Origin: a candidate division WOR-3 bacterium
Lineage (GTDB): Bacteria; Hydrothermota; Tepidihabitantia; B3-TA06
Length of the DNA stretch: 64,000 nucleotides
NCBI GenBank assembly: GCA_965649265.1
Contig: CBFGKC010000001.1
Coordinates: 109,119-173,118 of the forward strand
Direction: 5' to 3'
Program-made: the position numbers and the translations under genes
The notes under the pieces: model-generated
The model's database searches: none
What the model was told of the DNA's origin: nothing
Seen by the model: only the letters and a program-made list of their open reading frames with translations
Part shown: piece by piece, positions 1 to 64,000 of the stretch
How the letters are laid out: every line of letters begins with the position of its first letter
How positions within the stretch are numbered: position 1 is the stretch's first letter

Positions 1-1
1 A

Positions 2-523
2 CTGCTCGACCCCCGAAAGCAGAACGACCTCAAGCCTTTCATAAGGCCTGTGTTCGAACTCCTCAACGAGGCCTACCAGCATCTCTACGGCTTCTCGCCC
101 CTCGACCAGGAGGAGATAGACAAGGTTGCGGCCGACTACCTCCCTCTTCTCGACCCGCGCTTCGTTAAGCTCATCACGCTCGAGGGCAAACTCGTGGCGT
201 TCTCCATCGGTCTGCCCGATATAAGCGTGGGCGTGCGCGCCGCTCGCGGCAGACTCTTCCCGTTCGGAATCTTCAAGATTCTCTCCTCGTCCAAGAAAAC
301 CAAACAGCTGGACATGATGCTCGGGGCAATCAAAGAGGAACACCGCGGCAAGGGTCTCGACGTCCTGATGGCCGTTGATCTCTTCGAGAAGGCACAGAAG
401 GCGGGCATGACCATCTCCGACAGTCACCACGAGCTCGAGACCAACACGGTCATGCGCGCGGAGATGGAGAAGCTGGGCGGGGTCATATACAAGCGTCACC
501 GTCTCTTCTTCAAGAATCTCTAG
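2..523 (+). CDS. GNAT-family N-acetyltransferase (YghO-like), 5'-truncated by the window edge
   Basis: Frame is open from position 2. Motifs GRLFPFG, EEHRGKGLD (acetyl-CoA binding R/QxxGxG) and ELETN…M…GG.IYK are typical of YghO-like GNATs. Confidence 0.75.
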   Translation: MLDPRKQNDLKPFIRPVFELLNEAYQHLYGFSPLDQEEIDKVAADYLPLLDPRFVKLITLEGKLVAFSIGLPDISVGVRAARGRLFPFGIFKILSSSKKTKQLDMMLGAIKEEHRGKGLDVLMAVDLFEKAQKAGMTISDSHHELETNTVMRAEMEKLGGVIYKRHRLFFKNL

Positions 524-535
524 GCGGCGTAAAAC

Positions 536-1159
536 ATGGGCATCCTTCTTCTCCTCTGTGTGGCAACCCCCCTCCTCCCCCAATCTTCAGGTTTCGGTAT
601 TGCCGTTGAGGAGACCTTTGTCAGCGCGATGTTCTCCGTCGCGACCGGATTCATCACGGGTGAGCTGGGCTGGGTTGCCGCGCCCAAGGTTGCCGACACG
701 AACACCAAAAGCCCGTACTACCTCGACACCGTATACCAGCACAAGTTTCCGGCCGCCGTCGGTTCGGCTTACGGCCTCGGGCTTCCGTTCGGGGCGGCAC
801 TCGGGCTTCATCTCGCCGAGGGCGGCTATGGAGAACACACCTCGCTGTGGTCAAAGTGGCTGGGCGCCGAGGCGGGCGCTCTCGTCACGTGCGGGATATC
901 ATACCTCCTCCTGCGACTCGACGGCGACAGGACCGACTCGAGCGCGGGTGTCATCGATAAAGCTCTATTCGCCGACACGCCGCTCGAAAAGGTCGCGTCC
1001 CTGCTTCCCCTCGTCGGTGCAGTGGGCGGCGCCTTCGCGGGCCGCGCCGTCGCACCAAGGCTCGGACTTTCCGCCCGCACTCCCCCTCCTCTCGAGATCG
1101 GCCTTGGATCGGTGAACAATCAGCCGGCTTTCTCTTGCAGGCTGAGACTTGCGTTTTAG
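536..1159 (+). CDS. hypothetical exported/membrane protein
   Basis: 207-aa ORF 12 bp after the upstream stop. Hydrophobic N-terminus, Gly/Ala-rich hydrophobic segments, C-terminal …CRLRLAF. Confidence 0.6.
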   Translation: MGILLLLCVATPLLPQSSGFGIAVEETFVSAMFSVATGFITGELGWVAAPKVADTNTKSPYYLDTVYQHKFPAAVGSAYGLGLPFGAALGLHLAEGGYGEHTSLWSKWLGAEAGALVTCGISYLLLRLDGDRTDSSAGVIDKALFADTPLEKVASLLPLVGAVGGAFAGRAVAPRLGLSARTPPPLEIGLGSVNNQPAFSCRLRLAF

Positions 1160-1244
1160 CCCCCTCTCCCTGCTCCTCAAATTATTGGTTTTCTCCCCCG
1201 TGTAAGGCACAACCGGGTGACGAAACTATCAAATATCCGACCCA

Positions 1245-3812
1245 TTACTTGACGACCAGCACCTTGCCTGTCACTGCGAGCGTTCCCTGAACGAGTCTGG
1301 CGAAGTAGACGCCTGAAGGCAGGAAGCCTGGGTCCCAGGTTCCCGAACCACTCACTACCAGACGCTCGACGCGCCTGCCGTCCACCGAGAAGATATCGAG
1401 AAGAGCCTCGCCGCCCATCGCGACGCAGTAGGATACCCGGTTCAAAGAAGTCGAGAGCGTTATCGGGGATGGGGTTTTTGAAGTCTCATCGACTCCCGGC
1501 ACCTCAAGATCGACCACCTTGGCGTAGATGTCCCAGCCCTTGTGCCGACGGTTGTCCTGCCACACGTATACTATCCTGTCCCCGCCCGCGGCCACCGAGT
1601 TGTAGTTCGCGGCCTGGTAGTTGAAGCAGAAGAGGTCCGGATCGTTCACCTGAACCTTGCGGCTCCAGGGCGTACCGTCCGGGTGGTAATACACCGCCGA
1701 AACGTCAGGGTTGTCCGTGGAGTTGGAGTAATCCGTCCCATAGACCAAGAAGCCCCCCTGGGGCAAAGCAGCCACGCTTATATCATTGTGGCCGCCCAGA
1801 AGGATACCCGTATTTTTGTTTTCTCCGAGTTTCTCTCCATGAGCATCGTAGAACTGAACAAGACCATAAGCCGAGTCCGCCCACGCAACGCAGATGGTTC
1901 CCTCGTCGTCTACGGCAATGGCAGGTTTCTGTGCAACGCCACTAGGAGCCTCGTTAATCCGAACCGTATCACCCAGGGGCTTGCCTGACGAGTTGAAGCG
2001 CTGCATCATGATCCCGAACTTCTCCTTCCACGCCGTGACGAAGCTGTTGTCGTCCTTAAGAAAGATTGCATGCGGAATGTAACCAAAACCAGAGACGACC
2101 GGAACGCCGAACAACACAGGCGTCGCGTCAATTGCAAGATTATCCTTGTCGAAGCGCCTGGCCTTGAGCGTGTTAGAGCCTTGTACCGTATCGTTCCATA
2201 TCACGGCGAACGCGCCCTTGCGGTTCACGGAGACGTCGCAGCAAGTATTAAAGAAATTTCCCGCACAGCTGACCAGTTTTTCGTTCCCTGAAGGATAACC
2301 ATATTTCGTGTAGCGCTGAACACATATCTGCTGAGGGTCGGAGGCGCGCTTAAAAACCAGGACGAAATCCCCGCTCTTGCGGTTCATGCTCGCGCGAGCA
2401 TAGTATTGGGGCACCAATCTCGAAACACCGGAGGTGTCCTTCAAAGGCAAGGCGTCGCCCAGCGAGTCGCCGTCGGCGGAAAACCTGCGGCAGTAGGCCG
2501 GGGCATGGTACCAGTCCTCACTCCAAAGCGCGGTAAAGTTGCCTTCATCGTCGGCTAGAACCTGCGAGTATACTTCGTTGACGGAACTCTCGTCGTCTGA
2601 TATCTTAATCTCATTACCCAGCATCGAGCCGTAAACCATTCCGCGGCGGCCGAGCATCTCGTAAAAACCGTTCCTCTGTCTTGAATAAACGGCCATCCAC
2701 TGGTCGGCATTGAGCGCAAGCGCCTTGAGCATGCAGCCCTCCTCCCAGTCCTCGCTCAATGTCAACTCGGGGCCCCTCGGCGAGCCGTCGGCAAGGAAAT
2801 TCTGCAGATAGGTCACCAGCTTGCCTGTACGCTCGTCGCTCCAGGCAACGGTGAAGCTTCCGTCCCAGCCGACAACCATCTGGTGAGGGGAGATGCTCGT
2901 GAGATTTGAGTACAACTTGTAAATGATCTTCACATCACCGCTTGCCGTGCCGTCCCAGGAATAGGTTCTGTAATAGAGAGCATAGGGAACGAGCTGAGAG
3001 GCTATATCCCGGACTACCCATGAAAGCACAAACATACCCGCATGGTCGCATCCAACCGCTAAAGAATTCACGAAGGGTGGGAAAAGTTCGTTTGAGAATT
3101 CGGCAACCTGAAACACCCCACCGCGAGGGTCGCCGTTGGGTTTGTAACAGCAAGCTTTTATTCTCGTTGTCTGGTCCGATCCTGAACCGTTGCGGTACCA
3201 TGTGACGATAACGGCGCCGTTGGATGCTATCGCGACGCACGGCTTAATGTTGGGATCATCGACCGTCGCGACTTCCGCGACCTGATACTTCACCTTGCCG
3301 TTCGCGTCGAATACTATTAACCCTATAACCGGCTGCGGATCGCGCCAGGTTATCGCAAACTCGCCCGAGGGATTCATGGCCAGATTCGCTTCGGAGGTTC
3401 GACCGATAGCAAACAGCAAGGTGTCTTTCATGAGCAGTTCGCCTGAGGGTGATACCTTGCGCAGCCAGAACTCGCCCGAATCGCCTGCCGCGCGCCAAAG
3501 AACCACTGTATTCCCCGCACTGTCCGAGGCGGCGCAAACCAGGACCTGGCTTTTGCGAGTCGAATCGGAAGTTATCATGCGGTTGCCGCCTGAGGGAACG
3601 AGCGAAGTCGAAAGAAACTGACCGTAGAGATCCTCCTCGCTCTCGCGTGCGTTGCGTGTGTCCTCCCACACGACAAACCAGCCATGCGGCAAAGCTGCGA
3701 CCGTCGCAATGTCCTTGGTGCATTTGTTGGGAGAACCGGGGTTCACGAGGAAATCATCCTTTACAACCCCGCCGGTCAAAAGAATCGCCAGCGCCAAACC
3801 CAAAATACTCAT
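1245..3812 (-). CDS. T9SS C-terminal-domain secreted repeat protein (855 aa), paralog A
   Basis: SD GGAGGAG upstream. Repeated F.V.W.D…Q.F…G.P.G units (beta-propeller-like). C-terminus DIFSVDGRRV…LPSGVYFARL…KVLVVK. Confidence 0.8.
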   Translation of the reverse strand: MSILGLALAILLTGGVVKDDFLVNPGSPNKCTKDIATVAALPHGWFVVWEDTRNARESEEDLYGQFLSTSLVPSGGNRMITSDSTRKSQVLVCAASDSAGNTVVLWRAAGDSGEFWLRKVSPSGELLMKDTLLFAIGRTSEANLAMNPSGEFAITWRDPQPVIGLIVFDANGKVKYQVAEVATVDDPNIKPCVAIASNGAVIVTWYRNGSGSDQTTRIKACCYKPNGDPRGGVFQVAEFSNELFPPFVNSLAVGCDHAGMFVLSWVVRDIASQLVPYALYYRTYSWDGTASGDVKIIYKLYSNLTSISPHQMVVGWDGSFTVAWSDERTGKLVTYLQNFLADGSPRGPELTLSEDWEEGCMLKALALNADQWMAVYSRQRNGFYEMLGRRGMVYGSMLGNEIKISDDESSVNEVYSQVLADDEGNFTALWSEDWYHAPAYCRRFSADGDSLGDALPLKDTSGVSRLVPQYYARASMNRKSGDFVLVFKRASDPQQICVQRYTKYGYPSGNEKLVSCAGNFFNTCCDVSVNRKGAFAVIWNDTVQGSNTLKARRFDKDNLAIDATPVLFGVPVVSGFGYIPHAIFLKDDNSFVTAWKEKFGIMMQRFNSSGKPLGDTVRINEAPSGVAQKPAIAVDDEGTICVAWADSAYGLVQFYDAHGEKLGENKNTGILLGGHNDISVAALPQGGFLVYGTDYSNSTDNPDVSAVYYHPDGTPWSRKVQVNDPDLFCFNYQAANYNSVAAGGDRIVYVWQDNRRHKGWDIYAKVVDLEVPGVDETSKTPSPITLSTSLNRVSYCVAMGGEALLDIFSVDGRRVERLVVSGSGTWDPGFLPSGVYFARLVQGTLAVTGKVLVVK

Positions 3813-3952
3813 TTTCTCCTCCTTCCCCGTCCAGGGGGAAGCACTTAACCTCTCAGTAATCTATCCAAGCCCTCGACGACACGAGCCAGGGGCTGTTTAT
3901 AGTTCCAGAACCACCATCGCCCGCCCTATCTCACGAGCACAACCTTTTGCCA

Positions 3953-3988
3953 CCCCAGGAGAGTACCCGGTACTCTCCCGGGGACCCC
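3953..3988. repeat. 14-3-14 hairpin repeat with ACCCC tail
   Basis: CCCCAGGAGAGTAC-CCG-GTACTCTCCCGGGG-ACCCC, 3 bp past the stop of the minus-strand gene ending at 3992. Confidence 0.8.
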
Positions 3989-3991
3989 TTT

Positions 3992-6559
3992 CTACTTCAC
4001 TAAAACTATCTTAGCCGGAGTCATCTTCAAGTCATCAGGCATTATGAAGTACACACCCGGCCCGAAGCTCTCGCCCCACACGGCCGTACCCGTTGTCGCC
4101 GCCGACCGTATCTCACCAACCCTTCTACCTGAAGCGTCGAACACCGAGGCGTGGAAGCCGCCAGGGCAGTTCGTGTACCTCAGCGTGACGGTCGCACCGA
4201 CCGTCGTGACCGCCTCGAAGTCGAGGGGAGGAGGGGGTGTTACGGGCTCAACTACCCCCGGCACCTCAAGATCGACCACCTTCGCGTAGACGTCCCAGCC
4301 CTTGTGACGCCGGTTGTCCTGCCACACGTATACTATCCTGTTCCCGCCCGCGGCCACCGAGTTGTAGTTCGCGGCCTGGTAGTTGAAGCAGAAGAGGTCC
4401 GGATCGTTCACCTGAACCTTGCGGCTCCAGGGCGTGCCGTCCGAGTGGTAATAGATCGCCGAGACCTCCGGGTCATTTCCGAGTTCGGAATAATCCGTTC
4501 CGTAAACCACGAAGCCATCGCCGGGCAGGGCTGCGACGTTGACGGCGTCGTGGTTGGTTGCCTGGGAAGAATCCAGAAGAAAAAGTCCGGTGTTTTTATT
4601 CGACCCGAGCCTCGAACCGGATGCGTCGAAAAACTGTGCAAAGACGCAGCCGGTGACCGAGTCGGGCCAGACGACGCAGAAGTTCCCCTCATCATCCGCG
4701 GCCATGGCCAGAGTTTTCTTGTCCCAGGTAGCCAGGTCGTTTACCTTGAGCGCTTCTCCAAGAGGTTTCCCGGAGGAGTTGAAACGCTGCACGTCAATCA
4801 AGCCCTTCTTTTCCTTCCATGCGACTATGAAACCGCCGCCATCGGCAAGGCTGACAGCAGGGGAAACGTACTGAATGTTGGTTTTTACCACTATCGGCGA
4901 AGCGTCTATCGCGGCATCGTATTTGTCGAAGCGTTTCACGAAAAGCGTCGACTGATCGGCCCATACGGCGGCATATGCACCCTTGCGGTTCATAGAAACG
5001 CCGAAGAAGGAACCCGCATATTTTTTATCCAATTCGCCTATTACTTTCACGTTACCAGAAGGATAACCTGCGGATGTGTAACGTTGGCAACGAAACTCGG
5101 GCGGATTGCTGCGCTCCCAGGCAATCACGAATTCCCCGCTCTTGCGGTTTATGCTCGCAAGGGCTGAGTAATTGGGGTAGAGTCTGTTGATACCCGAGGA
5201 GTCCGTTATCGCCTGGGCGCCGGCCTTGGGCTCACCGTCTTTCGTGAACCTCGCGAACCAGGCCGGGCCCTTGGACCAGTCTTCGCACCAGAGAACGGTA
5301 AAGTTGCCCTCATCGTCTGCAAGAACCTGCGGGTACACTTCGTTGATGGAGCTCTCGTCGTCGTTTATCGCCACCTCAGCGCCCAGCATCGAGCCGTAAA
5401 CCATTCCGCGGCGACCGAGCATCTCGTAAAGGCCTCCTCTCTGTCTGGAATAAACGGCCATCCACTGGTCCGCATTGAGCGCAAGCGCCCTGAGAATGCA
5501 GTTATCTTCGGGACTTTCCTCGCTTACGGTCAACTCAGGTCCCCTGAGAGAGCCGTCCGCGTTGAAATTCTGAAGGTAGACGCGATGAACACCGGTGCGC
5601 GCGTCGCTCCAGGCAACGGTAAAGCTGCCGTCCCAGCCCACGACCATCTTGTGAGCGGTGATGGACGTGACTGCGGAATTCATCTTGTAAATTATCTTCG
5701 CCGGTCCAGTGGCCGAACCGTCCCACGAATAGCTTCTCGAGTAAAGGGCGTAGGGGTTGAGTGAAATGGGATCCCAGAGAACCCATGAGAGGATGAACTT
5801 GCCCGCATGATCGCTACCCACATCCACGGAGACCATTTGCGGGGTTGAGATGGGATTTACATAACCTGCGACCTTGAACCAGTCGCCCCGGGGGGTGCCT
5901 GAGGGTCTGTAAGTGCGGGCACAAACCATAACCGTATCCGATATCTCGGTGCTCCAGGCGGCTATGACCGCTCCATTCGATGCGATCGCGACCCTTAAAT
6001 TCAGACCGGAGCCCTCAATGACGTGCTGCACCTCTCCATTTGCCGTGCCATCCTCGTTAAACTTCAAGAGTCCCACATAGCCTGCGTCCTGCCACAAAAT
6101 CACGTATTCGCCCGAGCTGTTCATCGCCATGGTCGCTTCTTTGTCCGACCCCACGGCAAAAAGCATGGTATCTTTTCCTGTCGGCACGCCTGAGGGCGAA
6201 ACCCTTCGCAGCCAATACTCGCCTGCTGCTCCTCCGGCTCGCCACAGCACTACCATGTTGCCGGCGCTGTCTGAAGCCGCGCACACTATCTCCTGTCCGG
6301 GGTGCATCGAATCGGAGGTAACCATCAGGTTGATACCTGAGGGGACAAGCGATGTAGAAAGATACTGACCGAAAAGATCCCTGTTGCTCTCTCTCGCGTT
6401 TCGTGTGTCCTCCCATACGACAAACCAGCCCTGAGGCGACGGAGCTATAGTCGCATTGCCTTTGGTGCACTTGTCTGGTGAATCGGGATTGACGAGGAAA
6501 TCGTCCTTTACCACTCCACCGGTCAAAAGAACCGTCAACGTTAAAACCAAGAAGCTCAT
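3992..6559 (-). CDS. T9SS C-terminal-domain secreted repeat protein (855 aa), paralog B
   Basis: Collinear homolog of 1245..3812 (same TGGVVKDDFLVNP start). SD GGAGGAG. CTD SVFDASGRRV…GPGVYFI…KIVLVK. Confidence 0.8.
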   Translation of the reverse strand: MSFLVLTLTVLLTGGVVKDDFLVNPDSPDKCTKGNATIAPSPQGWFVVWEDTRNARESNRDLFGQYLSTSLVPSGINLMVTSDSMHPGQEIVCAASDSAGNMVVLWRAGGAAGEYWLRRVSPSGVPTGKDTMLFAVGSDKEATMAMNSSGEYVILWQDAGYVGLLKFNEDGTANGEVQHVIEGSGLNLRVAIASNGAVIAAWSTEISDTVMVCARTYRPSGTPRGDWFKVAGYVNPISTPQMVSVDVGSDHAGKFILSWVLWDPISLNPYALYSRSYSWDGSATGPAKIIYKMNSAVTSITAHKMVVGWDGSFTVAWSDARTGVHRVYLQNFNADGSLRGPELTVSEESPEDNCILRALALNADQWMAVYSRQRGGLYEMLGRRGMVYGSMLGAEVAINDDESSINEVYPQVLADDEGNFTVLWCEDWSKGPAWFARFTKDGEPKAGAQAITDSSGINRLYPNYSALASINRKSGEFVIAWERSNPPEFRCQRYTSAGYPSGNVKVIGELDKKYAGSFFGVSMNRKGAYAAVWADQSTLFVKRFDKYDAAIDASPIVVKTNIQYVSPAVSLADGGGFIVAWKEKKGLIDVQRFNSSGKPLGEALKVNDLATWDKKTLAMAADDEGNFCVVWPDSVTGCVFAQFFDASGSRLGSNKNTGLFLLDSSQATNHDAVNVAALPGDGFVVYGTDYSELGNDPEVSAIYYHSDGTPWSRKVQVNDPDLFCFNYQAANYNSVAAGGNRIVYVWQDNRRHKGWDVYAKVVDLEVPGVVEPVTPPPPLDFEAVTTVGATVTLRYTNCPGGFHASVFDASGRRVGEIRSAATTGTAVWGESFGPGVYFIMPDDLKMTPAKIVLVK

Positions 6560-6603
6560 TTTCTCCTCCTTCCCCTTCAGGGGAATTCTTGGTTAACGTA
6601 ATA

Positions 6604-6631
6604 AGTATAGGCCGGAGAGAAAGCCAGTCAA
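6604..6631 (-). promoter_or_regulatory. sigma70-type promoter of paralog B
   Basis: TTGACT-N16-TATACT on the minus strand. Confidence 0.7.
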
Positions 6632-6748
6632 GCCCCAAAATCGACGAAAAGATACTGCCCAGTATAGCAAAATATCATCTTTGTATGCGGGCGTTTCCTT
6701 CCGCCTTATGCCGTAGTTCATCGCTTCCTTTGTCCCTCCTCCACCTCC

Positions 6749-6813
6749 CCTCAGCCCTCCTCAGCCCTCCTCAGCCCCCCTCAGCCCCCTCAGGCCTCCT
6801 CAGGTTCCCTCAG
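6749..6813 (+). repeat. tandem CCTCAG array, ~10-bp period
   Basis: CCTCAG at 6749, 6759, 6769, 6779, 6788, 6798 and 6808, in a divergent intergenic region. Confidence 0.85.
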
Positions 6814-6873
6814 ATCCTTCGGCCCTCCCCTGCGGCCAGACTCTTCCTTTCTCTTCTCAATACTTGAATGGGC

Positions 6874-6901
6874 TTGACAAATTTCTCATAATGACTAATA
6901 T
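6874..6901 (+). promoter_or_regulatory. sigma70-type promoter
   Basis: TTGACA-N16-TAATAT. Confidence 0.6.
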
Positions 6902-6907
6902 CTCTGT

Positions 6908-7071
6908 GGATTTGTGTTGGGCAGGAGTAGTTATGAGCAGGGCTTGATACCTTCCAGCCGGGTTTGATTTGTAGTATCGGACTGCCGGGCGCGTCGAAAG
7001 AATCATTATGTGACGCATACATGAGGGGTATACAGGGCCGCTCAAGAACAAGAAGATAAGGATAACACAGG
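6908..7071 (+). ncRNA. candidate structured RNA / long 5' leader (unassigned family)
   Basis: Directly downstream of the promoter. Nested stems: 6911-6919 with 7063-7071, 6934-6953 with 7025-7044, plus inner hairpin 6991-6995 with 7012-7016. Confidence 0.3.
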
Positions 7072-7169
7072 TTAATACGTTTTGGTTCTAACGAAAGGGC
7101 TTGGCATCATAAAAGATAGCAACTCAATCCTGGGCAGTTTCTCCAACAGGATAACTCGAGGAGGTTCTA

Positions 7170-7736
7170 TTGGCCGGGGTTAGAGGCAATTCCTTTGCCA
7201 CGATAAACCGCTGGCTTTCGAAGCGGCTCGCGGGCGAGGATTACGACGATCTCCTGGCAAACATGCGTCAGCCGGTCGCAAAAATCCTCACGAGACCCGA
7301 GGGCTGGTCCTGGTATCCCCTTGAATACCTCTCCGAGATACTCGAAAACATCCACACATCCATCGCGTCGGTCAACGGCGAAGAAATCGAAAGCCTGGGC
7401 TGCTTCCTTGCCGAGGAGGACCTGGGCGGCGTCCCTAAAGTCAACGGGTCGCGTCTTCCAATGCCCAGGGTTCTTGCCCGCATACCCTTTCTCTGGTCGC
7501 GCTCCATGGACTGCGGCGACTTTAACATCATCCAGATCAGTGAGAGTGAAAACAAGGCCTCGCTCTCGCTTTCGGGCTACAACGGCGGCATCATGCACTG
7601 CGATCTTATCCGCTCCTGGCTCAAGCGGTGTTTTGAACTCCTCAGCGGTGCCGTTGTAACGGTCACCGAATCAGCTTGCCGCTACAAGAACGCCGGCTCG
7701 ACTTGCACCTGGGATATCTCCTGGGAAACTCCCTGA
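7170..7736 (+). CDS. V4R/H-NOX-like protein (TIGR02265/DUF2378-like), paralog 1
   Basis: TTG start after GAGGAGG. VRG…WYP…G..LA..DL pattern, and C-terminal HC…ESAC……CTW resembling the V4R cysteine motif. Confidence 0.6.
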   Translation: MAGVRGNSFATINRWLSKRLAGEDYDDLLANMRQPVAKILTRPEGWSWYPLEYLSEILENIHTSIASVNGEEIESLGCFLAEEDLGGVPKVNGSRLPMPRVLARIPFLWSRSMDCGDFNIIQISESENKASLSLSGYNGGIMHCDLIRSWLKRCFELLSGAVVTVTESACRYKNAGSTCTWDISWETP

Positions 7737-7969
7737 ACCTTATCCCTGAAGAGGACTCTTTCAACACAAACGAACCGCATTGAATCCTCCCCCTCCCCTG
7801 GTAAGTGACCGGTCTTAAACAGATACGCATTTCGTTCCGGGCAAAAGAGCTCTCTGTCGCAGCGCAGGGGGCGCCATCGAAGGCGCGCAAGCTTCCCGTC
7901 GAGTTCTGAATCCCCGCATTGCTCAATCGCCTGAACGGTTTCGGCTTAAACCCTCTCGCCAGCCGGTTC

Positions 7970-7998
7970 TTGACAAATTGGCATCAAGGAGTTATTAT
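7970..7998 (+). promoter_or_regulatory. sigma70-type promoter
   Basis: TTGACA-N17-TATTAT upstream of the AGGAGG SD and ATG 8039. Confidence 0.7.
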
Positions 7999-8038
7999 TA
8001 ACAATAACAAACCACCCTAATCAGGAAGGAGGTTTATA

Positions 8039-9421
8039 ATGAGGTTTTTGGTGCTTTTAGTTCTGGCAGGGATGACCGCCGCGGCCGCGGAAGAGGCGGT
8101 GGTCGATTGGCAAAGGACCTATGATTCAGGTAAAAAAGACGATGTGGCGGACGTTGCCGTTGACGGCTGGGGCAACATTTACGTCGCGGGCACAACCAGC
8201 GATGACGGCATAAACTCCGATTTCCTCATCCTCAAGTACGACAAATACGGCGGGCTGGCCTGGGACACGACCTACGACTCGGGCAATGAGGATTACGCCT
8301 ACGGAGTCGCCACCGATCCCGAGGGTAACGTGTTTGTCTCAGGGTACTCGCTCGTCGACACCGACCAGGATTTTCGTCTCGTAAAGCTCGACTCCACGGG
8401 CAGGCTGCTCTGGACCCGAAACTACAACCTCGGTTATGACAGGGCGGCAAAGGTCGCGGTGGACGGCGCCGGAGCGCCCTGCATTGCCGGGTACTCGACC
8501 GTCGGTTCCGACGGGCGTTTCCTTACGGTCAAGTTTACTAAGGACGGCAGCTTTCTCTGGTACAAGGACTACGGGGCAAATGCCGACGATCATGCGATGA
8601 GCGTCTGCTCCGATGGCCCTAACAATTTTCTGGTCGCGGGTTATTCTCGCAAGGGAGCGTCTACCTTCGACATGCGCGTAATAAAGTACGACGCATCGGG
8701 CAACGAGAAGCTTAATAAGACTTACGACATGGGAATATCCGAGTTCGCAACGGGCGTCGCGGCGGACTCGGCCGGCAACATATATCTTACCGGTTACGTC
8801 CCCGGCAGTGATTTTCTGACGGTAAAACTCAGCCCGGTGGGCAGCGAGAGCTGGGCAACGGTCTACAATCCAGGCAACGAGGCCAGGGACATTGCCCTTG
8901 ACCGGCAGGGTAACGTGTACGTCGTGGGTGAGTACAAATCGGGGGCCGACTACGATTTCACAACGATTAAGTATTCGAACGGGGGAATATTCCAGTGGGA
9001 AATCAGCGCAGGCGTCTACGCCCCGCGAGGGCTTTCGGGGGTCGCACTCGATTCGGACGGCGGCGTTTTTGCAGCGGGACCTTCTTTCAACGGCAGCAAT
9101 GTCGATTTCACGCTAATCAAGTACAGTCAAATCTCGGGTGTCGCAGAGCCGGACCCCTCTGCCGCGCTCCCTTCGCTTGTGCTCATCTCGACCCACGGTT
9201 CCTCGGCAACTCTCGCTTACACGCTCGCTCGCGATGAACGCGCCACTCTCTCCTTCTACTCCTGCGCCGGCGCCCTGGTCACGTCCCCCGTCCCCCTCTC
9301 AGCCTGCCAGGGTACCTACACCTGGGACGCAAGCCGCCTATCCCGGGGGGTCTACTTCGCAAGGCTCGACTCGCCTCAAGGCTCTCGAACGGTAAAGGTC
9401 GTAATCCTGACCAACTCATAA
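8039..9421 (+). CDS. SBBP/beta-propeller repeat protein with T9SS CTD
   Basis: Signal peptide. Repeats (V/I)A.D..GN(I/V)YV.G…DF…KY…G…W. CTD …LSRGVYFARL…TVKVVIL. Confidence 0.8.
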   Translation: MRFLVLLVLAGMTAAAAEEAVVDWQRTYDSGKKDDVADVAVDGWGNIYVAGTTSDDGINSDFLILKYDKYGGLAWDTTYDSGNEDYAYGVATDPEGNVFVSGYSLVDTDQDFRLVKLDSTGRLLWTRNYNLGYDRAAKVAVDGAGAPCIAGYSTVGSDGRFLTVKFTKDGSFLWYKDYGANADDHAMSVCSDGPNNFLVAGYSRKGASTFDMRVIKYDASGNEKLNKTYDMGISEFATGVAADSAGNIYLTGYVPGSDFLTVKLSPVGSESWATVYNPGNEARDIALDRQGNVYVVGEYKSGADYDFTTIKYSNGGIFQWEISAGVYAPRGLSGVALDSDGGVFAAGPSFNGSNVDFTLIKYSQISGVAEPDPSAALPSLVLISTHGSSATLAYTLARDERATLSFYSCAGALVTSPVPLSACQGTYTWDASRLSRGVYFARLDSPQGSRTVKVVILTNS

Positions 9422-9508
9422 AAACAAGAGGTGTTTTTTTGGCGACCCCTTTTTGCCCCTCCCCCGACTAAAGGGGTCCTTAAAAAAGTCGGTGCGGCTT
9501 TTTTTGGG
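9414..9508. repeat. tail-to-tail doublet of degenerate 14-3-14 hairpin repeats
   Basis: 9414-9449 ACTCATAAAAACAA-GAG-GTGTTTTTTTGGCG-ACCCC, and inverted copy 9473-9508 GGGGT-CCTTAAAAAAGTCG-GTG-CGGCTTTTTTTGGG. Confidence 0.6.
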
Positions 9509-9577
9509 GGGGGGGTAAAGATGCAGGAAAAAAAACCAACATCAAGTCAGGCTTCCGGTTTACATCTTCCTCCCCTC

Positions 9578-9605
9578 TTGACAAATGTTCACAACTGCAT
9601 ATCAT
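9578..9605 (+). promoter_or_regulatory. sigma70-type promoter
   Basis: TTGACA-N16-TATCAT. Confidence 0.7.
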
Positions 9606-9644
9606 AAAAAAGGTTAAATCGAAAAGAATGGAAGGAGGTTTCCA

Positions 9645-10985
9645 ATGAAATACACCCGTAACACCCGTAACCCCAAATCAATCGTCCTCGCGGTAATGCT
9701 GCCCGCAATCCTCACAGCTTCCTGGCAGAAGCTCAACATACCAACGGATGAGGGTTTTGTAGCCGTATGTGCGCTCAACGAGCAAATCATCTTTGTTTCT
9801 GGAGACGCAGGTCTCTGGAAGACCTTTGATGGCACGAGTTGGGTAATAGATAGCGGTTATCAGTCAAGCATGATCTATTTTGTCAATGACACCTTGGGGT
9901 TCCTTTGGGGCAGTATTATAACGATTGATGGAGGAAAAACCTGGGTTAAAGGCGATACCGTAAACGGCACCGTTGGTCCAATCTCCTTCCCTAAAGGCCA
10001 AAGTGTTATCGGTTACGGCTTGGGTTACGACCATGTGAGCAAGACCACGGACGGCGGCTGGCATTGGAGTGAGCTTTCTCCGTTTCCCGATGTTTACCCC
10101 GGGTTTGACGAGCATGTTAATCCAAAGCATATCTGTTTTCCTTCGGACCCGGACACTGGCTACGTGACTGCAGAGTGCGTGAAAAAGGTGGATGATTCTA
10201 CCTTCGAGCCTCGTATGAGCTACTTCAAGACCACGGATGGAGGCCAAAGCTGGGTGATTAACGAAGAAGTATTATACGACGATCACTTCAATTCCTATCT
10301 TGTTGATTTCCCCGAGAACGCAAGCGTGGGCTATATGTCAGGCAGCTACCTGCAAGGTACAACATGGATTGGTTGTCTCTACAAGACCGTCAACGGCGGA
10401 GCCACCTGGGACACGATATTAGTTGATACCTCGATGTCGATGAATGATATGAGTTTTCCAGAAAACGATCAAGTTGGCTATGTCATTGGTAGTAATAAGG
10501 CATATAAGACCGTCAATGCTGGCGAGACATGGAGAAAACTCGAGTTCGGTCAAGATACAATTTTGCATAACTGTCACTTTGTCGATAACAAATTGGGCTT
10601 CATCACTGGTATTAAAAACGTCGATGTTTGTTTGATGCCTTTCGATCCCGGCTTCGTTCTCAAGACAATCGACGGGTTGATAGGTATAGCCGAGGAGAAT
10701 TGGGTTGACGTGAAGCCGCAGCTAATCGAGTTGAGCACGACCGCTTTCTTTTCGAACGAACTTAAGGTAAGCTACAGCTCAAAATCGCCGGGTTATCTCC
10801 AGGCAAGTGTCTTTGACGCCTCGGGCCGCCAGGTTCGCTCGCTCGAGGGGCAGAACGTCTCAGGCCCCGGAACTATCTCCTTGCCATGCTCGAGTATTTC
10901 CGCGGGCGTCTACTTCGTGAGGGTGGAGTTTCGCTCCACCGGGGGGAATCAAGGCAAGACGCTACGAACCGTAAAGATTCAGTAA
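9645..10985 (+). CDS. YCF48/BNR (Asp-box) repeat protein with T9SS CTD
   Basis: Repeated KT.DGG.TW Asp-box motifs. CTD SVFDASGRQV…AGVYFVRV…TVKIQ. SD AGGAGG. Confidence 0.8.
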   Translation: MKYTRNTRNPKSIVLAVMLPAILTASWQKLNIPTDEGFVAVCALNEQIIFVSGDAGLWKTFDGTSWVIDSGYQSSMIYFVNDTLGFLWGSIITIDGGKTWVKGDTVNGTVGPISFPKGQSVIGYGLGYDHVSKTTDGGWHWSELSPFPDVYPGFDEHVNPKHICFPSDPDTGYVTAECVKKVDDSTFEPRMSYFKTTDGGQSWVINEEVLYDDHFNSYLVDFPENASVGYMSGSYLQGTTWIGCLYKTVNGGATWDTILVDTSMSMNDMSFPENDQVGYVIGSNKAYKTVNAGETWRKLEFGQDTILHNCHFVDNKLGFITGIKNVDVCLMPFDPGFVLKTIDGLIGIAEENWVDVKPQLIELSTTAFFSNELKVSYSSKSPGYLQASVFDASGRQVRSLEGQNVSGPGTISLPCSSISAGVYFVRVEFRSTGGNQGKTLRTVKIQ

Positions 10986-10989
10986 CCAA

Positions 10990-11025
10990 CCCTAAATAAT
11001 CACTCCGTGCTTCTTTGGGGACCCC
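10990..11025. repeat. 14-3-14 hairpin repeat with ACCCC tail
   Basis: CCCTAAATAATCAC-TCC-GTGCTTCTTTGGGG-ACCCC, 4 bp after stop 10985. Confidence 0.7.
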
Positions 11026-11177
11026 CTCCTCTGACAGGCAAAAGAGAAGCGCAATAACGCATCCATCTCGGGCAGGTCGCATGCACTAATGCCTTTTCCG
11101 GAGGCTGTTTTCTTAACAACTCTCTTGGCCTGTAAAGGGAGATCCACGGGCCATGCGGTCGGTCACATATGCCCGAC

Positions 11178-11205
11178 TTGACGCGGCTTAAGACGTTACT
11201 ATAAT
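11178..11205 (+). promoter_or_regulatory. sigma70-type promoter
   Basis: TTGACG-N16-TATAAT. Confidence 0.7.
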
Positions 11206-11308
11206 CTATGTGGAGCCCATGAAAATCTGAAACTACAGATCCATGTGCGTTGAGCACGAGGCAGCCCTGTTCCTGCCTGGGTTACATTGTGCTCAAGAGG
11301 AGGAGCTA

Positions 11309-11872
11309 ATGTCCGAAATAAAGGGCAACTCTCTGGTAGCAATAAACAACTGGCTTGTGGAGCATTTGAAGGGTAAGTATTTCGAATTCCTGAGCCGTAT
11401 GCGCGAACCGGTGGCGCGCACACTCACCGACACCCGGGGGTGGGCATGGTACCCCGTGGCCTACCTCGTAGAAATTTACAACAAGATATCCGAGGAACTC
11501 GGCAACGACAACGGATGCAAGCAAGTGCTCGACGAACTCGGCCGGTATATCGCCGAAGCCGATCTTGCGAACCTTTCAAAGGACGACTGCAGGTTCCTGC
11601 CCATGCCGCGCGTGCTGGCAAGGCTGCCCGGGTTGTGGTCACGCTGCAAGAACTGCGGCCAGCTGGAGGTGCTGAAGGTTGACCCCAAGAGCGGCACGGC
11701 CGAACTCGTTCTTACGGGCTGCGGCGGCGGGCCAATGCACCAGGAGGTCGTCCGCGCCTGGCTCGAGAAAGTGATGGGCCTCATCGGGAACTGCAAGCTC
11801 AACCTCGAGGGGATGAGCTACCCCTGGGAGGCGGGCGACGAGGTCTACTACTGGAGGGTCGATTGGAAATAA
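11309..11872 (+). CDS. V4R/H-NOX-like protein (TIGR02265/DUF2378-like), paralog 2
   Basis: ATG 11309 follows GAGGAGGAG, so the ORF-track start at 11243 is too long. Shares GNS..IN.WL, MR.PVA..LT…GW.WYP, LPMPRVLAR.P.LWSR with 7170..7736. Confidence 0.65.
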   Translation: MSEIKGNSLVAINNWLVEHLKGKYFEFLSRMREPVARTLTDTRGWAWYPVAYLVEIYNKISEELGNDNGCKQVLDELGRYIAEADLANLSKDDCRFLPMPRVLARLPGLWSRCKNCGQLEVLKVDPKSGTAELVLTGCGGGPMHQEVVRAWLEKVMGLIGNCKLNLEGMSYPWEAGDEVYYWRVDWK

Positions 11873-12219
11873 CCCGTAACAAACTTCTCCCAATTAAAAC
11901 CCCGGAGAGGTTTTTATTGGGGCCCCTTATAGACCCCAAAAGAAAGTGTGAATGTTTTTACTGGGCCTTCTTTCTCATCTCGAAAAAAGGCCATTCCTAA
12001 CCTCTTTAACTTCCCTTCCCTCTTCCCTAAAGGGTTGGGAGGAGCTTTTTGAGTACCCCTTAATGATCGCGTTGTGAACCGCTGTTGCTCTGGAGACACA
12101 TAAGGTGTTCTCTTGGGGGCTCCGTATCGACTCCAAAGGAAAACGTTAAGGATTATATTTGGAAACCCTAAAAACGGTAAAGGTGAAATGTCGTAAATGT
12201 ATCCGCGTAGTTAAATTGT

Positions 12220-12325
12220 TTGCGCCCGGCCTCCCCCGGAGGCCACCAATGCCATTCAAAAGTTAATTGGCGGAAGTACATCCACCCCTGGTGGGTCACT
12301 TGCGTCCGGCCTCCCCTGGAGGCCA
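12220..12325. repeat. two 26-bp palindromic direct repeats, 80-bp period
   Basis: TTGCGCCCGGCCTCCCCCGGAGGCCA (12220-12245) and TTGCGTCCGGCCTCCCCTGGAGGCCA (12300-12325). Core GGCCTCC-N3-GGAGGCC. Confidence 0.75.
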
Positions 12326-12331
12326 TTTTCC

Positions 12332-12360
12332 TTGACAACCTCCTCCTCCTCACCTATAAT
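12332..12360 (+). promoter_or_regulatory. consensus sigma70 promoter of the riboswitch-btuB transcript
   Basis: Perfect TTGACA-N17-TATAAT. Confidence 0.85.
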
Positions 12361-12382
12361 CGTCCCGACAACTTGTAGTAAA

Positions 12383-12592
12383 GGCGGAGGCCAGGGAAGG
12401 CCGTGAGAATCGGCCGCGGTGCCGCCACTGTGATCCGGAAACTGCGTTTCCCCCGGGTACCTCTCCTTCATGGAGAGCCACGGGTCGATCGAAACAAGGG
12501 ACCATCCCTCGTTTCTCAAGTCACTTTCTGCCCAAAGCAGATGGGAAGGCTGGAGACGCAGCCAAGCCGGTAAGCCAGGAGACCTATCCGCC
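12383..12592 (+). ncRNA. cobalamin riboswitch
   Basis: AGGGAA…GTGAGAATC…GCGGTGCCGCCACTGTGA…AAGTCACT…GGGAAGGC…AAGCCAGGAGACC (B12 box). P1 is GGCGGA/TCCGCC. Lies upstream of a TonB-dependent receptor. Confidence 0.92.
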
Positions 12593-12667
12593 ACTATCCC
12601 GCATCATCCATTCCGGGCCAGGATGGAGATGTGGTTATCCTCTTATCTTACAACCTGGAGGTTCATC

Positions 12668-14761
12668 ATGCTTAAGGCCCTCATTATTACGTTAATCTTA
12701 AGCCGGAGCCAGGCGCCAGCGGCGGATACCGCCCTTTCAACACATCCCGAAAGAGACGGGCTCCCAATGGTTGCGGTAAAGGCAACTAGGGCGGATACCG
12801 CTCTTCCCGGCATTCCGGCGCTTCCTGCCGTTCCCGGGATGGTGGAGCTTCCCGAGGTCGTGGTAACGGCAACGAGGCTCTCCATGCCCGCATCCCTTTC
12901 CCCGTGGCCGGTCGAGGTAATCCGTCCCGCCGGTAGTATGGAGCTTTCCGGAGCACTCAGGCAGAGCGCCTCTAGCGACGTGCGCGCGTACGGACTCGAA
13001 GGTCAGCCTGCCTACTTTTTCCTCGGGGGCGTGACCTCGACCCGCGTGCTGGTGCTTGCAGACGGGGTTCCGCTCAACTCCCGGACCAACGGCGTTATCG
13101 ATCTCGGAATGCTCGCTCTCTCTCCGGGCTCCCGCATCGAGCTCGTTCGCGGGCCGCTCTCCGCGCTCTACGGCTCGGCCGCCATAGGAGGGGTCATCAA
13201 CGTCATTCCCTCATTCGACGAAGGGTTATCCGCATCTCTCGGACTGGACAGGCTCCTCGGCCTAGAGGCACAGGCGTCCGGGTCGCACAGGTTCGGTCCC
13301 TTGGCAGCCAGGCTTTCCGCATCCTGCCTCTCCTCTCCGGGAATTCGCAGCAACGATTCCACTCAGCGCTACAATGCGGACGCCGGGCTCGAACTCAAGC
13401 TCAAAAACGGCCTTACGCTGGGTGCTGGTCTCGGCTTCACCGACCGCGGCATCGGCGTTCCGGGACCCCAGCCCGACACGTCTCTCGGAATCCCCCGCTT
13501 CGGGGACGCGCTCTCCACCTCCCTCTACGACAAGGAACACGACGACCTCCTCTCCTCAAACCTCAAGGCCTCCTGGAACCCGGTCCCCGGCTTTTCCTCT
13601 GCCCTTAAGCTCTACGGATTGTCGCAGACGGTCATATATGATCAAAGATATGTAAGTTACAATCCTGACTGGACCGAGTACGTCGCTCTCGAGAATGACC
13701 GCTACCTTGACTCGAAGCTCGGGGCCGACCTCCTACTCAGCTCGAAACTCGCATTTCTCAACCTCGCTGCCGGCATAAACGTCGAACGTGAAGGGGTCAA
13801 CGTCTCGAACGTCAGTCGCGACAGCGCCACGCTCGACACAACGTCAAATATTACGTGGGATGCGTCCGATATCCATCTCGGTTCCTGGGTCGAGGGAATC
13901 GCAGAACTCGGCATCTTCACCCCCTCGCTTGCCTTGCGGCTCGACTGGTCGCCGCAGTATGATGCCGCACTCTCGCCCGAGGCTGGACTCGCTGTAACCC
14001 TCATACCAGAGCGCCTTAAGCTCTCGGCAGCATACGGGCAGGCGTTCCGGGCACCAACGTTCAATGACCTTTACTGGCCGTGGATGGGTGACTCCACCCT
14101 CAAGCCCGAGCACGGGCAGACCGCAACCCTTGCCGCCGATGCACAACTCCTCCACTTTCTGTCATTTACAGCTTCAGGTTCGTGGAAGAATATAAGAGAC
14201 ATGATTTCATGGCTTCCCGACTCCGCGGGCGTCTGGAAGGCGACCAACGTGGACAGGGTGCAAATCCTCGGAACCGACGCGACTCTTAAACTTAGAGTCG
14301 CCGACAGCCTCCTCCTTGTTTCCCTCGGCGCCGCCTACAACCACGCACAGGAGACGCGCACCATCGTAACTTACTCAGATGCCACTGGAACCCAGACCTC
14401 GGTCGTAACGCGGCAAGCGGCCTTCATTCCGCCGCTTATGCTCAAGGGCAGCATCACCCTCCGGGCATGGAAGGGCGGCAAGTTATCCACCTCAGCGACT
14501 TGGACCTCATCACGTGTCAACTACTACTCCGACTACTCGGCCTGGCCGGAAGTGGGCGTGCTCACAAAAGCCATAAATCCGTCATTTAAGCTCGACGCCT
14601 CCGTATCCCAGACGTTCCTCAAGCTCCTCACGCTCGAGGCGGGCGTTTCAAACATCCTCGATGACCGAACCGCGGAGCAGTTCGGAACCTATTACACCGA
14701 TCTCAACTATCCCACATCCGGCCGCAACTTGTACGCAAAGCTCTCAGTCAGTTACAGGTAA
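12668..14761 (+). CDS. btuB: TonB-dependent receptor, probable cobalamin transporter
   Basis: ATG 12668 after GGAGG. TonB box EVVVTATR, plug motif RIELVRGPLSALYGSAAIGGVINVI, FRAPTFNDLYWP, C-terminal GRNLYAKLSVSY. Under a B12 riboswitch. Confidence 0.85.
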   Translation: MLKALIITLILSRSQAPAADTALSTHPERDGLPMVAVKATRADTALPGIPALPAVPGMVELPEVVVTATRLSMPASLSPWPVEVIRPAGSMELSGALRQSASSDVRAYGLEGQPAYFFLGGVTSTRVLVLADGVPLNSRTNGVIDLGMLALSPGSRIELVRGPLSALYGSAAIGGVINVIPSFDEGLSASLGLDRLLGLEAQASGSHRFGPLAARLSASCLSSPGIRSNDSTQRYNADAGLELKLKNGLTLGAGLGFTDRGIGVPGPQPDTSLGIPRFGDALSTSLYDKEHDDLLSSNLKASWNPVPGFSSALKLYGLSQTVIYDQRYVSYNPDWTEYVALENDRYLDSKLGADLLLSSKLAFLNLAAGINVEREGVNVSNVSRDSATLDTTSNITWDASDIHLGSWVEGIAELGIFTPSLALRLDWSPQYDAALSPEAGLAVTLIPERLKLSAAYGQAFRAPTFNDLYWPWMGDSTLKPEHGQTATLAADAQLLHFLSFTASGSWKNIRDMISWLPDSAGVWKATNVDRVQILGTDATLKLRVADSLLLVSLGAAYNHAQETRTIVTYSDATGTQTSVVTRQAAFIPPLMLKGSITLRAWKGGKLSTSATWTSSRVNYYSDYSAWPEVGVLTKAINPSFKLDASVSQTFLKLLTLEAGVSNILDDRTAEQFGTYYTDLNYPTSGRNLYAKLSVSYR

Positions 14762-14769
14762 TTGATATA

Positions 14770-14805
14770 CCCCGGGAGAACACCTCGTGTTTTCCCGGGG
14801 CCTCC
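14770..14805. repeat. 14-3-14 hairpin repeat
   Basis: CCCCGGGAGAACAC-CTC-GTGTTTTCCCGGGG-CCTCC, 8 bp after the btuB stop. Confidence 0.75.
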
Positions 14806-14983
14806 TTTACTCACTCCAAAAAACGGGGTAAAAAAGCTGGTCAAAAGTGGGACAAAAGATGGACAAAACAGGGATTTTTGGGTAAAAAAAGGGTAGATTT
14901 CAGGCCAAATTGAGGCAAAAAACTACGTTCAAACGATAGCAGTTTGATTTTGATAGCGGGATTAATTTTTTAAGAAACTGGAA

Positions 14984-15228
14984 TGTCATTGCGAGGGTGC
15001 TTCGAGCAACCGAAGCAATCTATTCACGGAGTGAATGCTCCTTTAATTGGGAGAAGTGGATTGAGCCATGAGATTGCGTCGCTGGCCAGAGGCCGTCTCG
15101 CAAGGACACTGGGGAGGACAACCGTAGGGGGGTCGAGGTTAGCGCCTCAGGCGTTCGCTGCACGTCAGGTCGGCCCGCACAGCCGTCTGTCATTCTGAGG
15201 AGCAACGAAGTTGCGACGTGAGAATCTC
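14984..15228. repeat. cluster of REP-like palindromes
   Basis: TGTCATTGCGAG…GAAGCAATCT (14984), inverted partner AGATTGCGTCG…CTCGCAAGGACA (~15071-15108), GTAGGGG… (15124), TGTCATTCTGAG…GAGAATCTC (15188). Confidence 0.65.
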
Positions 15229-15280
15229 TTTTATGATCTGCCAACACCTTTGGCGTCGGTGTTCAATATGATGGGACATT

Positions 15281-16036
15281 TCATTTGTTCATCACATTTC
15301 TATTAATTCCATATTTATTAAGCCAGATAGTGACATTTGAAACCATCCAACGATTAAAAGGGTTTTCTAAGGAGGGATCAAGAGATTTTAGGCTTTGAAA
15401 AACAGCAATTATATTACTACAGGTAGTGAAGCTTAACGAAGCCATAACATTTAATACGAAGCGAACTTTATTCAAATCTAGAAAAGGCCCCCAATAGATG
15501 AAGTGGCCTTCATCGACCATAAGCATTTTCTTAATCCCATTCCACGTGGGATGGATGCCTAATGTGGATAAATATCCGTAGAGGACCCTTGCACCCTCAG
15601 CAATGCCCTTTGAATGTTCGTCTTCATTTTCTTCCAAGAACTTGCGTATTTCTCCAGGGGAGTATTCTTTTCCGTTCTTCCATTTTTGAATTGCCGATGT
15701 ATTTATCGAAAACATTTTTAGAAGCAAGGAGCTTTCATCAATATCCCTTGCGATCATTAGTGAAGCTTGATAAAATCCCGAGAGAACTAAACTCAAAGAT
15801 ACTGCAAGATCATTGTGTATCCTTGAAATAAGTACCTGGACAACCAGCTCGTCGTCAGTTTTGTGTTTTCGATCAATACCTATCTTTTTAATCCAATCAA
15901 TGGATTCATTCAGAACCTTCAAATGATCTCTGCACTCCTCGTCAGTGCCAATAGCCACAAGGATTTGCTCGCGCATCTTTTTCTCGGCTTCCAATATGCT
16001 CGCAAGTTTTTCCGGCAAGGGTGGGACTATTGCCAT
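15281..16036 (-). CDS. helical HEPN-like / DUF5677-like protein
   Basis: Motifs LVLSGFYQASLMIARDIDE and YGYLSTLGIHP (G.Y..A..(L/I).R…E … Y..LS…HP). Visibly AT-richer than the flanks. SD GAGGAGG. Confidence 0.55.
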   Translation of the reverse strand: MAIVPPLPEKLASILEAEKKMREQILVAIGTDEECRDHLKVLNESIDWIKKIGIDRKHKTDDELVVQVLISRIHNDLAVSLSLVLSGFYQASLMIARDIDESSLLLKMFSINTSAIQKWKNGKEYSPGEIRKFLEENEDEHSKGIAEGARVLYGYLSTLGIHPTWNGIKKMLMVDEGHFIYWGPFLDLNKVRFVLNVMASLSFTTCSNIIAVFQSLKSLDPSLENPFNRWMVSNVTIWLNKYGINRNVMNK

Positions 16037-16065
16037 TTTCTTCCTCCTCTTTTTCGGTTCAGGTT

Positions 16066-16093
16066 ATAGTATATTGCGAGTTGGGAAAGTCAA
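16066..16093 (-). promoter_or_regulatory. sigma70-type promoter of the cassette gene
   Basis: TTGACT-N16-TACTAT. Confidence 0.55.
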
Positions 16094-16199
16094 TGCTTAT
16101 CGGCAAATGGACGGGTGTCGTAGAAATAAAAAAAGGAACATTCCCTGCGGGAATAGATTGCTTCGGTTGCTCGAAGCAACCTCGCAATGACACTATGTT

Positions 16200-18266
16200 T
16201 TATGGGGTCAAGATCAGATACTGGAAGAGCTTTCTGCGCTCCTCCTCGGGCAGGAGGGAGTAGTGCGAGAAGTGCATGGCGAACGATGCGCGGCCCTGGC
16301 TGCGCGAGCGCAGGTTGGTCGCGTAGCCGAAGCTCTCGGCCAGGGGCAGGAAGCCCTTGATGAGCTTCTGTCCCTTGATGTCTTCGAGCTGCTCGATCTT
16401 TCCTCGTCTCGAGCCCAGGTCCGATATGATGTCACCCAGGTACTCCTCGGGCGTGATTATCTCAAGGTCCATTATCGGCTCGAGAAGCGCGGGCGAGGCC
16501 TGTTCGTATGCGTCGCGGAATGCCTGAGCGGCGGCTGCCTTGAAGGCGATGTCGGAGGCCTCCTCCTCCCTGAACTCCACGTCGGTTACGGTCACGCGCA
16601 TGTTGGTCACGGGATACCCGAGAAGGGGCCCGGCGGTGAAGGAGTCCGAAAGGCTCTGTTCGATAGCCTGCAGGAACTCCCGGGGCAGCTCGCTCCGCAA
16701 ACGAATCTTGACGTCCTTGCCGCCCTCGTGCGGCTCGACCTTCACCGTCACGGCGGCGTAGTGATTTTTTGTGCCTATCGCCCTCGCGAACACGGCCTTG
16801 CGCTCGATCTTCTCGGTCACGGTCTCCCTGTATGATACCTGGGGCTTGCCCACGCGCACGGGCACGCGGAACTCGCGCTGCAACCTGTCCGCCAGTATCT
16901 CCAGATGCAGTTCGCCCATGCCGGAGATGAGCGTCTGGCCTGTCTCGGGATCGATGCGGACGCCGAAGGTCGGGTCCTCCAGCTGCAATATCTCGAGCGC
17001 TCTTCCGAGCTTTGCCTCGTCGGCCTTGGTGTGAGGCTCAACCGCCTGGTGGATGACGGGTTCGGGGAAGCGCATGGCCTCGTATGCTATCGGGTGCTTC
17101 TGGTCGGAGAGCGTTGAGCCTGTCGAGACGTGTCGCAGTCCGGATATCAACCCGATCTCGCCCGCCTGGAGCGTCGCGACTTCCTCGAAGTGGTTGGCGT
17201 GCGGAAGGAAGAGCTTCTGCGCGCGCGAACGTTTTGCGCCTGGGAAACCAAGCACCGTCTCTCCCTGCTTGAGCGTCCCCGAGTAGACCCTCGTGAACGC
17301 CAGAGGTCCCATGTGCTGGTCGTAGGCAAGCTTGAACACGAGGCCGGAGAAGGGCTCCCCGGACAGGGGCTTGCGAATCTCGACTTTCGCCTCGTCTTCC
17401 GGATCGTGCCCGGCAAGCGGCGGCACGTCGAGGGGGGAGGGGAGGTAGTCAATGATGGCGTCCAGCAAGGGCTGCACGCCCTTGTTCTTGAGGGCCGATC
17501 CGCAGAGCACGGGCACTATTTTGCCCTCAAGGGTCAACCGCCTCAACGCTTTCTTGAGCGGTGCCGACTCGCTCTTGCGGCCGGCGAGAAAATCTTCTAA
17601 AATCTCCTCTTCCACCTCGCTCGCCTCGTTGACGAGGCGCTCGCGCCAGCGCCTGGCCTCCTCCACCAGCTCCCCGGGAATTTCCTCCACTATGTACTCC
17701 GCTCCCAGAGTCTCGTCCTTCCAGCGCAGCGCCTTCCACTCGACTAAATCCACTATACCCTTGAACCCCTGCTCTGCGCCCCACGGGATCTGGACGGGCA
17801 CGGGCTTCTGCGAAAAGCGCGCCTGCATCATGTCGACGACGCGCTCGAAATCCGCAGCCACGCGGTCCATCTTGTTTACGAGCGCTATCCTTGGAATATG
17901 ATACCTGTCCGCCTGGTGCCACACGGTCTCCGACTGTGGCTCGACGCCCGCGACCGCGTCGAAGATGACCACAGCGCCGTCGAGAACCTTGAGCGAGCGT
18001 TCCACCTCGATAGTGAAATCGACGTGGCCGGGAGTATCAATCACGTTGATGCGGAAATCTTTCCAGTACACAATCGTCGCCGCGGACGTAATGGTGATGC
18101 CCCTTTCACGCTCCTGCTGCATCCAGTCCATGGTGGTCGAACCCTCGTCCACCTCGCCCATCTTGTGAATCCTCTTTGCGTAGTAGAGAATCCTCTCCGT
18201 AGTAGTGGTTTTTCCGGCGTCTATATGCGCGGCTATGCCTATGTTTCGAAGCTTTAAAAGGTCCAT
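16200..18266 (-). CDS. fusA: elongation factor G paralog (atypical domain IV)
   Basis: [41 protein letters not shown]. 688 aa. Not in an rpsL-rpsG-tuf context. Confidence 0.9.
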
Positions 18267-18273
18267 TGTCGGA

Positions 18274-19725
18274 TTAACGGGCTATTTCCTTGGCTATTTC
18301 CTTGAGGATGCCTGCGGATTTCATCCGGTCCGAAGGCAGGCAGGTCATGGTTTTGGTGTTGCGAACCTCCACCGAAACCTTTATCTCAGGTTTTGTCGGG
18401 TCCGTATTGATGACGAACGCCGGACCGGTGACCCGCTCTCTTAAAAGCGAAAGCGCAAAATTAAGATTGGCAACTTCCTCCTCCACTCCCGAATTCGCGA
18501 GAAGTATGATTCCCTGCACCTTTGCCACGAACGTCTGCCAGAGGGGCGCGAAGCGCTTGGCTCCCGGAAGCCCGTAGAGGTTGAACTGGTAAGGGCCTAT
18601 CACCACCTTGCCGAAATTTAAAACCTTGTCCTCCGATTTAAGGGAGTCCTCCTCACCCGAAACGGTGTGGATGAAGATGTTTCGGGAATCCCTGTCGGTG
18701 CCTATAACGACAAGATTGAATACGTGCGTAATGGCCTGCGGCTTTAGCTCATCCCCGCCTGCCTCCTCGATATCCGCGCGCTGGCCCAGCTCCGCCACTC
18801 CCGCCGAAATCATCGTCTTGAGAACCTCGAGGGTTCCGAAATCGGAGAAAGGGCTTTCCGTAAGCAGCTGGCGCACCGTCAGCTTTCCGTCCGCGAGCTC
18901 GGCAATGTAACTCTGCTCATCATTGAGCTCCCGTCCGTTGGCATGAATCACCGGGACGGCGTCCAGATTAAGCTCCTGCTTTATTCGCTCCGCCTCGTCC
19001 AGCTCCCGCAGCGACTCGAATATCGCCTCGTCGGTCTGGTTCTGTATCGAAGGGATCACTGAAAGACTCTCCGTGAGCTTCACCTTGAAGGTACCCTCGG
19101 ACCACGAAAGCAGAGTGGGCAGAGCGGCGAGGCCGTGCTTGTTGCGGTAGTTGGCGGCTATGAGTTTTCCGGCGGCAAGGTAAAGGACTCCCTGCTCACC
19201 GGAGGATTCCAGATACACCTCGCCCGTCTTCTGGCCGAAGGAGAGCATCTGTAAAAGATCAATAACACCGAGATCCTCGATTCTTCCCGATGTCGCGACC
19301 TCGGACTCCTCCGAGCGCTTGAATGTCTCGCGGTAGCGCGCGTAGCGGTCCAGGAGAATTTCCATGCGCGCGAGCAACTCCCTGAACTCGAAGGGTTTCG
19401 TGAGATAATCGTCGGCTCCAAGCCTCAATCCTTTTACCTTATCCTGCGTGTCGGCGAGTGCCGAGAGAAATATGAACGGGATATTGCTCAGGTGCTCCGT
19501 TCCCCTTATGCGCTCGCAGAGCGCGTAGCCGTCCATTCCGGGCATCATTATGTCGGCAATCACTATGTCTGGCGCGTTTCCCTGCGCCTTCTCGAGCGCG
19601 ACGTTCGCCGATGACGCCACCGTGACGTCGAAGCCTTGCTCCGAGAGCCTTATCTCCAGGAGATTCAAAAGATGCGGATCGTCGTCAACGACGAGGACTT
19701 TGTATGTCGGAACCTTGGCGTTCAC
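18274..19725 (-). CDS. response regulator: REC + DUF4388 (PatA-N) + winged-helix-like + MglA-like degenerate small GTPase domain
   Basis: REC VDDD…DIMMP…KPF. DUF4388 [16 protein letters not shown]…TG…G.LY…GKL..A…W.EG.F. C-terminus LNFGKV…[12 protein letters not shown] resembles MglA/CvnD DFG…LFGTPGQ.RF..MW. Confidence 0.75.
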
Positions 19726-20108
19726 GGCTTGTTCCTTGCAGAGGTGCGTTCAAGAACCGCCGCTATATCCGCCGCCACCTGCCGCGTGTCTATGGGTTTG
19801 GCTATGAAACCGTCGCACCCGCACGCGTTGACTATCTCCTCGTCATGCCTGTCGGATATTGCCGTGACCGCTATCACCGGTATCTTCTTCAAATCCACAT
19901 CTCTCTTTATGATTCGGGTCGCCTCGTAGCCGTCCATTCCGGGCAGATGCATGTCCATGAGAATCAAATCGGGTTTGAGTTCCCTTGCCAGCGCTATGCC
20001 CTCATCGGCGGTCTGGGCGCATCTTACCACGTGGCCGACCATTTCCAGAAGCACGCGCAGGAGCTCCTGGTTGCCTTCGTTATCCTCAACCACGAGAATG
20101 GTGCTCAC
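19722..20108 (-). CDS. single-domain response regulator (DivK/CheY-like)
   Basis: ILVVEDN…ILMDMHLPGMDG…IPVIAVTA…GCDGFIAKPID. GTGA overlaps with both neighbours. Confidence 0.9.
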   Translation of the reverse strand: MSTILVVEDNEGNQELLRVLLEMVGHVVRCAQTADEGIALARELKPDLILMDMHLPGMDGYEATRIIKRDVDLKKIPVIAVTAISDRHDEEIVNACGCDGFIAKPIDTRQVAADIAAVLERTSARNKP

Positions 20109-21658
20109 GACTGTTTCTCCTCGGTCGTCTGGCGGCCCAGGAGCTCGCCGATCTTGCGCCTGAGCGATGTACGATCGAGCTGGGCCTTGGTGAATATATC
20201 CCTGATGTTGCGGCCAAGATTGGCGCGGTCTATCTCCGTCAAATCCTTCGCGGTAAACAAAATCACGGGCAGGCTCTTCGTAATCTCATCCGACTCGAGC
20301 AGCCGCATGACGTCGAAGCCGTCGAGGTCGGGCATCATCAAATCGAGAACCACGAGGTCGGGTTTCTCCTTGCGCGCCGTCTTTACCCCCTCCACCCCGC
20401 TCGCGGCCTTCAGCACCTCGTAGCCGTCAATCTTGAGCATCTCCTCGATGAGACTTATATCCGCGGGATTGTCGTCAATGACGAGCACGCGGTGTGTCTT
20501 GCGGCCCTTCTGGGCGAGCCGCTCAATCTTGGACAGGAGTTCGAGTCTTGCGACCGGTTTGACCATGTAGTCCACGGCTCCAAGCGAGAGCCCGAAGCTC
20601 TTGTCCTCCACAATCGAAACGACGATTATCGGAATATCCTTTGTCTCCGGAAGCTCCTTTAACCGGTGAAGCACGCGCCAGCCGTCCATCTCGGGAAGAA
20701 GAATGTCCAGCGTTATCGCGGCCGGCAGGAGGGTTATTGCCTTGCGCAGCGCCTCCTCCCCAGTCGTTGCGACCTCGACCTTGTAGCCGGCGTCCGCGAG
20801 CCACACAGACATGAGATTTGCCGCAAGCTGGTTGTCCTCGACCACGAGAACGGGCTTGTCGGTGGGCGGAGGAAGCTTTTCCTTCAACTCGCCGGCGGCG
20901 GCCTCCATTGCCGGAGTCTTGGGCTGCTCGAACTTGACGAACGGGAGCTTTATCGTGAACGTGGAGCCCTTGCCGGGTGCGCTCGAGACGTCAATGGACC
21001 CGCCCTGAATCTCAAGAAGCTTCTTTACGAGCGCGAGCCCGAGCCCCGTGCCCTCATATCTTCTTGTGGTAGATGCATCCACCTGATGGAATGCGTCGAA
21101 AACCTTTTTTATTTCCTCCTCCTCGATCCCTATCCCCGTGTCCGAGACCGAGACCACCAGCTTGTCACTTATCTTGCCGGCCTTGATGTTCACGTTGCCC
21201 TTCTCGGTGAACTTGACCGCGTTGGAAAGGAGGTTGTCTATAATCTGGGCAAGCTTGCGCCGGTCGGTCAACAAAGTCTCCAGAGGCTCAATCTCGACAG
21301 TTATCTTTATTCCCTTTCTCTCCGCCAGCACGTTGTATGCCTTCAGGACATCATCCACAATCAGCGCGAGATCGGTCGGTTCGTTGAATATCTCGAGCAT
21401 ACCGGCCTCGAGCCTTGAGAAATCCAGAATGTCGTTCACGAGACGCAGAAGGTGGGTTCCCGACGAGTGTATGATGCTTATATAATGAGATTGCTTTTCG
21501 TTAAGACCGCCGACAAGACCGTCCATGAGGAGTTCCGAGAATCCTATTATCGAGTTCAAGGGCGTACGGAGTTCGTGGCTCATGCTTGCTAAAAACTGAG
21601 ACTTGAGCCTTGCGGTCTCAATAATCTCCTGGGCTCTTTTGTTATCGTCCTGCTTCAA
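20105..21658 (-). CDS. hybrid histidine kinase HisKA-HATPase-REC-REC, no sensor domain
   Basis: H-box SHELRTPL at about residue 28, NLLSNAVKFT, DTGIG, GTGLGL, two receivers. TTG start after AGGAGG. Confidence 0.9.
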   Translation of the reverse strand: MKQDDNKRAQEIIETARLKSQFLASMSHELRTPLNSIIGFSELLMDGLVGGLNEKQSHYISIIHSSGTHLLRLVNDILDFSRLEAGMLEIFNEPTDLALIVDDVLKAYNVLAERKGIKITVEIEPLETLLTDRRKLAQIIDNLLSNAVKFTEKGNVNIKAGKISDKLVVSVSDTGIGIEEEEIKKVFDAFHQVDASTTRRYEGTGLGLALVKKLLEIQGGSIDVSSAPGKGSTFTIKLPFVKFEQPKTPAMEAAAGELKEKLPPPTDKPVLVVEDNQLAANLMSVWLADAGYKVEVATTGEEALRKAITLLPAAITLDILLPEMDGWRVLHRLKELPETKDIPIIVVSIVEDKSFGLSLGAVDYMVKPVARLELLSKIERLAQKGRKTHRVLVIDDNPADISLIEEMLKIDGYEVLKAASGVEGVKTARKEKPDLVVLDLMMPDLDGFDVMRLLESDEITKSLPVILFTAKDLTEIDRANLGRNIRDIFTKAQLDRTSLRRKIGELLGRQTTEEKQS

Positions 21659-21700
21659 CTGGCCTCCTAGGCGAAAAGCATAAAACCGTGGTAGATATGT

Positions 21701-21728
21701 AGTTTAAGCCGGGTTTAAGAATTGTCAA
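21701..21728 (-). promoter_or_regulatory. sigma70-type promoter of the kinase-…-fusA operon
   Basis: TTGACA-N16-TAAACT. Confidence 0.65.
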
Positions 21729-22240
21729 GATGTAACGTTTCTAAAAAAGCGAAAAATTAAACGAATATCCCGGAAACTTAACACCGTAAAAACTTGCAGC
21801 AAATAAACGCTCGAGTCTTTCCCTAGGTGTGTAAAAAAGTGCCTCTTATTTCATCTTCTGTGCCGCGTATATTCATCCTCTATATAATATGTACATACCG
21901 CACGAATCATTTTGGGACACTTAAAGCTGTCGGGAACCCCGTTCATCGAGCCCGTCATTTGGACCTGCTGCGGACCCCCTCCCCCCTGTCACTCGACTCT
22001 CACCGATCTCCATCGACGAACGCCGGCTTTTACCCTTTGCTGCAAGCTCCTCTAAAAACAAGGTTCATACGCCGTTTAGCTCGCAGCCTTCAAGCCCCTG
22101 ACGGTACTTAGCGCAGGCCGATTGTATCGGAGACATAATATTAATAGTTCTTGCTTGATTAATGTATTGTTTCTTAAATCGATACCGATTCGATACCTGC
22201 CTGTGGGGAGCATGGTCAAGTGGAATGGTGCTTACGAGTA

Positions 22241-22269
22241 TTGACATCCAAAACTTACAGGGGTATACT
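22241..22269 (+). promoter_or_regulatory. sigma70-type promoter of the large PAS kinase
   Basis: TTGACA-N17-TATACT. Confidence 0.75.
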
Positions 22270-22366
22270 ATCCTTGAATTTGGATCGGTTGTATGAATTC
22301 CGGACAGGGGAATCACGCAACCTCCGTCTTAAACCAGGATTTGCACATCAAGGAGGGTAATGCCTG

Positions 22367-25300
22367 ATGGGCAGAAATTCCGGTGCGGCCGAAGGGCCTG
22401 TAACCGTCGAAAAAGAAAGGAAAATCAAGGACGTATTCCGCGTGAGGCTTATTCGTGGATTTCTGTTTTGGGGAGTGGTTGCAGGCGCGCTCATGTGGTT
22501 TACAGGGACCCTGATCGAGAGCGTCTTCTTTACTTACCGCCCGTATCTCGAGCAGCTGCTTTATCCGGCGACTTATACGCTGGTCGTTCACATCTCATCG
22601 TCTTTGATATGCGTCGGTGTGGGTGTCGCACTCGAGCTCGCCCACAAACGCTACCGCAAGAGCCAGAACCGGCGTGCTGAGGAACTATCCACCCTTTTCG
22701 AAACCAGCGCGGCGGTATCTTCGACTCTTGATGAGTCCGACCTCAGACAGTTGATTGTCGACAGGGCGGGCGAGCTTTTGCGCGCGGACGGCTGCATCTT
22801 TTACGGCTACGACGAGGTTCAAAAAGTGCTTGTGCCCATGGCCACGAGCGTCAACCTTTACCGGGAAGAGATAATGCGGTTCAACGTACCCATGGGCGAG
22901 GGAATCACGGGGCGCGCCGCGCTCGAGCGTCGTACGATTCTCGCGAATAAGGTGCATCTCAATCCCGAGGCAAAGCACATTCCGGGTACACCAAACAACC
23001 CGACGTCGATTCTTGCGGCACCTCTGGTCTCGGGCAGCGAGTTCCTCGGCGCCATGAGCGTTCTTCGCCTGAGCGAAAGGGATTTCAACGAGCATGACCT
23101 GGGCCTTTTCACCCTTTTCGTGAGCCAGGCTTCCGAGGCTGCGGGGCACTCAAGGCTCTTCAGCAGGCTGCGCGAATCGGAGAAGCGTTTCCGCAGCTTT
23201 GAAGGTGTGGTCACCGATATGATCTACCGGTACGATACCGGCCGCAAGGATTACGACTTCATCTCTCCTTCCTTCGAGACCATGACCGGATACACCATCG
23301 CGGAGATCCGGAAAAACCCGCCGCATTTCTGGGAGAACCTCGTGTACCCAGAGGACGCCCAGAGGGTGAAAGACGAGATCAAGACCCAGCTCTCCACCCG
23401 GGGGGGCGACGATTCGTACAACCTTGAATACAGGATCGTAGCCAAGTCGGGTGAGGTGCTTTGCGTGAACGAGCGCGGCAACTTCGAGCTGGACAGGGAT
23501 GGTAATATAGCGAGCTTTAACGGCGTCGTAAGAGACATAACGGAACGCAAACACACCGAGCTTCTTAGAGAAGTTAAAGCCAGGCTGCTCGAAAAGCTGC
23601 GCCAGGCCGGGAGCATCGAGGACTGCCTCAACCGGGGCTGCCAGGCCGTCAGTGAGGCAAGGCTCTTCAAACGCGCGATTTTCACCACGAAGGACGAGAA
23701 CGGTATGACCACCCACATCGGCCAGACCGGGATAGACCGGGCGCTGCTCGAAGAGATGAACAAAAAGCCGCCTGCTCCGAAAGAGCTGCTTGCGCGCGTC
23801 CTCAGGGAAGAGTTCAAGATAAGCCACTCGTACTTTGTAACCGCAGAATCGGGAGCCAACCTGGAGATAGCAAAAACCGGCCGGTATCTCTTGCAAGAGG
23901 AATCGTCCGGAGCGGGACCCAACGCCTGGCAAAGGGGAGACGAACTTCTCGTTCCGATGTTCGGTATGGACGGTTCGATGGAGAGTTTCCTTACCGTGGA
24001 CACGCCTTACAGCGGCGCGCGTCCCGACAAGGCTACGGTGTTATATCTCGAAGACATTGCCGATATTGTGGCACGCCAGATTCACGAGATTGAGAATCTC
24101 GAGGCACTCCGGACCTCGGAGGAGCTGAGCAGGACGGTAATTGAGCGTTCTCCTCTGGGGGTCTCAATACGAAACAAAAACGGCAAGCTTTTGAGTGCGA
24201 ACGAAGCCTGGAAGAAAATCTGGGCTATGCCGGAAGTGGAATACAGGGCGGATTTGAAAAGGGAGAGACAGGAGCTTCACTTTGAAAAAAGGGACTCGTA
24301 TCTTAAAACCTGGCAGCCGCAGGTCAGGGAGATATACGAGAAGGGCGGGTACCTGCATATCCCGGAGGTCCAGGTTCTGAATCCAAGGCCGGGCGGTGCC
24401 CTGTGGGTATCGCACCATTTTTACGCGATAAGGGGTTCGTCGGGTGAGGTAAGCAATGTGGTGATTCTCACGGAGGACATCTCGGACCATAAAAAGGCCG
24501 AAGAGGCGCTCATGGATTCGGAGGAACGTTACCGCAGCCTTACGGAGAGCGCTCTCGTGGGGATATACATCTTCTCGCCCGATAACCGCTTTCTTTACGC
24601 GAACCCGGCTACCGAAAAGATTTTCGGATACACGCGCGAAGAGCTTATGGCGATGGAGAACCCCTGGGGTGTCGTCCTCGAAGAAGACATTGAAAACGTC
24701 ATAAACGAACGTGAAAGGATGCGGTTGCGCGGAGAGTTCGTGCCTCCGACGTACGACCTTCGCATACGCCGCAAATCCGGCGAGGTGGCGGTTCTCGAGA
24801 TCAAATCGCACCCGATAATATTCGAAGGCAAAACGGCCTACCTGGGCAACTGCATCGACATAACCGAGCGTAAAAGAGTCCAGGATGCGCTTTCGAGGGA
24901 GCACAGCGCATTCAGGATAATAGCCGAGGCATCCATTCGCGCCGAGAATATTCCCGATTTGTGCCAGCGTGTGCTTTCGGGACTTGTTGACGCGCTCGGT
25001 TTCGACGCCGGAACCTTCAGGCTCTACGACGAGGGGGAAAGCGTTCTCGAACTGGTTGCATCTGTGGGCCTGAGGGAAGAGGAAAAAGCCAATCTCGTGT
25101 ACTTGCAGACTATCGACGACCCTCGTTACGTGGCCGCGTTTACGGCGCGTACGCGCAAGCCGTTGATTGTTCCTGACGTCGCTAAGGAAGAAATGCTCGA
25201 TCCTTACCTCGAAAGGCTGAATAAATTTTCCGAGCGCTCGCTCATATCATGGCCCATGCTCGGTGCGCGGGAGAATCTTCTCGGGATATGGCATCTGTGG

Positions 25301-27601
25301 TCGAGGGAAAGGGTCGAAATCTCAGGTACCGATCAGAGCTTCTTTGAACGAGTCTCAGGCATGTTCGGCGCTGCACTCGAACGCAAGCACGCGGAGGAGG
25401 CGCTTCGCGAATCCGAGGAGCGCTACCGCGCGTTCACCGAGGAGGCAATGGTCGGCGTTTACATATACCGCGAGGGCAGTTTCCTTTTCGTGAACCGGGA
25501 GATGGAGCGCATCTCAGGATACTCGAGGGAGGAACTCCTAGCCAACCCTCCCGACATCATGGTTCTTCCCGAGGAGGAGGAGAGTCTGAAGGCGCGTGAG
25601 CGCGACCAGAAGGAGGGCAGGGAGGTTCCGAGACAGTACAACATGAGAATCTATCGTAAGACCGGCGAGATATCGATGCTCGAGGTCCGCACGAGGCCCA
25701 TCATCTACGGCGGCGAAATGGCCTTCCTGGGCAACTGCGTGGACGTGACCGAGGTCCGCAAGATGCAAGAAGCGCTTAGTGAATCCGAGGAGCGCTACCG
25801 TGTTCTCACCGAGGAAGCCATGATGGGCATCTACGTCGCATCGGGCTCCAGATTCGTATTCGCAAACCCGGCCATGGAGAAAATAACGGGCTATTCGAGG
25901 GAAGAGCTTCTCGGGCTCTCGCTGGAGGATATTATCCATCCGGAGGAACTAGATGTAGCAAAGGAGCGCGAAAGTCAGCTTAAACCCGGTGAACCCGACC
26001 AGTACAACATGAGAATCAAGAAAAAGGACGGTGGTCTGGCAGTGCTCGAGGTGCGCACCAGGCCGCTCTCCTCGACAGGGGAAGGGTCAGTCTTTTTGGG
26101 CAACTGCGTGGATGTGACCGAACTCGTGAACCAGAGGGCGCAAATCGAGCACGCGAAGCTTGAATGGGAACGCACCTTCGATTCGATACCGGACATGGTA
26201 ATGATACTCGACATCCAGCAGAATATCATCAGGGCAAACAGAGCGGTGGCCGAATACATGGCAGTGGGCTTTCCGGAACTTTTGGGCAAGAAATACCTTG
26301 AAGTCTTTCACTTGAAAGGCAGGGAAAGCGCCGCGATCCGCAGGATACAGTCAAAGATTCCCGAGCACTTTGAGATAGCCGATCCCGTGACGAAGAGAAC
26401 GTTCTCGGTCTCTGTCGCCCCTCTTCTCGATCCATCGGGCGAGGTGCTTGCGAGGGTTTACGTGGCCCGTGACATAACGGACATGAGGAGCATAGAGGAG
26501 GCGCTCGTTCAGTCCGAAGCACAGTTCAGAGGGCTTGCCGAAAGCGCACAGGACGTCATATTCAGCCTCGATCATGAAGGAAAAGTCCTCTACATCAACC
26601 CGGCGCTGAAGGAGATTTTCGACTACGACCCCGCCAGTATAGTGGGGGTGACGGTAAGAGATCTTATCGAAACAAGGAACGTGCCGGCCTCGACGCGATC
26701 GGTCATATACGAGAATCTCTTTGAGCGAACACTTAAGGGGAAAACGGCCGTTTTCGAGATAGAGATAGAGGATGCGTCCAAACGCATCCACGTTCTTGAG
26801 GTCTCTGTAAGAAAACTCCCGAACCAGATTCTGGGAATTGCTCGCGACATCACGAATCGCAAGCGAATGGAAGAACAGCTCATAAGGGCTTCCAAGCTGG
26901 CATCCATAGGCGTACTGGCCGCAGGCATCGCGCACCAGGTCAACAATCCCCTCGCGATCATGCTCGCCACTTCCACCGTGCTGCGGGATATTATTTCTTC
27001 GAACTCCCAGATACCGCCTCAGGTGTCCGAGGAAGCTTCAAAATACCTCGATACCATGGAGATACAGGTCGAGAGAACTCGCAGGGTCGTTTCAGGTCTC
27101 CTTGAATTCACCCAGCCCAAGCGAAGCGAGGTCGAGCCCTCGGACGTTAACGTGATTGTCAGCGAAGCACTCGAACTGCTTGCCGATCCGCTCGATTCAT
27201 CCAACCTTGACCTCGACGTCACGTTCGACGACGATCTGCCGCTCGTACTGGTCGATCCTGTTGCCTTGCAGCAATCTCTCATCAACATTATCCAGAATGC
27301 CTATGAAGCCATGAACGGAAAGGGCAAGCTTGAGGTAAAAATAGAAAGATCAGGGAGCGATACCATCCGCATTACGCTCTCCGATAACGGCCCTGGGATT
27401 CCGCCTTATTTGAAGGAAGAAATATTCGAGCCGTTATTCACGACGAAGACTGACAGAAAGGGCACCGGTCTTGGGCTTCCAGTGAGTGTCATGCTCCTGG
27501 AACGCTTTGGCGGCAGTATTCGTCTCGAGGATACTCCCGGCGGCGGAGCGACGTTCGTTATAGAAGTTCCGATACGAGAAAAGGAGCAGGATGCAAGCTG
27601 A
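22367..27601 (+). CDS. membrane-anchored multi-GAF/PAS histidine kinase (NtrB-like core), 1744 aa
   Basis: Two N-terminal TM segments, GAF domains, many PAS/PAC units (SEERYR…DITERK). H-box AGIAHQVNNPL, NA.EA, DNGPG, FTTK…GTGLGL. Confidence 0.9.
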   Translation: MGRNSGAAEGPVTVEKERKIKDVFRVRLIRGFLFWGVVAGALMWFTGTLIESVFFTYRPYLEQLLYPATYTLVVHISSSLICVGVGVALELAHKRYRKSQNRRAEELSTLFETSAAVSSTLDESDLRQLIVDRAGELLRADGCIFYGYDEVQKVLVPMATSVNLYREEIMRFNVPMGEGITGRAALERRTILANKVHLNPEAKHIPGTPNNPTSILAAPLVSGSEFLGAMSVLRLSERDFNEHDLGLFTLFVSQASEAAGHSRLFSRLRESEKRFRSFEGVVTDMIYRYDTGRKDYDFISPSFETMTGYTIAEIRKNPPHFWENLVYPEDAQRVKDEIKTQLSTRGGDDSYNLEYRIVAKSGEVLCVNERGNFELDRDGNIASFNGVVRDITERKHTELLREVKARLLEKLRQAGSIEDCLNRGCQAVSEARLFKRAIFTTKDENGMTTHIGQTGIDRALLEEMNKKPPAPKELLARVLREEFKISHSYFVTAESGANLEIAKTGRYLLQEESSGAGPNAWQRGDELLVPMFGMDGSMESFLTVDTPYSGARPDKATVLYLEDIADIVARQIHEIENLEALRTSEELSRTVIERSPLGVSIRNKNGKLLSANEAWKKIWAMPEVEYRADLKRERQELHFEKRDSYLKTWQPQVREIYEKGGYLHIPEVQVLNPRPGGALWVSHHFYAIRGSSGEVSNVVILTEDISDHKKAEEALMDSEERYRSLTESALVGIYIFSPDNRFLYANPATEKIFGYTREELMAMENPWGVVLEEDIENVINERERMRLRGEFVPPTYDLRIRRKSGEVAVLEIKSHPIIFEGKTAYLGNCIDITERKRVQDALSREHSAFRIIAEASIRAENIPDLCQRVLSGLVDALGFDAGTFRLYDEGESVLELVASVGLREEEKANLVYLQTIDDPRYVAAFTARTRKPLIVPDVAKEEMLDPYLERLNKFSERSLISWPMLGARENLLGIWHLWSRERVEISGTDQSFFERVSGMFGAALERKHAEEALRESEERYRAFTEEAMVGVYIYREGSFLFVNREMERISGYSREELLANPPDIMVLPEEEESLKARERDQKEGREVPRQYNMRIYRKTGEISMLEVRTRPIIYGGEMAFLGNCVDVTEVRKMQEALSESEERYRVLTEEAMMGIYVASGSRFVFANPAMEKITGYSREELLGLSLEDIIHPEELDVAKERESQLKPGEPDQYNMRIKKKDGGLAVLEVRTRPLSSTGEGSVFLGNCVDVTELVNQRAQIEHAKLEWERTFDSIPDMVMILDIQQNIIRANRAVAEYMAVGFPELLGKKYLEVFHLKGRESAAIRRIQSKIPEHFEIADPVTKRTFSVSVAPLLDPSGEVLARVYVARDITDMRSIEEALVQSEAQFRGLAESAQDVIFSLDHEGKVLYINPALKEIFDYDPASIVGVTVRDLIETRNVPASTRSVIYENLFERTLKGKTAVFEIEIEDASKRIHVLEVSVRKLPNQILGIARDITNRKRMEEQLIRASKLASIGVLAAGIAHQVNNPLAIMLATSTVLRDIISSNSQIPPQVSEEASKYLDTMEIQVERTRRVVSGLLEFTQPKRSEVEPSDVNVIVSEALELLADPLDSSNLDLDVTFDDDLPLVLVDPVALQQSLINIIQNAYEAMNGKGKLEVKIERSGSDTIRITLSDNGPGIPPYLKEEIFEPLFTTKTDRKGTGLGLPVSVMLLERFGGSIRLEDTPGGGATFVIEVPIREKEQDAS

Positions 27602-28985
27602 AGAATCGAAAGAGAGGATAAGGGTTCTCCTTGTTGACGATGAAAGGTCCTTTCTCGAGGCGACGTCAAAGGCGCTGAACGTGAGAGGCTGCGATATTGC
27701 CGTTGCATCGAGTGCGATGGACGCAATGGTCGAACTGGAATCGAGGTTCTTTGATGTTGTCGTTCTTGATCTCCGCATGCCCGGCATGGACGGGCTCGAA
27801 CTCATGCGCAAGCTTAACGCCGAGCGCCCCACCCAAAAGGTAGTGATCGTCACGGGCCACGCCACGGTCTCGACGGCGGTGGAGGCAATGAAGCTGGGCG
27901 CATTCGAGTTTCTCTTGAAACCCGTGAGAATAGACGATCTCCTTCGCGTGATACAGCGCGGGGCCGAGCTGGGACATCTTGAGCGCCAGAACATCGCGCT
28001 TGCCGAGGAACTCGAACGGCAGCGCGGTTCGGACAAGATAGTCGGTGAAAGCCAGGCCATCAAGAGCGTCAAGGAGTTCATAGACGATGCGGCGGCATCG
28101 AATCTTCCGGTGCTCATAACCGGTGAAAGCGGGACAGGTAAGGAACTCGTTGCCCGCGCGATACATGCGCGGAGCAATCGCTCGGCGAACCAGCTCGTGA
28201 TCGTTGACGGCTCCACCCTTCGTGAAGAGCTCATCGCCTCCGAGCTGTTCGGACACGAGAAAGGCGCCTTTACGGGGGCCGTCACGAAAAAAGCGGGTCT
28301 GTTTGAGATAGCCGACAGAGGGTGTATTTTTCTCGACGAGATAGCCGAACTCTCCGCGTCCAACCAGGCCGCTCTGTTGCGCGTCATCGAGTACGGAACG
28401 TTCAGGCCGCTTGGAGGGTTAAGGGAGGTTCACACGAACGTGCGCATCATTGCCGCGACCAACCAGGATACAAAATGCCTTGTCGCCGAGGGCAGGTTCA
28501 GGGAGGACCTCTTTTACAGGCTCGCCGGCCTGATCATAAAGATACCGCCCCTGCGCGAGCGCAAGGAGGACATACCCGTTCTGACCGATTTCTTCCTTTC
28601 ACGCCACAACGTATCCAACGCGTCGCAGGTGAAAATATCCAGCCAAGCCCGGGAGGCTCTTCTCGAATACTCATGGCCGGGAAACGTGCGCGAGCTCTTG
28701 TACGTTCTGGAACGCGCCGCTCTCCTGGGCCGCAAGGAGGGTGTGATAACGGCCAACCTTGTTCCCGCGACCGACCGTAAAGATGAAGCGACCTCCGGCC
28801 AGCCTGCAGGGGAGTTTTGCCCAAAGGACAAGCCCACGCTCGCGGAGCTCTCGGCCCGTTACGAACAAGCCTACATAGGCAAGCTGCTTGCCGAGTTCGG
28901 CGGAAACAAGTCCGAGGTCGCAAGGGTGCTCGGGATAAGCAGATCCGTGCTCTACGACAAGCTGCGGAAGCTGGGACTGGAATAA
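27591..28985 (+). CDS. sigma54-dependent response regulator (NtrC/AtoC family)
   Basis: REC, GESGTGKE, intact GAFTGA, FLDEI, FREDLFYRL, WPGNVREL, Fis-type HTH. Confidence 0.93.
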   Translation: MQAEESKERIRVLLVDDERSFLEATSKALNVRGCDIAVASSAMDAMVELESRFFDVVVLDLRMPGMDGLELMRKLNAERPTQKVVIVTGHATVSTAVEAMKLGAFEFLLKPVRIDDLLRVIQRGAELGHLERQNIALAEELERQRGSDKIVGESQAIKSVKEFIDDAAASNLPVLITGESGTGKELVARAIHARSNRSANQLVIVDGSTLREELIASELFGHEKGAFTGAVTKKAGLFEIADRGCIFLDEIAELSASNQAALLRVIEYGTFRPLGGLREVHTNVRIIAATNQDTKCLVAEGRFREDLFYRLAGLIIKIPPLRERKEDIPVLTDFFLSRHNVSNASQVKISSQAREALLEYSWPGNVRELLYVLERAALLGRKEGVITANLVPATDRKDEATSGQPAGEFCPKDKPTLAELSARYEQAYIGKLLAEFGGNKSEVARVLGISRSVLYDKLRKLGLE

Positions 28986-28989
28986 ACCG

Positions 28990-29025
28990 CCCCATAAAAA
29001 TACAGGGTGTTTTTATGGGGACCCC
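28990..29025. repeat. 14-3-14 hairpin repeat with ACCCC tail
   Basis: CCCCATAAAAATAC-AGG-GTGTTTTTATGGGG-ACCCC, 4 bp after stop 28985. Confidence 0.8.
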
Positions 29026-29319
29026 AAATAAACATCCCAGGAAACCGCTTCGAGTTTCCTTAGGGACAACACTACGTTATAGCTCCGAGAGTTTCATCCT
29101 TCAGAACTACCCACGGCAGCTGCACCTTCGAATGGAAGCCCGGAAATCAGTTCCTGGCTTTCGGGAACCTTTTAAAAAAAACCTTCGCGGGCTTGCGAAA
29201 GCGGTATGACGATCGATTTTAAAAGAGAACCATCCTCGCCTGAGATACCTTGAGTCTGTTCGCGATGCTCCAATGCTTGAGGAGGAGGGGGGGCGAAGCG
29301 AATCGAGCCGACGATTACA

Positions 29320-29377
29320 TGTCCTAAAACCGGTCAGTTGCCCTAAAAACGGGCACCGTATGTACGGAATCCATACA
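29320..29377. promoter_or_regulatory. putative enhancer (UAS): three tandem 17-bp TG-N13-CA palindromes
   Basis: TGTCCTAAAACCGGTCA (29320), TGCCCTAAAAACGGGCA (29339), TGTACGGAATCCATACA (29361), about 70-130 bp upstream of a -24/-12 site. Confidence 0.55.
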
Positions 29378-29449
29378 AGCAAGTCCAGGAATTCGAAAGC
29401 GCCCCCTCCCCATGTCTCAAAATCCTGAGACTTATGCTCAAGCGAGTCC

Positions 29450-29465
29450 TGGCACGGAACTTGCT
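29450..29465 (+). promoter_or_regulatory. sigma54 (-24/-12) promoter
   Basis: TGGCAC-GGAAC-TTGCT, a consensus match, downstream of a sigma54 activator gene. Confidence 0.85.
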
Positions 29466-29593
29466 CCTTTATTCGGGTGCGAGTTTTTGTGACGCGGTAC
29501 AGGTATTGTCTTAGGGAAGACAAACCATCCTGAGAGAGTGGCTAGGGGGGTGAGGGGATAGCTTGCAAGCCGTGAACTTTAAACGGAGAGAAT

Positions 29594-30307
29594 TTGAATA
29601 AGAGTAAGGCTAATATTCTATTTGTAGACGATGAGAGAGATTTCGCCGCAATGATGGCGAAGGTTTTGGAACTTCGCGGATTTTCAGTCGAAACTGCATT
29701 TTCCGGCCCCAGCGCTCTTAAAACCTACCAGTCAAAAAGGTACGATCTGGTGGTTTCCGATCTCAGCATGCCGGGTATGGACGGCATCGAGCTGATCCGC
29801 GAGATTCGCAGAATCAATTCCTCTCAGCGTATCATCATAATAACAGGTTTCCCGTCGCAAGCATCCCAGAGAGAGGCATTCAAACTTGGGACAATCAATT
29901 ACATCGTCAAGCCTTTTTCCGTTAACAGGTTCCTTGAGGTGATTTCGGAGTCGCTAGAAGATGATGAGGAGGGTTTGCTGGGGCCGGTTCGTCTTAAATG
30001 CGAGGATCTCATACAAATGTACGCGCTCGGCGCGCAAAACATTACCATAGAGATACTTAACGCTCGTACGGGCGAATTGGGCCGCGTTTTCATAGAAAAA
30101 GGCAAGGTTGTGCATGCCGAGGCGGGAAAACTCAAGGGCGAGCAGGCGTTTTACGAGATTCAGTCGTGGGACTCCGGTGTGTTCAGAACGGAACCTCTCA
30201 AGGGCAAGGTTCCCAGAACCATTGACCGCAGCCCCGATGCCCTCATCCTCGAGGCGGCGCGCAGGCTTGACGAAAGTCCTGGGGTACGCCGCAAGTCTGC
30301 AAGGTAG
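29594..30307 (+). CDS. response regulator REC + DUF4388 (PatA-N)
   Basis: REC FVDDE…DLSMP…KPF, then DLIQM…G.VFIEKGKVVHA…GEQAFYEIQSWDSGVF…ALILEAARRLDE. Confidence 0.85.
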   Translation: MNKSKANILFVDDERDFAAMMAKVLELRGFSVETAFSGPSALKTYQSKRYDLVVSDLSMPGMDGIELIREIRRINSSQRIIIITGFPSQASQREAFKLGTINYIVKPFSVNRFLEVISESLEDDEEGLLGPVRLKCEDLIQMYALGAQNITIEILNARTGELGRVFIEKGKVVHAEAGKLKGEQAFYEIQSWDSGVFRTEPLKGKVPRTIDRSPDALILEAARRLDESPGVRRKSAR

Positions 30308-30316
30308 GAACTCCAG

Positions 30317-30640
30317 ATGCAAAAAAAGAAACAAGGCTTGAATTCATTCCATACCCTGGAGAAATTCGTGGCTCTGCTCGAGAATCTTCCCGGCGCCTAC
30401 GAGGTGTACTTAACGTCCGAGGCGGGGGAGGAGGGGGTCCTCTTTTGCGGGAACAAGATAATTCGTCATGCCGCATGCAAGGATCTCTCCGGCATGAATG
30501 CGATGAGCGAGATTCTTTCATGGAACGGGGTCAATTTTAACATCCGTCACGTTCCAACAAGCCCCGAACGCGAGATTTACATACCCCTGAACTACCTCCT
30601 TAAGGTTCTCAAGGAAAAGGTCGGGGCAGGGGTCTTCTAA
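30317..30640 (+). CDS. stand-alone DUF4388 (PatA-N)-like protein
   Basis: EGVLF…IRHA…SGMNAMSEILSW…F, homologous to the C-terminus of the upstream gene. Confidence 0.7.
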   Translation: MQKKKQGLNSFHTLEKFVALLENLPGAYEVYLTSEAGEEGVLFCGNKIIRHAACKDLSGMNAMSEILSWNGVNFNIRHVPTSPEREIYIPLNYLLKVLKEKVGAGVF

Positions 30641-30755
30641 GGGCCGGTTTTCCGTCGTCTACTGAAAGCATAACAGACGTTTTTGACGAAAACATCTTGC
30701 GTCCCTCATTTTTTCCATTATAATATAGCAGTAAAGGATAAAAAGGAGGGCGTAA

Positions 30756-31607
30756 ATGCCCGAGGAGATTAGTAAACAAACGATTCCCAGCGTTTTGTTC
30801 GTCGATGACGAAGTGGATTTCGCTGAGGCCATGTCAACACTCCTGGGGGCTGAGGGTTTTGAAGTAAGCGTAGCACATTCAGGTGCCGAGGCTTTGAATA
30901 CATACTCGAAAGGGAAGTTCGACCTGATAGTGACCGATCTCAAGATGCCTGTGATGGACGGGATCGAGCTCGTGCGTAACATACGCAGGCAGAACCCGAC
31001 ACAACCCATCGTTATCGTTACCGGTTTCCCCGGCCAGCTTACACCCTGGAACCGCCGGTTTAACGATAAGGATGAGGATCTGGTGGAGCTTGGGTCACTT
31101 AATTATCTCGTGAAGCCGTTCCAGCCAAAAAGACTCGTCGAGGTTGTCCGCGGCGCAATCGAAAAGCAGAAGGCAAGGCTTGCTCGCGCCAAAAGAACCC
31201 CGCCTCTTTCGGTTGCCGTTGCCGAGCAGTCGGGGTTGAGCTGGGTGTCAAAGGTAGCCCAGAAGACCCTTGAAGAAAGCGCGGACGCCATAGACGGTCT
31301 CATGGCTTCAGGCATTGCCGATACATCGGGCCGCATTCTTGCCGAGATTAACCCGGCCTCGATCCCTCAGAACTTGTACTGCGGCCGCTTCGCGATAGTC
31401 ATGGCCATACTGCGCGAGACCGCCCGCGACATGGGCAACGGCAAGGTGGTCGAGACAATCGTCGAGTCGGACTCGCACTGGAGCGTGGCTCACTTCATAG
31501 GCCAGAGCAACTACTACCTCTGTGTCGTGGCCTCGCGCCAGACAACGCTCGGCAACCTGAGAACCCTTGTCCGCAAACTGGCGGAGCGTTTCGAGAAGGT
31601 GATATAG
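30756..31607 (+). CDS. response regulator REC + Roadblock/LC7 (MglB-like) domain
   Basis: REC FVDDE…DLKMP…KPF. C-terminus IDGLMASGIADTSGRILA…MG.G.V.ETIVE……YYLCVVA….LG.LR..VR…..EKVI matches the Roadblock pattern. SD AGGAGG. Confidence 0.75.
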   Translation: MPEEISKQTIPSVLFVDDEVDFAEAMSTLLGAEGFEVSVAHSGAEALNTYSKGKFDLIVTDLKMPVMDGIELVRNIRRQNPTQPIVIVTGFPGQLTPWNRRFNDKDEDLVELGSLNYLVKPFQPKRLVEVVRGAIEKQKARLARAKRTPPLSVAVAEQSGLSWVSKVAQKTLEESADAIDGLMASGIADTSGRILAEINPASIPQNLYCGRFAIVMAILRETARDMGNGKVVETIVESDSHWSVAHFIGQSNYYLCVVASRQTTLGNLRTLVRKLAERFEKVI

Positions 31608-31612
31608 CTATT

Positions 31613-31648
31613 CCCCGTAAAAGTATGTCGTACTTTTGCGGGGACCCC
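31613..31648. repeat. 14-3-14 hairpin repeat with ACCCC tail
   Basis: CCCCGTAAAAGTAT-GTC-GTACTTTTGCGGGG-ACCCC, 5 bp after stop 31607. A second GGGGACCCCGACGACTTT follows at 31714. Confidence 0.8.
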
Positions 31649-31895
31649 GACGACTTTGCACCCCGGGAATAAACCCCGCATTTTTTCTCCGCAAACGTCG
31701 TCATTTCATGTCCGGGGACCCCGACGACTTTCAGAGAAAGTCGTTCAGAAGTTAATCTTCACTTCCTATTCAGGAAGATAAACTTCACCTGAGAATGATG
31801 GCTCTTCTTGTAATCGATGTCTTTCCAGCGTCACGAAATATTCGCTCCTGCGGAGCGTTGGAAGTTTAACTCCTATAATCCCAGGAGGTTAAACT

Positions 31896-33128
31896 TCAGT
31901 CTAAAACAACGGCTTTTCTGACTATGCTTGAATGGCCAGTCTCTAGCCTGATAAAATACACTCCTATTGCCAGCCCCGCTTTCAAGCTCACGCTTCCCTC
32001 ACCCTGGACCCGGATGCTCTCCACCCTGCGGCCTGCGGGATCGTAAAGGCTTATCGTGCCCTGCTCTCCAGGGGGGAGGGAGTAGCGTATCGAGGATAGT
32101 GATGCAAAATCAAGCCGGAGGACAGAGGGGGAGGGGGTCTCACCAATGCCGCTGTACTCCCTGGTCAGAATATCGTCCTCGTCGCACTCGTCCGGGGACA
32201 TTCCTGCAAGCCCGCCCGTGACAACGGTCAGCGTGTATGTGCCGCCGCCCGAACCACCGGTATAATCCTTGAAGCTGACCTCGGTGGAGTCGTCCGAAGC
32301 AAGACTCGCTACGATCACCGTGTCCGCATAGGGCGTTGCGCCCTCTATTGTGGCTATCACCTTGACGTCAGTCTGATCCTCGCGGCCGTTGTTCCAGACC
32401 ACAGCCCGTGGATGCGCAAGGTCGCCCGATATGCGCGTGAGGCCGATGTCGTAGTCGGCCCAGCCGGTAAGCCGGAGAGCATCGAAAAACGCCTTCTGGG
32501 AGTACCATGATCCATTGTCATAGTTAGTGTTTGCACGAAGAGATATTGTGTCAAATTCTAAAAGAGTATCCAGATTTTTTACTCCGATTAAATCCTCTTT
32601 GACGCTTTTCCTCATCAAATACCATACGCCTTCTTCATTAATCGTATCGATGAAATACTTCTCATACTTATTATCTGGAGGTGTTGCTAGCCAAGGGTTG
32701 TACCAACTATAAATAGCGTCTACTCCGTGCGGATCAGATGCATTGAAAAACTCCAAGCAGAGGAAAAAACTACTCGTGGGTTGATTCCCTGTACCTTTAG
32801 CGAGGTACATGTAAAAACATTCCAAAGAATCCAAATCGCTGAGTTTTTTTCTAAGGCTAACACCTTGAATTAACCTTCCTTGAGCAACATAAGGACCCGA
32901 TGGATTCGAGATGGGTTTTTTCCGCGTATCTATAGTCCCACTCCATTCACCAAGATAAAAGCTATCTGCATCGTGTTTGTTAACTAATATCGAATCTGTT
33001 CCCTCAGGAATGGTTCGGTATCTCCATAAACTACTTTCCAGCTCGAACCCCGCATCCTTGATAAGGTTCACCTTCTCAAGTGCCAGGAGCATTACCGGAA
33101 TCAATGTGATGTAAAGTAATCTTCTCAC
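31896..33128 (-). CDS. secreted protein with CARDB-like domain and T9SS CTD
   Basis: GTG start after GGAGG. Signal peptide. YDIG…VWNNG…(Ig/CARDB-like). CTD LYDPAGRRV…GVYFIRL…KAVVL. Confidence 0.75.
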   Translation of the reverse strand: MRRLLYITLIPVMLLALEKVNLIKDAGFELESSLWRYRTIPEGTDSILVNKHDADSFYLGEWSGTIDTRKKPISNPSGPYVAQGRLIQGVSLRKKLSDLDSLECFYMYLAKGTGNQPTSSFFLCLEFFNASDPHGVDAIYSWYNPWLATPPDNKYEKYFIDTINEEGVWYLMRKSVKEDLIGVKNLDTLLEFDTISLRANTNYDNGSWYSQKAFFDALRLTGWADYDIGLTRISGDLAHPRAVVWNNGREDQTDVKVIATIEGATPYADTVIVASLASDDSTEVSFKDYTGGSGGGTYTLTVVTGGLAGMSPDECDEDDILTREYSGIGETPSPSVLRLDFASLSSIRYSLPPGEQGTISLYDPAGRRVESIRVQGEGSVSLKAGLAIGVYFIRLETGHSSIVRKAVVLD

Positions 33129-33216
33129 GACATACCTCCGCTTTAACTTTTTCTATTTTAGCGTTTTTCTAAAAGGAAGTCAACATTAATTTCAAAGTTC
33201 CGGGGGTTCATACTCC

Positions 33217-33246
33217 AAAAAAGGGGCCGGGACTTGCGTCCCGGCC
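33217..33246 (-). terminator. intrinsic terminator of gdh
   Basis: GGCCGGGAC-GCAA-GTCCCGGCC followed by CCTTTTTT on the minus strand. Confidence 0.75.
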
Positions 33247-33275
33247 AGGCTAAAGGGGTAGGTATTAAAATCTCG

Positions 33276-34544
33276 TCAGGGGAAGATGCCGCGTTCGCGG
33301 TAGACCTTCTCGATCCTCGCAAGCGCGACGATGTAAGCGGCGGTGCGCCAGTCGGTCTTGTAGTGCTTGGCGGTGTCGCGCACCTTTTCGTACGCGCGCA
33401 ATATCTTTTTCGAGAGCTTGGTATCCACTTCCTCAAGCTCCCAGCGCTCGCTGCGCTTGTTCTGCAGCCACTCGAAGTAGCTGACAATCACGCCGCCGGC
33501 GTTGCAGAGGATGTCGGGAAGAACGTCAATGCCTTTCTCACCGAGAATCCTGTCGCCGTCCGGGTCTGTAGGGCCGTTTGCGCCCTCGGCCACGAGCTTC
33601 GTGTCCAGAAGCGGCGCAGTTTCAGCGGTTATCTGATTTTCGAGCGCGGAGGGGATGAAAATGTCGCACTTCGTCCCAAGAAACGTCTTGTGGTCTATCG
33701 ACTTCGAACCTGCAAATCCGGCCACGCCGCCCGTCTTTTTGACGTGCTCGGTGAGTGCGTCCGGGTCCATGCCCCTGGGATCGTACACGGCACCAGTGAC
33801 GTCCTCAGCCGCGATAAGTATCGAACCATGTGGCTTTAAGAGCTTTGCGGCCCAGGAGCCGACGTTGCCGAAGCCCTGGACGGTGTATGTCGCGTCCTTG
33901 AGATTGAAACCCTTGTCCTTAGCCCAGGCCTCTATCGTAAAGACGACGCCCTGGCCGGTTGCCTTGTCGCGGCCGAGGCTTCCGCCCGACTCGATAGGCT
34001 TGCCGGTAACGACGTGCACGGAGCGCTGGCGCTCCGTGGGCGGGACGGTCGAGAGATAAGTGTCGAGAATCCATGCCATTATCTGAGGATTGGTGTTGAC
34101 GTCGGGGGCAGGGATGTCGTACTCGGGACCAATGGTGTTGCCGAGCGCGTAGGTGAAGCGCCTCGTAATCCTCTCGAGCTCCTGTCTCGAATACTTCGAG
34201 GGGTCTATCTGGATGCCGCCCTTTGCGCCGCCGAGCGGGATGTCGGCGATAGCGGATTTCCACGTCATCCAGGTCGCGAGCGCGCGAACCTCGTCGATGT
34301 TCACCGCGGGGTGGAAGCGCAGGCCGCCCTTGTAGGGGCCGAGCACGTTTGAATGCTGGACGCGGTAGCCGGTAAATACCTCTATCCGGCCGTCGTCCAT
34401 CTTGACGGGGAAGTTGACCTCGACCTCATTGGTCGTTTTGGCAAGAATGGTGCGGATGTTGGGGTCCAGCCCCATGAGATCAGCCGCTTTGTTGAATTGC
34501 CAGCCTACGTTTTCGTAAACGCTGGGCTTATTTTGGGTTTCCAT
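33276..34544 (-). CDS. gdhA: glutamate dehydrogenase (Glu/Leu/Phe/Val family)
   Basis: GPYKGGLRFHP, GGAKGG, DIPAPDVNT, VQGFGNVG, EGANGP, NAGGVIVSYFEW. Confidence 0.93.
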   Translation of the reverse strand: METQNKPSVYENVGWQFNKAADLMGLDPNIRTILAKTTNEVEVNFPVKMDDGRIEVFTGYRVQHSNVLGPYKGGLRFHPAVNIDEVRALATWMTWKSAIADIPLGGAKGGIQIDPSKYSRQELERITRRFTYALGNTIGPEYDIPAPDVNTNPQIMAWILDTYLSTVPPTERQRSVHVVTGKPIESGGSLGRDKATGQGVVFTIEAWAKDKGFNLKDATYTVQGFGNVGSWAAKLLKPHGSILIAAEDVTGAVYDPRGMDPDALTEHVKKTGGVAGFAGSKSIDHKTFLGTKCDIFIPSALENQITAETAPLLDTKLVAEGANGPTDPDGDRILGEKGIDVLPDILCNAGGVIVSYFEWLQNKRSERWELEEVDTKLSKKILRAYEKVRDTAKHYKTDWRTAAYIVALARIEKVYRERGIFP

Positions 34545-34586
34545 CGGTTTTTATCTCCTCTTTTGAGGTTGTGTGAATCTCCTTTG

Positions 34587-34667
34587 CCCCAAACGTCTGC
34601 TTCGCATACGTCCGGGGACCCCTTCTTTTTACCCCAAAAGAATACGGAGTATTCTTTTGGGGGCCCC
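34587..34667. repeat. two tandem 14-3-14 hairpin repeats in the gdh leader
   Basis: CCCCAAACGTCTGC-TTC-GCATACGTCCGGGG-ACCCC (34587-34622) and CCCCAAAAGAATAC-GGA-GTATTCTTTTGGGG-GCCCC (34632-34667). Confidence 0.8.
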
Positions 34668-34818
34668 TCTTTACGCATCTTCCGGCCACCATCCTGCACC
34701 TCTCCCTTTTTCCTCTCGGATCCCCCTCCTGCCTGCCTTTCCCTTTCTCCGCCTGCCTCTTGCACGTCTCATTGATTACTTGAATTGGTTAGGATATCTC
34801 AGAACACCTTATGCCTCA

Positions 34819-34846
34819 ATTATATATAAGAAAGCTTCCGAGTCAA
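34819..34846 (-). promoter_or_regulatory. sigma70-type promoter of gdh
   Basis: TTGACT-N16-TATAAT. Confidence 0.7.
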
Positions 34847-34954
34847 GGCAACCGAACCAAGTACCGCTTTCTTCCTCTCATATATGAAATATGTCTCACC
34901 GTATCTCCCCTGGATGGGGTCAATCAAGTCTCGTATCGATGCGGCTTACAATAG

Positions 34955-36505
34955 CTACCTGATCTTCGTGACCTTCCGGTAAAGCGTTTGTTGGGGCGAA
35001 GTGAACTTCACGAAATAGACACCTTGCGGAACGTTTTCGGCATCCCAGGTTCTCTCGTACGTCCCGGCGGCGAAGCCGCCTTCCATAAGTGTCGCAACTT
35101 TGCGGCCCACAGCGTCATAAAGGCTCAAATCGACGCGGGTTGCTTCTCCGAGCATAAGCTTCAACCCCAGTGAGGTGGTGAATGGGGAGGCAGTCAGGAG
35201 CTCGATTCCGGTCCGGGCCGGTTCAGGCTTCTCTTCAACACCTACGAAGTTAAAGGTATCGACGAGCGGCGGGTAGCTGATTTTCACAAGGTAAAAGTCT
35301 GTTGCCCAGAAGGTGATTACGTAAGTATCCAAATCAAGAAAGGCGGTATCAAATTCAGCCGTTACGGTGTCATATTTCTGAACTGCCGTCAAGCCGATGG
35401 AATCCTCGTAGACTTTTTCCGTGTCGGACAGCCTGTTAATCCTGCAGCGCATGGTTATGCGTTCCAACTCCACCCCAAGCCGCTCGGCATAATCTGCGGT
35501 CGGCGGAAAGGCGACAAACTGATCCGGTGTTTGGGGCAATATCATTGTTATAGGGGTAAAATCGGCCCTTGAGGTGTTGAAGTTCTTGGTCATGCTGTTG
35601 TTCGAGGGGTTCTTGTCATCGGGATGCTGAACGGTGAAAGTGGCGGTGTATACCTTGTTGGCCAATGGAGTAAAGGAGTCAAACCCGGTAACGATAGTGG
35701 TTCCTGATTGGCAGGAATAATTGTTGAGAACGTCATCATAAACCGTTTGCTGTGAGACGATATCTTTTATGGCGCACCTGACCGATGCATGCGCGGTGGT
35801 GTCGAGATTGTTGTAAACCTTGCAAGATGGGAAGAACGGCACGCCTGGCTGTTCCTGGCTGAGCGGACGGATGATCTCGGTCAGCGCAAGGTCCAGGGTT
35901 TCGGGGGGAGGCACGGGAACGGATCCCCATACGTTAACGTCGTCCACCTCGTACCAGTAGGACTTGACCCCTCCCGAGAGCTCGTTGTAGACGAATCGAA
36001 CCTGGCAGTTGGCCTTCCCGGCCGCCTGCGCGGTGATGTTTACGCTGTCCCTTTGCGTTACACGAGAACCGGGCATATACGCTTTTACGGTTGTCCAGCT
36101 GCCTGCACCGTTTGAGGCTTGCACGCTGGCCTGAAGCTCGACCAGATTCGGTTTAGGATACCAGTCAACGTCCCACGCAAACCACACAACCTGGTAGTTG
36201 GTTGCGTCGAAAGCCTTTGAAGTAAGCGTGTTGTTCCCGGCACGCGAGTTGTTTTGATTGCCGTCATCGTCGTTATCGGCGCAAAAGCCGTTTCCTCCGG
36301 GCGTAAAGTTGGCCCTGGAATAGAAATCGTTCCGGTACCACTGGTTGTTTCCATTCGTTTGACTCGTTGACCATCCGGCAGGTGGAAAAGAGCCTTCGAA
36401 ACCTTCATTGAGAAGAGGAACAACCTGAGCGTTCACGGTCGTTATGGCGAACAATAAAACTACCCATAGTATCACTGTTCTCCATAAGAACTTGGTTCTT
36501 ATCAT
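34955..36505 (-). CDS. secreted adhesin-like protein (cleaved-adhesin/choice-of-anchor-J-like) with T9SS CTD
   Basis: Signal peptide VNA|Q, LNEGFEGSFPPAGW, W.EVDDV. CTD LYDAVGRKVATL…GVYFVKF…KVTKIR. SD AGGAGG. Confidence 0.75.
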   Translation of the reverse strand: MIRTKFLWRTVILWVVLLFAITTVNAQVVPLLNEGFEGSFPPAGWSTSQTNGNNQWYRNDFYSRANFTPGGNGFCADNDDDGNQNNSRAGNNTLTSKAFDATNYQVVWFAWDVDWYPKPNLVELQASVQASNGAGSWTTVKAYMPGSRVTQRDSVNITAQAAGKANCQVRFVYNELSGGVKSYWYEVDDVNVWGSVPVPPPETLDLALTEIIRPLSQEQPGVPFFPSCKVYNNLDTTAHASVRCAIKDIVSQQTVYDDVLNNYSCQSGTTIVTGFDSFTPLANKVYTATFTVQHPDDKNPSNNSMTKNFNTSRADFTPITMILPQTPDQFVAFPPTADYAERLGVELERITMRCRINRLSDTEKVYEDSIGLTAVQKYDTVTAEFDTAFLDLDTYVITFWATDFYLVKISYPPLVDTFNFVGVEEKPEPARTGIELLTASPFTTSLGLKLMLGEATRVDLSLYDAVGRKVATLMEGGFAAGTYERTWDAENVPQGVYFVKFTSPQQTLYRKVTKIR

Positions 36506-36620
36506 TTTGAACCTCCTGTATTTGGTTAAAATGACCTAGTTTTAGTTGACAAACCAGCTAGACTCGTCCTTTTTCTGGCGGTAACTTGTCAATAGCCCTC
36601 TAATTATCACTCATCATCAT

Positions 36621-36648
36621 AATATAGGCACATTGAGGAGCTTGTCAA
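36621..36648 (-). promoter_or_regulatory. sigma70-type promoter
   Basis: TTGACA-N16-TATATT. Confidence 0.65.
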
Positions 36649-36693
36649 GGGGTGTCTCCTTTGCCTTCCTCAACTCCCAAAAGCGGTTTCCTT

Positions 36694-36742
36694 CTCAGGC
36701 GCTCGCTCTCGGCCCTCCTCAGCCTCCCTCAGTCCCCCTCAG
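36694..36742 (+). repeat. second CTCAG array, 10-bp period
   Basis: CTCGG at 36708 and CTCAG at 36718, 36728, 36738 (plus 36694), between divergent promoters. Confidence 0.7.
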
Positions 36743-36784
36743 TCCCTTCCCTCCCTCCTTGCTTTTGCACAACGTCGCTTGGCC

Positions 36785-36812
36785 TTGACCGGGCGGGAAA
36801 AATTCCTATCAT
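36785..36812 (+). promoter_or_regulatory. sigma70-type promoter
   Basis: TTGACC-N16-TATCAT. Confidence 0.55.
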
Positions 36813-36866
36813 TAGAGTATAATTTAAAAATACTTCGATTCATCTCATCTGATGTAAGGAGAAAAG

Positions 36867-37151
36867 ATGAAAAGATTCTTGATCGCAATTCCAGCCGTTG
36901 TTGTGGCTCTGGTTCTTGCCGCAGGCTGCGCCAAGAAGGACGTCTCAAAAATCGAAACCCAGCAAGCAGCGACGGTTGGCGAAATGCCCGAGATGGTCAT
37001 TTGTTCAATCGATTCCACGGGCCAGGTTCAGATGACGGCCACCGATTCGATACCCAGGTTCGAATACAATGGCAAGACCTACTACTTTTCCTCAAAAGCT
37101 TGCAGGGACATAATCGTGAAAGAGCCCGAAAAGTATCTCGGCTCGGAGTAG
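36867..37151 (+). CDS. YHS-domain lipoprotein
   Basis: Lipobox LAAG|C. EYNGKTYYFSSKAC…EPEKY YHS motif. SD AAGGAG. Confidence 0.8.
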   Translation: MKRFLIAIPAVVVALVLAAGCAKKDVSKIETQQAATVGEMPEMVICSIDSTGQVQMTATDSIPRFEYNGKTYYFSSKACRDIIVKEPEKYLGSE

Positions 37152-37199
37152 CTTCCGGAACAAAGCGGTTCTCGCGCCGCTGAAATCAAAAGTTTCCGC

Positions 37200-37238
37200 C
37201 CGCCCCGCCTCGACAAATAAGGCGGGGCGGAATTCTTT
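37200..37238 (+). terminator. probable intrinsic terminator
   Basis: CCGCCCCGCCT-N9-AGGCGGGGCGG followed by AATTCTTT. Confidence 0.55.
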
Positions 37239-37259
37239 GGTTCCCATCGCTCCAAGTAC

Positions 37260-37287
37260 TTGACAAAGCGTCATTCAAGAGTACATT
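37260..37287 (+). promoter_or_regulatory. sigma70-type promoter, probably leaderless transcript
   Basis: TTGACA-N16-TACATT. ATG 6 nt downstream, no SD. Confidence 0.65.
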
Positions 37288-37293
37288 TATTTC

Positions 37294-40200
37294 ATGATGG
37301 TGTTTCTACAAAAGATTCTCCTCACCCTCACCCTATTTAACCAGTGGCAGGGCTCGGGTCCCGACGGAGGCTTCGTGCGCGCAATCGCCGCGGGGAGCAA
37401 TGCCGGGTATGCCTATACTGACCAGGGGCTTTTCAGGTTCGGAAGCGATGCAGTATGGAAGAGGATAGAAACTCCAAATCTCAACCTTATGAAGGAAGGC
37501 GGAGTCAACCAGCTCGCGCTTTTAGGAAACTTCCTCTTCGCGTGCACTCGCCAACACGGCCTGATTGTCAGCACGGACTCCGGCATAACCTGGCAAAATG
37601 CACCGGGGGGTATCCCGGCGAACGCTGAGGTCGTGGGTATCGTCATGGCAAACACCAACAACATCTTCGTTGCGACCAGGAACCAGGGAATATGGAAGTA
37701 CAACGATACAACCAGTTCGTTTTATCAGCCTGCGGGCTGGGAGTTCGCAGGCAGCCAGATAGCGGCAATTGGCGCCACACAAATGGGTGTGGGATATGCG
37801 GCCGTTGCGATAGAGAATGAACGCATCATACGTATCTGGAGGCCTTTAACAAATGATAATTGGGATGACACGGCCTCCATTCTGAGCGCCCTGGGAGGAA
37901 GGATACTCACCCTCGGCTGGAACCCGGCAGCAACCGCAATATACGTTGGAACTTCGGAAGGGTTCGCTTCGGTTTCTTTTAACGTTATGAATTACGACCA
38001 CAACTGGAGCGCAAACGTGACGTACCCGGAGAGGTTAATCAGGAAGATTTATCCCTATCTGGGTCAACTTTTTGCAGGCACAAACACAGGTATTCTCAGG
38101 GGCGAAGCCTGGTCGGATGTAAATTCAGGGCTCGCTTCACTTGACGTATACACTATCGACTCACCTCCGCTGGGTTCACTTTTTGCGGGTGCATCCGACG
38201 GCGTATATCAATACAACGGCTCGGGATGGAGCGTCTATGGCAAGCTCAAGGCGCAGACCTTTACCGGCCTCGAGATCGATCCATTGTACCCAAAAACGTG
38301 TTTCGTCACCTCCAACGGCGGCGGATTCTACAAGAGCCCGGACGGATGCCTTACCTGGAAGCGCTGGGGCCTTGCGGAGTTCACGTCCGGTCTCTGGCTG
38401 TCGTCCTCAAGGGGAGCGGGTTCCAATGTCTACCTCTATGCGGGAAACGCTTCGGGGATAGCGGTTTCTAAGAACGGGGGAGAGGCATGGGTCCAGCACC
38501 CCGACAATTTTGGCCGCTCTGTAATTTATGTCGCGGCAAGCCTTGCCGTTCCCGAGGAGTGCTGGTTCGTTACTAAACAAAATTTTCCCACGGCCGATAC
38601 CTTCGTGGTCTATCACAGCACCACCGCTTGTGAGAGCGGTGCCGAGGTTTACAATCTCCAGGCCGAAGTCCCGAGGGATATGGCCTACTCGCCTATTGAC
38701 CGCAAGATGTTCCTTTTGACCGGCGAGGCTCTTTATCGCTCGAATACAACGGGCGGGGTCGATAAGGTTCCGACCGCTCTTCCTGCAAAAGGAATTCAGC
38801 TCGAGGCGGGGGGAGGGGGCAGGCTGTTTATGCTCGGTGAGTCGGGTAAGATTTATACGAGCGCCAATGCAGGAGACCTGTGGAGCAGCGTGCAGGGGCC
38901 ATCGAGCACCGGAACGATCAAGAGAATCGCCGCGGACACATCCTCCGCCGGCTTCCTTGCAGCCGCGGTAGTCTCGGACTCTTATGTCTCCGTATTCTTC
39001 ACGACCGACACCGGGAACACCTGGACCAGGATCGGCCAGCCCATCCAGGGTGAAGTGCAAGGACTCGAGGCAGTCGTCCAGGGCGAGCTCGGGCACGCGT
39101 ACCTTGCGACACCGGCAGGCGTCAGCTATGGACAGTTCACGGTCTCCACCCAGCCGTCCGATCTTGCATTGACTATATCCCCTCAAACAGGCAGCTTCCA
39201 GCCCGAGATTGGCGCGCTCGCTATTTTCAATCTGGGAGGCGACGACATATCCAAAGTGACGTCCTGGAGCGTCGTCTACCGCGACACCGCAGGAAACGAG
39301 ATTTTCTCCCAGTCGGGAAGCAGCGAGCCTCCGGCCCAGGTCCAATGGGACGGGTTCACGGCCACCGGTTGGCTGCCGGCAGCGGGCATCTATACCGCCA
39401 CTTTCTCCGGTCAGACAGGACAGGGAGGTGCATCCGGCAAGGCCGACGCCTCCGTGAATCTCATTATCGCAAACCCGCCCCTTGCGACATCAACGGACGC
39501 TACGGCGGGCTCGAGACTCCTCCTCCAATACCCGCAGGCGGGCGGAGACCTCGGCAACCTATACTACCGCAGTCGTGACGTCCCCGAGCTTTTCGCGGTG
39601 TCCTACAACAGCGAAGGCGAGGGCAGCTTCTTCTACGGCCAGGGAATAAGCAATTCGCGGGACGTAAAGACGGCCCTGGCAAGCATCGCAATGGCCCAGG
39701 ATGGAAGCAACTGGCATACATGGGTCGACGTTACGACCTCAGGGCAGACGTTTCTACTCGTCCAGCACAGCGTGCCGGATTATTCCGTCGATACAGTGGC
39801 AACCTTTGCACAGGACACCGGCATAGTCAATGCCGCAATAGTGACTGCAGCGGACAGCACACCCCTAATCGCCCTAGTCAGAAAAACTTCGTCAGGGGAG
39901 ACCGGAGAACTCTATCACCGCTCATCCGGCGCATGGGTTCTCGATACCGTATTCTCGGTCACTGGGACGGACGCCGTTACCGACCTTGACGCCGTGAGGG
40001 TGTCGGACGGTGTGCACGTATTCTTCTGCCGCGGTTCCTCGGGCTACGATCTTTTCTGGAACGGAGCGGGAACGCTTGCAGCCCAGGACACTACGGCAGG
40101 CGCCGTAACGCTCTCGGCGGCTTCTCTCGGCGACGATAAAATTTATCTCGTGTACACGGACGGTTCCGGAAAGCTTTACTTCAAGGAGCGCGCATCGAAT

Positions 40201-41133
40201 GTCTGGAGCACCGCTCTTGAACTCGACAGGGGTTCGACAGGCCCCGCATCCAACGTCTCATGCAACGTCAACACATCGGGCAAGGTGACCGTCGCCTGGC
40301 AGGCGGCAGGAGCCGTTTACTACAACCAGAGAACGGGAACGCTCTGGGGTGAGCCGCAGCTGCAGACGCCTCTGGGAAGCGCTTTCTTCCCTCAGCTTCC
40401 GCAGTGCACCTACTCTTCGTCACAGCCGCTTATCGCCTGGACCGAAGGCACAAGCAGGCCGTACTTCGTGCGGATTGTGCCGCTGGGCGAGACCCCTCCC
40501 CCGGATACCATCGCCCTCAGCCTCTATGCACCGCAGTCGCTGGTTCAGGGGAGTTCTCTTGAAGTCGCCGCAAAGACCCAGCGTCTGGTGGATGAGATTA
40601 AAATTCATCTGCAAAGCATAGACTCCGCCACCGAGTACTGGCCCGACTACCGCTATCCGTCGGAGGATTCCGCGTCTTACGATACGCTCACTGCGACCTT
40701 TGCAGATACGGTCACGGAAAATTGGCCCGCCGGCCAGTACCGCGTGATTGCCGAGGCCCACCTTGGAGGTATCAGCGCAAAAGTCGAGGACACTCTGGAG
40801 GTGACTTCAGTAGAGCCTGACACAACCGTCCTCGTCGATCCCGCAGAAGTCTTCTTCCTCCCGAACCCGGCGGTCAGGCAGGGCACTGCAAAGATATACT
40901 ACAATTTGAGCGTCGACGCGACAGCGGTCGAAATCGAAATCTACACGGCCCGCGGCAAGAACATATCCAACTATGAAACGAGCGACCTCGGGGCAGTCTC
41001 CGCCGGCGTCAGGAAATTTCTTGAGATAGACATCTCCGGCCTCGGCTCCGACGTTTACTTCTTCAGATTCACGGCCACCGATGACAGTCTTGAAGCCGTG
41101 ACCGTTATCAAGCCTTTCGTGGTGGTTAAATGA
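37294..41133 (+). CDS. large secreted beta-propeller/FlgD-Ig protein with T9SS-like CTD (1279 aa)
   Basis: GP.GG.V..IA start, S.D.G.TW repeats, W.WDG…G.Y (FlgD-Ig). C-terminus FLPNP…IYTARG…SDVYFFRF…KPFVVVK. Confidence 0.75.
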   Translation: MMVFLQKILLTLTLFNQWQGSGPDGGFVRAIAAGSNAGYAYTDQGLFRFGSDAVWKRIETPNLNLMKEGGVNQLALLGNFLFACTRQHGLIVSTDSGITWQNAPGGIPANAEVVGIVMANTNNIFVATRNQGIWKYNDTTSSFYQPAGWEFAGSQIAAIGATQMGVGYAAVAIENERIIRIWRPLTNDNWDDTASILSALGGRILTLGWNPAATAIYVGTSEGFASVSFNVMNYDHNWSANVTYPERLIRKIYPYLGQLFAGTNTGILRGEAWSDVNSGLASLDVYTIDSPPLGSLFAGASDGVYQYNGSGWSVYGKLKAQTFTGLEIDPLYPKTCFVTSNGGGFYKSPDGCLTWKRWGLAEFTSGLWLSSSRGAGSNVYLYAGNASGIAVSKNGGEAWVQHPDNFGRSVIYVAASLAVPEECWFVTKQNFPTADTFVVYHSTTACESGAEVYNLQAEVPRDMAYSPIDRKMFLLTGEALYRSNTTGGVDKVPTALPAKGIQLEAGGGGRLFMLGESGKIYTSANAGDLWSSVQGPSSTGTIKRIAADTSSAGFLAAAVVSDSYVSVFFTTDTGNTWTRIGQPIQGEVQGLEAVVQGELGHAYLATPAGVSYGQFTVSTQPSDLALTISPQTGSFQPEIGALAIFNLGGDDISKVTSWSVVYRDTAGNEIFSQSGSSEPPAQVQWDGFTATGWLPAAGIYTATFSGQTGQGGASGKADASVNLIIANPPLATSTDATAGSRLLLQYPQAGGDLGNLYYRSRDVPELFAVSYNSEGEGSFFYGQGISNSRDVKTALASIAMAQDGSNWHTWVDVTTSGQTFLLVQHSVPDYSVDTVATFAQDTGIVNAAIVTAADSTPLIALVRKTSSGETGELYHRSSGAWVLDTVFSVTGTDAVTDLDAVRVSDGVHVFFCRGSSGYDLFWNGAGTLAAQDTTAGAVTLSAASLGDDKIYLVYTDGSGKLYFKERASNVWSTALELDRGSTGPASNVSCNVNTSGKVTVAWQAAGAVYYNQRTGTLWGEPQLQTPLGSAFFPQLPQCTYSSSQPLIAWTEGTSRPYFVRIVPLGETPPPDTIALSLYAPQSLVQGSSLEVAAKTQRLVDEIKIHLQSIDSATEYWPDYRYPSEDSASYDTLTATFADTVTENWPAGQYRVIAEAHLGGISAKVEDTLEVTSVEPDTTVLVDPAEVFFLPNPAVRQGTAKIYYNLSVDATAVEIEIYTARGKNISNYETSDLGAVSAGVRKFLEIDISGLGSDVYFFRFTATDDSLEAVTVIKPFVVVK

Positions 41134-43130
41134 GAAACATCGGCCGTATCATCATTGCCTTAACCTTCACGCCTGCCGCCGTAACATCCCTTTCCGCTCA
41201 GCCGGTGGATACGGTATCGTTCCCCGGACTGTCTATCCTCGACATCTCATTCGGCGCGCGCGGCCTTGCCCTTGCAGAGGTCATGCAGGCCATGCCGGGC
41301 GACCGCTTCAGCATCTACAACAATCCTGCGACGTCGGCCCATGCGTCGCAGATAGCCGTGATGGCGGGCGAGCAGAACATGGGTTTCGTCAACTCGCTCG
41401 GCTTCATAGGAATCTTTCCTTTCAAGTTCGGCACGTTCAGCGTAGGCCTCAAGGCGGCGACCGTCACTGGAATTGAAATCAGGCCCGATCCCTCTGATCC
41501 CGATTACTACGTGCAAAATTCCTCTGTGGTCGCGGCAATTCCGGCTATCTCCTTCGCCCGCAAGTTCGGATCATTCAGCGCGGGTCTTTCCCTTAAAACC
41601 CCCACCCTCTCTCTCGGCTACAATCCGGATACGTCGAGCGCAAGCTTCACGGATAACCAGGTCAGTCTGGACGTAGGTGCCTACCAGGAGTTCGACAATC
41701 TCAGCCTTGGACTCGTCATTCAGAATATCGGCCCCTCCTTCTATTTTATCGGTGATACCGCCGACTCTTCCGGTAACCCTCAGCCCTTCAACATATCAGG
41801 CTCGCTGCGTTACGCACTCCTCGATAACAAGCTCGCGCTTCTTGCAGGCGGCGGGTACGGCAAAGCCCGGGGCGTAGTCATCGCCGGGGCAGTCGAATAT
41901 TCTCCATGGAACGTGCTTGCCCTTCGCCTTGGTTACAGCACGGAAAGGCTCTCATCAGGACTGATCGACGGGCTTTCGGTGGGCTTGGGGCTGCGTCTTG
42001 CTAACCTCGAGCTCAACTACTCCTACCTTCCTAATACCCAGGGCTTCGGCGCAGGCGGTTTTCACGGCATCGACATTGGCTTTCACTTCGGAACGAGCGC
42101 GGAGGAGAAGGAAAGACTTCTCGCCGAGGCGCAGAAGGAGGCCGAGAAAAGAGCCCTCGAGATGCAGAAACAGACCAGCCAGAGCCTTTACGAGCAGGGC
42201 ATGACCCAGTACAACATGGACCGTTATGACGACGCGCTTTCGAGCTGGGACATGGCTCTCATATGGTGGCCAGATAACGACCAAGCCAAGGAGATGATAG
42301 CCAAGGTCTCGCTGGAAAAAGAAAAGATGGCTCTCGCCGCGCTCGTAGACCAGGCAAAACAGGCATACGTCAGCAAGAACTTCGTCGCCCTGACGGTGCT
42401 CGCTGAAGAGATTCTAGCCAGAGATTCCACTCACAGTCTTGCGAAGTTCTACAAGGAGGAAGCGCAGAAAGGTCTCGTAGAAGAGTTCATATCGAAGGCT
42501 CCCGCCGCAACACAATCCGATCTCAGGCAGGGCATAGATGCCCTTGCGAAACGTGACTATCATACCGCAATGAGTTCGTTCGAAAAGGTCCTGGAGTACG
42601 ATCCCTCCAACTCGATCGCCCAGGATTACATACGAAAGACCCAGGCGGAGGTAGACCGTTACATAAAAGAGGAACTCGTTACCGTGAATTCCCTTGTGTC
42701 GATGAACAGGTACGGGGAGGCAAAAACGAAAGTTCGCGAGCTTCTGAGCGTCGCACCCAAGAACGCGGAGCTTCTGCAGAAGCTCGGGGAGATAGACACC
42801 AGGATATCCGAGGACGTGCAGCGAAGGCTTGAACGAGCCAGTCAGAGCCAGGATCCGGCCCGTACGGAGAAGGAACTAAAGGCCGCGCTCGAGCTCGATC
42901 CGACGAACAAACAGGCGCAAGAGAACCTTGCCGCCGTTCAGAAGAATGCACAGAAATCCTCCCAGGACGTGCAGAAACTATATCTCCTCGGTGTCGAATC
43001 CTACTCCGAGAACAACTTTGAACTTGCGATAAGCTACTGGCAAAGGGTGCTCGCGATAGATTCAAATCACGTGAATGCCCGAAAGAATCTAGAGCGCGCG
43101 AAGGCCAAGCTCGCCGCCCTCGGCGGCTAG
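41130..43130 (+). CDS. PorV/PorQ-family beta-barrel fused to C-terminal TPRs
   Basis: L.I..GAR.LA(L/M)…S(I)Y.NPA and EY…LALRLGY…G.GL…YSY.P…H PorV-type motifs, followed by TPR helices (A…W..(A/V)L..DP.N..A). ATGA overlap with the upstream gene. Confidence 0.7.
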   Translation: MRNIGRIIIALTFTPAAVTSLSAQPVDTVSFPGLSILDISFGARGLALAEVMQAMPGDRFSIYNNPATSAHASQIAVMAGEQNMGFVNSLGFIGIFPFKFGTFSVGLKAATVTGIEIRPDPSDPDYYVQNSSVVAAIPAISFARKFGSFSAGLSLKTPTLSLGYNPDTSSASFTDNQVSLDVGAYQEFDNLSLGLVIQNIGPSFYFIGDTADSSGNPQPFNISGSLRYALLDNKLALLAGGGYGKARGVVIAGAVEYSPWNVLALRLGYSTERLSSGLIDGLSVGLGLRLANLELNYSYLPNTQGFGAGGFHGIDIGFHFGTSAEEKERLLAEAQKEAEKRALEMQKQTSQSLYEQGMTQYNMDRYDDALSSWDMALIWWPDNDQAKEMIAKVSLEKEKMALAALVDQAKQAYVSKNFVALTVLAEEILARDSTHSLAKFYKEEAQKGLVEEFISKAPAATQSDLRQGIDALAKRDYHTAMSSFEKVLEYDPSNSIAQDYIRKTQAEVDRYIKEELVTVNSLVSMNRYGEAKTKVRELLSVAPKNAELLQKLGEIDTRISEDVQRRLERASQSQDPARTEKELKAALELDPTNKQAQENLAAVQKNAQKSSQDVQKLYLLGVESYSENNFELAISYWQRVLAIDSNHVNARKNLERAKAKLAALGG

Positions 43131-43234
43131 ATCCGTCGCATATAATCCTTACCGAGTCCCCTCCCCCTCTTGATCCAATAAATCTCAAATGGAACCGGTT
43201 TAAATGAGCTCTGGATTCTCGCCGAAAGCCTGCG

Positions 43235-44620
43235 TTAGAGGATGTATTGGCTCAAATCCTCATCGGCCACAATGGCGTCGAGCCTTTCCTTGACGAACTT
43301 TCCGGTAATACTGATATCCCGTTCACCGCTCTCGGGAAGGTCATAGAGGTAGTCCTCCAGGAGTGCAGTCATCACAGTATGCAACCTGCGAGCGCCGATG
43401 TTCTCCGAACGCTCGTTCAGGAGCGTGGCAATCTCGGCAACGGCCTCGACGCCGTCTTCGGAGAACGAAAGCGCTGTTCCCTCGGTCATAAGCAGCGCCT
43501 GATACTGCTTGACGAGGGCTGTTTCCGGCTCCGTGAGGATTCTCTGAAAATCCTCTTTGTTCAGGGAATCGAGCTCGACCCTTATGGGAAAGCGGCCCTG
43601 AAGCTCCGGAATCAAATCAGATGGTTTTGTCTTGTGAAACGCGCCGGCGGCTATGAAGAGGATGTGATCTGTTTTTACGAGACCGTACTTGGTCGAAACG
43701 TTTGAGCCTTCAACAATCGGCAGAAGATCTCTCTGGACTCCTTCTCTTGAAACGTCGGGTCCGGAATGTGGTCCCTCAGTGCCCGCGATCTTGTCTATCT
43801 CGTCCACGAATACTATGCCCGAGTTCTCCGCGCGCTCCCTCGCGAGCGAAGCCACCTCATCCATATCGACGAGCTTGGATGCCTCTTCTTGCGTGAGTAT
43901 GCGAAGTGCCTCTTTTACGTTCACTTTCCGCGTCTTATGCTTCCGCGGCATTGAATTCTGCAGCATTTCCTGCAACTCCACATTGACCTCATCCATTCCG
44001 CTCATGCGGAAAAGATCGAACAGACCCTGAGGTTCGCGAGCAATCTCGATCTCAACGGTTCGGTCATCCAGGAGGCCCGCACCAAGCATCTTGCGGAGTT
44101 TAGCCCTTGTCTCCGCGTGCGAATCAGGCTCGCCCTCTGCCGGTTGCGGCATGGACGGTAGAAGTAAATCCAGAAGCCTCTCCCGTGCGTTTGCCTCAGC
44201 TTTCGGCAGCGCCTCCTGCTCCTTTTCCTTGCGGATCATCTTTACCGCAATCTCTACGAGGTCGCGAATCATTGACTCCACGTCGCGGCCCACGTATCCG
44301 ACTTCTGTGAACTTTGAGGCTTCCACTTTTACGAACGGCGCTTGGGCCAGCTGGGCCAGGCGCCTTGCTATTTCTGTCTTGCCCACGCCTGTCGGTCCTA
44401 TCATTATTATGTTGGCGGGGTAAATCTCCTCCTTCAACTTGCCCTCTACCCTCTGACGGCGCCAGCGGTTGCGCAGCGCTATGGCCACCGCCCGCTTTGC
44501 CTCGTCCTGTCCGACTATGTATCTGTCGAGTTCCTTAACGATCTGTGAAGGCGTGAACATGCCGCCTTCCTTGATAAGCACCCCCAGGGGGGCATTCTTC
44601 TTTTCAATATCTTCTGCCAT
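43235..44620 (-). CDS. hslU: ATP-dependent protease ATPase subunit HslU
   Basis: [58 protein letters not shown]. Start is 44620 or alternatively 44560. Confidence 0.95.
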
Positions 44621-44767
44621 GCCTTCAATCTTAGGTGCCGAAACCCTGATGTCAAGCGGTCTCGCGCGCAAAAGAATCCCCCGGTGCACCTGAGATCTGT
44701 CAAAATAGGATCATAATGGACGGTCTGCATTATCAAGTGGGAGGAAGGGAAGTATGTTGTCTCAGGT

Positions 44768-45247
44768 CTATCTTGAAAACTTCGATCTGAGCACAGCCTC
44801 GACCGCCGGCGGACAAAGCTCGGAGACGTCGCCGCCGAAGCGGGCTATTTCCTTGACTATCGAGCTCGAGATGAAAATGTAGCTCTCGGCCGGCATCAGG
44901 AATATGGTCTCGATCTTGGGGGCAAGTTTGCGGTTCGCGAGCGCGAGCTGAAATTCGTAATCGAAGTCCGACACCGCTCGCAGCCCCCTTATTATGAAAT
45001 CCGCATTCCGCGACCTGGCGAATTCGATCAGCAATCCGTTGAAAGTCGCAACCTCCACTCTTGGCTCGTCATTGAGAACCTCCCTGATAAGCTCGGCACG
45101 TTCTGTTGCAGTAAACAACGGGTTCTTCTCCCTGCGATCGGCTACGCCGATGATGAGCTTGTCGCAAAGAGAGAGCGCTCTCATCATAACATCGAGATGA
45201 CCGTTCGTGACGGGGTCAAACGTGCCCGGATACACTGCCGTTATCAC
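44768..45247 (-). CDS. coaD: phosphopantetheine adenylyltransferase
   Basis: YPGTFDPVTNGH, RGLRAVSDFDYE, ISSSIVKE. Confidence 0.95.
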   Translation of the reverse strand: MITAVYPGTFDPVTNGHLDVMMRALSLCDKLIIGVADRREKNPLFTATERAELIREVLNDEPRVEVATFNGLLIEFARSRNADFIIRGLRAVSDFDYEFQLALANRKLAPKIETIFLMPAESYIFISSSIVKEIARFGGDVSELCPPAVEAVLRSKFSR

Positions 45248-45789
45248 TGGCGCCTTCTTATGAAGCTAAGGACAGTGTCGCCGTACTCCCTTGCATCCTC
45301 GAGTTCGAGCTTATCTGGAATTGAAAGCTCCTGGTCTTTTGCATGCTCCACTACTATCAGCGTCTCTCCCATAAGCCCGGGGTTCGCCGCAAGAAGTGCA
45401 AGGGTCTCGGAAGCCAGACCCGAGCGGTATGGCGGGTCGCAAAAGATATGGGTCGCGAAGAACTTAGACTGTTTGAGATAAGTTCTTACGTCCTGCTTCA
45501 CGACAATTGAAATGTCCTCGACGCCCAGCATCTGGATGTTGGCCTCAAGCATGCGGCACACGTTGGGGTTCTGCTCGACGAACACGGCCTGCCTTGCGCC
45601 GCGGGAGAGCGCCTCGAGACCTAGCGCTCCTGCCGCTGCATAAAGATCGAGTACTCTTGCATCTACGATCTCGTCTCCAATAATAGAAAAGAGTGCTTCC
45701 TTGACCTTGTCCATAGTGGGGCGGAAGCGTTCGCCCTCCGGGTATCGCAAAACCCTTCCACCGAATTCTCCTGCGGTTATCCTTGGCAT
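45244..45789 (-). CDS. rsmD: 16S rRNA m2G966 methyltransferase
   Basis: [28 protein letters not shown]. Conserved rsmD-coaD order. Confidence 0.88.
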
Positions 45790-46280
45790 TTCTCCTCCTC
45801 GTATTGGAGTCGTTCAAAATGAACGCCGCTTTGGGAGAGCATCTGGGTACCCAGCTTGTCCGCGTAAGGCTCCAGATATACAATCCTGACTATGCCAGAA
45901 TTGATCAGTAACTTCGAACACGTGACACATGGCTGGGTATTACAGTAAATCGTGCCGCCCTCGAGCGCTATCCCGAACCTTGAAGCCTGCACGAGCGCGT
46001 TCTGCTCGGCGTGTATTCCGCGGCATATCTCCACGCGCTCGCCCGACGGTATACCCAGCTCTTCCCTCAGGCATCCGGCTTCAAGACAATGCTCTAGCCC
46101 TTTTGGCGCGCCGTTGTATCCGGTAGCAAGGATGTGTTTATCCCTGACAACCACGGCTCCGACCTTGCGTCTTATGCAAGTGGAGCGCTCCGCGACCAGC
46201 TCCGCTATCTTCATGAAGTACACGTCCCAGGGAAGCCTGTCTCTCCTTTTATCAGCATGCATCGCGCCTTCTGCTCCCAT
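45777..46280 (-). CDS. dCMP/cytidine deaminase (ComEB family)
   Basis: RSTC.RR.VGA, TGYNG, HAEQNA, PCVTC. Confidence 0.9.
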
Positions 46281-46288
46281 GCCGGCTC

Positions 46289-48718
46289 CTATTCCTCTTC
46301 CTCCGGAACCACCGCTATCTCCCTGGCCTCGTCTCCTTCCTTTATGGAAATCAGATGGACCCCGAGGCTCGAACGTTTCTGGAGCTTTACATCCTTGACG
46401 TTGATGCGAATGCCTGTGCCGTTGCGGGTCACGATTATGGCGTGATCTTTTTCCCTGACCACCGCCGCGTCCACGAGAGGTCCCGAGCGTTCGTTGACAC
46501 CTATGGCGCGCATACCCTTACCTCCCCTGTTCGTGAACGCGCGAAGCTCGTCAAAGCTCATTCTTTTTCCGAAACCGTTGCGGGTCACGAAAAGCAGGAA
46601 GTAGCCCTCCCTGACAACGGTCGCGGCAACCAGCCTGTCGCCCTGGTCGAGCTTTATTCCCCTGACGCCTGCCGCGGTCCTGCCCATGGCACGCACGAGC
46701 TTGACCGCGAAACGAAGTCCCTGGCCTTTTGCCGAGAAGAGACAAAGCTCCACCGAATCGTCCGCCAGAATCGCGTCCTGTAGCCTGTCGCCCTCGTTGA
46801 GGGTTATCGCCACCAGGCCGGAGCGTCTCGTGTTCTCGAACATGGTAAGCGATGAACGTTTTATGACGCCCTGCTCGGTCACGAGCACGACGTGGAGGTT
46901 TTCCGAGAACTCCTTTACTCGCAGCAGACGCGTTATCCGCTCGCCGTCGGCGAGATTGAAAAGCTGGTACACGGGTTTTCCTCGGGCCTCGAATGAACCC
47001 TCCGGGACCTCGTAGGCCTTCAGGAGATACGCCTTACCGAGGTTGGAGAAGAAGAGAATTGAGTCATGCGTGGAGCCTGTCAAAATCGAGGCGACCATGT
47101 CCTCCTTGCCCAGATCGATGGTGCCCCTGCCTGCGCCGCCGCGTCCCTGCTTGCGGTATCCGGAGACAGGCATGCGCTTTATGTAACCCTGGTGAGTCAG
47201 AATTATCGTAACATCCTCTTCCGAAATCAAGTCCTCGAGCCTTATCTCCTCGGGCTTCTCGTCGCGAATCTCGGTGCGGCGCTCGTCGCCGAAGCGGCGC
47301 TTGAGGTCTGAAATCTCCTTCTCGATTACGCCCATTACGCCCGCACGTGATGCAAGAATCGCCTCGAGTCTCGCTATCTCCTTCATGAGCTCGCGGTACT
47401 CCTCCTCGAGCTTCTCTCTCTCGAGTCCCGTCAACCTCGCAAGGCGCATGTCGAGAATGGCCTGGGCCTGGACTTCAGAGAAGGCGAAGCGCTTCATGAG
47501 GTTCGTTTTTGCTTCCTTGGTATCAGGCGAGGTCTTGATTATCTTGACTATCTCGTCGATGTGGTCGAGCGCCTTCCTTAGCCCCTCCAGTATATGCGCA
47601 CGCTCCTTTGCCTTACGAAGCTCGAACTCCGTGCGCTTGCGAACGGCCTCGTAGCGGAACTCGATGAACTCCTCAAGAAGCTTCTTTAGCGGATACACGC
47701 GCGGGGTCATTCCCGCAATCGTCAAGAGGATTATCGAGAACGTCGACTGAAGAGGTGTGTGCTGGTAGAGCCTGTTAAGGAGAACTTCTCTCTGCGCGCC
47801 GCGCTTGAGTTCTATTACTATTCTTATGCCTTCCCTGTCCGATTCGTCCCTCAGATCGGCAATATCGGAAAGCTTCTTGGTCTTCACGAGCTCTACGATG
47901 CGCTCGATCAAGATGGATTTGTTGAGCTGGTAGGGAATCTCCGTGATAACAATCGCCTCTTTGCCGGGCTTTGGTTCCTCGAAGCGAACCTTGCCGCGGA
48001 CGGTCACCCTTCCCTTTCCGGTCATATAGGCTTCCTTTATTCCGTCCCTTCCCAGTATCAATCCGCCTGTTGGAAAATCCGGTCCGTGCACGATAGCGCA
48101 AAGCTCGTCGTCCGTCAGCTTGGGCTTGCGAATGAGTGCAATCGTCGCGTCCGCAATCTCCGTGAAGTTGTGCGGCGGGATCGACGTGGCCATGCCTACC
48201 GCTATCCCTGAAGCGCCGTTTGTGAGAAGCTGCGGAAACGCCGCGGGCAGAACCTCGGGTTCCTGCCGGGACGCGTCGAAGTTGGGAACGAAAGTCACGG
48301 TCTCCTTGTCGAGGTCATCAAGAAGCGACATCGCGAGCGAGGCCAGCCGCGCCTCGGTGTATCGGTACGCAGCCGGGGGGTCCCCATCAATAGAGCCGAA
48401 GTTGCCCTGACCTTGGATCAACGGGTAGCGCAGGCTGAAGTCCTGAGCCATGCGGGCAAGGGTTTCGTACACGGCCATGTCGCCGTGGGGATGGTACTTG
48501 CCCAGAACCTCGCCGACCACGGTCGCGCACTTGCGGAAGGGTTTCGTGGGGTCCAGTCCGATGTCTTTCATGGCGTAAAGGATGCGGCGCTGAACGGGTT
48601 TGAGGCCGTCCCTTATGTCGGGAAGCGCGCGGCTCACGATAACGCTCATGGCGTAGTCGAGGAAGGACTGCCTTACCTCGTCCTCGATGTAAACAGGTTG
48701 TATGCGGCTTTCGTTCAT
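46289..48718 (-). CDS. gyrA: DNA gyrase subunit A
   Basis: [29 protein letters not shown], GyrA-box-like QGRGGAG. Start ATG 48718 lies just after the promoter. Confidence 0.9.
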
Positions 48719-48811
48719 AACAGTAATTCTACGCCGCAAGAATGGGAAGTCAAACCCCTCCGTCCTCCTCAGTCTTCTCTAAAGCTCACTCTTGCGTGCC
48801 TTGGGTACGGA

Positions 48812-50113
48812 CTAAACGATTCTTTTGATTATCGTCTTATGCTTTTCAGTCTCACCTTCCCCTATCCTGAAACAACTCGCCAGTATTCCTGCGACCTCCT
48901 GCCCCTTCTGGCTCTCGTTTGTGTGAACGGTAGCCACAAGGTCTCCTTTCTCAATCATGTCGCCGATCTTTCTCTCGACCACGAAACCAACGGCCGGGTC
49001 AACCGCATCCTGACTCCTTCTCCTGCCCGCACCCAGCTCGACGGCCAGCATCCCTATCCTGTAAGTGTCTACTTCAGTCAAAACGCCTGTCTCGCAAGCC
49101 TTCACCTCAATCCTCTCCCTCGCCCGGGGAAGAATTGAATAATCATCAGCCGCCCTCTCATCGCCGTCTTGCTTTCTTACCATCTCCCGGAACTTCTCGA
49201 GCGCCTTGCCTGAGTCAAGATTCGAGACCGACCGCTCCCTCGCAGTCTCCTCATCAATCCCGGATAAGCAAAGCATCTGGCAACAAAGCTCGATAACGAG
49301 CGTCCTCAAATCGGGGGGACCCCCTCCCTTAAGGCAATCGACAGCCTCTCGAACCTCGAGCGCGTTGCCCACGGCCCTGCCTGTCGGCTCGTCCATATTG
49401 GTCAGAAGCGCGCGTGTGCGCACGCCGAACCCTGCGGTAATCCCCATAATCCTCCTCGCAAGCTCGAACCCCTCCTCCCCCGTCCTCATGAACGCACCCG
49501 AACCGACTTTAACATCCAGAACTAACCCTTGCGAGCCCTCCGCTATCTTCTTGGAAGCGATCGATGCCGCGATCAGCGGTATGGACTCAACCGTCGCGGT
49601 CACGTCCCTAAGTGCGTATATCCTTCCGTCCGCCGGGCACAGCTGGGGTGTCTGGCCCATCATGGCCACGCCTATCTCCTCGAGATTCCTCTTGAACTCA
49701 TCCGCCGACAGATCCGTCCTGAACCCTGGAATGGCGGCGAGCTTATCCAATGTCCCGCCGGTATGCCCAAGTCCTCTTCCTGAAACCATCGGCACGACGA
49801 GCCCGCAAGACGCGGCAAGGGGCGCGAGAACCAGCGAGACCTTGTCGCCCACGCCGCCGGTCGAGTGTTTATCCGCCTTGAATCCCTCAATCCCTGACAG
49901 GTCGAATCTCTCACCCGACTCGATCAAGGCCCCGGTGTATGCGAGAAGCTCCTCATCCCCAAGCCCCTCAAAACTCACCGCCATCAGCCATGCAGACATC
50001 TGATAATCCGCCACCTTCCCGTCCATATACCCCCCCACAAACTCCCTGATATCTCCTGCATCAAGAACCTTCCCTAATCTCTTGGAACGGATGAAGTCGT
50101 AAGGTGAAATCAC
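48812..50113 (-). CDS. pdp: pyrimidine-nucleoside/thymidine phosphorylase
   Basis: DKHSTGGVGDK, SGRGLGHTGGTLDKL, YALRDVTATV, DVKVGSGAFM. Probable GTG start at 50113. Confidence 0.92.
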   Translation of the reverse strand: MISPYDFIRSKRLGKVLDAGDIREFVGGYMDGKVADYQMSAWLMAVSFEGLGDEELLAYTGALIESGERFDLSGIEGFKADKHSTGGVGDKVSLVLAPLAASCGLVVPMVSGRGLGHTGGTLDKLAAIPGFRTDLSADEFKRNLEEIGVAMMGQTPQLCPADGRIYALRDVTATVESIPLIAASIASKKIAEGSQGLVLDVKVGSGAFMRTGEEGFELARRIMGITAGFGVRTRALLTNMDEPTGRAVGNALEVREAVDCLKGGGPPDLRTLVIELCCQMLCLSGIDEETARERSVSNLDSGKALEKFREMVRKQDGDERAADDYSILPRARERIEVKACETGVLTEVDTYRIGMLAVELGAGRRRSQDAVDPAVGFVVERKIGDMIEKGDLVATVHTNESQKGQEVAGILASCFRIGEGETEKHKTIIKRIV

Positions 50114-50147
50114 AAGCCATACTACTCGACCGATCCTATGTGTCAAC

Positions 50148-50175
50148 AAAAAGGGAGCCCTAAGGCCCCCTTTTT
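50148..50175. terminator. bidirectional terminator-like hairpin
   Basis: AAAAAGGGAGCC…GGCCCCCTTTTT. Confidence 0.55.
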
Positions 50176-50189
50176 AAAGGTTAACTTTT

Positions 50190-51083
50190 CTACATTGTGG
50201 TGTCTACCACGCAATGAATCACAAATTTGCTTATCTCGTTATCTTTTTGAACGGCTGAAACGCTTACATCGAATGCATCGCCCTTTCGGAATCTTTCTCC
50301 TCTAAATACTACAAGAGAATATTCACCCGAAAAGCCGGGTGAAACATCCAACTTGTCTATGTTTTTTAATTCATTCTTGACAAGCATTCCTCCTTTAGGA
50401 AGTGCCTTGGTCGGAATAATTCGCGTTTCAATCTCGGCGGGTTTTTCTACCTTGATAAGAACTTCTCCTTTTATCTGCTGAAAGCCTACGTGGAACGGGA
50501 AGGAAAAGCTTGAGTCTTTAGAGGATATGTTCACAATGTCATAATTGGTATGGGCATAATTGTTGTTATACTCCTTGTCGCAAGGATGAAAAATATGTGC
50601 GTAGAAGCACACATGCGGTACACCAGCAGGAGTTATGAAATATGGTCCTGTAACCCACCGAGTGGTATTGGCTGGGATATCTGCTGCCACGGACCCAATA
50701 GGGATGCCTTCATCAAAAAGGCCGAAGGCGAACCACTGAAAAACAACAGTAGCTCCGCGCACATCAACATTGGAGAAGTTGGTGACTTCGACTTGGGGCA
50801 GGTAAGGCCATAATGGCTTTAACTGTTGATAACTTCCCAAGATTTCAGTAGGTTGAGCCGGGAATTCGGTCAATGGATTTGTCCAAGACATCGTATGGAA
50901 CTTGCCAGGCATGTAATGAGAGATATTCCCTTGGCGGGGTTTGAATATTCCGATCTCAATACTTGGGCAGCAGCATTGTTTTGGTCGAACGATTATGATT
51001 ATACCTATGACGATCACAATAGCGATTATGATCGTTATTATGATGTTTATGACTGGAAGAACAGTTCTTTTTTCTTCGGTCAT
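50190..51083 (-). CDS. hypothetical membrane-anchored protein
   Basis: Ile-rich N-terminal TM helix, CCCP, H.C…D…NN.A..N motif. SD AGGAGG and promoter TTGACA-N16-TACAAT (51178-51205). Confidence 0.65.
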   Translation of the reverse strand: MTEEKRTVLPVINIIITIIIAIVIVIGIIIIVRPKQCCCPSIEIGIFKPRQGNISHYMPGKFHTMSWTNPLTEFPAQPTEILGSYQQLKPLWPYLPQVEVTNFSNVDVRGATVVFQWFAFGLFDEGIPIGSVAADIPANTTRWVTGPYFITPAGVPHVCFYAHIFHPCDKEYNNNYAHTNYDIVNISSKDSSFSFPFHVGFQQIKGEVLIKVEKPAEIETRIIPTKALPKGGMLVKNELKNIDKLDVSPGFSGEYSLVVFRGERFRKGDAFDVSVSAVQKDNEISKFVIHCVVDTTM

Positions 51084-51320
51084 ATTGTGCCTCCTCGCCG
51101 GCTTATCCGACGTTTTTTTGTTAACGCCCTGCCTCTCCTTTCAGCCATATCCTTAGGAGAGTTTTTTCGGATAAAGAATTGTAATTAAAAACGAAGTTTT
51201 GTCAAGAGGTTAATGCCATTTTTTACGCAGAACTTCTGAAGAGCAAGACTCGTACGGCAGGCCCACTATCTTTTTTATATGAGACTTACAATGGGTTATT
51301 AAAGGTTTGTCGAACCAGTT

Positions 51321-51653
51321 TCAGTAAAGCACCTCAACAGGTTTTAGTTCGAGTTCGACATCCAGGGAGACGTTTGTCTCACCCGGCTTGGGTTTGAACT
51401 CCACCTCAAGGGGTTCGTAGTTGGGAGCGTTGAATTTGATGATGCCGGGCCTTGATGGGACTGGAGGAAGCCTGAAGTGTCCGGAGCTGTCGGTAAAAAT
51501 AATCGTGTCCAGAGCGAAGGGCAGGACTTTTACTTCTGCAAGAGGCTTGCCCGAATTAATGTCTGTAACCTTGCCTTCAATACTTACCACCGTTCTTCCG
51601 CACGAGATCAGCGATAATGCGCAAACAACGTAAAGAATCAATGACTTCTTCAT
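51321..51653 (-). CDS. lipoprotein with carboxypeptidase-regulatory-like domain
   Basis: ATG 51653 after GGAGG. Lipobox LIS|C. I.G.V.D..SG.PL…TD.SG.F. Confidence 0.75.
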   Translation of the reverse strand: MKKSLILYVVCALSLISCGRTVVSIEGKVTDINSGKPLAEVKVLPFALDTIIFTDSSGHFRLPPVPSRPGIIKFNAPNYEPLEVEFKPKPGETNVSLDVELELKPVEVLY

Positions 51654-51709
51654 CAAAAGTCCTCCGATAAGTTTATCCTTGAATAAAGATAGGCGTATCC
51701 TGTCGTTTG

Positions 51710-52573
51710 TCAAGGTGTTGCGAACTCTCTCAGCCCCAGGGCTTTTGCAACTCTTAACGCGACGTCCGGCCTGTCCGTAATTATCCCATCTACACCTATC
51801 TTTAAAAGATGCTCAATTTCTGCCGCTGAGTTTATCGTCCAAACATGTACTTCGATCCCCTTTTTGTGGCAGAGCCGTACAAATCCCGGAGTCACGACGT
51901 GTACTGAGCCCGAATATTCGGGAACCTGAACCAGCCTCAATCCGCGTTTTGCGACGAAGCCGAGCCCCATCTTTTGCAAGAGGACGAGCGGTCTTATTTC
52001 ATCCTCGGAACCCGAGGTGACGATCCCAGGATCGAGAGCCCGAACCCTCTCGATAACGTCTTTGTAAACCGAGGCTACGACTACCCTCCCCTGCATGTCT
52101 TTTCTTTCAATCAATGCAACAAGACTGTCCGCTTCATGCAAAATAGAATCCTTGATCTCGATGTTAAAACGATCAGCTGGAAAGGAGTCGAAAACCTCGG
52201 CCAGGGTCGGCACCCGGACCCCTTTTCCGCGCCAGGGATAAGTAGCGCCTGAATCAGGCGTAAACCAGAAGGCGGCGTCCAGCTTGCGCAGTTCGGTACA
52301 GGTCATCTCGCGAATAAGCCCAGCGCCGTCGGTGGTGCGGTCAACCGTCTCGTCATGAATTACCATAAGGCTGTCATCTGCGGAGAAGTGAATGTCAAGC
52401 TCCCACACGTCGGGATGACAAAGAATCTTTGTCACCCTCCAGCCGTCAATGGTGTTTTCGGGCACGAGCTGCGCGCCGGCCCGGTGAGCCATGATGAGCG
52501 GTTTAGAAATCAATGAATCCGCATCTATGCATAAAGGAAGAAGAAAGATGAGAAATAAACCTCGTGGGATCAA
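51710..52573 (-). CDS. glycerophosphodiester phosphodiesterase
   Basis: AHRAG…PENT, ELDIH, HD.TVDRTT, NIEIK, WTIN, DGIITDRPD. Confidence 0.9.
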   Translation of the reverse strand: MIPRGLFLIFLLPLCIDADSLISKPLIMAHRAGAQLVPENTIDGWRVTKILCHPDVWELDIHFSADDSLMVIHDETVDRTTDGAGLIREMTCTELRKLDAAFWFTPDSGATYPWRGKGVRVPTLAEVFDSFPADRFNIEIKDSILHEADSLVALIERKDMQGRVVVASVYKDVIERVRALDPGIVTSGSEDEIRPLVLLQKMGLGFVAKRGLRLVQVPEYSGSVHVVTPGFVRLCHKKGIEVHVWTINSAAEIEHLLKIGVDGIITDRPDVALRVAKALGLREFATP

Positions 52574-52585
52574 GCAGGCTCCGCT

Positions 52586-53056
52586 TTAATCTTCTTCGGG
52601 AAGAATGCGTTCTCTGGGCACCTCAAGAAGCGCCCTGGCGAGCTGCTCGAGGGAATCCATGAATATATCCAGATTCTGGGTAGGAAGGGTATCCATGATA
52701 CGTTTCCAGTCTTTGCGCTGCGCGTTCTGAAGTCTTTGCGCTATACGATGGCCTTTAGGCGATAGCGTTACGAAAACAACGCGCCTGTCCTCGTCCGAAC
52801 GCATGCGCTCAAGCATCCGAGCGCGGACCATCCTGTCCACTAGTCCGGTCACGTTGGCCTTGGATACGCCAAGTGTCGAGGCAAGCTCGTTCATCTGCAT
52901 TGCCTCCTTGCCCAGAAGCGTCTGAAGTATCAGGTACTGGGAGAAGGAAAGCTCGCCGCCGAAGGGCGTGGACGAACCGATGAGCTGAAGACCACGAACA
53001 AGAATCGGTCCCAGCTCTTCAAGTTTCCTGACATGTTCATCAACCGAACGTCCCAT
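52586..53056 (-). CDS. MarR-family transcriptional regulator
   Basis: ELA..LGVSKANVT.LVDRM…DRRV..V.L..KG. Confidence 0.9.
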   Translation of the reverse strand: MGRSVDEHVRKLEELGPILVRGLQLIGSSTPFGGELSFSQYLILQTLLGKEAMQMNELASTLGVSKANVTGLVDRMVRARMLERMRSDEDRRVVFVTLSPKGHRIAQRLQNAQRKDWKRIMDTLPTQNLDIFMDSLEQLARALLEVPRERILPEED

Positions 53057-53239
53057 ACTATTAATATGCTCAATAAATGTGATTTGTCAAGTGTACTATT
53101 TTTGGAAAGGCACCATGTTCTTTCCCGGTCAATAGTTCTAAAGATACGCGTCGAGGAACCTTGGGACGGGAATTTACGATGTTACTCAAGAATTTAGCGG
53201 GCATGAAAACCCCATGATCATTTGCCACCCAACCACAGT

Positions 53240-54982
53240 CTACATTTCGTCGGGGGTCTCGATACCGAGGAGTGCAAGTCCTCTTCGCAGCACGCCGCCG
53301 GTCGCCTGTGTCAAAACCAACCGCGCCGTCCTTGCCTTGCTCTCCGCGCGAAGCACGGGCACCTGAGTGTAGAACCTGCTGAACTCGGTCGCTAAATCGT
53401 ATAAATATCCAGCAATCACGTGCGGCGAGTAGCGCTCGCGTGCCTCGATGACTGCCTGCGGGAAGCGTCCAAGCTGCATGAGAAGCTCGGTGCTCTCCGG
53501 TTCCGCAATCTCACTGACAACTGCGTGAACCTCCCCCTCGCCCAAATTCTCAAGCGGCTTGCGTTCCTCAGGCCCGACCTTCTCGAGGATCTTCGCGCAT
53601 CTCACTGCCGCATACTGAAGATAGGGTCCCGAGTTGCCGTCGAACGCGAGCATCTTTGACCAGTCGAAGACGATGTCCTTGATGCGGTCCTGCGAAAGGT
53701 CCGCGTATATCACCGCACCGATTCCAACCTTCCTCGCGACCTCCTTCCTCTTGACTTCGGTCATCTCCGGGTTCTTTTCTTTTATAATCTCCCCGGCCCT
53801 GCGCTCGGCCTCGTCCAGCAGCTCATCCAGATACACAACTCTTCCCTCCCTCGTCGAAATCTTTCCCGAAGGCAGCGAGACCATGCCGAAACGGACGTGT
53901 TCGAGTATATCCTTGTGGCCTAATCTCTCGAGCGCTTTGGCAAGATTGGCAAAATGAAGATTCTGCTCGGTTGCGACGACGTAGACGAGCTTCGAAACAG
54001 GCTTGAACATTTCCAGCCTCTCGAGCGCGGACGCGAGATCCCTTGACGCGTAAAGCGTGGTGCCGTCCTGCTTGCGGGCAACGAGAGGCGGTTTGTCTTC
54101 CTTGTCAGAAGTCCTGATTATCACGGCTCCTTCCGAGCGCTCGGCTACCCCCTCATCCAATAACCTGTCGATCAGGTCGTGCGCCTTGCCTTCAAACTCG
54201 CTCTCGAACCAGTTATGGTCGAAGTGCACGCCCAGTCTCGCCACCGTCCTTTCAAAATCGGCAAGGCTTTCTACCCTGAATCGCTTCCAAAGATCGCGCT
54301 CCTTCTCACCGCCCTGTTCGAGTCTCATGAACGCGGCGCGGCCCTCGTCCTCAAGCTCGGGATGCGCCTCCAGCTCCTTGTGGAAGCGCACGTAAAGGTC
54401 AACGAGATGTTTTATCGGATCACCCTTGAACGCATCCTCCTCGCCCCAGCGTTCGTAGGCGTAAAGGAGCTTTCCGAACTGGGTACCCCAGTCCGATAAA
54501 AAATTGATGCCCACCGTTCTCTCCCCGGCCGCTTCGAGGATATTAATGAGCGCCTGGCCTATGATGGTCGAGCGCAGGTGACCGACCGACAAGGGCTTCG
54601 CGATATTCGGCGAGCAGTAGTCAACAACCACCGTCTTCCCTGTGTCCGGATGATTCCCATACGATTGGCCCGTTTTGACCATATCGGCCACGATTCCTTC
54701 AAGCAGCAGGCCGGTTTTTGCATATACGTTCACGTAGCCGCGGTCGGCCTCGAACCTCTCAAATATTGAATCGCCCTCGATACCCTTACTCCATCTGGCT
54801 GCCAGTTCCTCTGCAAGCTTCGCAGGGTTGGTTCCTCTATCCTTTGCGTAACGAAAGCAGGGCACGGCATAAATAGCATGAGATTCCTGCGGCGGCCTGC
54901 GAATCTCCGGATGCTGGTCGGCGAACTCTGCCGACGCCAGACGCTCCACTTGCTCGTAAACGCTGTCGAATATGTACTTCAA
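53240..54982 (-). CDS. argS: arginine--tRNA ligase
   Basis: SPNIAKP..VGHLRSTIIG, DWGTQFG, STREG, GNSGPYLQYA, GL.LLGI.TP.EM. Confidence 0.93.
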   Translation of the reverse strand: MKYIFDSVYEQVERLASAEFADQHPEIRRPPQESHAIYAVPCFRYAKDRGTNPAKLAEELAARWSKGIEGDSIFERFEADRGYVNVYAKTGLLLEGIVADMVKTGQSYGNHPDTGKTVVVDYCSPNIAKPLSVGHLRSTIIGQALINILEAAGERTVGINFLSDWGTQFGKLLYAYERWGEEDAFKGDPIKHLVDLYVRFHKELEAHPELEDEGRAAFMRLEQGGEKERDLWKRFRVESLADFERTVARLGVHFDHNWFESEFEGKAHDLIDRLLDEGVAERSEGAVIIRTSDKEDKPPLVARKQDGTTLYASRDLASALERLEMFKPVSKLVYVVATEQNLHFANLAKALERLGHKDILEHVRFGMVSLPSGKISTREGRVVYLDELLDEAERRAGEIIKEKNPEMTEVKRKEVARKVGIGAVIYADLSQDRIKDIVFDWSKMLAFDGNSGPYLQYAAVRCAKILEKVGPEERKPLENLGEGEVHAVVSEIAEPESTELLMQLGRFPQAVIEARERYSPHVIAGYLYDLATEFSRFYTQVPVLRAESKARTARLVLTQATGGVLRRGLALLGIETPDEM

Positions 54983-55010
54983 TCAATCTCCTTTGCTAAG
55001 TGTACCGCCG

Positions 55011-55748
55011 TCATGCCGCGGTGTCAACGAAAAGTATTCCCTCCCCCTCCATCGGCAGGCTGGAAAGAACCCATCCCTTCTCGTCCACGAACCAGGCCCC
55101 GCCGAAGGAATCGTCAGTCCCCTCCCCCTCGTAAAGATTTACCGCGAGCGTTCTGGCTCCTATCATACTGAATCTCTTGCAGTATTCCTCAAGTTCCGCC
55201 GGCCACTCCTTGCCCGGATCCCGCGCTCTCAGGAAAGGATATAGAAGGTATTCGGGCTCGAGCGCCTTCATCCTTGCCACGATTCCATCGTCCCATACAT
55301 CCCCGCAAACGAGCACGCCCAGTTTTCCGAAAGGCGTCATGACGGTTTTCACCCCCTCACCCACACAATAGATCTGCGGATCATCTTCGGGTCTATGCCA
55401 GTGAGGATCAATCCTGCGATAGTGCAGCGCGAGGTTGCCTTCGGGGTCGAAAAAAACGTAGGAGTCGTAAATCCTGGCCCCCTCCCGCTCAAGCAGTCCT
55501 GCCGCGAACCACACTTTGCTCGACTTCGCGAAAGCGCCCCACTCCTCGCAGAGCGGCCCGGATACGGTTTCCGCAATCCTCAGATCGTGTTTCACCTCCC
55601 CTGTATCCGCAAGCCCTGTTGCAGCCGCCTCCGGAAACACGATGAGTTCAGCACCCATATCCAGTGCGCTCTCCGCGAGGGCAAGAATCGTTCTCCTGTT
55701 TTCCTCGAAATTCCCGGTCACTTTGTTTGAGACAATAGCGGCCTTCAT
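55011..55748 (-). CDS. carbon-nitrogen hydrolase (nitrilase superfamily)
   Basis: LIVFPE, TPFGKLGVLVCGD, FGG…D..G. Confidence 0.85.
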   Translation of the reverse strand: MKAAIVSNKVTGNFEENRRTILALAESALDMGAELIVFPEAAATGLADTGEVKHDLRIAETVSGPLCEEWGAFAKSSKVWFAAGLLEREGARIYDSYVFFDPEGNLALHYRRIDPHWHRPEDDPQIYCVGEGVKTVMTPFGKLGVLVCGDVWDDGIVARMKALEPEYLLYPFLRARDPGKEWPAELEEYCKRFSMIGARTLAVNLYEGEGTDDSFGGAWFVDEKGWVLSSLPMEGEGILFVDTAA

Positions 55749-55751
55749 GCG

Positions 55752-58673
55752 CTAAAGCCTTCTCAACTGATCGAGCAAATCCGAGAAAGGTCCGGTCCCC
55801 CTGTACGTCCTGTCCGCGGTCAATATGAACCATGAATCCTTGTGATAACTTACCTTCGTCACCTTCTTTTTCCGGGCAAGAGTTCGCGCCTTTGCTACCT
55901 CCAATATCTTCATTGCCTCGCCGGGCATTTTGCCGAAGCGATCCTCGAGCTCTTCCTTCAACGTATCCACCTCCCCCTCTTTTTCCACCGAGAGCAGCCG
56001 CTTGTAAAGCGACACGCGCTCGGACGAATCGCCGATGTATGTTTCGGGAAGGTATGCGCCGTGGTCTATCTCAAGCTCGGGCTCAGCAAACCATTCGTCG
56101 CCCTTGAGCCGCGCGACGGCCTCTGCCAGAAGCTTCGTGTAGAGAGTAAAACCTATCGCATTCACGTAGCCGTGCTGCTCGGTGCCGAGAAGGTTGCCCA
56201 CGCCGCGCATCTCCATATCTCTCACCGCGAGGCGGTATCCCGCGCCAAGTCCGGCATACGCCCGAATCGCGGCGAAGCGCTTCTTTGCGTCGTCCGTGGT
56301 TCTTTTAGGAACTATGAAGAGCGCGTAACCCTGTCTTTCCCCCCGCCCTACACGTCCCCTTAACTGGTGCAAATCCGCAAGACCAAAGAGATCCGACCTG
56401 TCAACGATTATCGTGTTGAGATCCGGTATATCTATCCCTGCCTCGAGTATCGCTGTCGAAAGGAGGATGTCGGTGTGGTGCTCGAGGAATTTGTCATAAA
56501 TCGTCGCAAGTTCGCGCTCAGGCATCTGGCCGTGCGCGACAAGGATGCTTGCCTGAGGCAACAGCCTTTCGATCCTGCGTCTGACCGAATCGATGGTCTC
56601 GATTCGGTTGTGGATGAAGAGCGTCAATCCTCCTCTCGATCGTTCTCTCAAAACCCACTCGCGAACCATCTCGTCCGACCAGCCCTCCACCGCTGTAATC
56701 ACGTCCTTTCGCCCGACGGGCGGTGTCTCTATCCTGGAAACGTCCCTTATCCCGACAAGGCCCATGTAAAGAGTACGGGGAATGGGCGTCGCGGTCAGCG
56801 CGAGCGTGTCCACTTCGGCCCTCGCTTTGCGAATCCTCTCCTTCTGCCTCACTCCGAAGCGGTGTTCGTCGTCTATAATCAATAAACCCAGGTCCGCCCA
56901 TTTGACCGATTCGGCAAGAAGAGCGTGAGTGCCTATCAATATGTCCACCTTACCCTCCGCGAGATCGGCGAGAACTCTCGAGCGTTCGGCCGTTCCCACG
57001 AATCTCGATAACATGGCGCATTTTACAGGGAGGTCCCTCAGCCTCGCGCTGAACGTTCGGTAATGCTGGAGCGCCAGGATAGTCGTCGGAGCCATGAGCG
57101 CCACTTGCTTGGAATCGAGCGCGGCCTTGAGAGCCGCCCGCACCGCCACCTCGGTCTTGCCATAGCCGACCTCGCCGCAGACCAGCCTGTCCATCGGGTG
57201 AGGTGTTTCCATGTCCGCTATGATGGAGTCTATTGCCTTCCTCTGATCGGGCGTCTCCTCATAAGGAAAAGTCAGTTCGACCCAGTCCATCTCTTCCTTG
57301 TGGGCGCCGAACGCGTGCCCGCGCGCCAGCGAACGCCTCGCATAAAGCGAGAGAAGCTCCTGGGCGTAAGCGTATGCCGATTGACGAGCTCTCCTGGTGG
57401 CAAGCTTCCAGCCCTCCGAACCCAGGCGGTTGACCCGCGGAAGCCTTCCTTCCGCTCCTATATACCGGTCCAGGAGTCCAAGGTTCTCAACGGGAAGGTA
57501 AAGGACGTCGGTTCCGCCGTAGGCAATTTGCAGGAACTCCTTCTCGCCCCCGCCGATCCTCAGGCGTTTTAGACCCTTGTAGATGCCGATTCCGTAATCG
57601 ATGTGAACGACATAGTCGCCTTCGTGGAGTTCAAGAAGCGCGTCCGAAGGCAACCCCTTGAAATGCCGGGGCAGCCTCCTTTTGTGCCGGACGCCGAAAA
57701 GCTCCTCGTCCGTGAAAACGGCGTACCCCCCCTCCCTAGAAATCCATCCCGCCGAAAGGTGTGCATCCACGATCATGAAACGCTCAAGATGGCTCGAGAG
57801 ATAATTGGCGGCATGCTCCGGGTCGATAGCGAAGTACAGTTCGAGTCCCTGATCCTCCAGTTCCCTGAGGCCCTCGAAATGTCCGAGAACCCTTGATGCT
57901 TGCGCGGCACCGAAATCGAAACGATCATATTCTGCATCCGAACCTTCAATTTTGTCCGTAATCAGGATTTCAGGCTTGCTGTCCTTTAGTTCCGAAATCA
58001 CGACCGCACCCTCGAGATAATGTCTGACTGAGGGTCCCTCTTTTGCTGGAGGTTTGTTAGATACAATCTCGATCGAACGAAGTTGTTTGCTCGAACGCTG
58101 GGTGAGGGGGTCAAAACTTCTGATCGATGCAACCCGGTCCGCCTCGAACTCAAGCCTTACCGGCTCCTCCCATTGCGGTGAGAATACGTCAAGTATTCCA
58201 CCCCTTTGCGCAAACTCCGAGGGCTCAGTCACAATGCCCTCGCGCTCGAACCCTTCCGAGGCAAGCCAGAGCAAAGCCTCATCAAGGTCTGCCACACCGG
58301 ACACCTCGAAGTAGATTGACGCCCTTTCGCCACCACCTAACCTTTCCTCCGCCAACTCCCTCAGGCATATTATCAATCTAGATGCAGCGGCAGGAATCCT
58401 TAAGAGATTCAGATCCTCGGGTTTTTTTAGTGTCACGATTCCCGGGGTCACGAGATCTTCCAAATCGTAAAGCAGTTTATCCAACTCCTCCTCGTCCTTC
58501 GCCAGGTATAGAATCTCCTCCTTTTCCCTCATTGCCGCAAGGAAGAACGACTTCAAGGCGCCCGCAAGACCTGAAATCAATGCCGGTCTTTCTTTAAGAG
58601 CAAGGAAGCGCTCGAAAGCCGCTGATTCAATAAAGCCCGCGTAGAGAGCTTTTTTGCTCGTGTATTCTTTCAT
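55752..58673 (-). CDS. mfd: transcription-repair coupling factor
   Basis: RGGILDVF, GDYVVH..YGIG.Y.G, FPYEETPDQ, CGEVGYGKTEVA, TATPIPRTL, LHQLRGRVGR, TRCF C-terminus. Confidence 0.93.
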   Translation of the reverse strand: MKEYTSKKALYAGFIESAAFERFLALKERPALISGLAGALKSFFLAAMREKEEILYLAKDEEELDKLLYDLEDLVTPGIVTLKKPEDLNLLRIPAAASRLIICLRELAEERLGGGERASIYFEVSGVADLDEALLWLASEGFEREGIVTEPSEFAQRGGILDVFSPQWEEPVRLEFEADRVASIRSFDPLTQRSSKQLRSIEIVSNKPPAKEGPSVRHYLEGAVVISELKDSKPEILITDKIEGSDAEYDRFDFGAAQASRVLGHFEGLRELEDQGLELYFAIDPEHAANYLSSHLERFMIVDAHLSAGWISREGGYAVFTDEELFGVRHKRRLPRHFKGLPSDALLELHEGDYVVHIDYGIGIYKGLKRLRIGGGEKEFLQIAYGGTDVLYLPVENLGLLDRYIGAEGRLPRVNRLGSEGWKLATRRARQSAYAYAQELLSLYARRSLARGHAFGAHKEEMDWVELTFPYEETPDQRKAIDSIIADMETPHPMDRLVCGEVGYGKTEVAVRAALKAALDSKQVALMAPTTILALQHYRTFSARLRDLPVKCAMLSRFVGTAERSRVLADLAEGKVDILIGTHALLAESVKWADLGLLIIDDEHRFGVRQKERIRKARAEVDTLALTATPIPRTLYMGLVGIRDVSRIETPPVGRKDVITAVEGWSDEMVREWVLRERSRGGLTLFIHNRIETIDSVRRRIERLLPQASILVAHGQMPERELATIYDKFLEHHTDILLSTAILEAGIDIPDLNTIIVDRSDLFGLADLHQLRGRVGRGERQGYALFIVPKRTTDDAKKRFAAIRAYAGLGAGYRLAVRDMEMRGVGNLLGTEQHGYVNAIGFTLYTKLLAEAVARLKGDEWFAEPELEIDHGAYLPETYIGDSSERVSLYKRLLSVEKEGEVDTLKEELEDRFGKMPGEAMKILEVAKARTLARKKKVTKVSYHKDSWFILTADRTYRGTGPFSDLLDQLRRL

Positions 58674-58744
58674 GGAGAAGCGATTCTAATCGCAGAAGCC
58701 GCCATGTCAAACCAGGGTCGAACGGCAAATGCCTTCCTTACCTT

Positions 58745-58772
58745 AAAAAAACCCCGGTCTTTCGACCGGGGT
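58745..58772 (-). terminator. intrinsic terminator
   Basis: ACCCCGGTC-GAAA-GACCGGGGT-TTTTTT on the minus strand. Confidence 0.8.
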
Positions 58773-58792
58773 CAATGAATCAAGTCGATCTC

Positions 58793-60634
58793 TTAACGTA
58801 TGAGCATGATTTTGGCGTTCTCGACCTTTTGCTGCTGAACGAGTCTTATGAAATAAACGCCATTCGGGGCCGTTCTTCCCTGGTCGTCCAGTCCCTCCCA
58901 GAGAAACTCGCGCATCCCGGTTCCTTTTTGGGAATCGATGAGGGTGGATACGAGCCTGCCTCCGGCGTCATAAATGCCGAGCTGTACGGGGGTCGCAGGG
59001 GCAGAAGAGAGCAGGATGTGCCATGAAGAGTAACTTTTCGAACTGACTGTGAGCGCAACGACATCATTGGACTCCGCGCTGTTTGACGAAGGTAGTTCCA
59101 AAAGTTCGCCTTCATAATTGATTCGCACCTGCTCCAGACTAGGAAGGTTCGCAGGGTTGTCATACTCGAACGTGACCCGATACTGGATGTAGCGTTGATT
59201 GCACCCCATGAGTGCAGTCTCAATTCTCTCATTATCGCACAGTTCGTGCCAGGGATCCTTACCAGTGGAGAATACGGTTGACGCTTCCGTTAGGAAATCG
59301 TCGGGGTGCGCACCGGTTCTTATCGCAACGCGCACCTTGCTCGAGCCAGGACATGATGCATCGTACTCGTATTCGATCCAGTTCAAATCCATCTTTGTAT
59401 CGTAGACGGAGGAGTAGTAAACTTCCTTGTTTTGCCGGTAATAGACGCTTCCGACTTCACGCGAGAAACCGTGGTGGCATCCCAAGTTGTCGAATGATCC
59501 AGAAGGAGTGAAATCAGGTCCCCAGAAGAAGCGAGAACCTCCTCCCCATTCATATTCAAAAAGATCCATACAGCCGTCGTAATTGAAATCGGCTACGATC
59601 CCGCCTGCGCCAACTCCAAATGATTCTGAGAGATCCTCGTAACGGGATGGGGAAATGCCGTCTTCGGCACCCCAGAATATCCTCGGTGGCACACCATCGT
59701 TACCGAAGAAAACCAGATCCAGGTACTTGTCATTATTAAGGTGATTGATCGAACTACCACCGAAGGCCCTGTCCGGTAGGGGGAGGATATAATCGGCTTC
59801 TACAACCTGGGAGGTTCTGTAGACTTCTTTTCCTCCCCAGAGAATAGCAGCGTAGTAAGGTATGTTGGCGGAGTAAACAAGATCTAACCAGCCGTCGTTG
59901 TTCAGATCTGCAACACTCATTCCATGCGGGCCTCCATGCCCGTACTCCACGGTGGTGCGCTTTTCGATGTTGAATCCTTCAGAAGAGCCGTAGTAAATAT
60001 AGTGCTGCTGACCTTGATAGGTATTACCGGCTACAACTATCACGTCAAGCCAGCTATCCTTGTTCAAGTCTGCAACCTCGGGGTTGAATCCCGATTCGTT
60101 CACCGGCAACAGTGTAACGTTTGAAAGATCATATCCCGCCGGACTTCCCCAAAGGATACCCGTATTGTCGTTGTCAAGACATGATATGATCAAGTCAAGA
60201 TAACCATCCTTGTTCAAATCAGCAACTGCAATACCTTCATTATTGTATCCCGGGACGTTAAAGACTTGGGGATTGTTTGGATCGGGACCAGTGTCAGTCC
60301 CCCAAAAGATACGTATTGTTCCGCACATGGCGGTCGTTATCAACTCCGGATAGCCATCCTGGTTCAAGTCGGCTCCGTCACAACCGCCATTTCCTGCGTA
60401 AGAAGTGATATTACCTTGGCTGTAACCTGTGGGTGAACCCCACATAATCCAGCTATGCGCTGGAACATCGATGTATCCATCGTTGTTGAAATCCCAACGG
60501 CCCACAAACTCTATAGCCCCATCTCCAAGCTGAGAGGCGTAAAGGTTGCGTTCAAAAGCTCCGTCGGAGAAGTCTTCCTGGGTAGTTTCAATCCATTCTC
60601 CAGGAGACAAAGCAAGAAAGACGAAGAATAACAT
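58793..60634 (-). CDS. FG-GAP/VCBS-repeat protein with FlgD-Ig/T9SS CTD, paralog 1
   Basis: ATG 60634 after GGAGG. Repeated ADLN.DG.LD. CTD IYDAGGRLV.TL…W.G.D..G…GVYFIRL. Confidence 0.8.
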   Translation of the reverse strand: MLFFVFLALSPGEWIETTQEDFSDGAFERNLYASQLGDGAIEFVGRWDFNNDGYIDVPAHSWIMWGSPTGYSQGNITSYAGNGGCDGADLNQDGYPELITTAMCGTIRIFWGTDTGPDPNNPQVFNVPGYNNEGIAVADLNKDGYLDLIISCLDNDNTGILWGSPAGYDLSNVTLLPVNESGFNPEVADLNKDSWLDVIVVAGNTYQGQQHYIYYGSSEGFNIEKRTTVEYGHGGPHGMSVADLNNDGWLDLVYSANIPYYAAILWGGKEVYRTSQVVEADYILPLPDRAFGGSSINHLNNDKYLDLVFFGNDGVPPRIFWGAEDGISPSRYEDLSESFGVGAGGIVADFNYDGCMDLFEYEWGGGSRFFWGPDFTPSGSFDNLGCHHGFSREVGSVYYRQNKEVYYSSVYDTKMDLNWIEYEYDASCPGSSKVRVAIRTGAHPDDFLTEASTVFSTGKDPWHELCDNERIETALMGCNQRYIQYRVTFEYDNPANLPSLEQVRINYEGELLELPSSNSAESNDVVALTVSSKSYSSWHILLSSAPATPVQLGIYDAGGRLVSTLIDSQKGTGMREFLWEGLDDQGRTAPNGVYFIRLVQQQKVENAKIMLIR

Positions 60635-60752
60635 ATAAACCTCCACACAGTTTATTCGTCTTTTTTTACGGTAAGCTGCTGGATCCTTCCTTGAGCCCAT
60701 CTTGCTCAAATTTGCTCAGAATTCTTCCATGCTTACCCCTCAATAGCGAGAG

Positions 60753-60768
60753 AGCATTTTTTATGCCA
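60753..60768 (-). promoter_or_regulatory. putative sigma54 promoter
   Basis: TGGCAT-AAAAA-ATGCT (GG-N10-GC) on the minus strand. No TTGAC-type promoter seen for this gene. Confidence 0.5.
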
Positions 60769-60907
60769 GTTATCCTCCTTGTTAAGATTCAAATCTTCTA
60801 CACTTACGACACAAACAACCGATGTGTTTTTTATAAAGGTCTTTTTCTCTCATAGATACTGACACTTAAGTATAACTCCACTCGGGTTTGTTATCCTTCA
60901 AAATAGT

Positions 60908-62707
60908 TTAATGCAACATTACAAGCTTTGCTGTCTGACATTCTTCGTTGCCGTTTAATCGAACGAAATATACCCCTGATGGAGGAGGGGTGCTGGAATT
61001 ACCAATCAAACCGCTCCATGTAAGCGAATAGTGTTTTTGGGGCATATTTCCCTTTAAAAGGGTATGAACTCGAGAACCTTTACAATCATAAACAGCCAAA
61101 TCAAGAGGTCCAGAGCTTTTTAAATCGAAAGAAATTTGCCAACACCCCTTTACAGGTGTAACTTTCAAATATCCTGAGGGTAAAACCGAATCTTCGTCTG
61201 CAATGCCTTCCCCCTCGCCATATATAACACGAACCTCCTTTAGAAGCGGTAACAGAACCGGGTTCGCATACTCAAAAAGTGTTTTGTAGCGAAGATACCG
61301 ATATTTGTTTGTAGAATCTTGCGGAATAATATACCGCTCATTTCTGTTTAAAGGAATCCAAGCGGACCAATTATTTACGGTGTCGTAAGATGATCCAAAG
61401 CTGACGAAAAAGTCCACCTTACTAGTGCCGGGGCATGAATCGACCCAATCGAGTTCTACATACCCTAGATCAAGCTGTGCATCGAATACCGAGGAGTAGT
61501 ATTCCTCAAGATATTTCCTCGTATACACATTTCCGATTTCGCGCGAAAAGCCGTGATGGGAAGAGATTCCTAAGAATTTGGTTTGTGAAAACAGAGGACC
61601 GTAGAAAAAGTAAGAGTTTCCGTTTAGATCATACTCGAAAATATCAAGGTTCCCGTCATTGTTGAAGTCCGCCACATAGCCACTAGAACCGACTTCGGGA
61701 CGTTTTGACAAATCATTGTATTGTTCCGGATCGATACCGTCTTGGTCACCCCAGTATATTCTAGGCGGTACATCATCGTTGCCAAAGAAAACTATGTCTA
61801 AGTAACCGTCCTTATCAAGATCTGCAATCGAACTTCCTCCAAAACAATGATGAGACAGGGGAAGATAAAGGTTAACATCCACGTTTTCTCCAGGTTCATA
61901 AGCGTTCTTCGAGCCCCAAAGAATTGCTGCGGAGTCGGGAATATTGCCCGAATAAACAAGATCAAGCCATCCGTCGCAATTAAGATCGGCAATGGACATT
62001 CCGTGTAGTCCTCCTTTTCCGTAAGTCACAGATGTACGTTTGTAAATGGAATATCCTTTTGCCGAGCCCCAATATATGTAGATTTCTTGTCCTGAATAGG
62101 TGTCTCCTGTAATTAAGATTACATCTAGCCATCCATCTTTGTTAAGATCAGCCGCTTCCGGATTATAGCCTGTTTTGTTGCATGGCAAATTTGTTACGTT
62201 ATAGAGAGATAAACCTGTGTTCGATCCCCAAAAAACCGCTGCATTATCGTTGTCTACAGAAGCAATCAAATCCAGATATCCATCCTTGTTCAGGTCGGCA
62301 AGAAAGACACCTTCATTATTGTAGTTAGTAGTTCCTAAGGCTTGGGGTTTAGCAGGATTCGGTCCGTTCTTGGTTCCCGGGTATACCCTAACGGGTTCGC
62401 CTATCGAGGTGGTTACAAATTCGGGATATCCATCAAAATCGAGATCAGCCGCATCGCAACCGCCTCTTCCATAGTAAAGAGTAGTGTCTTCAACCGTATA
62501 CTCCGAAGATTGACCCCAAATTATCCAATTTGAACCTGGAATATCAAGATATTCGTCGTTATTCAGATCAAACCTCCCGACAAATTCTAAAGTCCCGCCA
62601 TCCCTTAAAGAGGCGTATATGTTTCTTTCGTACCACCCGTCTTTGAAATCCTCTTGGGTGGTTTCAACCCATACTCCACCCCATAATAATACCGTAAGAA
62701 AAGACAT
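60908..62707 (-). CDS. FG-GAP/VCBS-repeat protein with T9SS CTD, paralog 2
   Basis: Collinear with 58793..60634 (W.ETTQEDF.DG..ERN.YAS). CTD VYDCKGSRV.TL…GVYFVRL. Promoter TTGACA-N16-TATTAT (62740-62767). Confidence 0.8.
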   Translation of the reverse strand: MSFLTVLLWGGVWVETTQEDFKDGWYERNIYASLRDGGTLEFVGRFDLNNDEYLDIPGSNWIIWGQSSEYTVEDTTLYYGRGGCDAADLDFDGYPEFVTTSIGEPVRVYPGTKNGPNPAKPQALGTTNYNNEGVFLADLNKDGYLDLIASVDNDNAAVFWGSNTGLSLYNVTNLPCNKTGYNPEAADLNKDGWLDVILITGDTYSGQEIYIYWGSAKGYSIYKRTSVTYGKGGLHGMSIADLNCDGWLDLVYSGNIPDSAAILWGSKNAYEPGENVDVNLYLPLSHHCFGGSSIADLDKDGYLDIVFFGNDDVPPRIYWGDQDGIDPEQYNDLSKRPEVGSSGYVADFNNDGNLDIFEYDLNGNSYFFYGPLFSQTKFLGISSHHGFSREIGNVYTRKYLEEYYSSVFDAQLDLGYVELDWVDSCPGTSKVDFFVSFGSSYDTVNNWSAWIPLNRNERYIIPQDSTNKYRYLRYKTLFEYANPVLLPLLKEVRVIYGEGEGIADEDSVLPSGYLKVTPVKGCWQISFDLKSSGPLDLAVYDCKGSRVHTLLKGNMPQKHYSLTWSGLIGNSSTPPPSGVYFVRLNGNEECQTAKLVMLH

Positions 62708-62822
62708 TAATTCTCCTTCCTTTATTTTTCCTCGTGTAAATAATACCTAAGAACAAACGTTTGTCAAGAGACCTTACCCCTCGTTCGTTGAAGGCTTTAC
62801 TAAGGGTCGAAAGAATAGCTCC

Positions 62823-63998
62823 TTACTTTAGTATCAGCCTGAACTCAATCCTGCGGTTCATCGCCCTGCCTTCAAGGGTACTGTTTGATGCCAGTGGGTG
62901 TGTGTCACCGTAGCCGTTACATAAAAACATCTCGGTAGGAAGACCGCACCTGCCTACAAGATAAGACTTTACAGCTTCGGCCCTGGCTTCGGACAAGCGC
63001 TGATTATCCCCGTAGGGCGAATAAATAACCGGGATGCTGTCGGTGTGACCGGCAATCTCGATCTTGAGCCCCCTGTCGGCGTTGTCCTTGAGCACGGGGG
63101 CTATGGAATCGAGTATTGATTCAAACCCGGGGAGAATGTCAGCTTTTCCGGTCTCGAAGTTAAGACGGATAGTCATTAAGATATTACTTTCTTGTTCCCT
63201 TGATACATAAAGATCGGAGTTGAGCGTATCGCCGGCAGGTACCACAATCCTTTCCAGGCGGGGAAAGAGTTTAGGATTATCCGGCTCCACCTTTACCAGG
63301 TATTCTCCGGGGGGGAGGGGATTCGAGCTGTAGGTGCCCCATCCCGGGTTGGTCCGGACCGAATCCTCGACTTCGCCCTTGAATCTGACCGTTGCATCCG
63401 CGGGATTGTCAGAACCTTCCTCTCTCACGAGGCCGGTCACTATTCCATAAGGAATAGAATCGAGCTTTACGACTAACACATTCAACTTCCCCGGTTCAAG
63501 GACGATTGAATCCGATCCTGGGTAGTGATGCGTGGCTTTGGTCAAAACTCCAAGCTCGCCAGGAGTTATCCAGTTTCGACGCAGAGTTCCATTTTGCTTC
63601 TGGACCCCTTCCTCTATAACACCACTCATAGTCACGGTCGCGTCCAAAGGAACCAAGGTGCCGCTATCAACTACTTTAACCAGAACGTCAGCTGTTTGGG
63701 GGCGTTCTTTAAGGTAATGGGAGATGCATATCGTATGAGCGATACCCAGGACGCCGTATGGCTCGAGTGCATACTCAACCCTGAAGCCTTTCCAGTAAAG
63801 AGCCACTCCGCCGGATGGAGCGGCTAAAGCCCCCCACTCGAGTACCGACCTGTTGAGCTTACCGCCAATGCGAATCGCTATGAGGTCAAGAGGTTTATAC
63901 TCCACACCGATGTTTCCTTCAAAACCTGCATCGCTTACGTATCCCCCTTTGAAAGTTGCATATATTCCCGGCAAAAAAGCAAAGGACATACCGGCATC
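62823..63998 (-). CDS. PorV-like barrel + carboxypeptidase-regulatory-like + OmpA-C domain protein, 5'-truncated by the window edge
   Basis: GVEY.P….IR.G…EYA..PYG.LG..H barrel end, two CarboxypepD_reg-like units, OmpA-C NFETGKA…IAGHTD…N.RLS..RA.AV…GYG…P…N….GR..NRRIEF. Confidence 0.8.
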   Translation of the reverse strand, partial: DAGMSFAFLPGIYATFKGGYVSDAGFEGNIGVEYKPLDLIAIRIGGKLNRSVLEWGALAAPSGGVALYWKGFRVEYALEPYGVLGIAHTICISHYLKERPQTADVLVKVVDSGTLVPLDATVTMSGVIEEGVQKQNGTLRRNWITPGELGVLTKATHHYPGSDSIVLEPGKLNVLVVKLDSIPYGIVTGLVREEGSDNPADATVRFKGEVEDSVRTNPGWGTYSSNPLPPGEYLVKVEPDNPKLFPRLERIVVPAGDTLNSDLYVSREQESNILMTIRLNFETGKADILPGFESILDSIAPVLKDNADRGLKIEIAGHTDSIPVIYSPYGDNQRLSEARAEAVKSYLVGRCGLPTEMFLCNGYGDTHPLASNSTLEGRAMNRRIEFRLILK

Positions 63999-64000
63999 AC

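Follow-up and report, generated by a model that had tools for sequence, protein, structure and literature searches.

Two neighbouring two-component operons with PATAN, Roadblock and degenerate small-GTPase output domains in a candidate division WOR-3 bacterium

Nine genes lie in two divergent groups within the 64,000-nucleotide stretch of DNA analysed here (the window), and they encode receiver (REC) domains joined to PATAN (DUF4388), Roadblock and small-GTPase-like domains. Do they form one signalling system or two? The initial annotation described one island in which phosphorylation gates an MglA/MglB-type scaffold. The reading slightly favoured here is that two neighbouring operons are separate two-component modules, inherited separately and lying back to back in this genome.

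All nine genes are present as open frames (Table 1). The left operon (minus strand) encodes a hybrid kinase, a single-domain receiver, a REC-PATAN-pseudoGTPase regulator and the elongation factor EF-G. Its gene gaps are 7, -4 and -4 nt: the 128-aa receiver gene overlaps both flanking genes by 4 nt and EF-G starts 7 nt after the regulator gene. A sigma70-like promoter would mark the start of this operon and a terminator-like hairpin its end. HisKA begins at residue 19 of the hybrid kinase and is followed by HATPase and two RECs, and Pfam finds no sensor domain, in line with its original description as sensor-less. This soluble kinase would feed the single-domain receiver and the REC-PATAN-linker-pseudoGTPase regulator. 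The right operon (plus strand; gaps of -11, 608, 9 and 115 nt) codes for a PAS kinase, a sigma54 activator, a REC-PATAN protein, a mini-PATAN protein and a REC-Roadblock protein. Neither unit shows an Hpt domain through which the hybrid kinase could pass on its phosphate.

Table 1. Features of the two operons, with positions in the window.
Feature	Position	Strand	Basis
Terminator-like hairpin and T-run, directly past the EF-G stop codon	16139..16155	-	Consensus scan
EF-G, canonical type, final left-operon gene	16200..18266	-	TIGR00484 863 bits (cut-off 659); Pfam EF-G domains
483-aa regulator	18274..19725	-	
Pseudo-GTPase domain, residues 331-483	18277..18735	-	AF2, Foldseek, VIA, Arl8 profile match
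Helical linker, possibly winged helix, residues 246-330	18736..18990	-	Weak matches only
PATAN/DUF4388 domain, residues 146-245	18991..19290	-	PF14332 58.8 bits (cut-off 25)
Receiver domain of 483-aa regulator, residues 10-121, phospho-acceptor Asp	19363..19698	-	PF00072 102.6 bits
Single-domain receiver, 128 aa	19722..20108	-	PF00072 86.8 bits
Cytoplasmic hybrid histidine kinase	20105..21658	-	Pfam: HisKA, HATPase, two RECs
Sigma70-like promoter TTGACA-16-TAAACT, upstream of hybrid kinase	21701..21728	-	Consensus scan, 10/12 positions
Sigma70-like promoter TTGACA-17-TATACT, upstream of PAS kinase	22241..22269	+	Consensus scan, 11/12 positions
PAS/GAF histidine kinase, 1744 aa	22367..27601	+	Pfam: PAS/GAF repeats, HisKA, HATPase
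Sigma54 enhancer-binding response regulator	27591..28985	+	Pfam: REC, Sigma54_activat (AAA+), HTH_8
14-nt-arm hairpin directly past activator stop codon	28990..29020	+	Hairpin seen in sequence
Candidate sigma54 -24/-12 element TGGCACGGAACTTGC	29450..29464	+	Consensus match
5' leader, conserved with same-genus genome	29470..29593	+	Alignment
REC-PATAN response regulator, 237 aa	29594..30307	+	PF00072 95.7 bits, PF14332 50.9 bits
Divergent mini-PATAN protein, 107 aa	30317..30640	+	hhalign; paralogue identity
REC-Roadblock regulator, 283 aa	30756..31607	+	
Receiver domain of 283-aa regulator, residues 13-131, with insertion	30792..31148	+	PF00072 86 bits
Roadblock/LC7-fold domain, residues 155-283	31218..31604	+	AF2, Foldseek

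The small-GTPase and Roadblock folds

The 483-aa regulator combines REC, PATAN, a helical linker and a C-terminal G-like domain whose Pfam match to Arf is sub-threshold (17 bits with the whole protein, 19.6 bits with the C-terminus alone). The AF2 model of this domain (12-sequence alignment; pLDDT 88.0, pTM 0.85) has Arl8b, RhebL1 and Arl6 as best Foldseek matches (TM 0.75-0.80, E 4e-9 to 4e-8), and VIA-align superposes 150-152 of its 153 residues on Arf/Rab/Rheb matches (Z 17, rmsd 2.6-3.0). Modelling confirms a Ras-superfamily small-GTPase fold, as had been predicted. The designation MglA-like does not hold: the domain profile matches Arl8/Arf in the PDB (Arl8 E 5e-8), and within its own genome the domain matches only a conservon-like GTPase (E 0.004), not the genuine MglA.

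The proposal that this GTPase is dead is supported by motif loss. G1, G3 and G4 are degenerate, and the G1 Lys and Ser/Thr, the G3 Asp and Gln and the G4 Lys/Asp are retained in none of 18 clade members, none of which has GxxxxGK[ST]. In a 1.84-billion-protein library the same motif occurs in 0/9 true representatives versus 106/135 weaker matches. The P-loop position holds a conserved G-T-D-R-D-S-R-N, with Arg in place of the P-loop Lys, and a 16-residue segment is almost invariant across the family alignment. The replacement residues G342, R345, R348 and N349 are themselves invariant, which points to selective pressure on the former nucleotide pocket. The domain could thus still bind nucleotide or phosphate and act as a switch, through a non-canonical site in which R-x-x-R-N replaces G-K-S/T, but the complete loss of the canonical residues makes this unlikely. 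The preferred reading is that the domain, which keeps an invariant switch-II/interswitch surface, would no longer cycle nucleotide; phosphorylation of the receiver would decide whether this surface and PATAN can bind partners.

The pseudo-GTPase domain was found in 14 of 61 genomes, confined to three families. It appears to descend from an active Arf/conservon-type GTPase, because a protein of the same REC, DUF4388 and Arf architecture (P0064) has an intact P-loop and NKxD. Its closest active relatives are GTPases of ~170 aa matching Pfam ATP_bind_1 and Arf. The same two models are matched by a GTPase of this genome whose gene neighbours a Roadblock gene on contig 5; it and the ~170-aa proteins are presumably of CvnD type.

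Matches of the 283-aa protein to MAPKK1_Int and Robl_LC7 are sub-threshold in Pfam. The AF2 model of its C-terminus (pLDDT 83.6) confirms the anticipated Roadblock fold, closest to Asgard Roadblock3 and to Myxococcus and Thermus MglB in Foldseek (TM 0.68-0.76, E ~2e-7). The other initial domain assignments also stood, except the winged helix discussed below; the receiver first labelled DivK-like is assigned here as a single-domain REC. For the three DUF4388 domains announced, two are recognised by Pfam. The third, in the 107-aa protein, has no Pfam match; an hhalign comparison with PATAN (probability 81%, E 1.2e-5) and its 35% identity with the N-terminal part of a PATAN+Roadblock paralogue weakly suggest that it is PATAN.

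Inheritance of the two operons

Each operon is conserved in WOR-3/Stahlbacteria relatives, but this genome alone has the two side by side. The left unit is kept at 4/4 full-length loci on relatives' contigs and in a same-genus genome (G001). The latter carries the entire right unit too, on a different contig, and no right-unit gene occurs in the 10.9 kb past its hybrid kinase; four further left-unit loci have no right unit within 8-10 kb. In three genomes (G010, G004 and G002) the kinase gene is followed by REC-PATAN and REC-Roadblock genes without the activator. The single island first proposed thus gives way to two units, each preserved in synteny, whose adjacency is not conserved.

It is doubtful that the units form a single system, with the 483-aa protein's dead G domain acting as MglA-like partner of the 283-aa Roadblock protein and phosphorylation gating both. 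Both folds are real, their genes lie 11 kb apart here, and structures among the fold matches (3t12, 6izw) show Roadblock dimers of MglB type bound to G domains. One genome (G008) has an unfused version in which the pseudoGTPase gene clusters with a 167-aa ORF and with genes for one ACT, one PATAN and one divergent Roadblock-like protein. However, beyond the lost adjacency, only 4 of 13 relatives with the pseudoGTPase regulator encode a full-length REC-Roadblock orthologue, and the genome holds 13 Roadblock matches (besides 14 to PATAN) as alternative partners. Under the preferred reading of two modules, both would end in PATAN, Roadblock or small-G-domain docking outputs instead of DNA-binding or enzymatic domains. 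Judged from domain content, the modules most likely act on how a PATAN/Roadblock complex assembles or where it localises. Such receiver-fused docking modules would represent a version, so far little studied, of the switches by which other bacteria organise cell polarity.

The EF-G gene, first labelled a paralogue, fits the EF-G equivalog model better than the second copy, on contig 5, does (863 bits versus 659.5 bits). The regulator gene lies directly upstream of EF-G in 11/13 relatives' loci, across two families and at 38-80% regulator identity, which hints at a translational connection. Action of the regulator on EF-G or the ribosomal GTPase centre would explain why a canonical-type EF-G is its downstream cistron; the consensus scan detects no promoter-like site in the 7-nt gap, and five class-level relatives without the regulator also have no such kinase or receiver genes upstream of EF-G. 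This is nonetheless improbable. Gene order by itself demonstrates no interaction, the kinase-REC-regulator set occurs without EF-G in one genome (G015), and EF-G, as a housekeeping gene, may just be carried along by the operon or have an internal promoter that escaped recognition. In addition, 29 of 30 sampled genomes with an rpsG match have fusA apart from rpsG, so that the gene must have some other location. The two-module reading takes the linkage as passive.

It is very improbable that PATAN regulators are transcription factors binding DNA through a winged helix after PATAN, since the weak Lrp/AsnC-like pattern in the linker, which resembles the tail of the genome's stand-alone PATAN proteins, gives no significant HTH match (best PDB-sequence match E 0.26; TrmB in 1/18 family members), such a region is absent from the 237-aa REC-PATAN protein, and the available part of a Synechocystis preprint deems the predicted DNA-binding role of PatA-type regulators unlikely.

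Sigma54 control of the right operon

Sigma54 control of the REC-PATAN, mini-PATAN and REC-Roadblock genes, suspected from the start, is supported by several sequence features. The element TGGCACGGAACTTGC is the sole -24/-12 match with 0 mismatches in the window; matches with at most two mismatches (35 versus 48.6 expected) are as a set not enriched. Genome-wide, 17 exact elements are found versus 5 for a reversed control. The genome encodes rpoN and the activator carries Walker A GESGTGK and GAFTGA. The same-genus genome keeps the element at the corresponding place with one C-to-T change. A paralogous unit on contig 7 has an exact element; there, genes for an activator and a PAS kinase of 1490 aa accompany one for a protein that fuses REC, PATAN and Roadblock. 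A second such fusion is encoded on contig 11. The 5' leader has no Rfam match and contains a hairpin in which one base pair differs from the same-genus genome by a compensatory change.

The three right-unit regulators share 43-48% identity in their receivers, and the large PAS/GAF kinase would phosphorylate all three of these domains. The first is that of the activator, which once phosphorylated would switch on the sigma54 promoter and drive the three downstream genes. The same kinase would then phosphorylate the receivers of the induced regulators, giving a feed-forward loop.

Comparison with known systems

The claim that this is not a described system needs qualification. PATAN genes adjoining mglA/mglB are documented in print, as the available text of Wuichet and Sogaard-Andersen (2014), citing Makarova (2006), indicates. 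For the receiver-fused pseudoGTPase family the claim stands: literature searches found no published REC-PATAN-pseudoGTPase fusion.

Like MglA-MglB of Myxococcus and Thermus, the locus pairs Roadblock-fold and small G-domain proteins, here in a PATAN-rich genome, and the 283-aa C-terminus superposes on MglB (TM 0.68-0.75). Unlike in that system, both folds are receiver-fused and in different operons, and the G domain has no nucleotide motifs. A genuine mglB-mglA pair sits separately on contig 4, and no PilB/PilT-type ATPase was found in this 96%-complete genome.

Actinobacterial conservons (CvnA kinase, CvnB Roadblock, CvnC, CvnD GTPase) share the histidine kinase, Roadblock and small G domain. 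They differ in being four-gene operons without a response regulator, as far as the sources available describe them; here there are receivers, soluble kinases, a probably inactive G domain and no DUF742 match. Cyanobacterial PatA-type proteins (PATAN-REC; PixG, PixE) also join PATAN to a receiver with, in the accounts available, a protein-interaction output. In the present proteins the order is REC-PATAN with extra G-domain or Roadblock partners, and PilB, the known PatA-type target, is apparently missing from the genome.

Archaeal REC-NitrOD3 proteins (Galperin et al. 2018) fuse a receiver to a Roadblock/LC7-related output but belong to another lineage and sequence family; the available part of that work describes neither a PATAN partner nor sigma54 control. 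In eukaryotic pseudoGTPases such as the p190RhoGAP middle domains, the G fold is likewise reported to be kept as a scaffold after motif loss. The domain described here differs in being bacterial, receiver-fused and probably of Arf/conservon-type origin, and is known from sequence and model.

Organization and inheritance of the two units

The region holds nine genes arranged as two divergent groups.

Genes and spacer of the left (minus strand) and right (plus strand) units
Feature	Position	Strand	Description
Hybrid kinase, 517 aa	20105-21658	minus	HisKA from residue 19, HATPase, two receivers, without sensor domain (Pfam)
Single-domain receiver (REC), 128 aa	19722-20108	minus	
Regulator, 483 aa	18274-19725	minus	REC, DUF4388, C-terminal G-domain fold
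EF-G	16200-18266	minus	last gene of the left group
PAS/GAF kinase, 1744 aa	22367-27601	plus	
Sigma54 activator	27591-28985	plus	REC, AAA+ with GESGTGK and GAFTGA, HTH_8; 11-nt overlap with the kinase gene
Spacer, 608 nt	between activator gene and 237-aa protein gene	plus	
REC-DUF4388 protein, 237 aa	29594-30307	plus	
107-aa protein	30317-30640	plus	
REC protein, 283 aa	30756-31607	plus	

The left genes follow each other with intergenic gaps of -4, -4 and 7 nt. They are preceded by a sigma70-like site (TTGACA-16-TAAACT) upstream of the hybrid kinase gene and followed by a hairpin and T-run after the EF-G gene (consensus scan). Read from the translations, the receivers encoded in the region retain their phospho-acceptor Asp together with the pair of acidic residues, Ser/Thr and Lys. 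Rfam gave no matches in window 15000-33000 at E up to 0.1.

The initial annotation took both units for a single island, a view that their distribution does not bear out. In a sample of contigs with one genome per species, the left unit is kept as a block in four full-length loci, of which three have the title Candidatus Stahlbacteria and the fourth 'uncultured bacterium', with identities of 70-72% for the hybrid kinase, 66-69% for the REC, 55-70% for the regulator and 74-76% for EF-G. None of these loci has right-unit genes within 8.4 kb upstream or ~8-10 kb downstream of the left unit. In G001, a relative of the same genus, the left unit is found on contig 77, where the 10.9 kb past the kinase gene are free of right-unit genes, while contig 67 carries the complete right unit (kinase, activator, REC-PATAN, mini-PATAN and REC-Roadblock genes, 51-78% identity) adjoining a different neighbour. 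By this split synteny the two units are inherited separately, and their juxtaposition in the window reflects a local accident or a recent arrangement. The gene at window 31896-33128 (minus strand) codes for a CARDB protein with a weak match to a T9SS C-terminal sorting domain; in G001 its homologue flanks the right unit at the opposite end, which indicates local rearrangement.

The G domain of the 483-aa regulator was detected in 14 of the 61 genomes searched, the window's own included: all ten of family f1, both of f3, the only one of f5 and none of the remaining 47. Full-length orthologues of the 283-aa protein are found in four relatives only (G001, G002, G004 and G010). The last three of these have the gene order kinase, REC-PATAN, REC-Roadblock, without activator or mini-PATAN gene, and a further relative, G005, has a kinase and a REC-PATAN gene at a contig end.

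The C-terminal domains of the 483-aa and 283-aa regulators

The carboxyl termini of the two regulators yield only sub-threshold Pfam hints (Arf, 19.6 bits, for the 483-aa protein; MAPKK1_Int, 19.1 bits, and Robl_LC7, 15.7 bits, for the 283-aa protein). Both were therefore folded on alignments of orthologues cut from the DNA of relatives. Residues 331-483 of the 483-aa regulator are predicted by AF2 (pLDDT 88.0, pTM 0.85) to have the topology b1-a1-b2-b3-a2-b4-a3-b5-b6-a5, the six-stranded sheet with flanking helices in G-domain order of Ras-superfamily small GTPases. Their best Foldseek matches in the PDB are Arl8b, RhebL1, Arl6 and Rabs (TM 0.75-0.80), and VIA-align places 150-152 of the 153 residues on Rab, Arf or Rheb structures with Z ~17. 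A profile built from 12 sequences of this domain retrieves Arl8/Arl10 from the PDB sequences at E 5e-8, and every one of the 60 matches listed is a small GTPase of the Arf or Arf-like kind, two of them Asgard proteins of Arf type. MglA chains are not among the matches listed by Foldseek, VIA-align or the PDB sequence search, which are filled with Arf and Rab proteins and so provide no test.

Residues 155-283 of the 283-aa protein are modelled (AF2 pLDDT 83.6) with the DSSP order H-E-E-H-E-E-E-H of the Roadblock/LC7 fold. The best Foldseek matches are Asgard Roadblock3 and, from Myxococcus and Thermus, MglB; MP1/p14 and LAMTOR come next. The protein does not reach the gathering score of 23 of PF03259 (15.7 bits), and its paralogue on contig 11 of the same genome scores 36.9 bits. 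The small-GTPase and Roadblock folds first assigned by inspection to the two C-terminal domains are both supported by these models. A predicted complex of the G domain and a pair of Roadblock domains scored 0.02 (mark 0.32) and bears neither way.

A word search collected an 18-member regulator family whose members all combine REC and DUF4388 in 471-587 aa. None of the 18 has the G1 P-loop GxxxxGK[ST]. In its place is G-T-D-R-D-S-R-N, where G342, R345, R348 and N349 are invariant; in the Arl8 alignment the P-loop Lys corresponds to R348 and the Ser/Thr to N349. The G3 motif DxxGQ is lacking as well, with G-L-P-G-A opposite D-I-G-G-Q in the same alignment, and so is the G4 motif [NT]KxD, with I-N-T-D-P opposite A-N-K-Q-D in active relatives. 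A stretch of 16 residues in the switch-II/interswitch region is almost invariant in the family. With G1, G3 and G4 all degenerate, the domain is probably a dead GTPase, as had been suspected.

The suggestion that this domain is MglA-like holds only in part. The same genome codes for a textbook MglA (PGLGGKT, TVPGQ, NKRD) directly after a Roadblock gene on contig 4 (L120:17489-18565), a canonical mglB-mglA pair whose Roadblock gene scores 88.4 bits on the NCBIfam MglB model, below the cut-off of 200. In a second cluster, on contig 5 (L119:4857-6892), a Roadblock gene and an active-looking small GTPase gene accompany a 344-aa ORF that matches no family. Run against the genome's 14,471 six-frame ORFs, the dead-domain profile matched only itself and the contig 5 GTPase (E 0.004); the genome's MglA was not matched at E up to 10. 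No Roadblock gene was found by Pfam in the left operon. The closest active relatives of the dead domain are GTPases of ~170 aa that match Pfam ATP_bind_1 and Arf and share a GTPGQxRFxFMW-type switch II; we take them to be of the conservon CvnD type. Conservon GTPases are classed as 'Group 2 MglA' in the accessible text of Wuichet and Sogaard-Andersen (2014). The term MglA-like is thus valid only in this broad Group 2 sense and not in the canonical one, the genome's own MglA being unmatched and no mglB adjoining the gene. The layout also differs from that of a conservon, which is one operon (CvnABCD) coding for a membrane kinase, a Roadblock protein, a DUF742 protein and an active GTPase and lacks a response regulator. 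Here the parts sit in two separate operons as fusions to receivers, with a G domain that is seemingly inactive. At E up to 1, DUF742 had no match in any of the 18 family members.

The dead-domain profile, searched exhaustively with HMMER against 1.84 billion representatives, gave 156 matches at E <= 1e-3, of which 15 at E <= 1e-10. Six of these 15 were dropped as spurious, being giant proteins (964-4984 aa) matched many times at profile positions ~42-66 only; one of them, P0028, has serial FNLYG..G..RFGP-type repeat units, read by eye as FN3-like, and the other five have a like match pattern. The P-loop is absent from all nine real strong matches, while it is present in 106 of 135 weaker ones. 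Among the latter, P0064 (519 aa, Candidatus Edwardsbacteria, named 'response regulator') combines REC, DUF4388 and Arf with P-loop and NKxD intact. The REC-PATAN-G-domain architecture thus exists with an active-looking G domain, and the window's family is, judging from its sequences, a degenerate offshoot of it. Other REC-DUF4388 proteins in the library have variant carboxyl termini, one of them from candidate division KSB1.

A metagenome scan with P0064 found the full architecture covered in none of 66 loci: 63 match within query residues 1-159 only, the receiver end, and three (L189-L191) match part of the G domain only, at 26-33% identity. The best ESM Atlas score, 0.89, fell short of the lead level of 0.9; one 485-aa cluster, a lead at most, has PatA_N in 24% and Arf in 15% of its members, with Calditrichota as commonest taxon. 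Stand-alone dead copies of ~174 aa are encoded in two relatives, G007 and G008. The library protein P0025 (194 aa) was rejected as a further one, being a fragment of a 520-aa cluster member.

PATAN proteins and probable sigma54 control of the right unit

The PATAN domain (DUF4388, PF14332; cut-off 25) is matched with 58.8 bits in the 483-aa and 50.9 bits in the 237-aa protein. The 107-aa protein has no Pfam match at E up to 10. It aligns with the PATAN segment of the 483-aa family over 49 columns (hhalign probability 81%, E 1.2e-5) and is 35% identical to the amino terminus of a 299-aa PATAN and Roadblock protein from contig 3, whose own PF14332 match is sub-threshold (20.7 bits). We assign it with moderate confidence as a putative divergent mini-PATAN. 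For the winged helix first suggested in the linker between the PATAN and G domains of the regulator, the best match, to the Lrp/AsnC-type protein PH1519 (E 0.26), is not significant, and neither is a TrmB match at E 0.099 seen in one of the 18 family members.

The genome has 14 PF14332 and 13 PF03259 matches. Its proteins include two REC-PATAN-Roadblock fusions, of 370 aa (contig 7) and 387 aa (contig 11), and also PATAN-linker-Roadblock proteins. On contig 7 (L121:13-7722, outside the window) the genes for a 1490-aa PAS/GAF kinase and a 478-aa sigma54 activator are followed by an exact TGGCACAAAGATTGC (L121:6209-6223) and then by the 370-aa fusion gene, a set that makes this locus a right-unit paralogue with the REC-PATAN and Roadblock parts in one polypeptide. 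The fusion is evidence, of the Rosetta-stone kind, for joint action of the 237-aa and 283-aa proteins. A cluster in G008 (L124:5571-8845) links the pseudoGTPase, PATAN and Roadblock folds without fusion: beside the gene for a 174-aa stand-alone dead G domain lie a 167-aa ORF with no matches and genes for an ACT protein, for a PATAN protein of 330 aa and for a divergent protein that resembles Roadblock. Contig 4 of the window's genome has an ACT-size ORF (assigned by size only) with the PATAN and Roadblock part of such a cluster, without the G domain. No match to PF00437 (PilB/PilT/GspE-type ATPases) was found in this genome, which is 96% complete; this argues against the type IV pilus target of cyanobacterial PATAN regulators.

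An exact TGGCAC-N5-TTGC is localized at 29450-29464, 130 nt upstream of the TTG start of the 237-aa protein gene, and is the sole perfect match in the window. Exact sigma54 elements number 17 genome-wide versus 5 for a reversed control. A hairpin with 14-nt arms lies after the activator gene, upstream of the element. The activator has its GAFTGA at residue 225 and rpoN is present in the genome (151 bits). G001 has TGGCATGGAACTTGC at the matching place. In these two genus members the leader of ~120 nt after the element (window 29470-29593; G001 locus L118:16665-16786) is ~85% conserved, against poor conservation in the stretch before the element. A hairpin in the leader, TGTCTT-AGGG-AAGACA in one and TGTCTA-AGGG-TAGACA in the other, differs by one compensatory pair. 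The combination of bEBP, -24/-12 element and rpoN agrees with the sigma54 control proposed initially, the element being a candidate promoter whose consensus match is kept in G001. Among themselves the receivers of the right unit share 43-48% identity. This likeness fits a single kinase that serves all three of them and so a feed-forward design, in which the kinase would phosphorylate the receivers of the activator, of the REC-PATAN protein and of the REC-Roadblock protein.

Candidate activator-binding dyads are found ~75-130 nt upstream of the -24 element (window 29320-29378; L118:16513-16571): TGTCC-N7-GGTCA, TGCCC-N7-GGGCA and TGTAC-N7-ATACA in the window, and two TGTAC-N7-GTACA in G001.

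Linkage to EF-G and significance of the regulator family

The EF-G gene was at first called a paralog. Its product scores 863 bits on the EF-G equivalog model TIGR00484 (cut-off 659.4) and has its G motifs intact (AHIDAGKTT, DTPGH); the copy on contig 5 scores 659.5 bits and fits another EF-G subfamily model better. The window's copy is not a divergent paralogue. A canonical-type EF-G gene directly follows the regulator gene in 11 of 13 loci of relatives and one more locus ends 81 nt past the regulator gene, while G015 retains a kinase-REC-kinase-regulator arrangement without EF-G. In five class-level relatives that lack the regulator, no related kinase or receiver genes were found upstream of EF-G. 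The linkage is real. We read it as probable co-transcription of a passive kind and keep a translational reading as its rival. The consensus scan showed no sigma70-like site at the regulator-EF-G junction.

The idea that fusA moved beside the regulator on leaving the str operon was rejected, since detachment from rpsG is class-wide: EF-G abuts rpsG in G014 only, one of 30 sampled genomes with an rpsG match, so that fusA detachment and linkage to the regulator are not coupled. Neither EF-G copy of the window's genome adjoins rpsG. On its contig 9 (106759-115912), after rpsL-rpsG, come what look like rplM, rpsI, rpsB, tsf, pyrH and frr, by amino terminus sequence.

A possible, if rather unlikely, role for the regulator is that of a phospho-controlled G-protein decoy. 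Receiver phosphorylation would replace the GTP cycle, and the REC-PATAN part would present or hide a motif-less Arf/conservon-type G domain with its invariant switch-II face. The tight, lineage-wide co-transcription with EF-G would then indicate that the partner mimicked or engaged is a GTPase-recognising machine, either a Roadblock GAP-like dimer or the translational GTPase centre.

Bacterial polarity and motility switches are recognised to be built from small Ras-like GTPases and their Roadblock partners, and from PATAN domains; the connection of these parts to two-component signalling is mostly known indirectly (RomR, Frz system). Here the tie is literal, receivers being fused to PATAN and a G domain, and to Roadblock. 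WOR-3/Stahlbacteria are a barely cultivated phylum, apparently without type IV pilus ATPases, which raises the question of what such PATAN/Roadblock systems act on in cells that lack pili. The active-looking REC-PATAN-GTPase (P0064), the conserved dead form, the stand-alone dead copies and the split and fused REC-PATAN(-)Roadblock proteins form a natural series, which makes directly testable whether a G-domain scaffold can use phosphorylation in place of nucleotide switching. A further feature is the conserved position of the canonical-type EF-G gene after that of the regulator.

The view that this is not a described system has to be narrowed. In the accessible parts of the sources, PATAN is a receiver-linked protein-interaction domain (Synechocystis preprint), PATAN genes occur near mglA/mglB (Wuichet 2014, citing Makarova 2006), in conservons a kinase is paired with a Roadblock protein and a GTPase (Wuichet 2014) and archaeal receivers carry a Roadblock-related output domain (Galperin et al. 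2018). PATAN near mglA/mglB and conservons are thus already published, and what stands is the receiver-PATAN-G-domain fusion: no such regulator, active or dead, was found in full-text literature searches, and table S2 of Wuichet 2014 (gene neighbourhoods), outside the search, may list similar fusions. These full-text searches likewise yielded no sigma54-controlled split or fused REC-PATAN/REC-Roadblock pair and no EF-G linkage. In databases the family members are named merely 'response regulator'.

Elsewhere in the window, a tandem pair of minus-strand ORFs (1245-3812 and 3992-6559), each of 855 aa and with no Pfam match at E <= 1e-5, may code for paralogous surface proteins.
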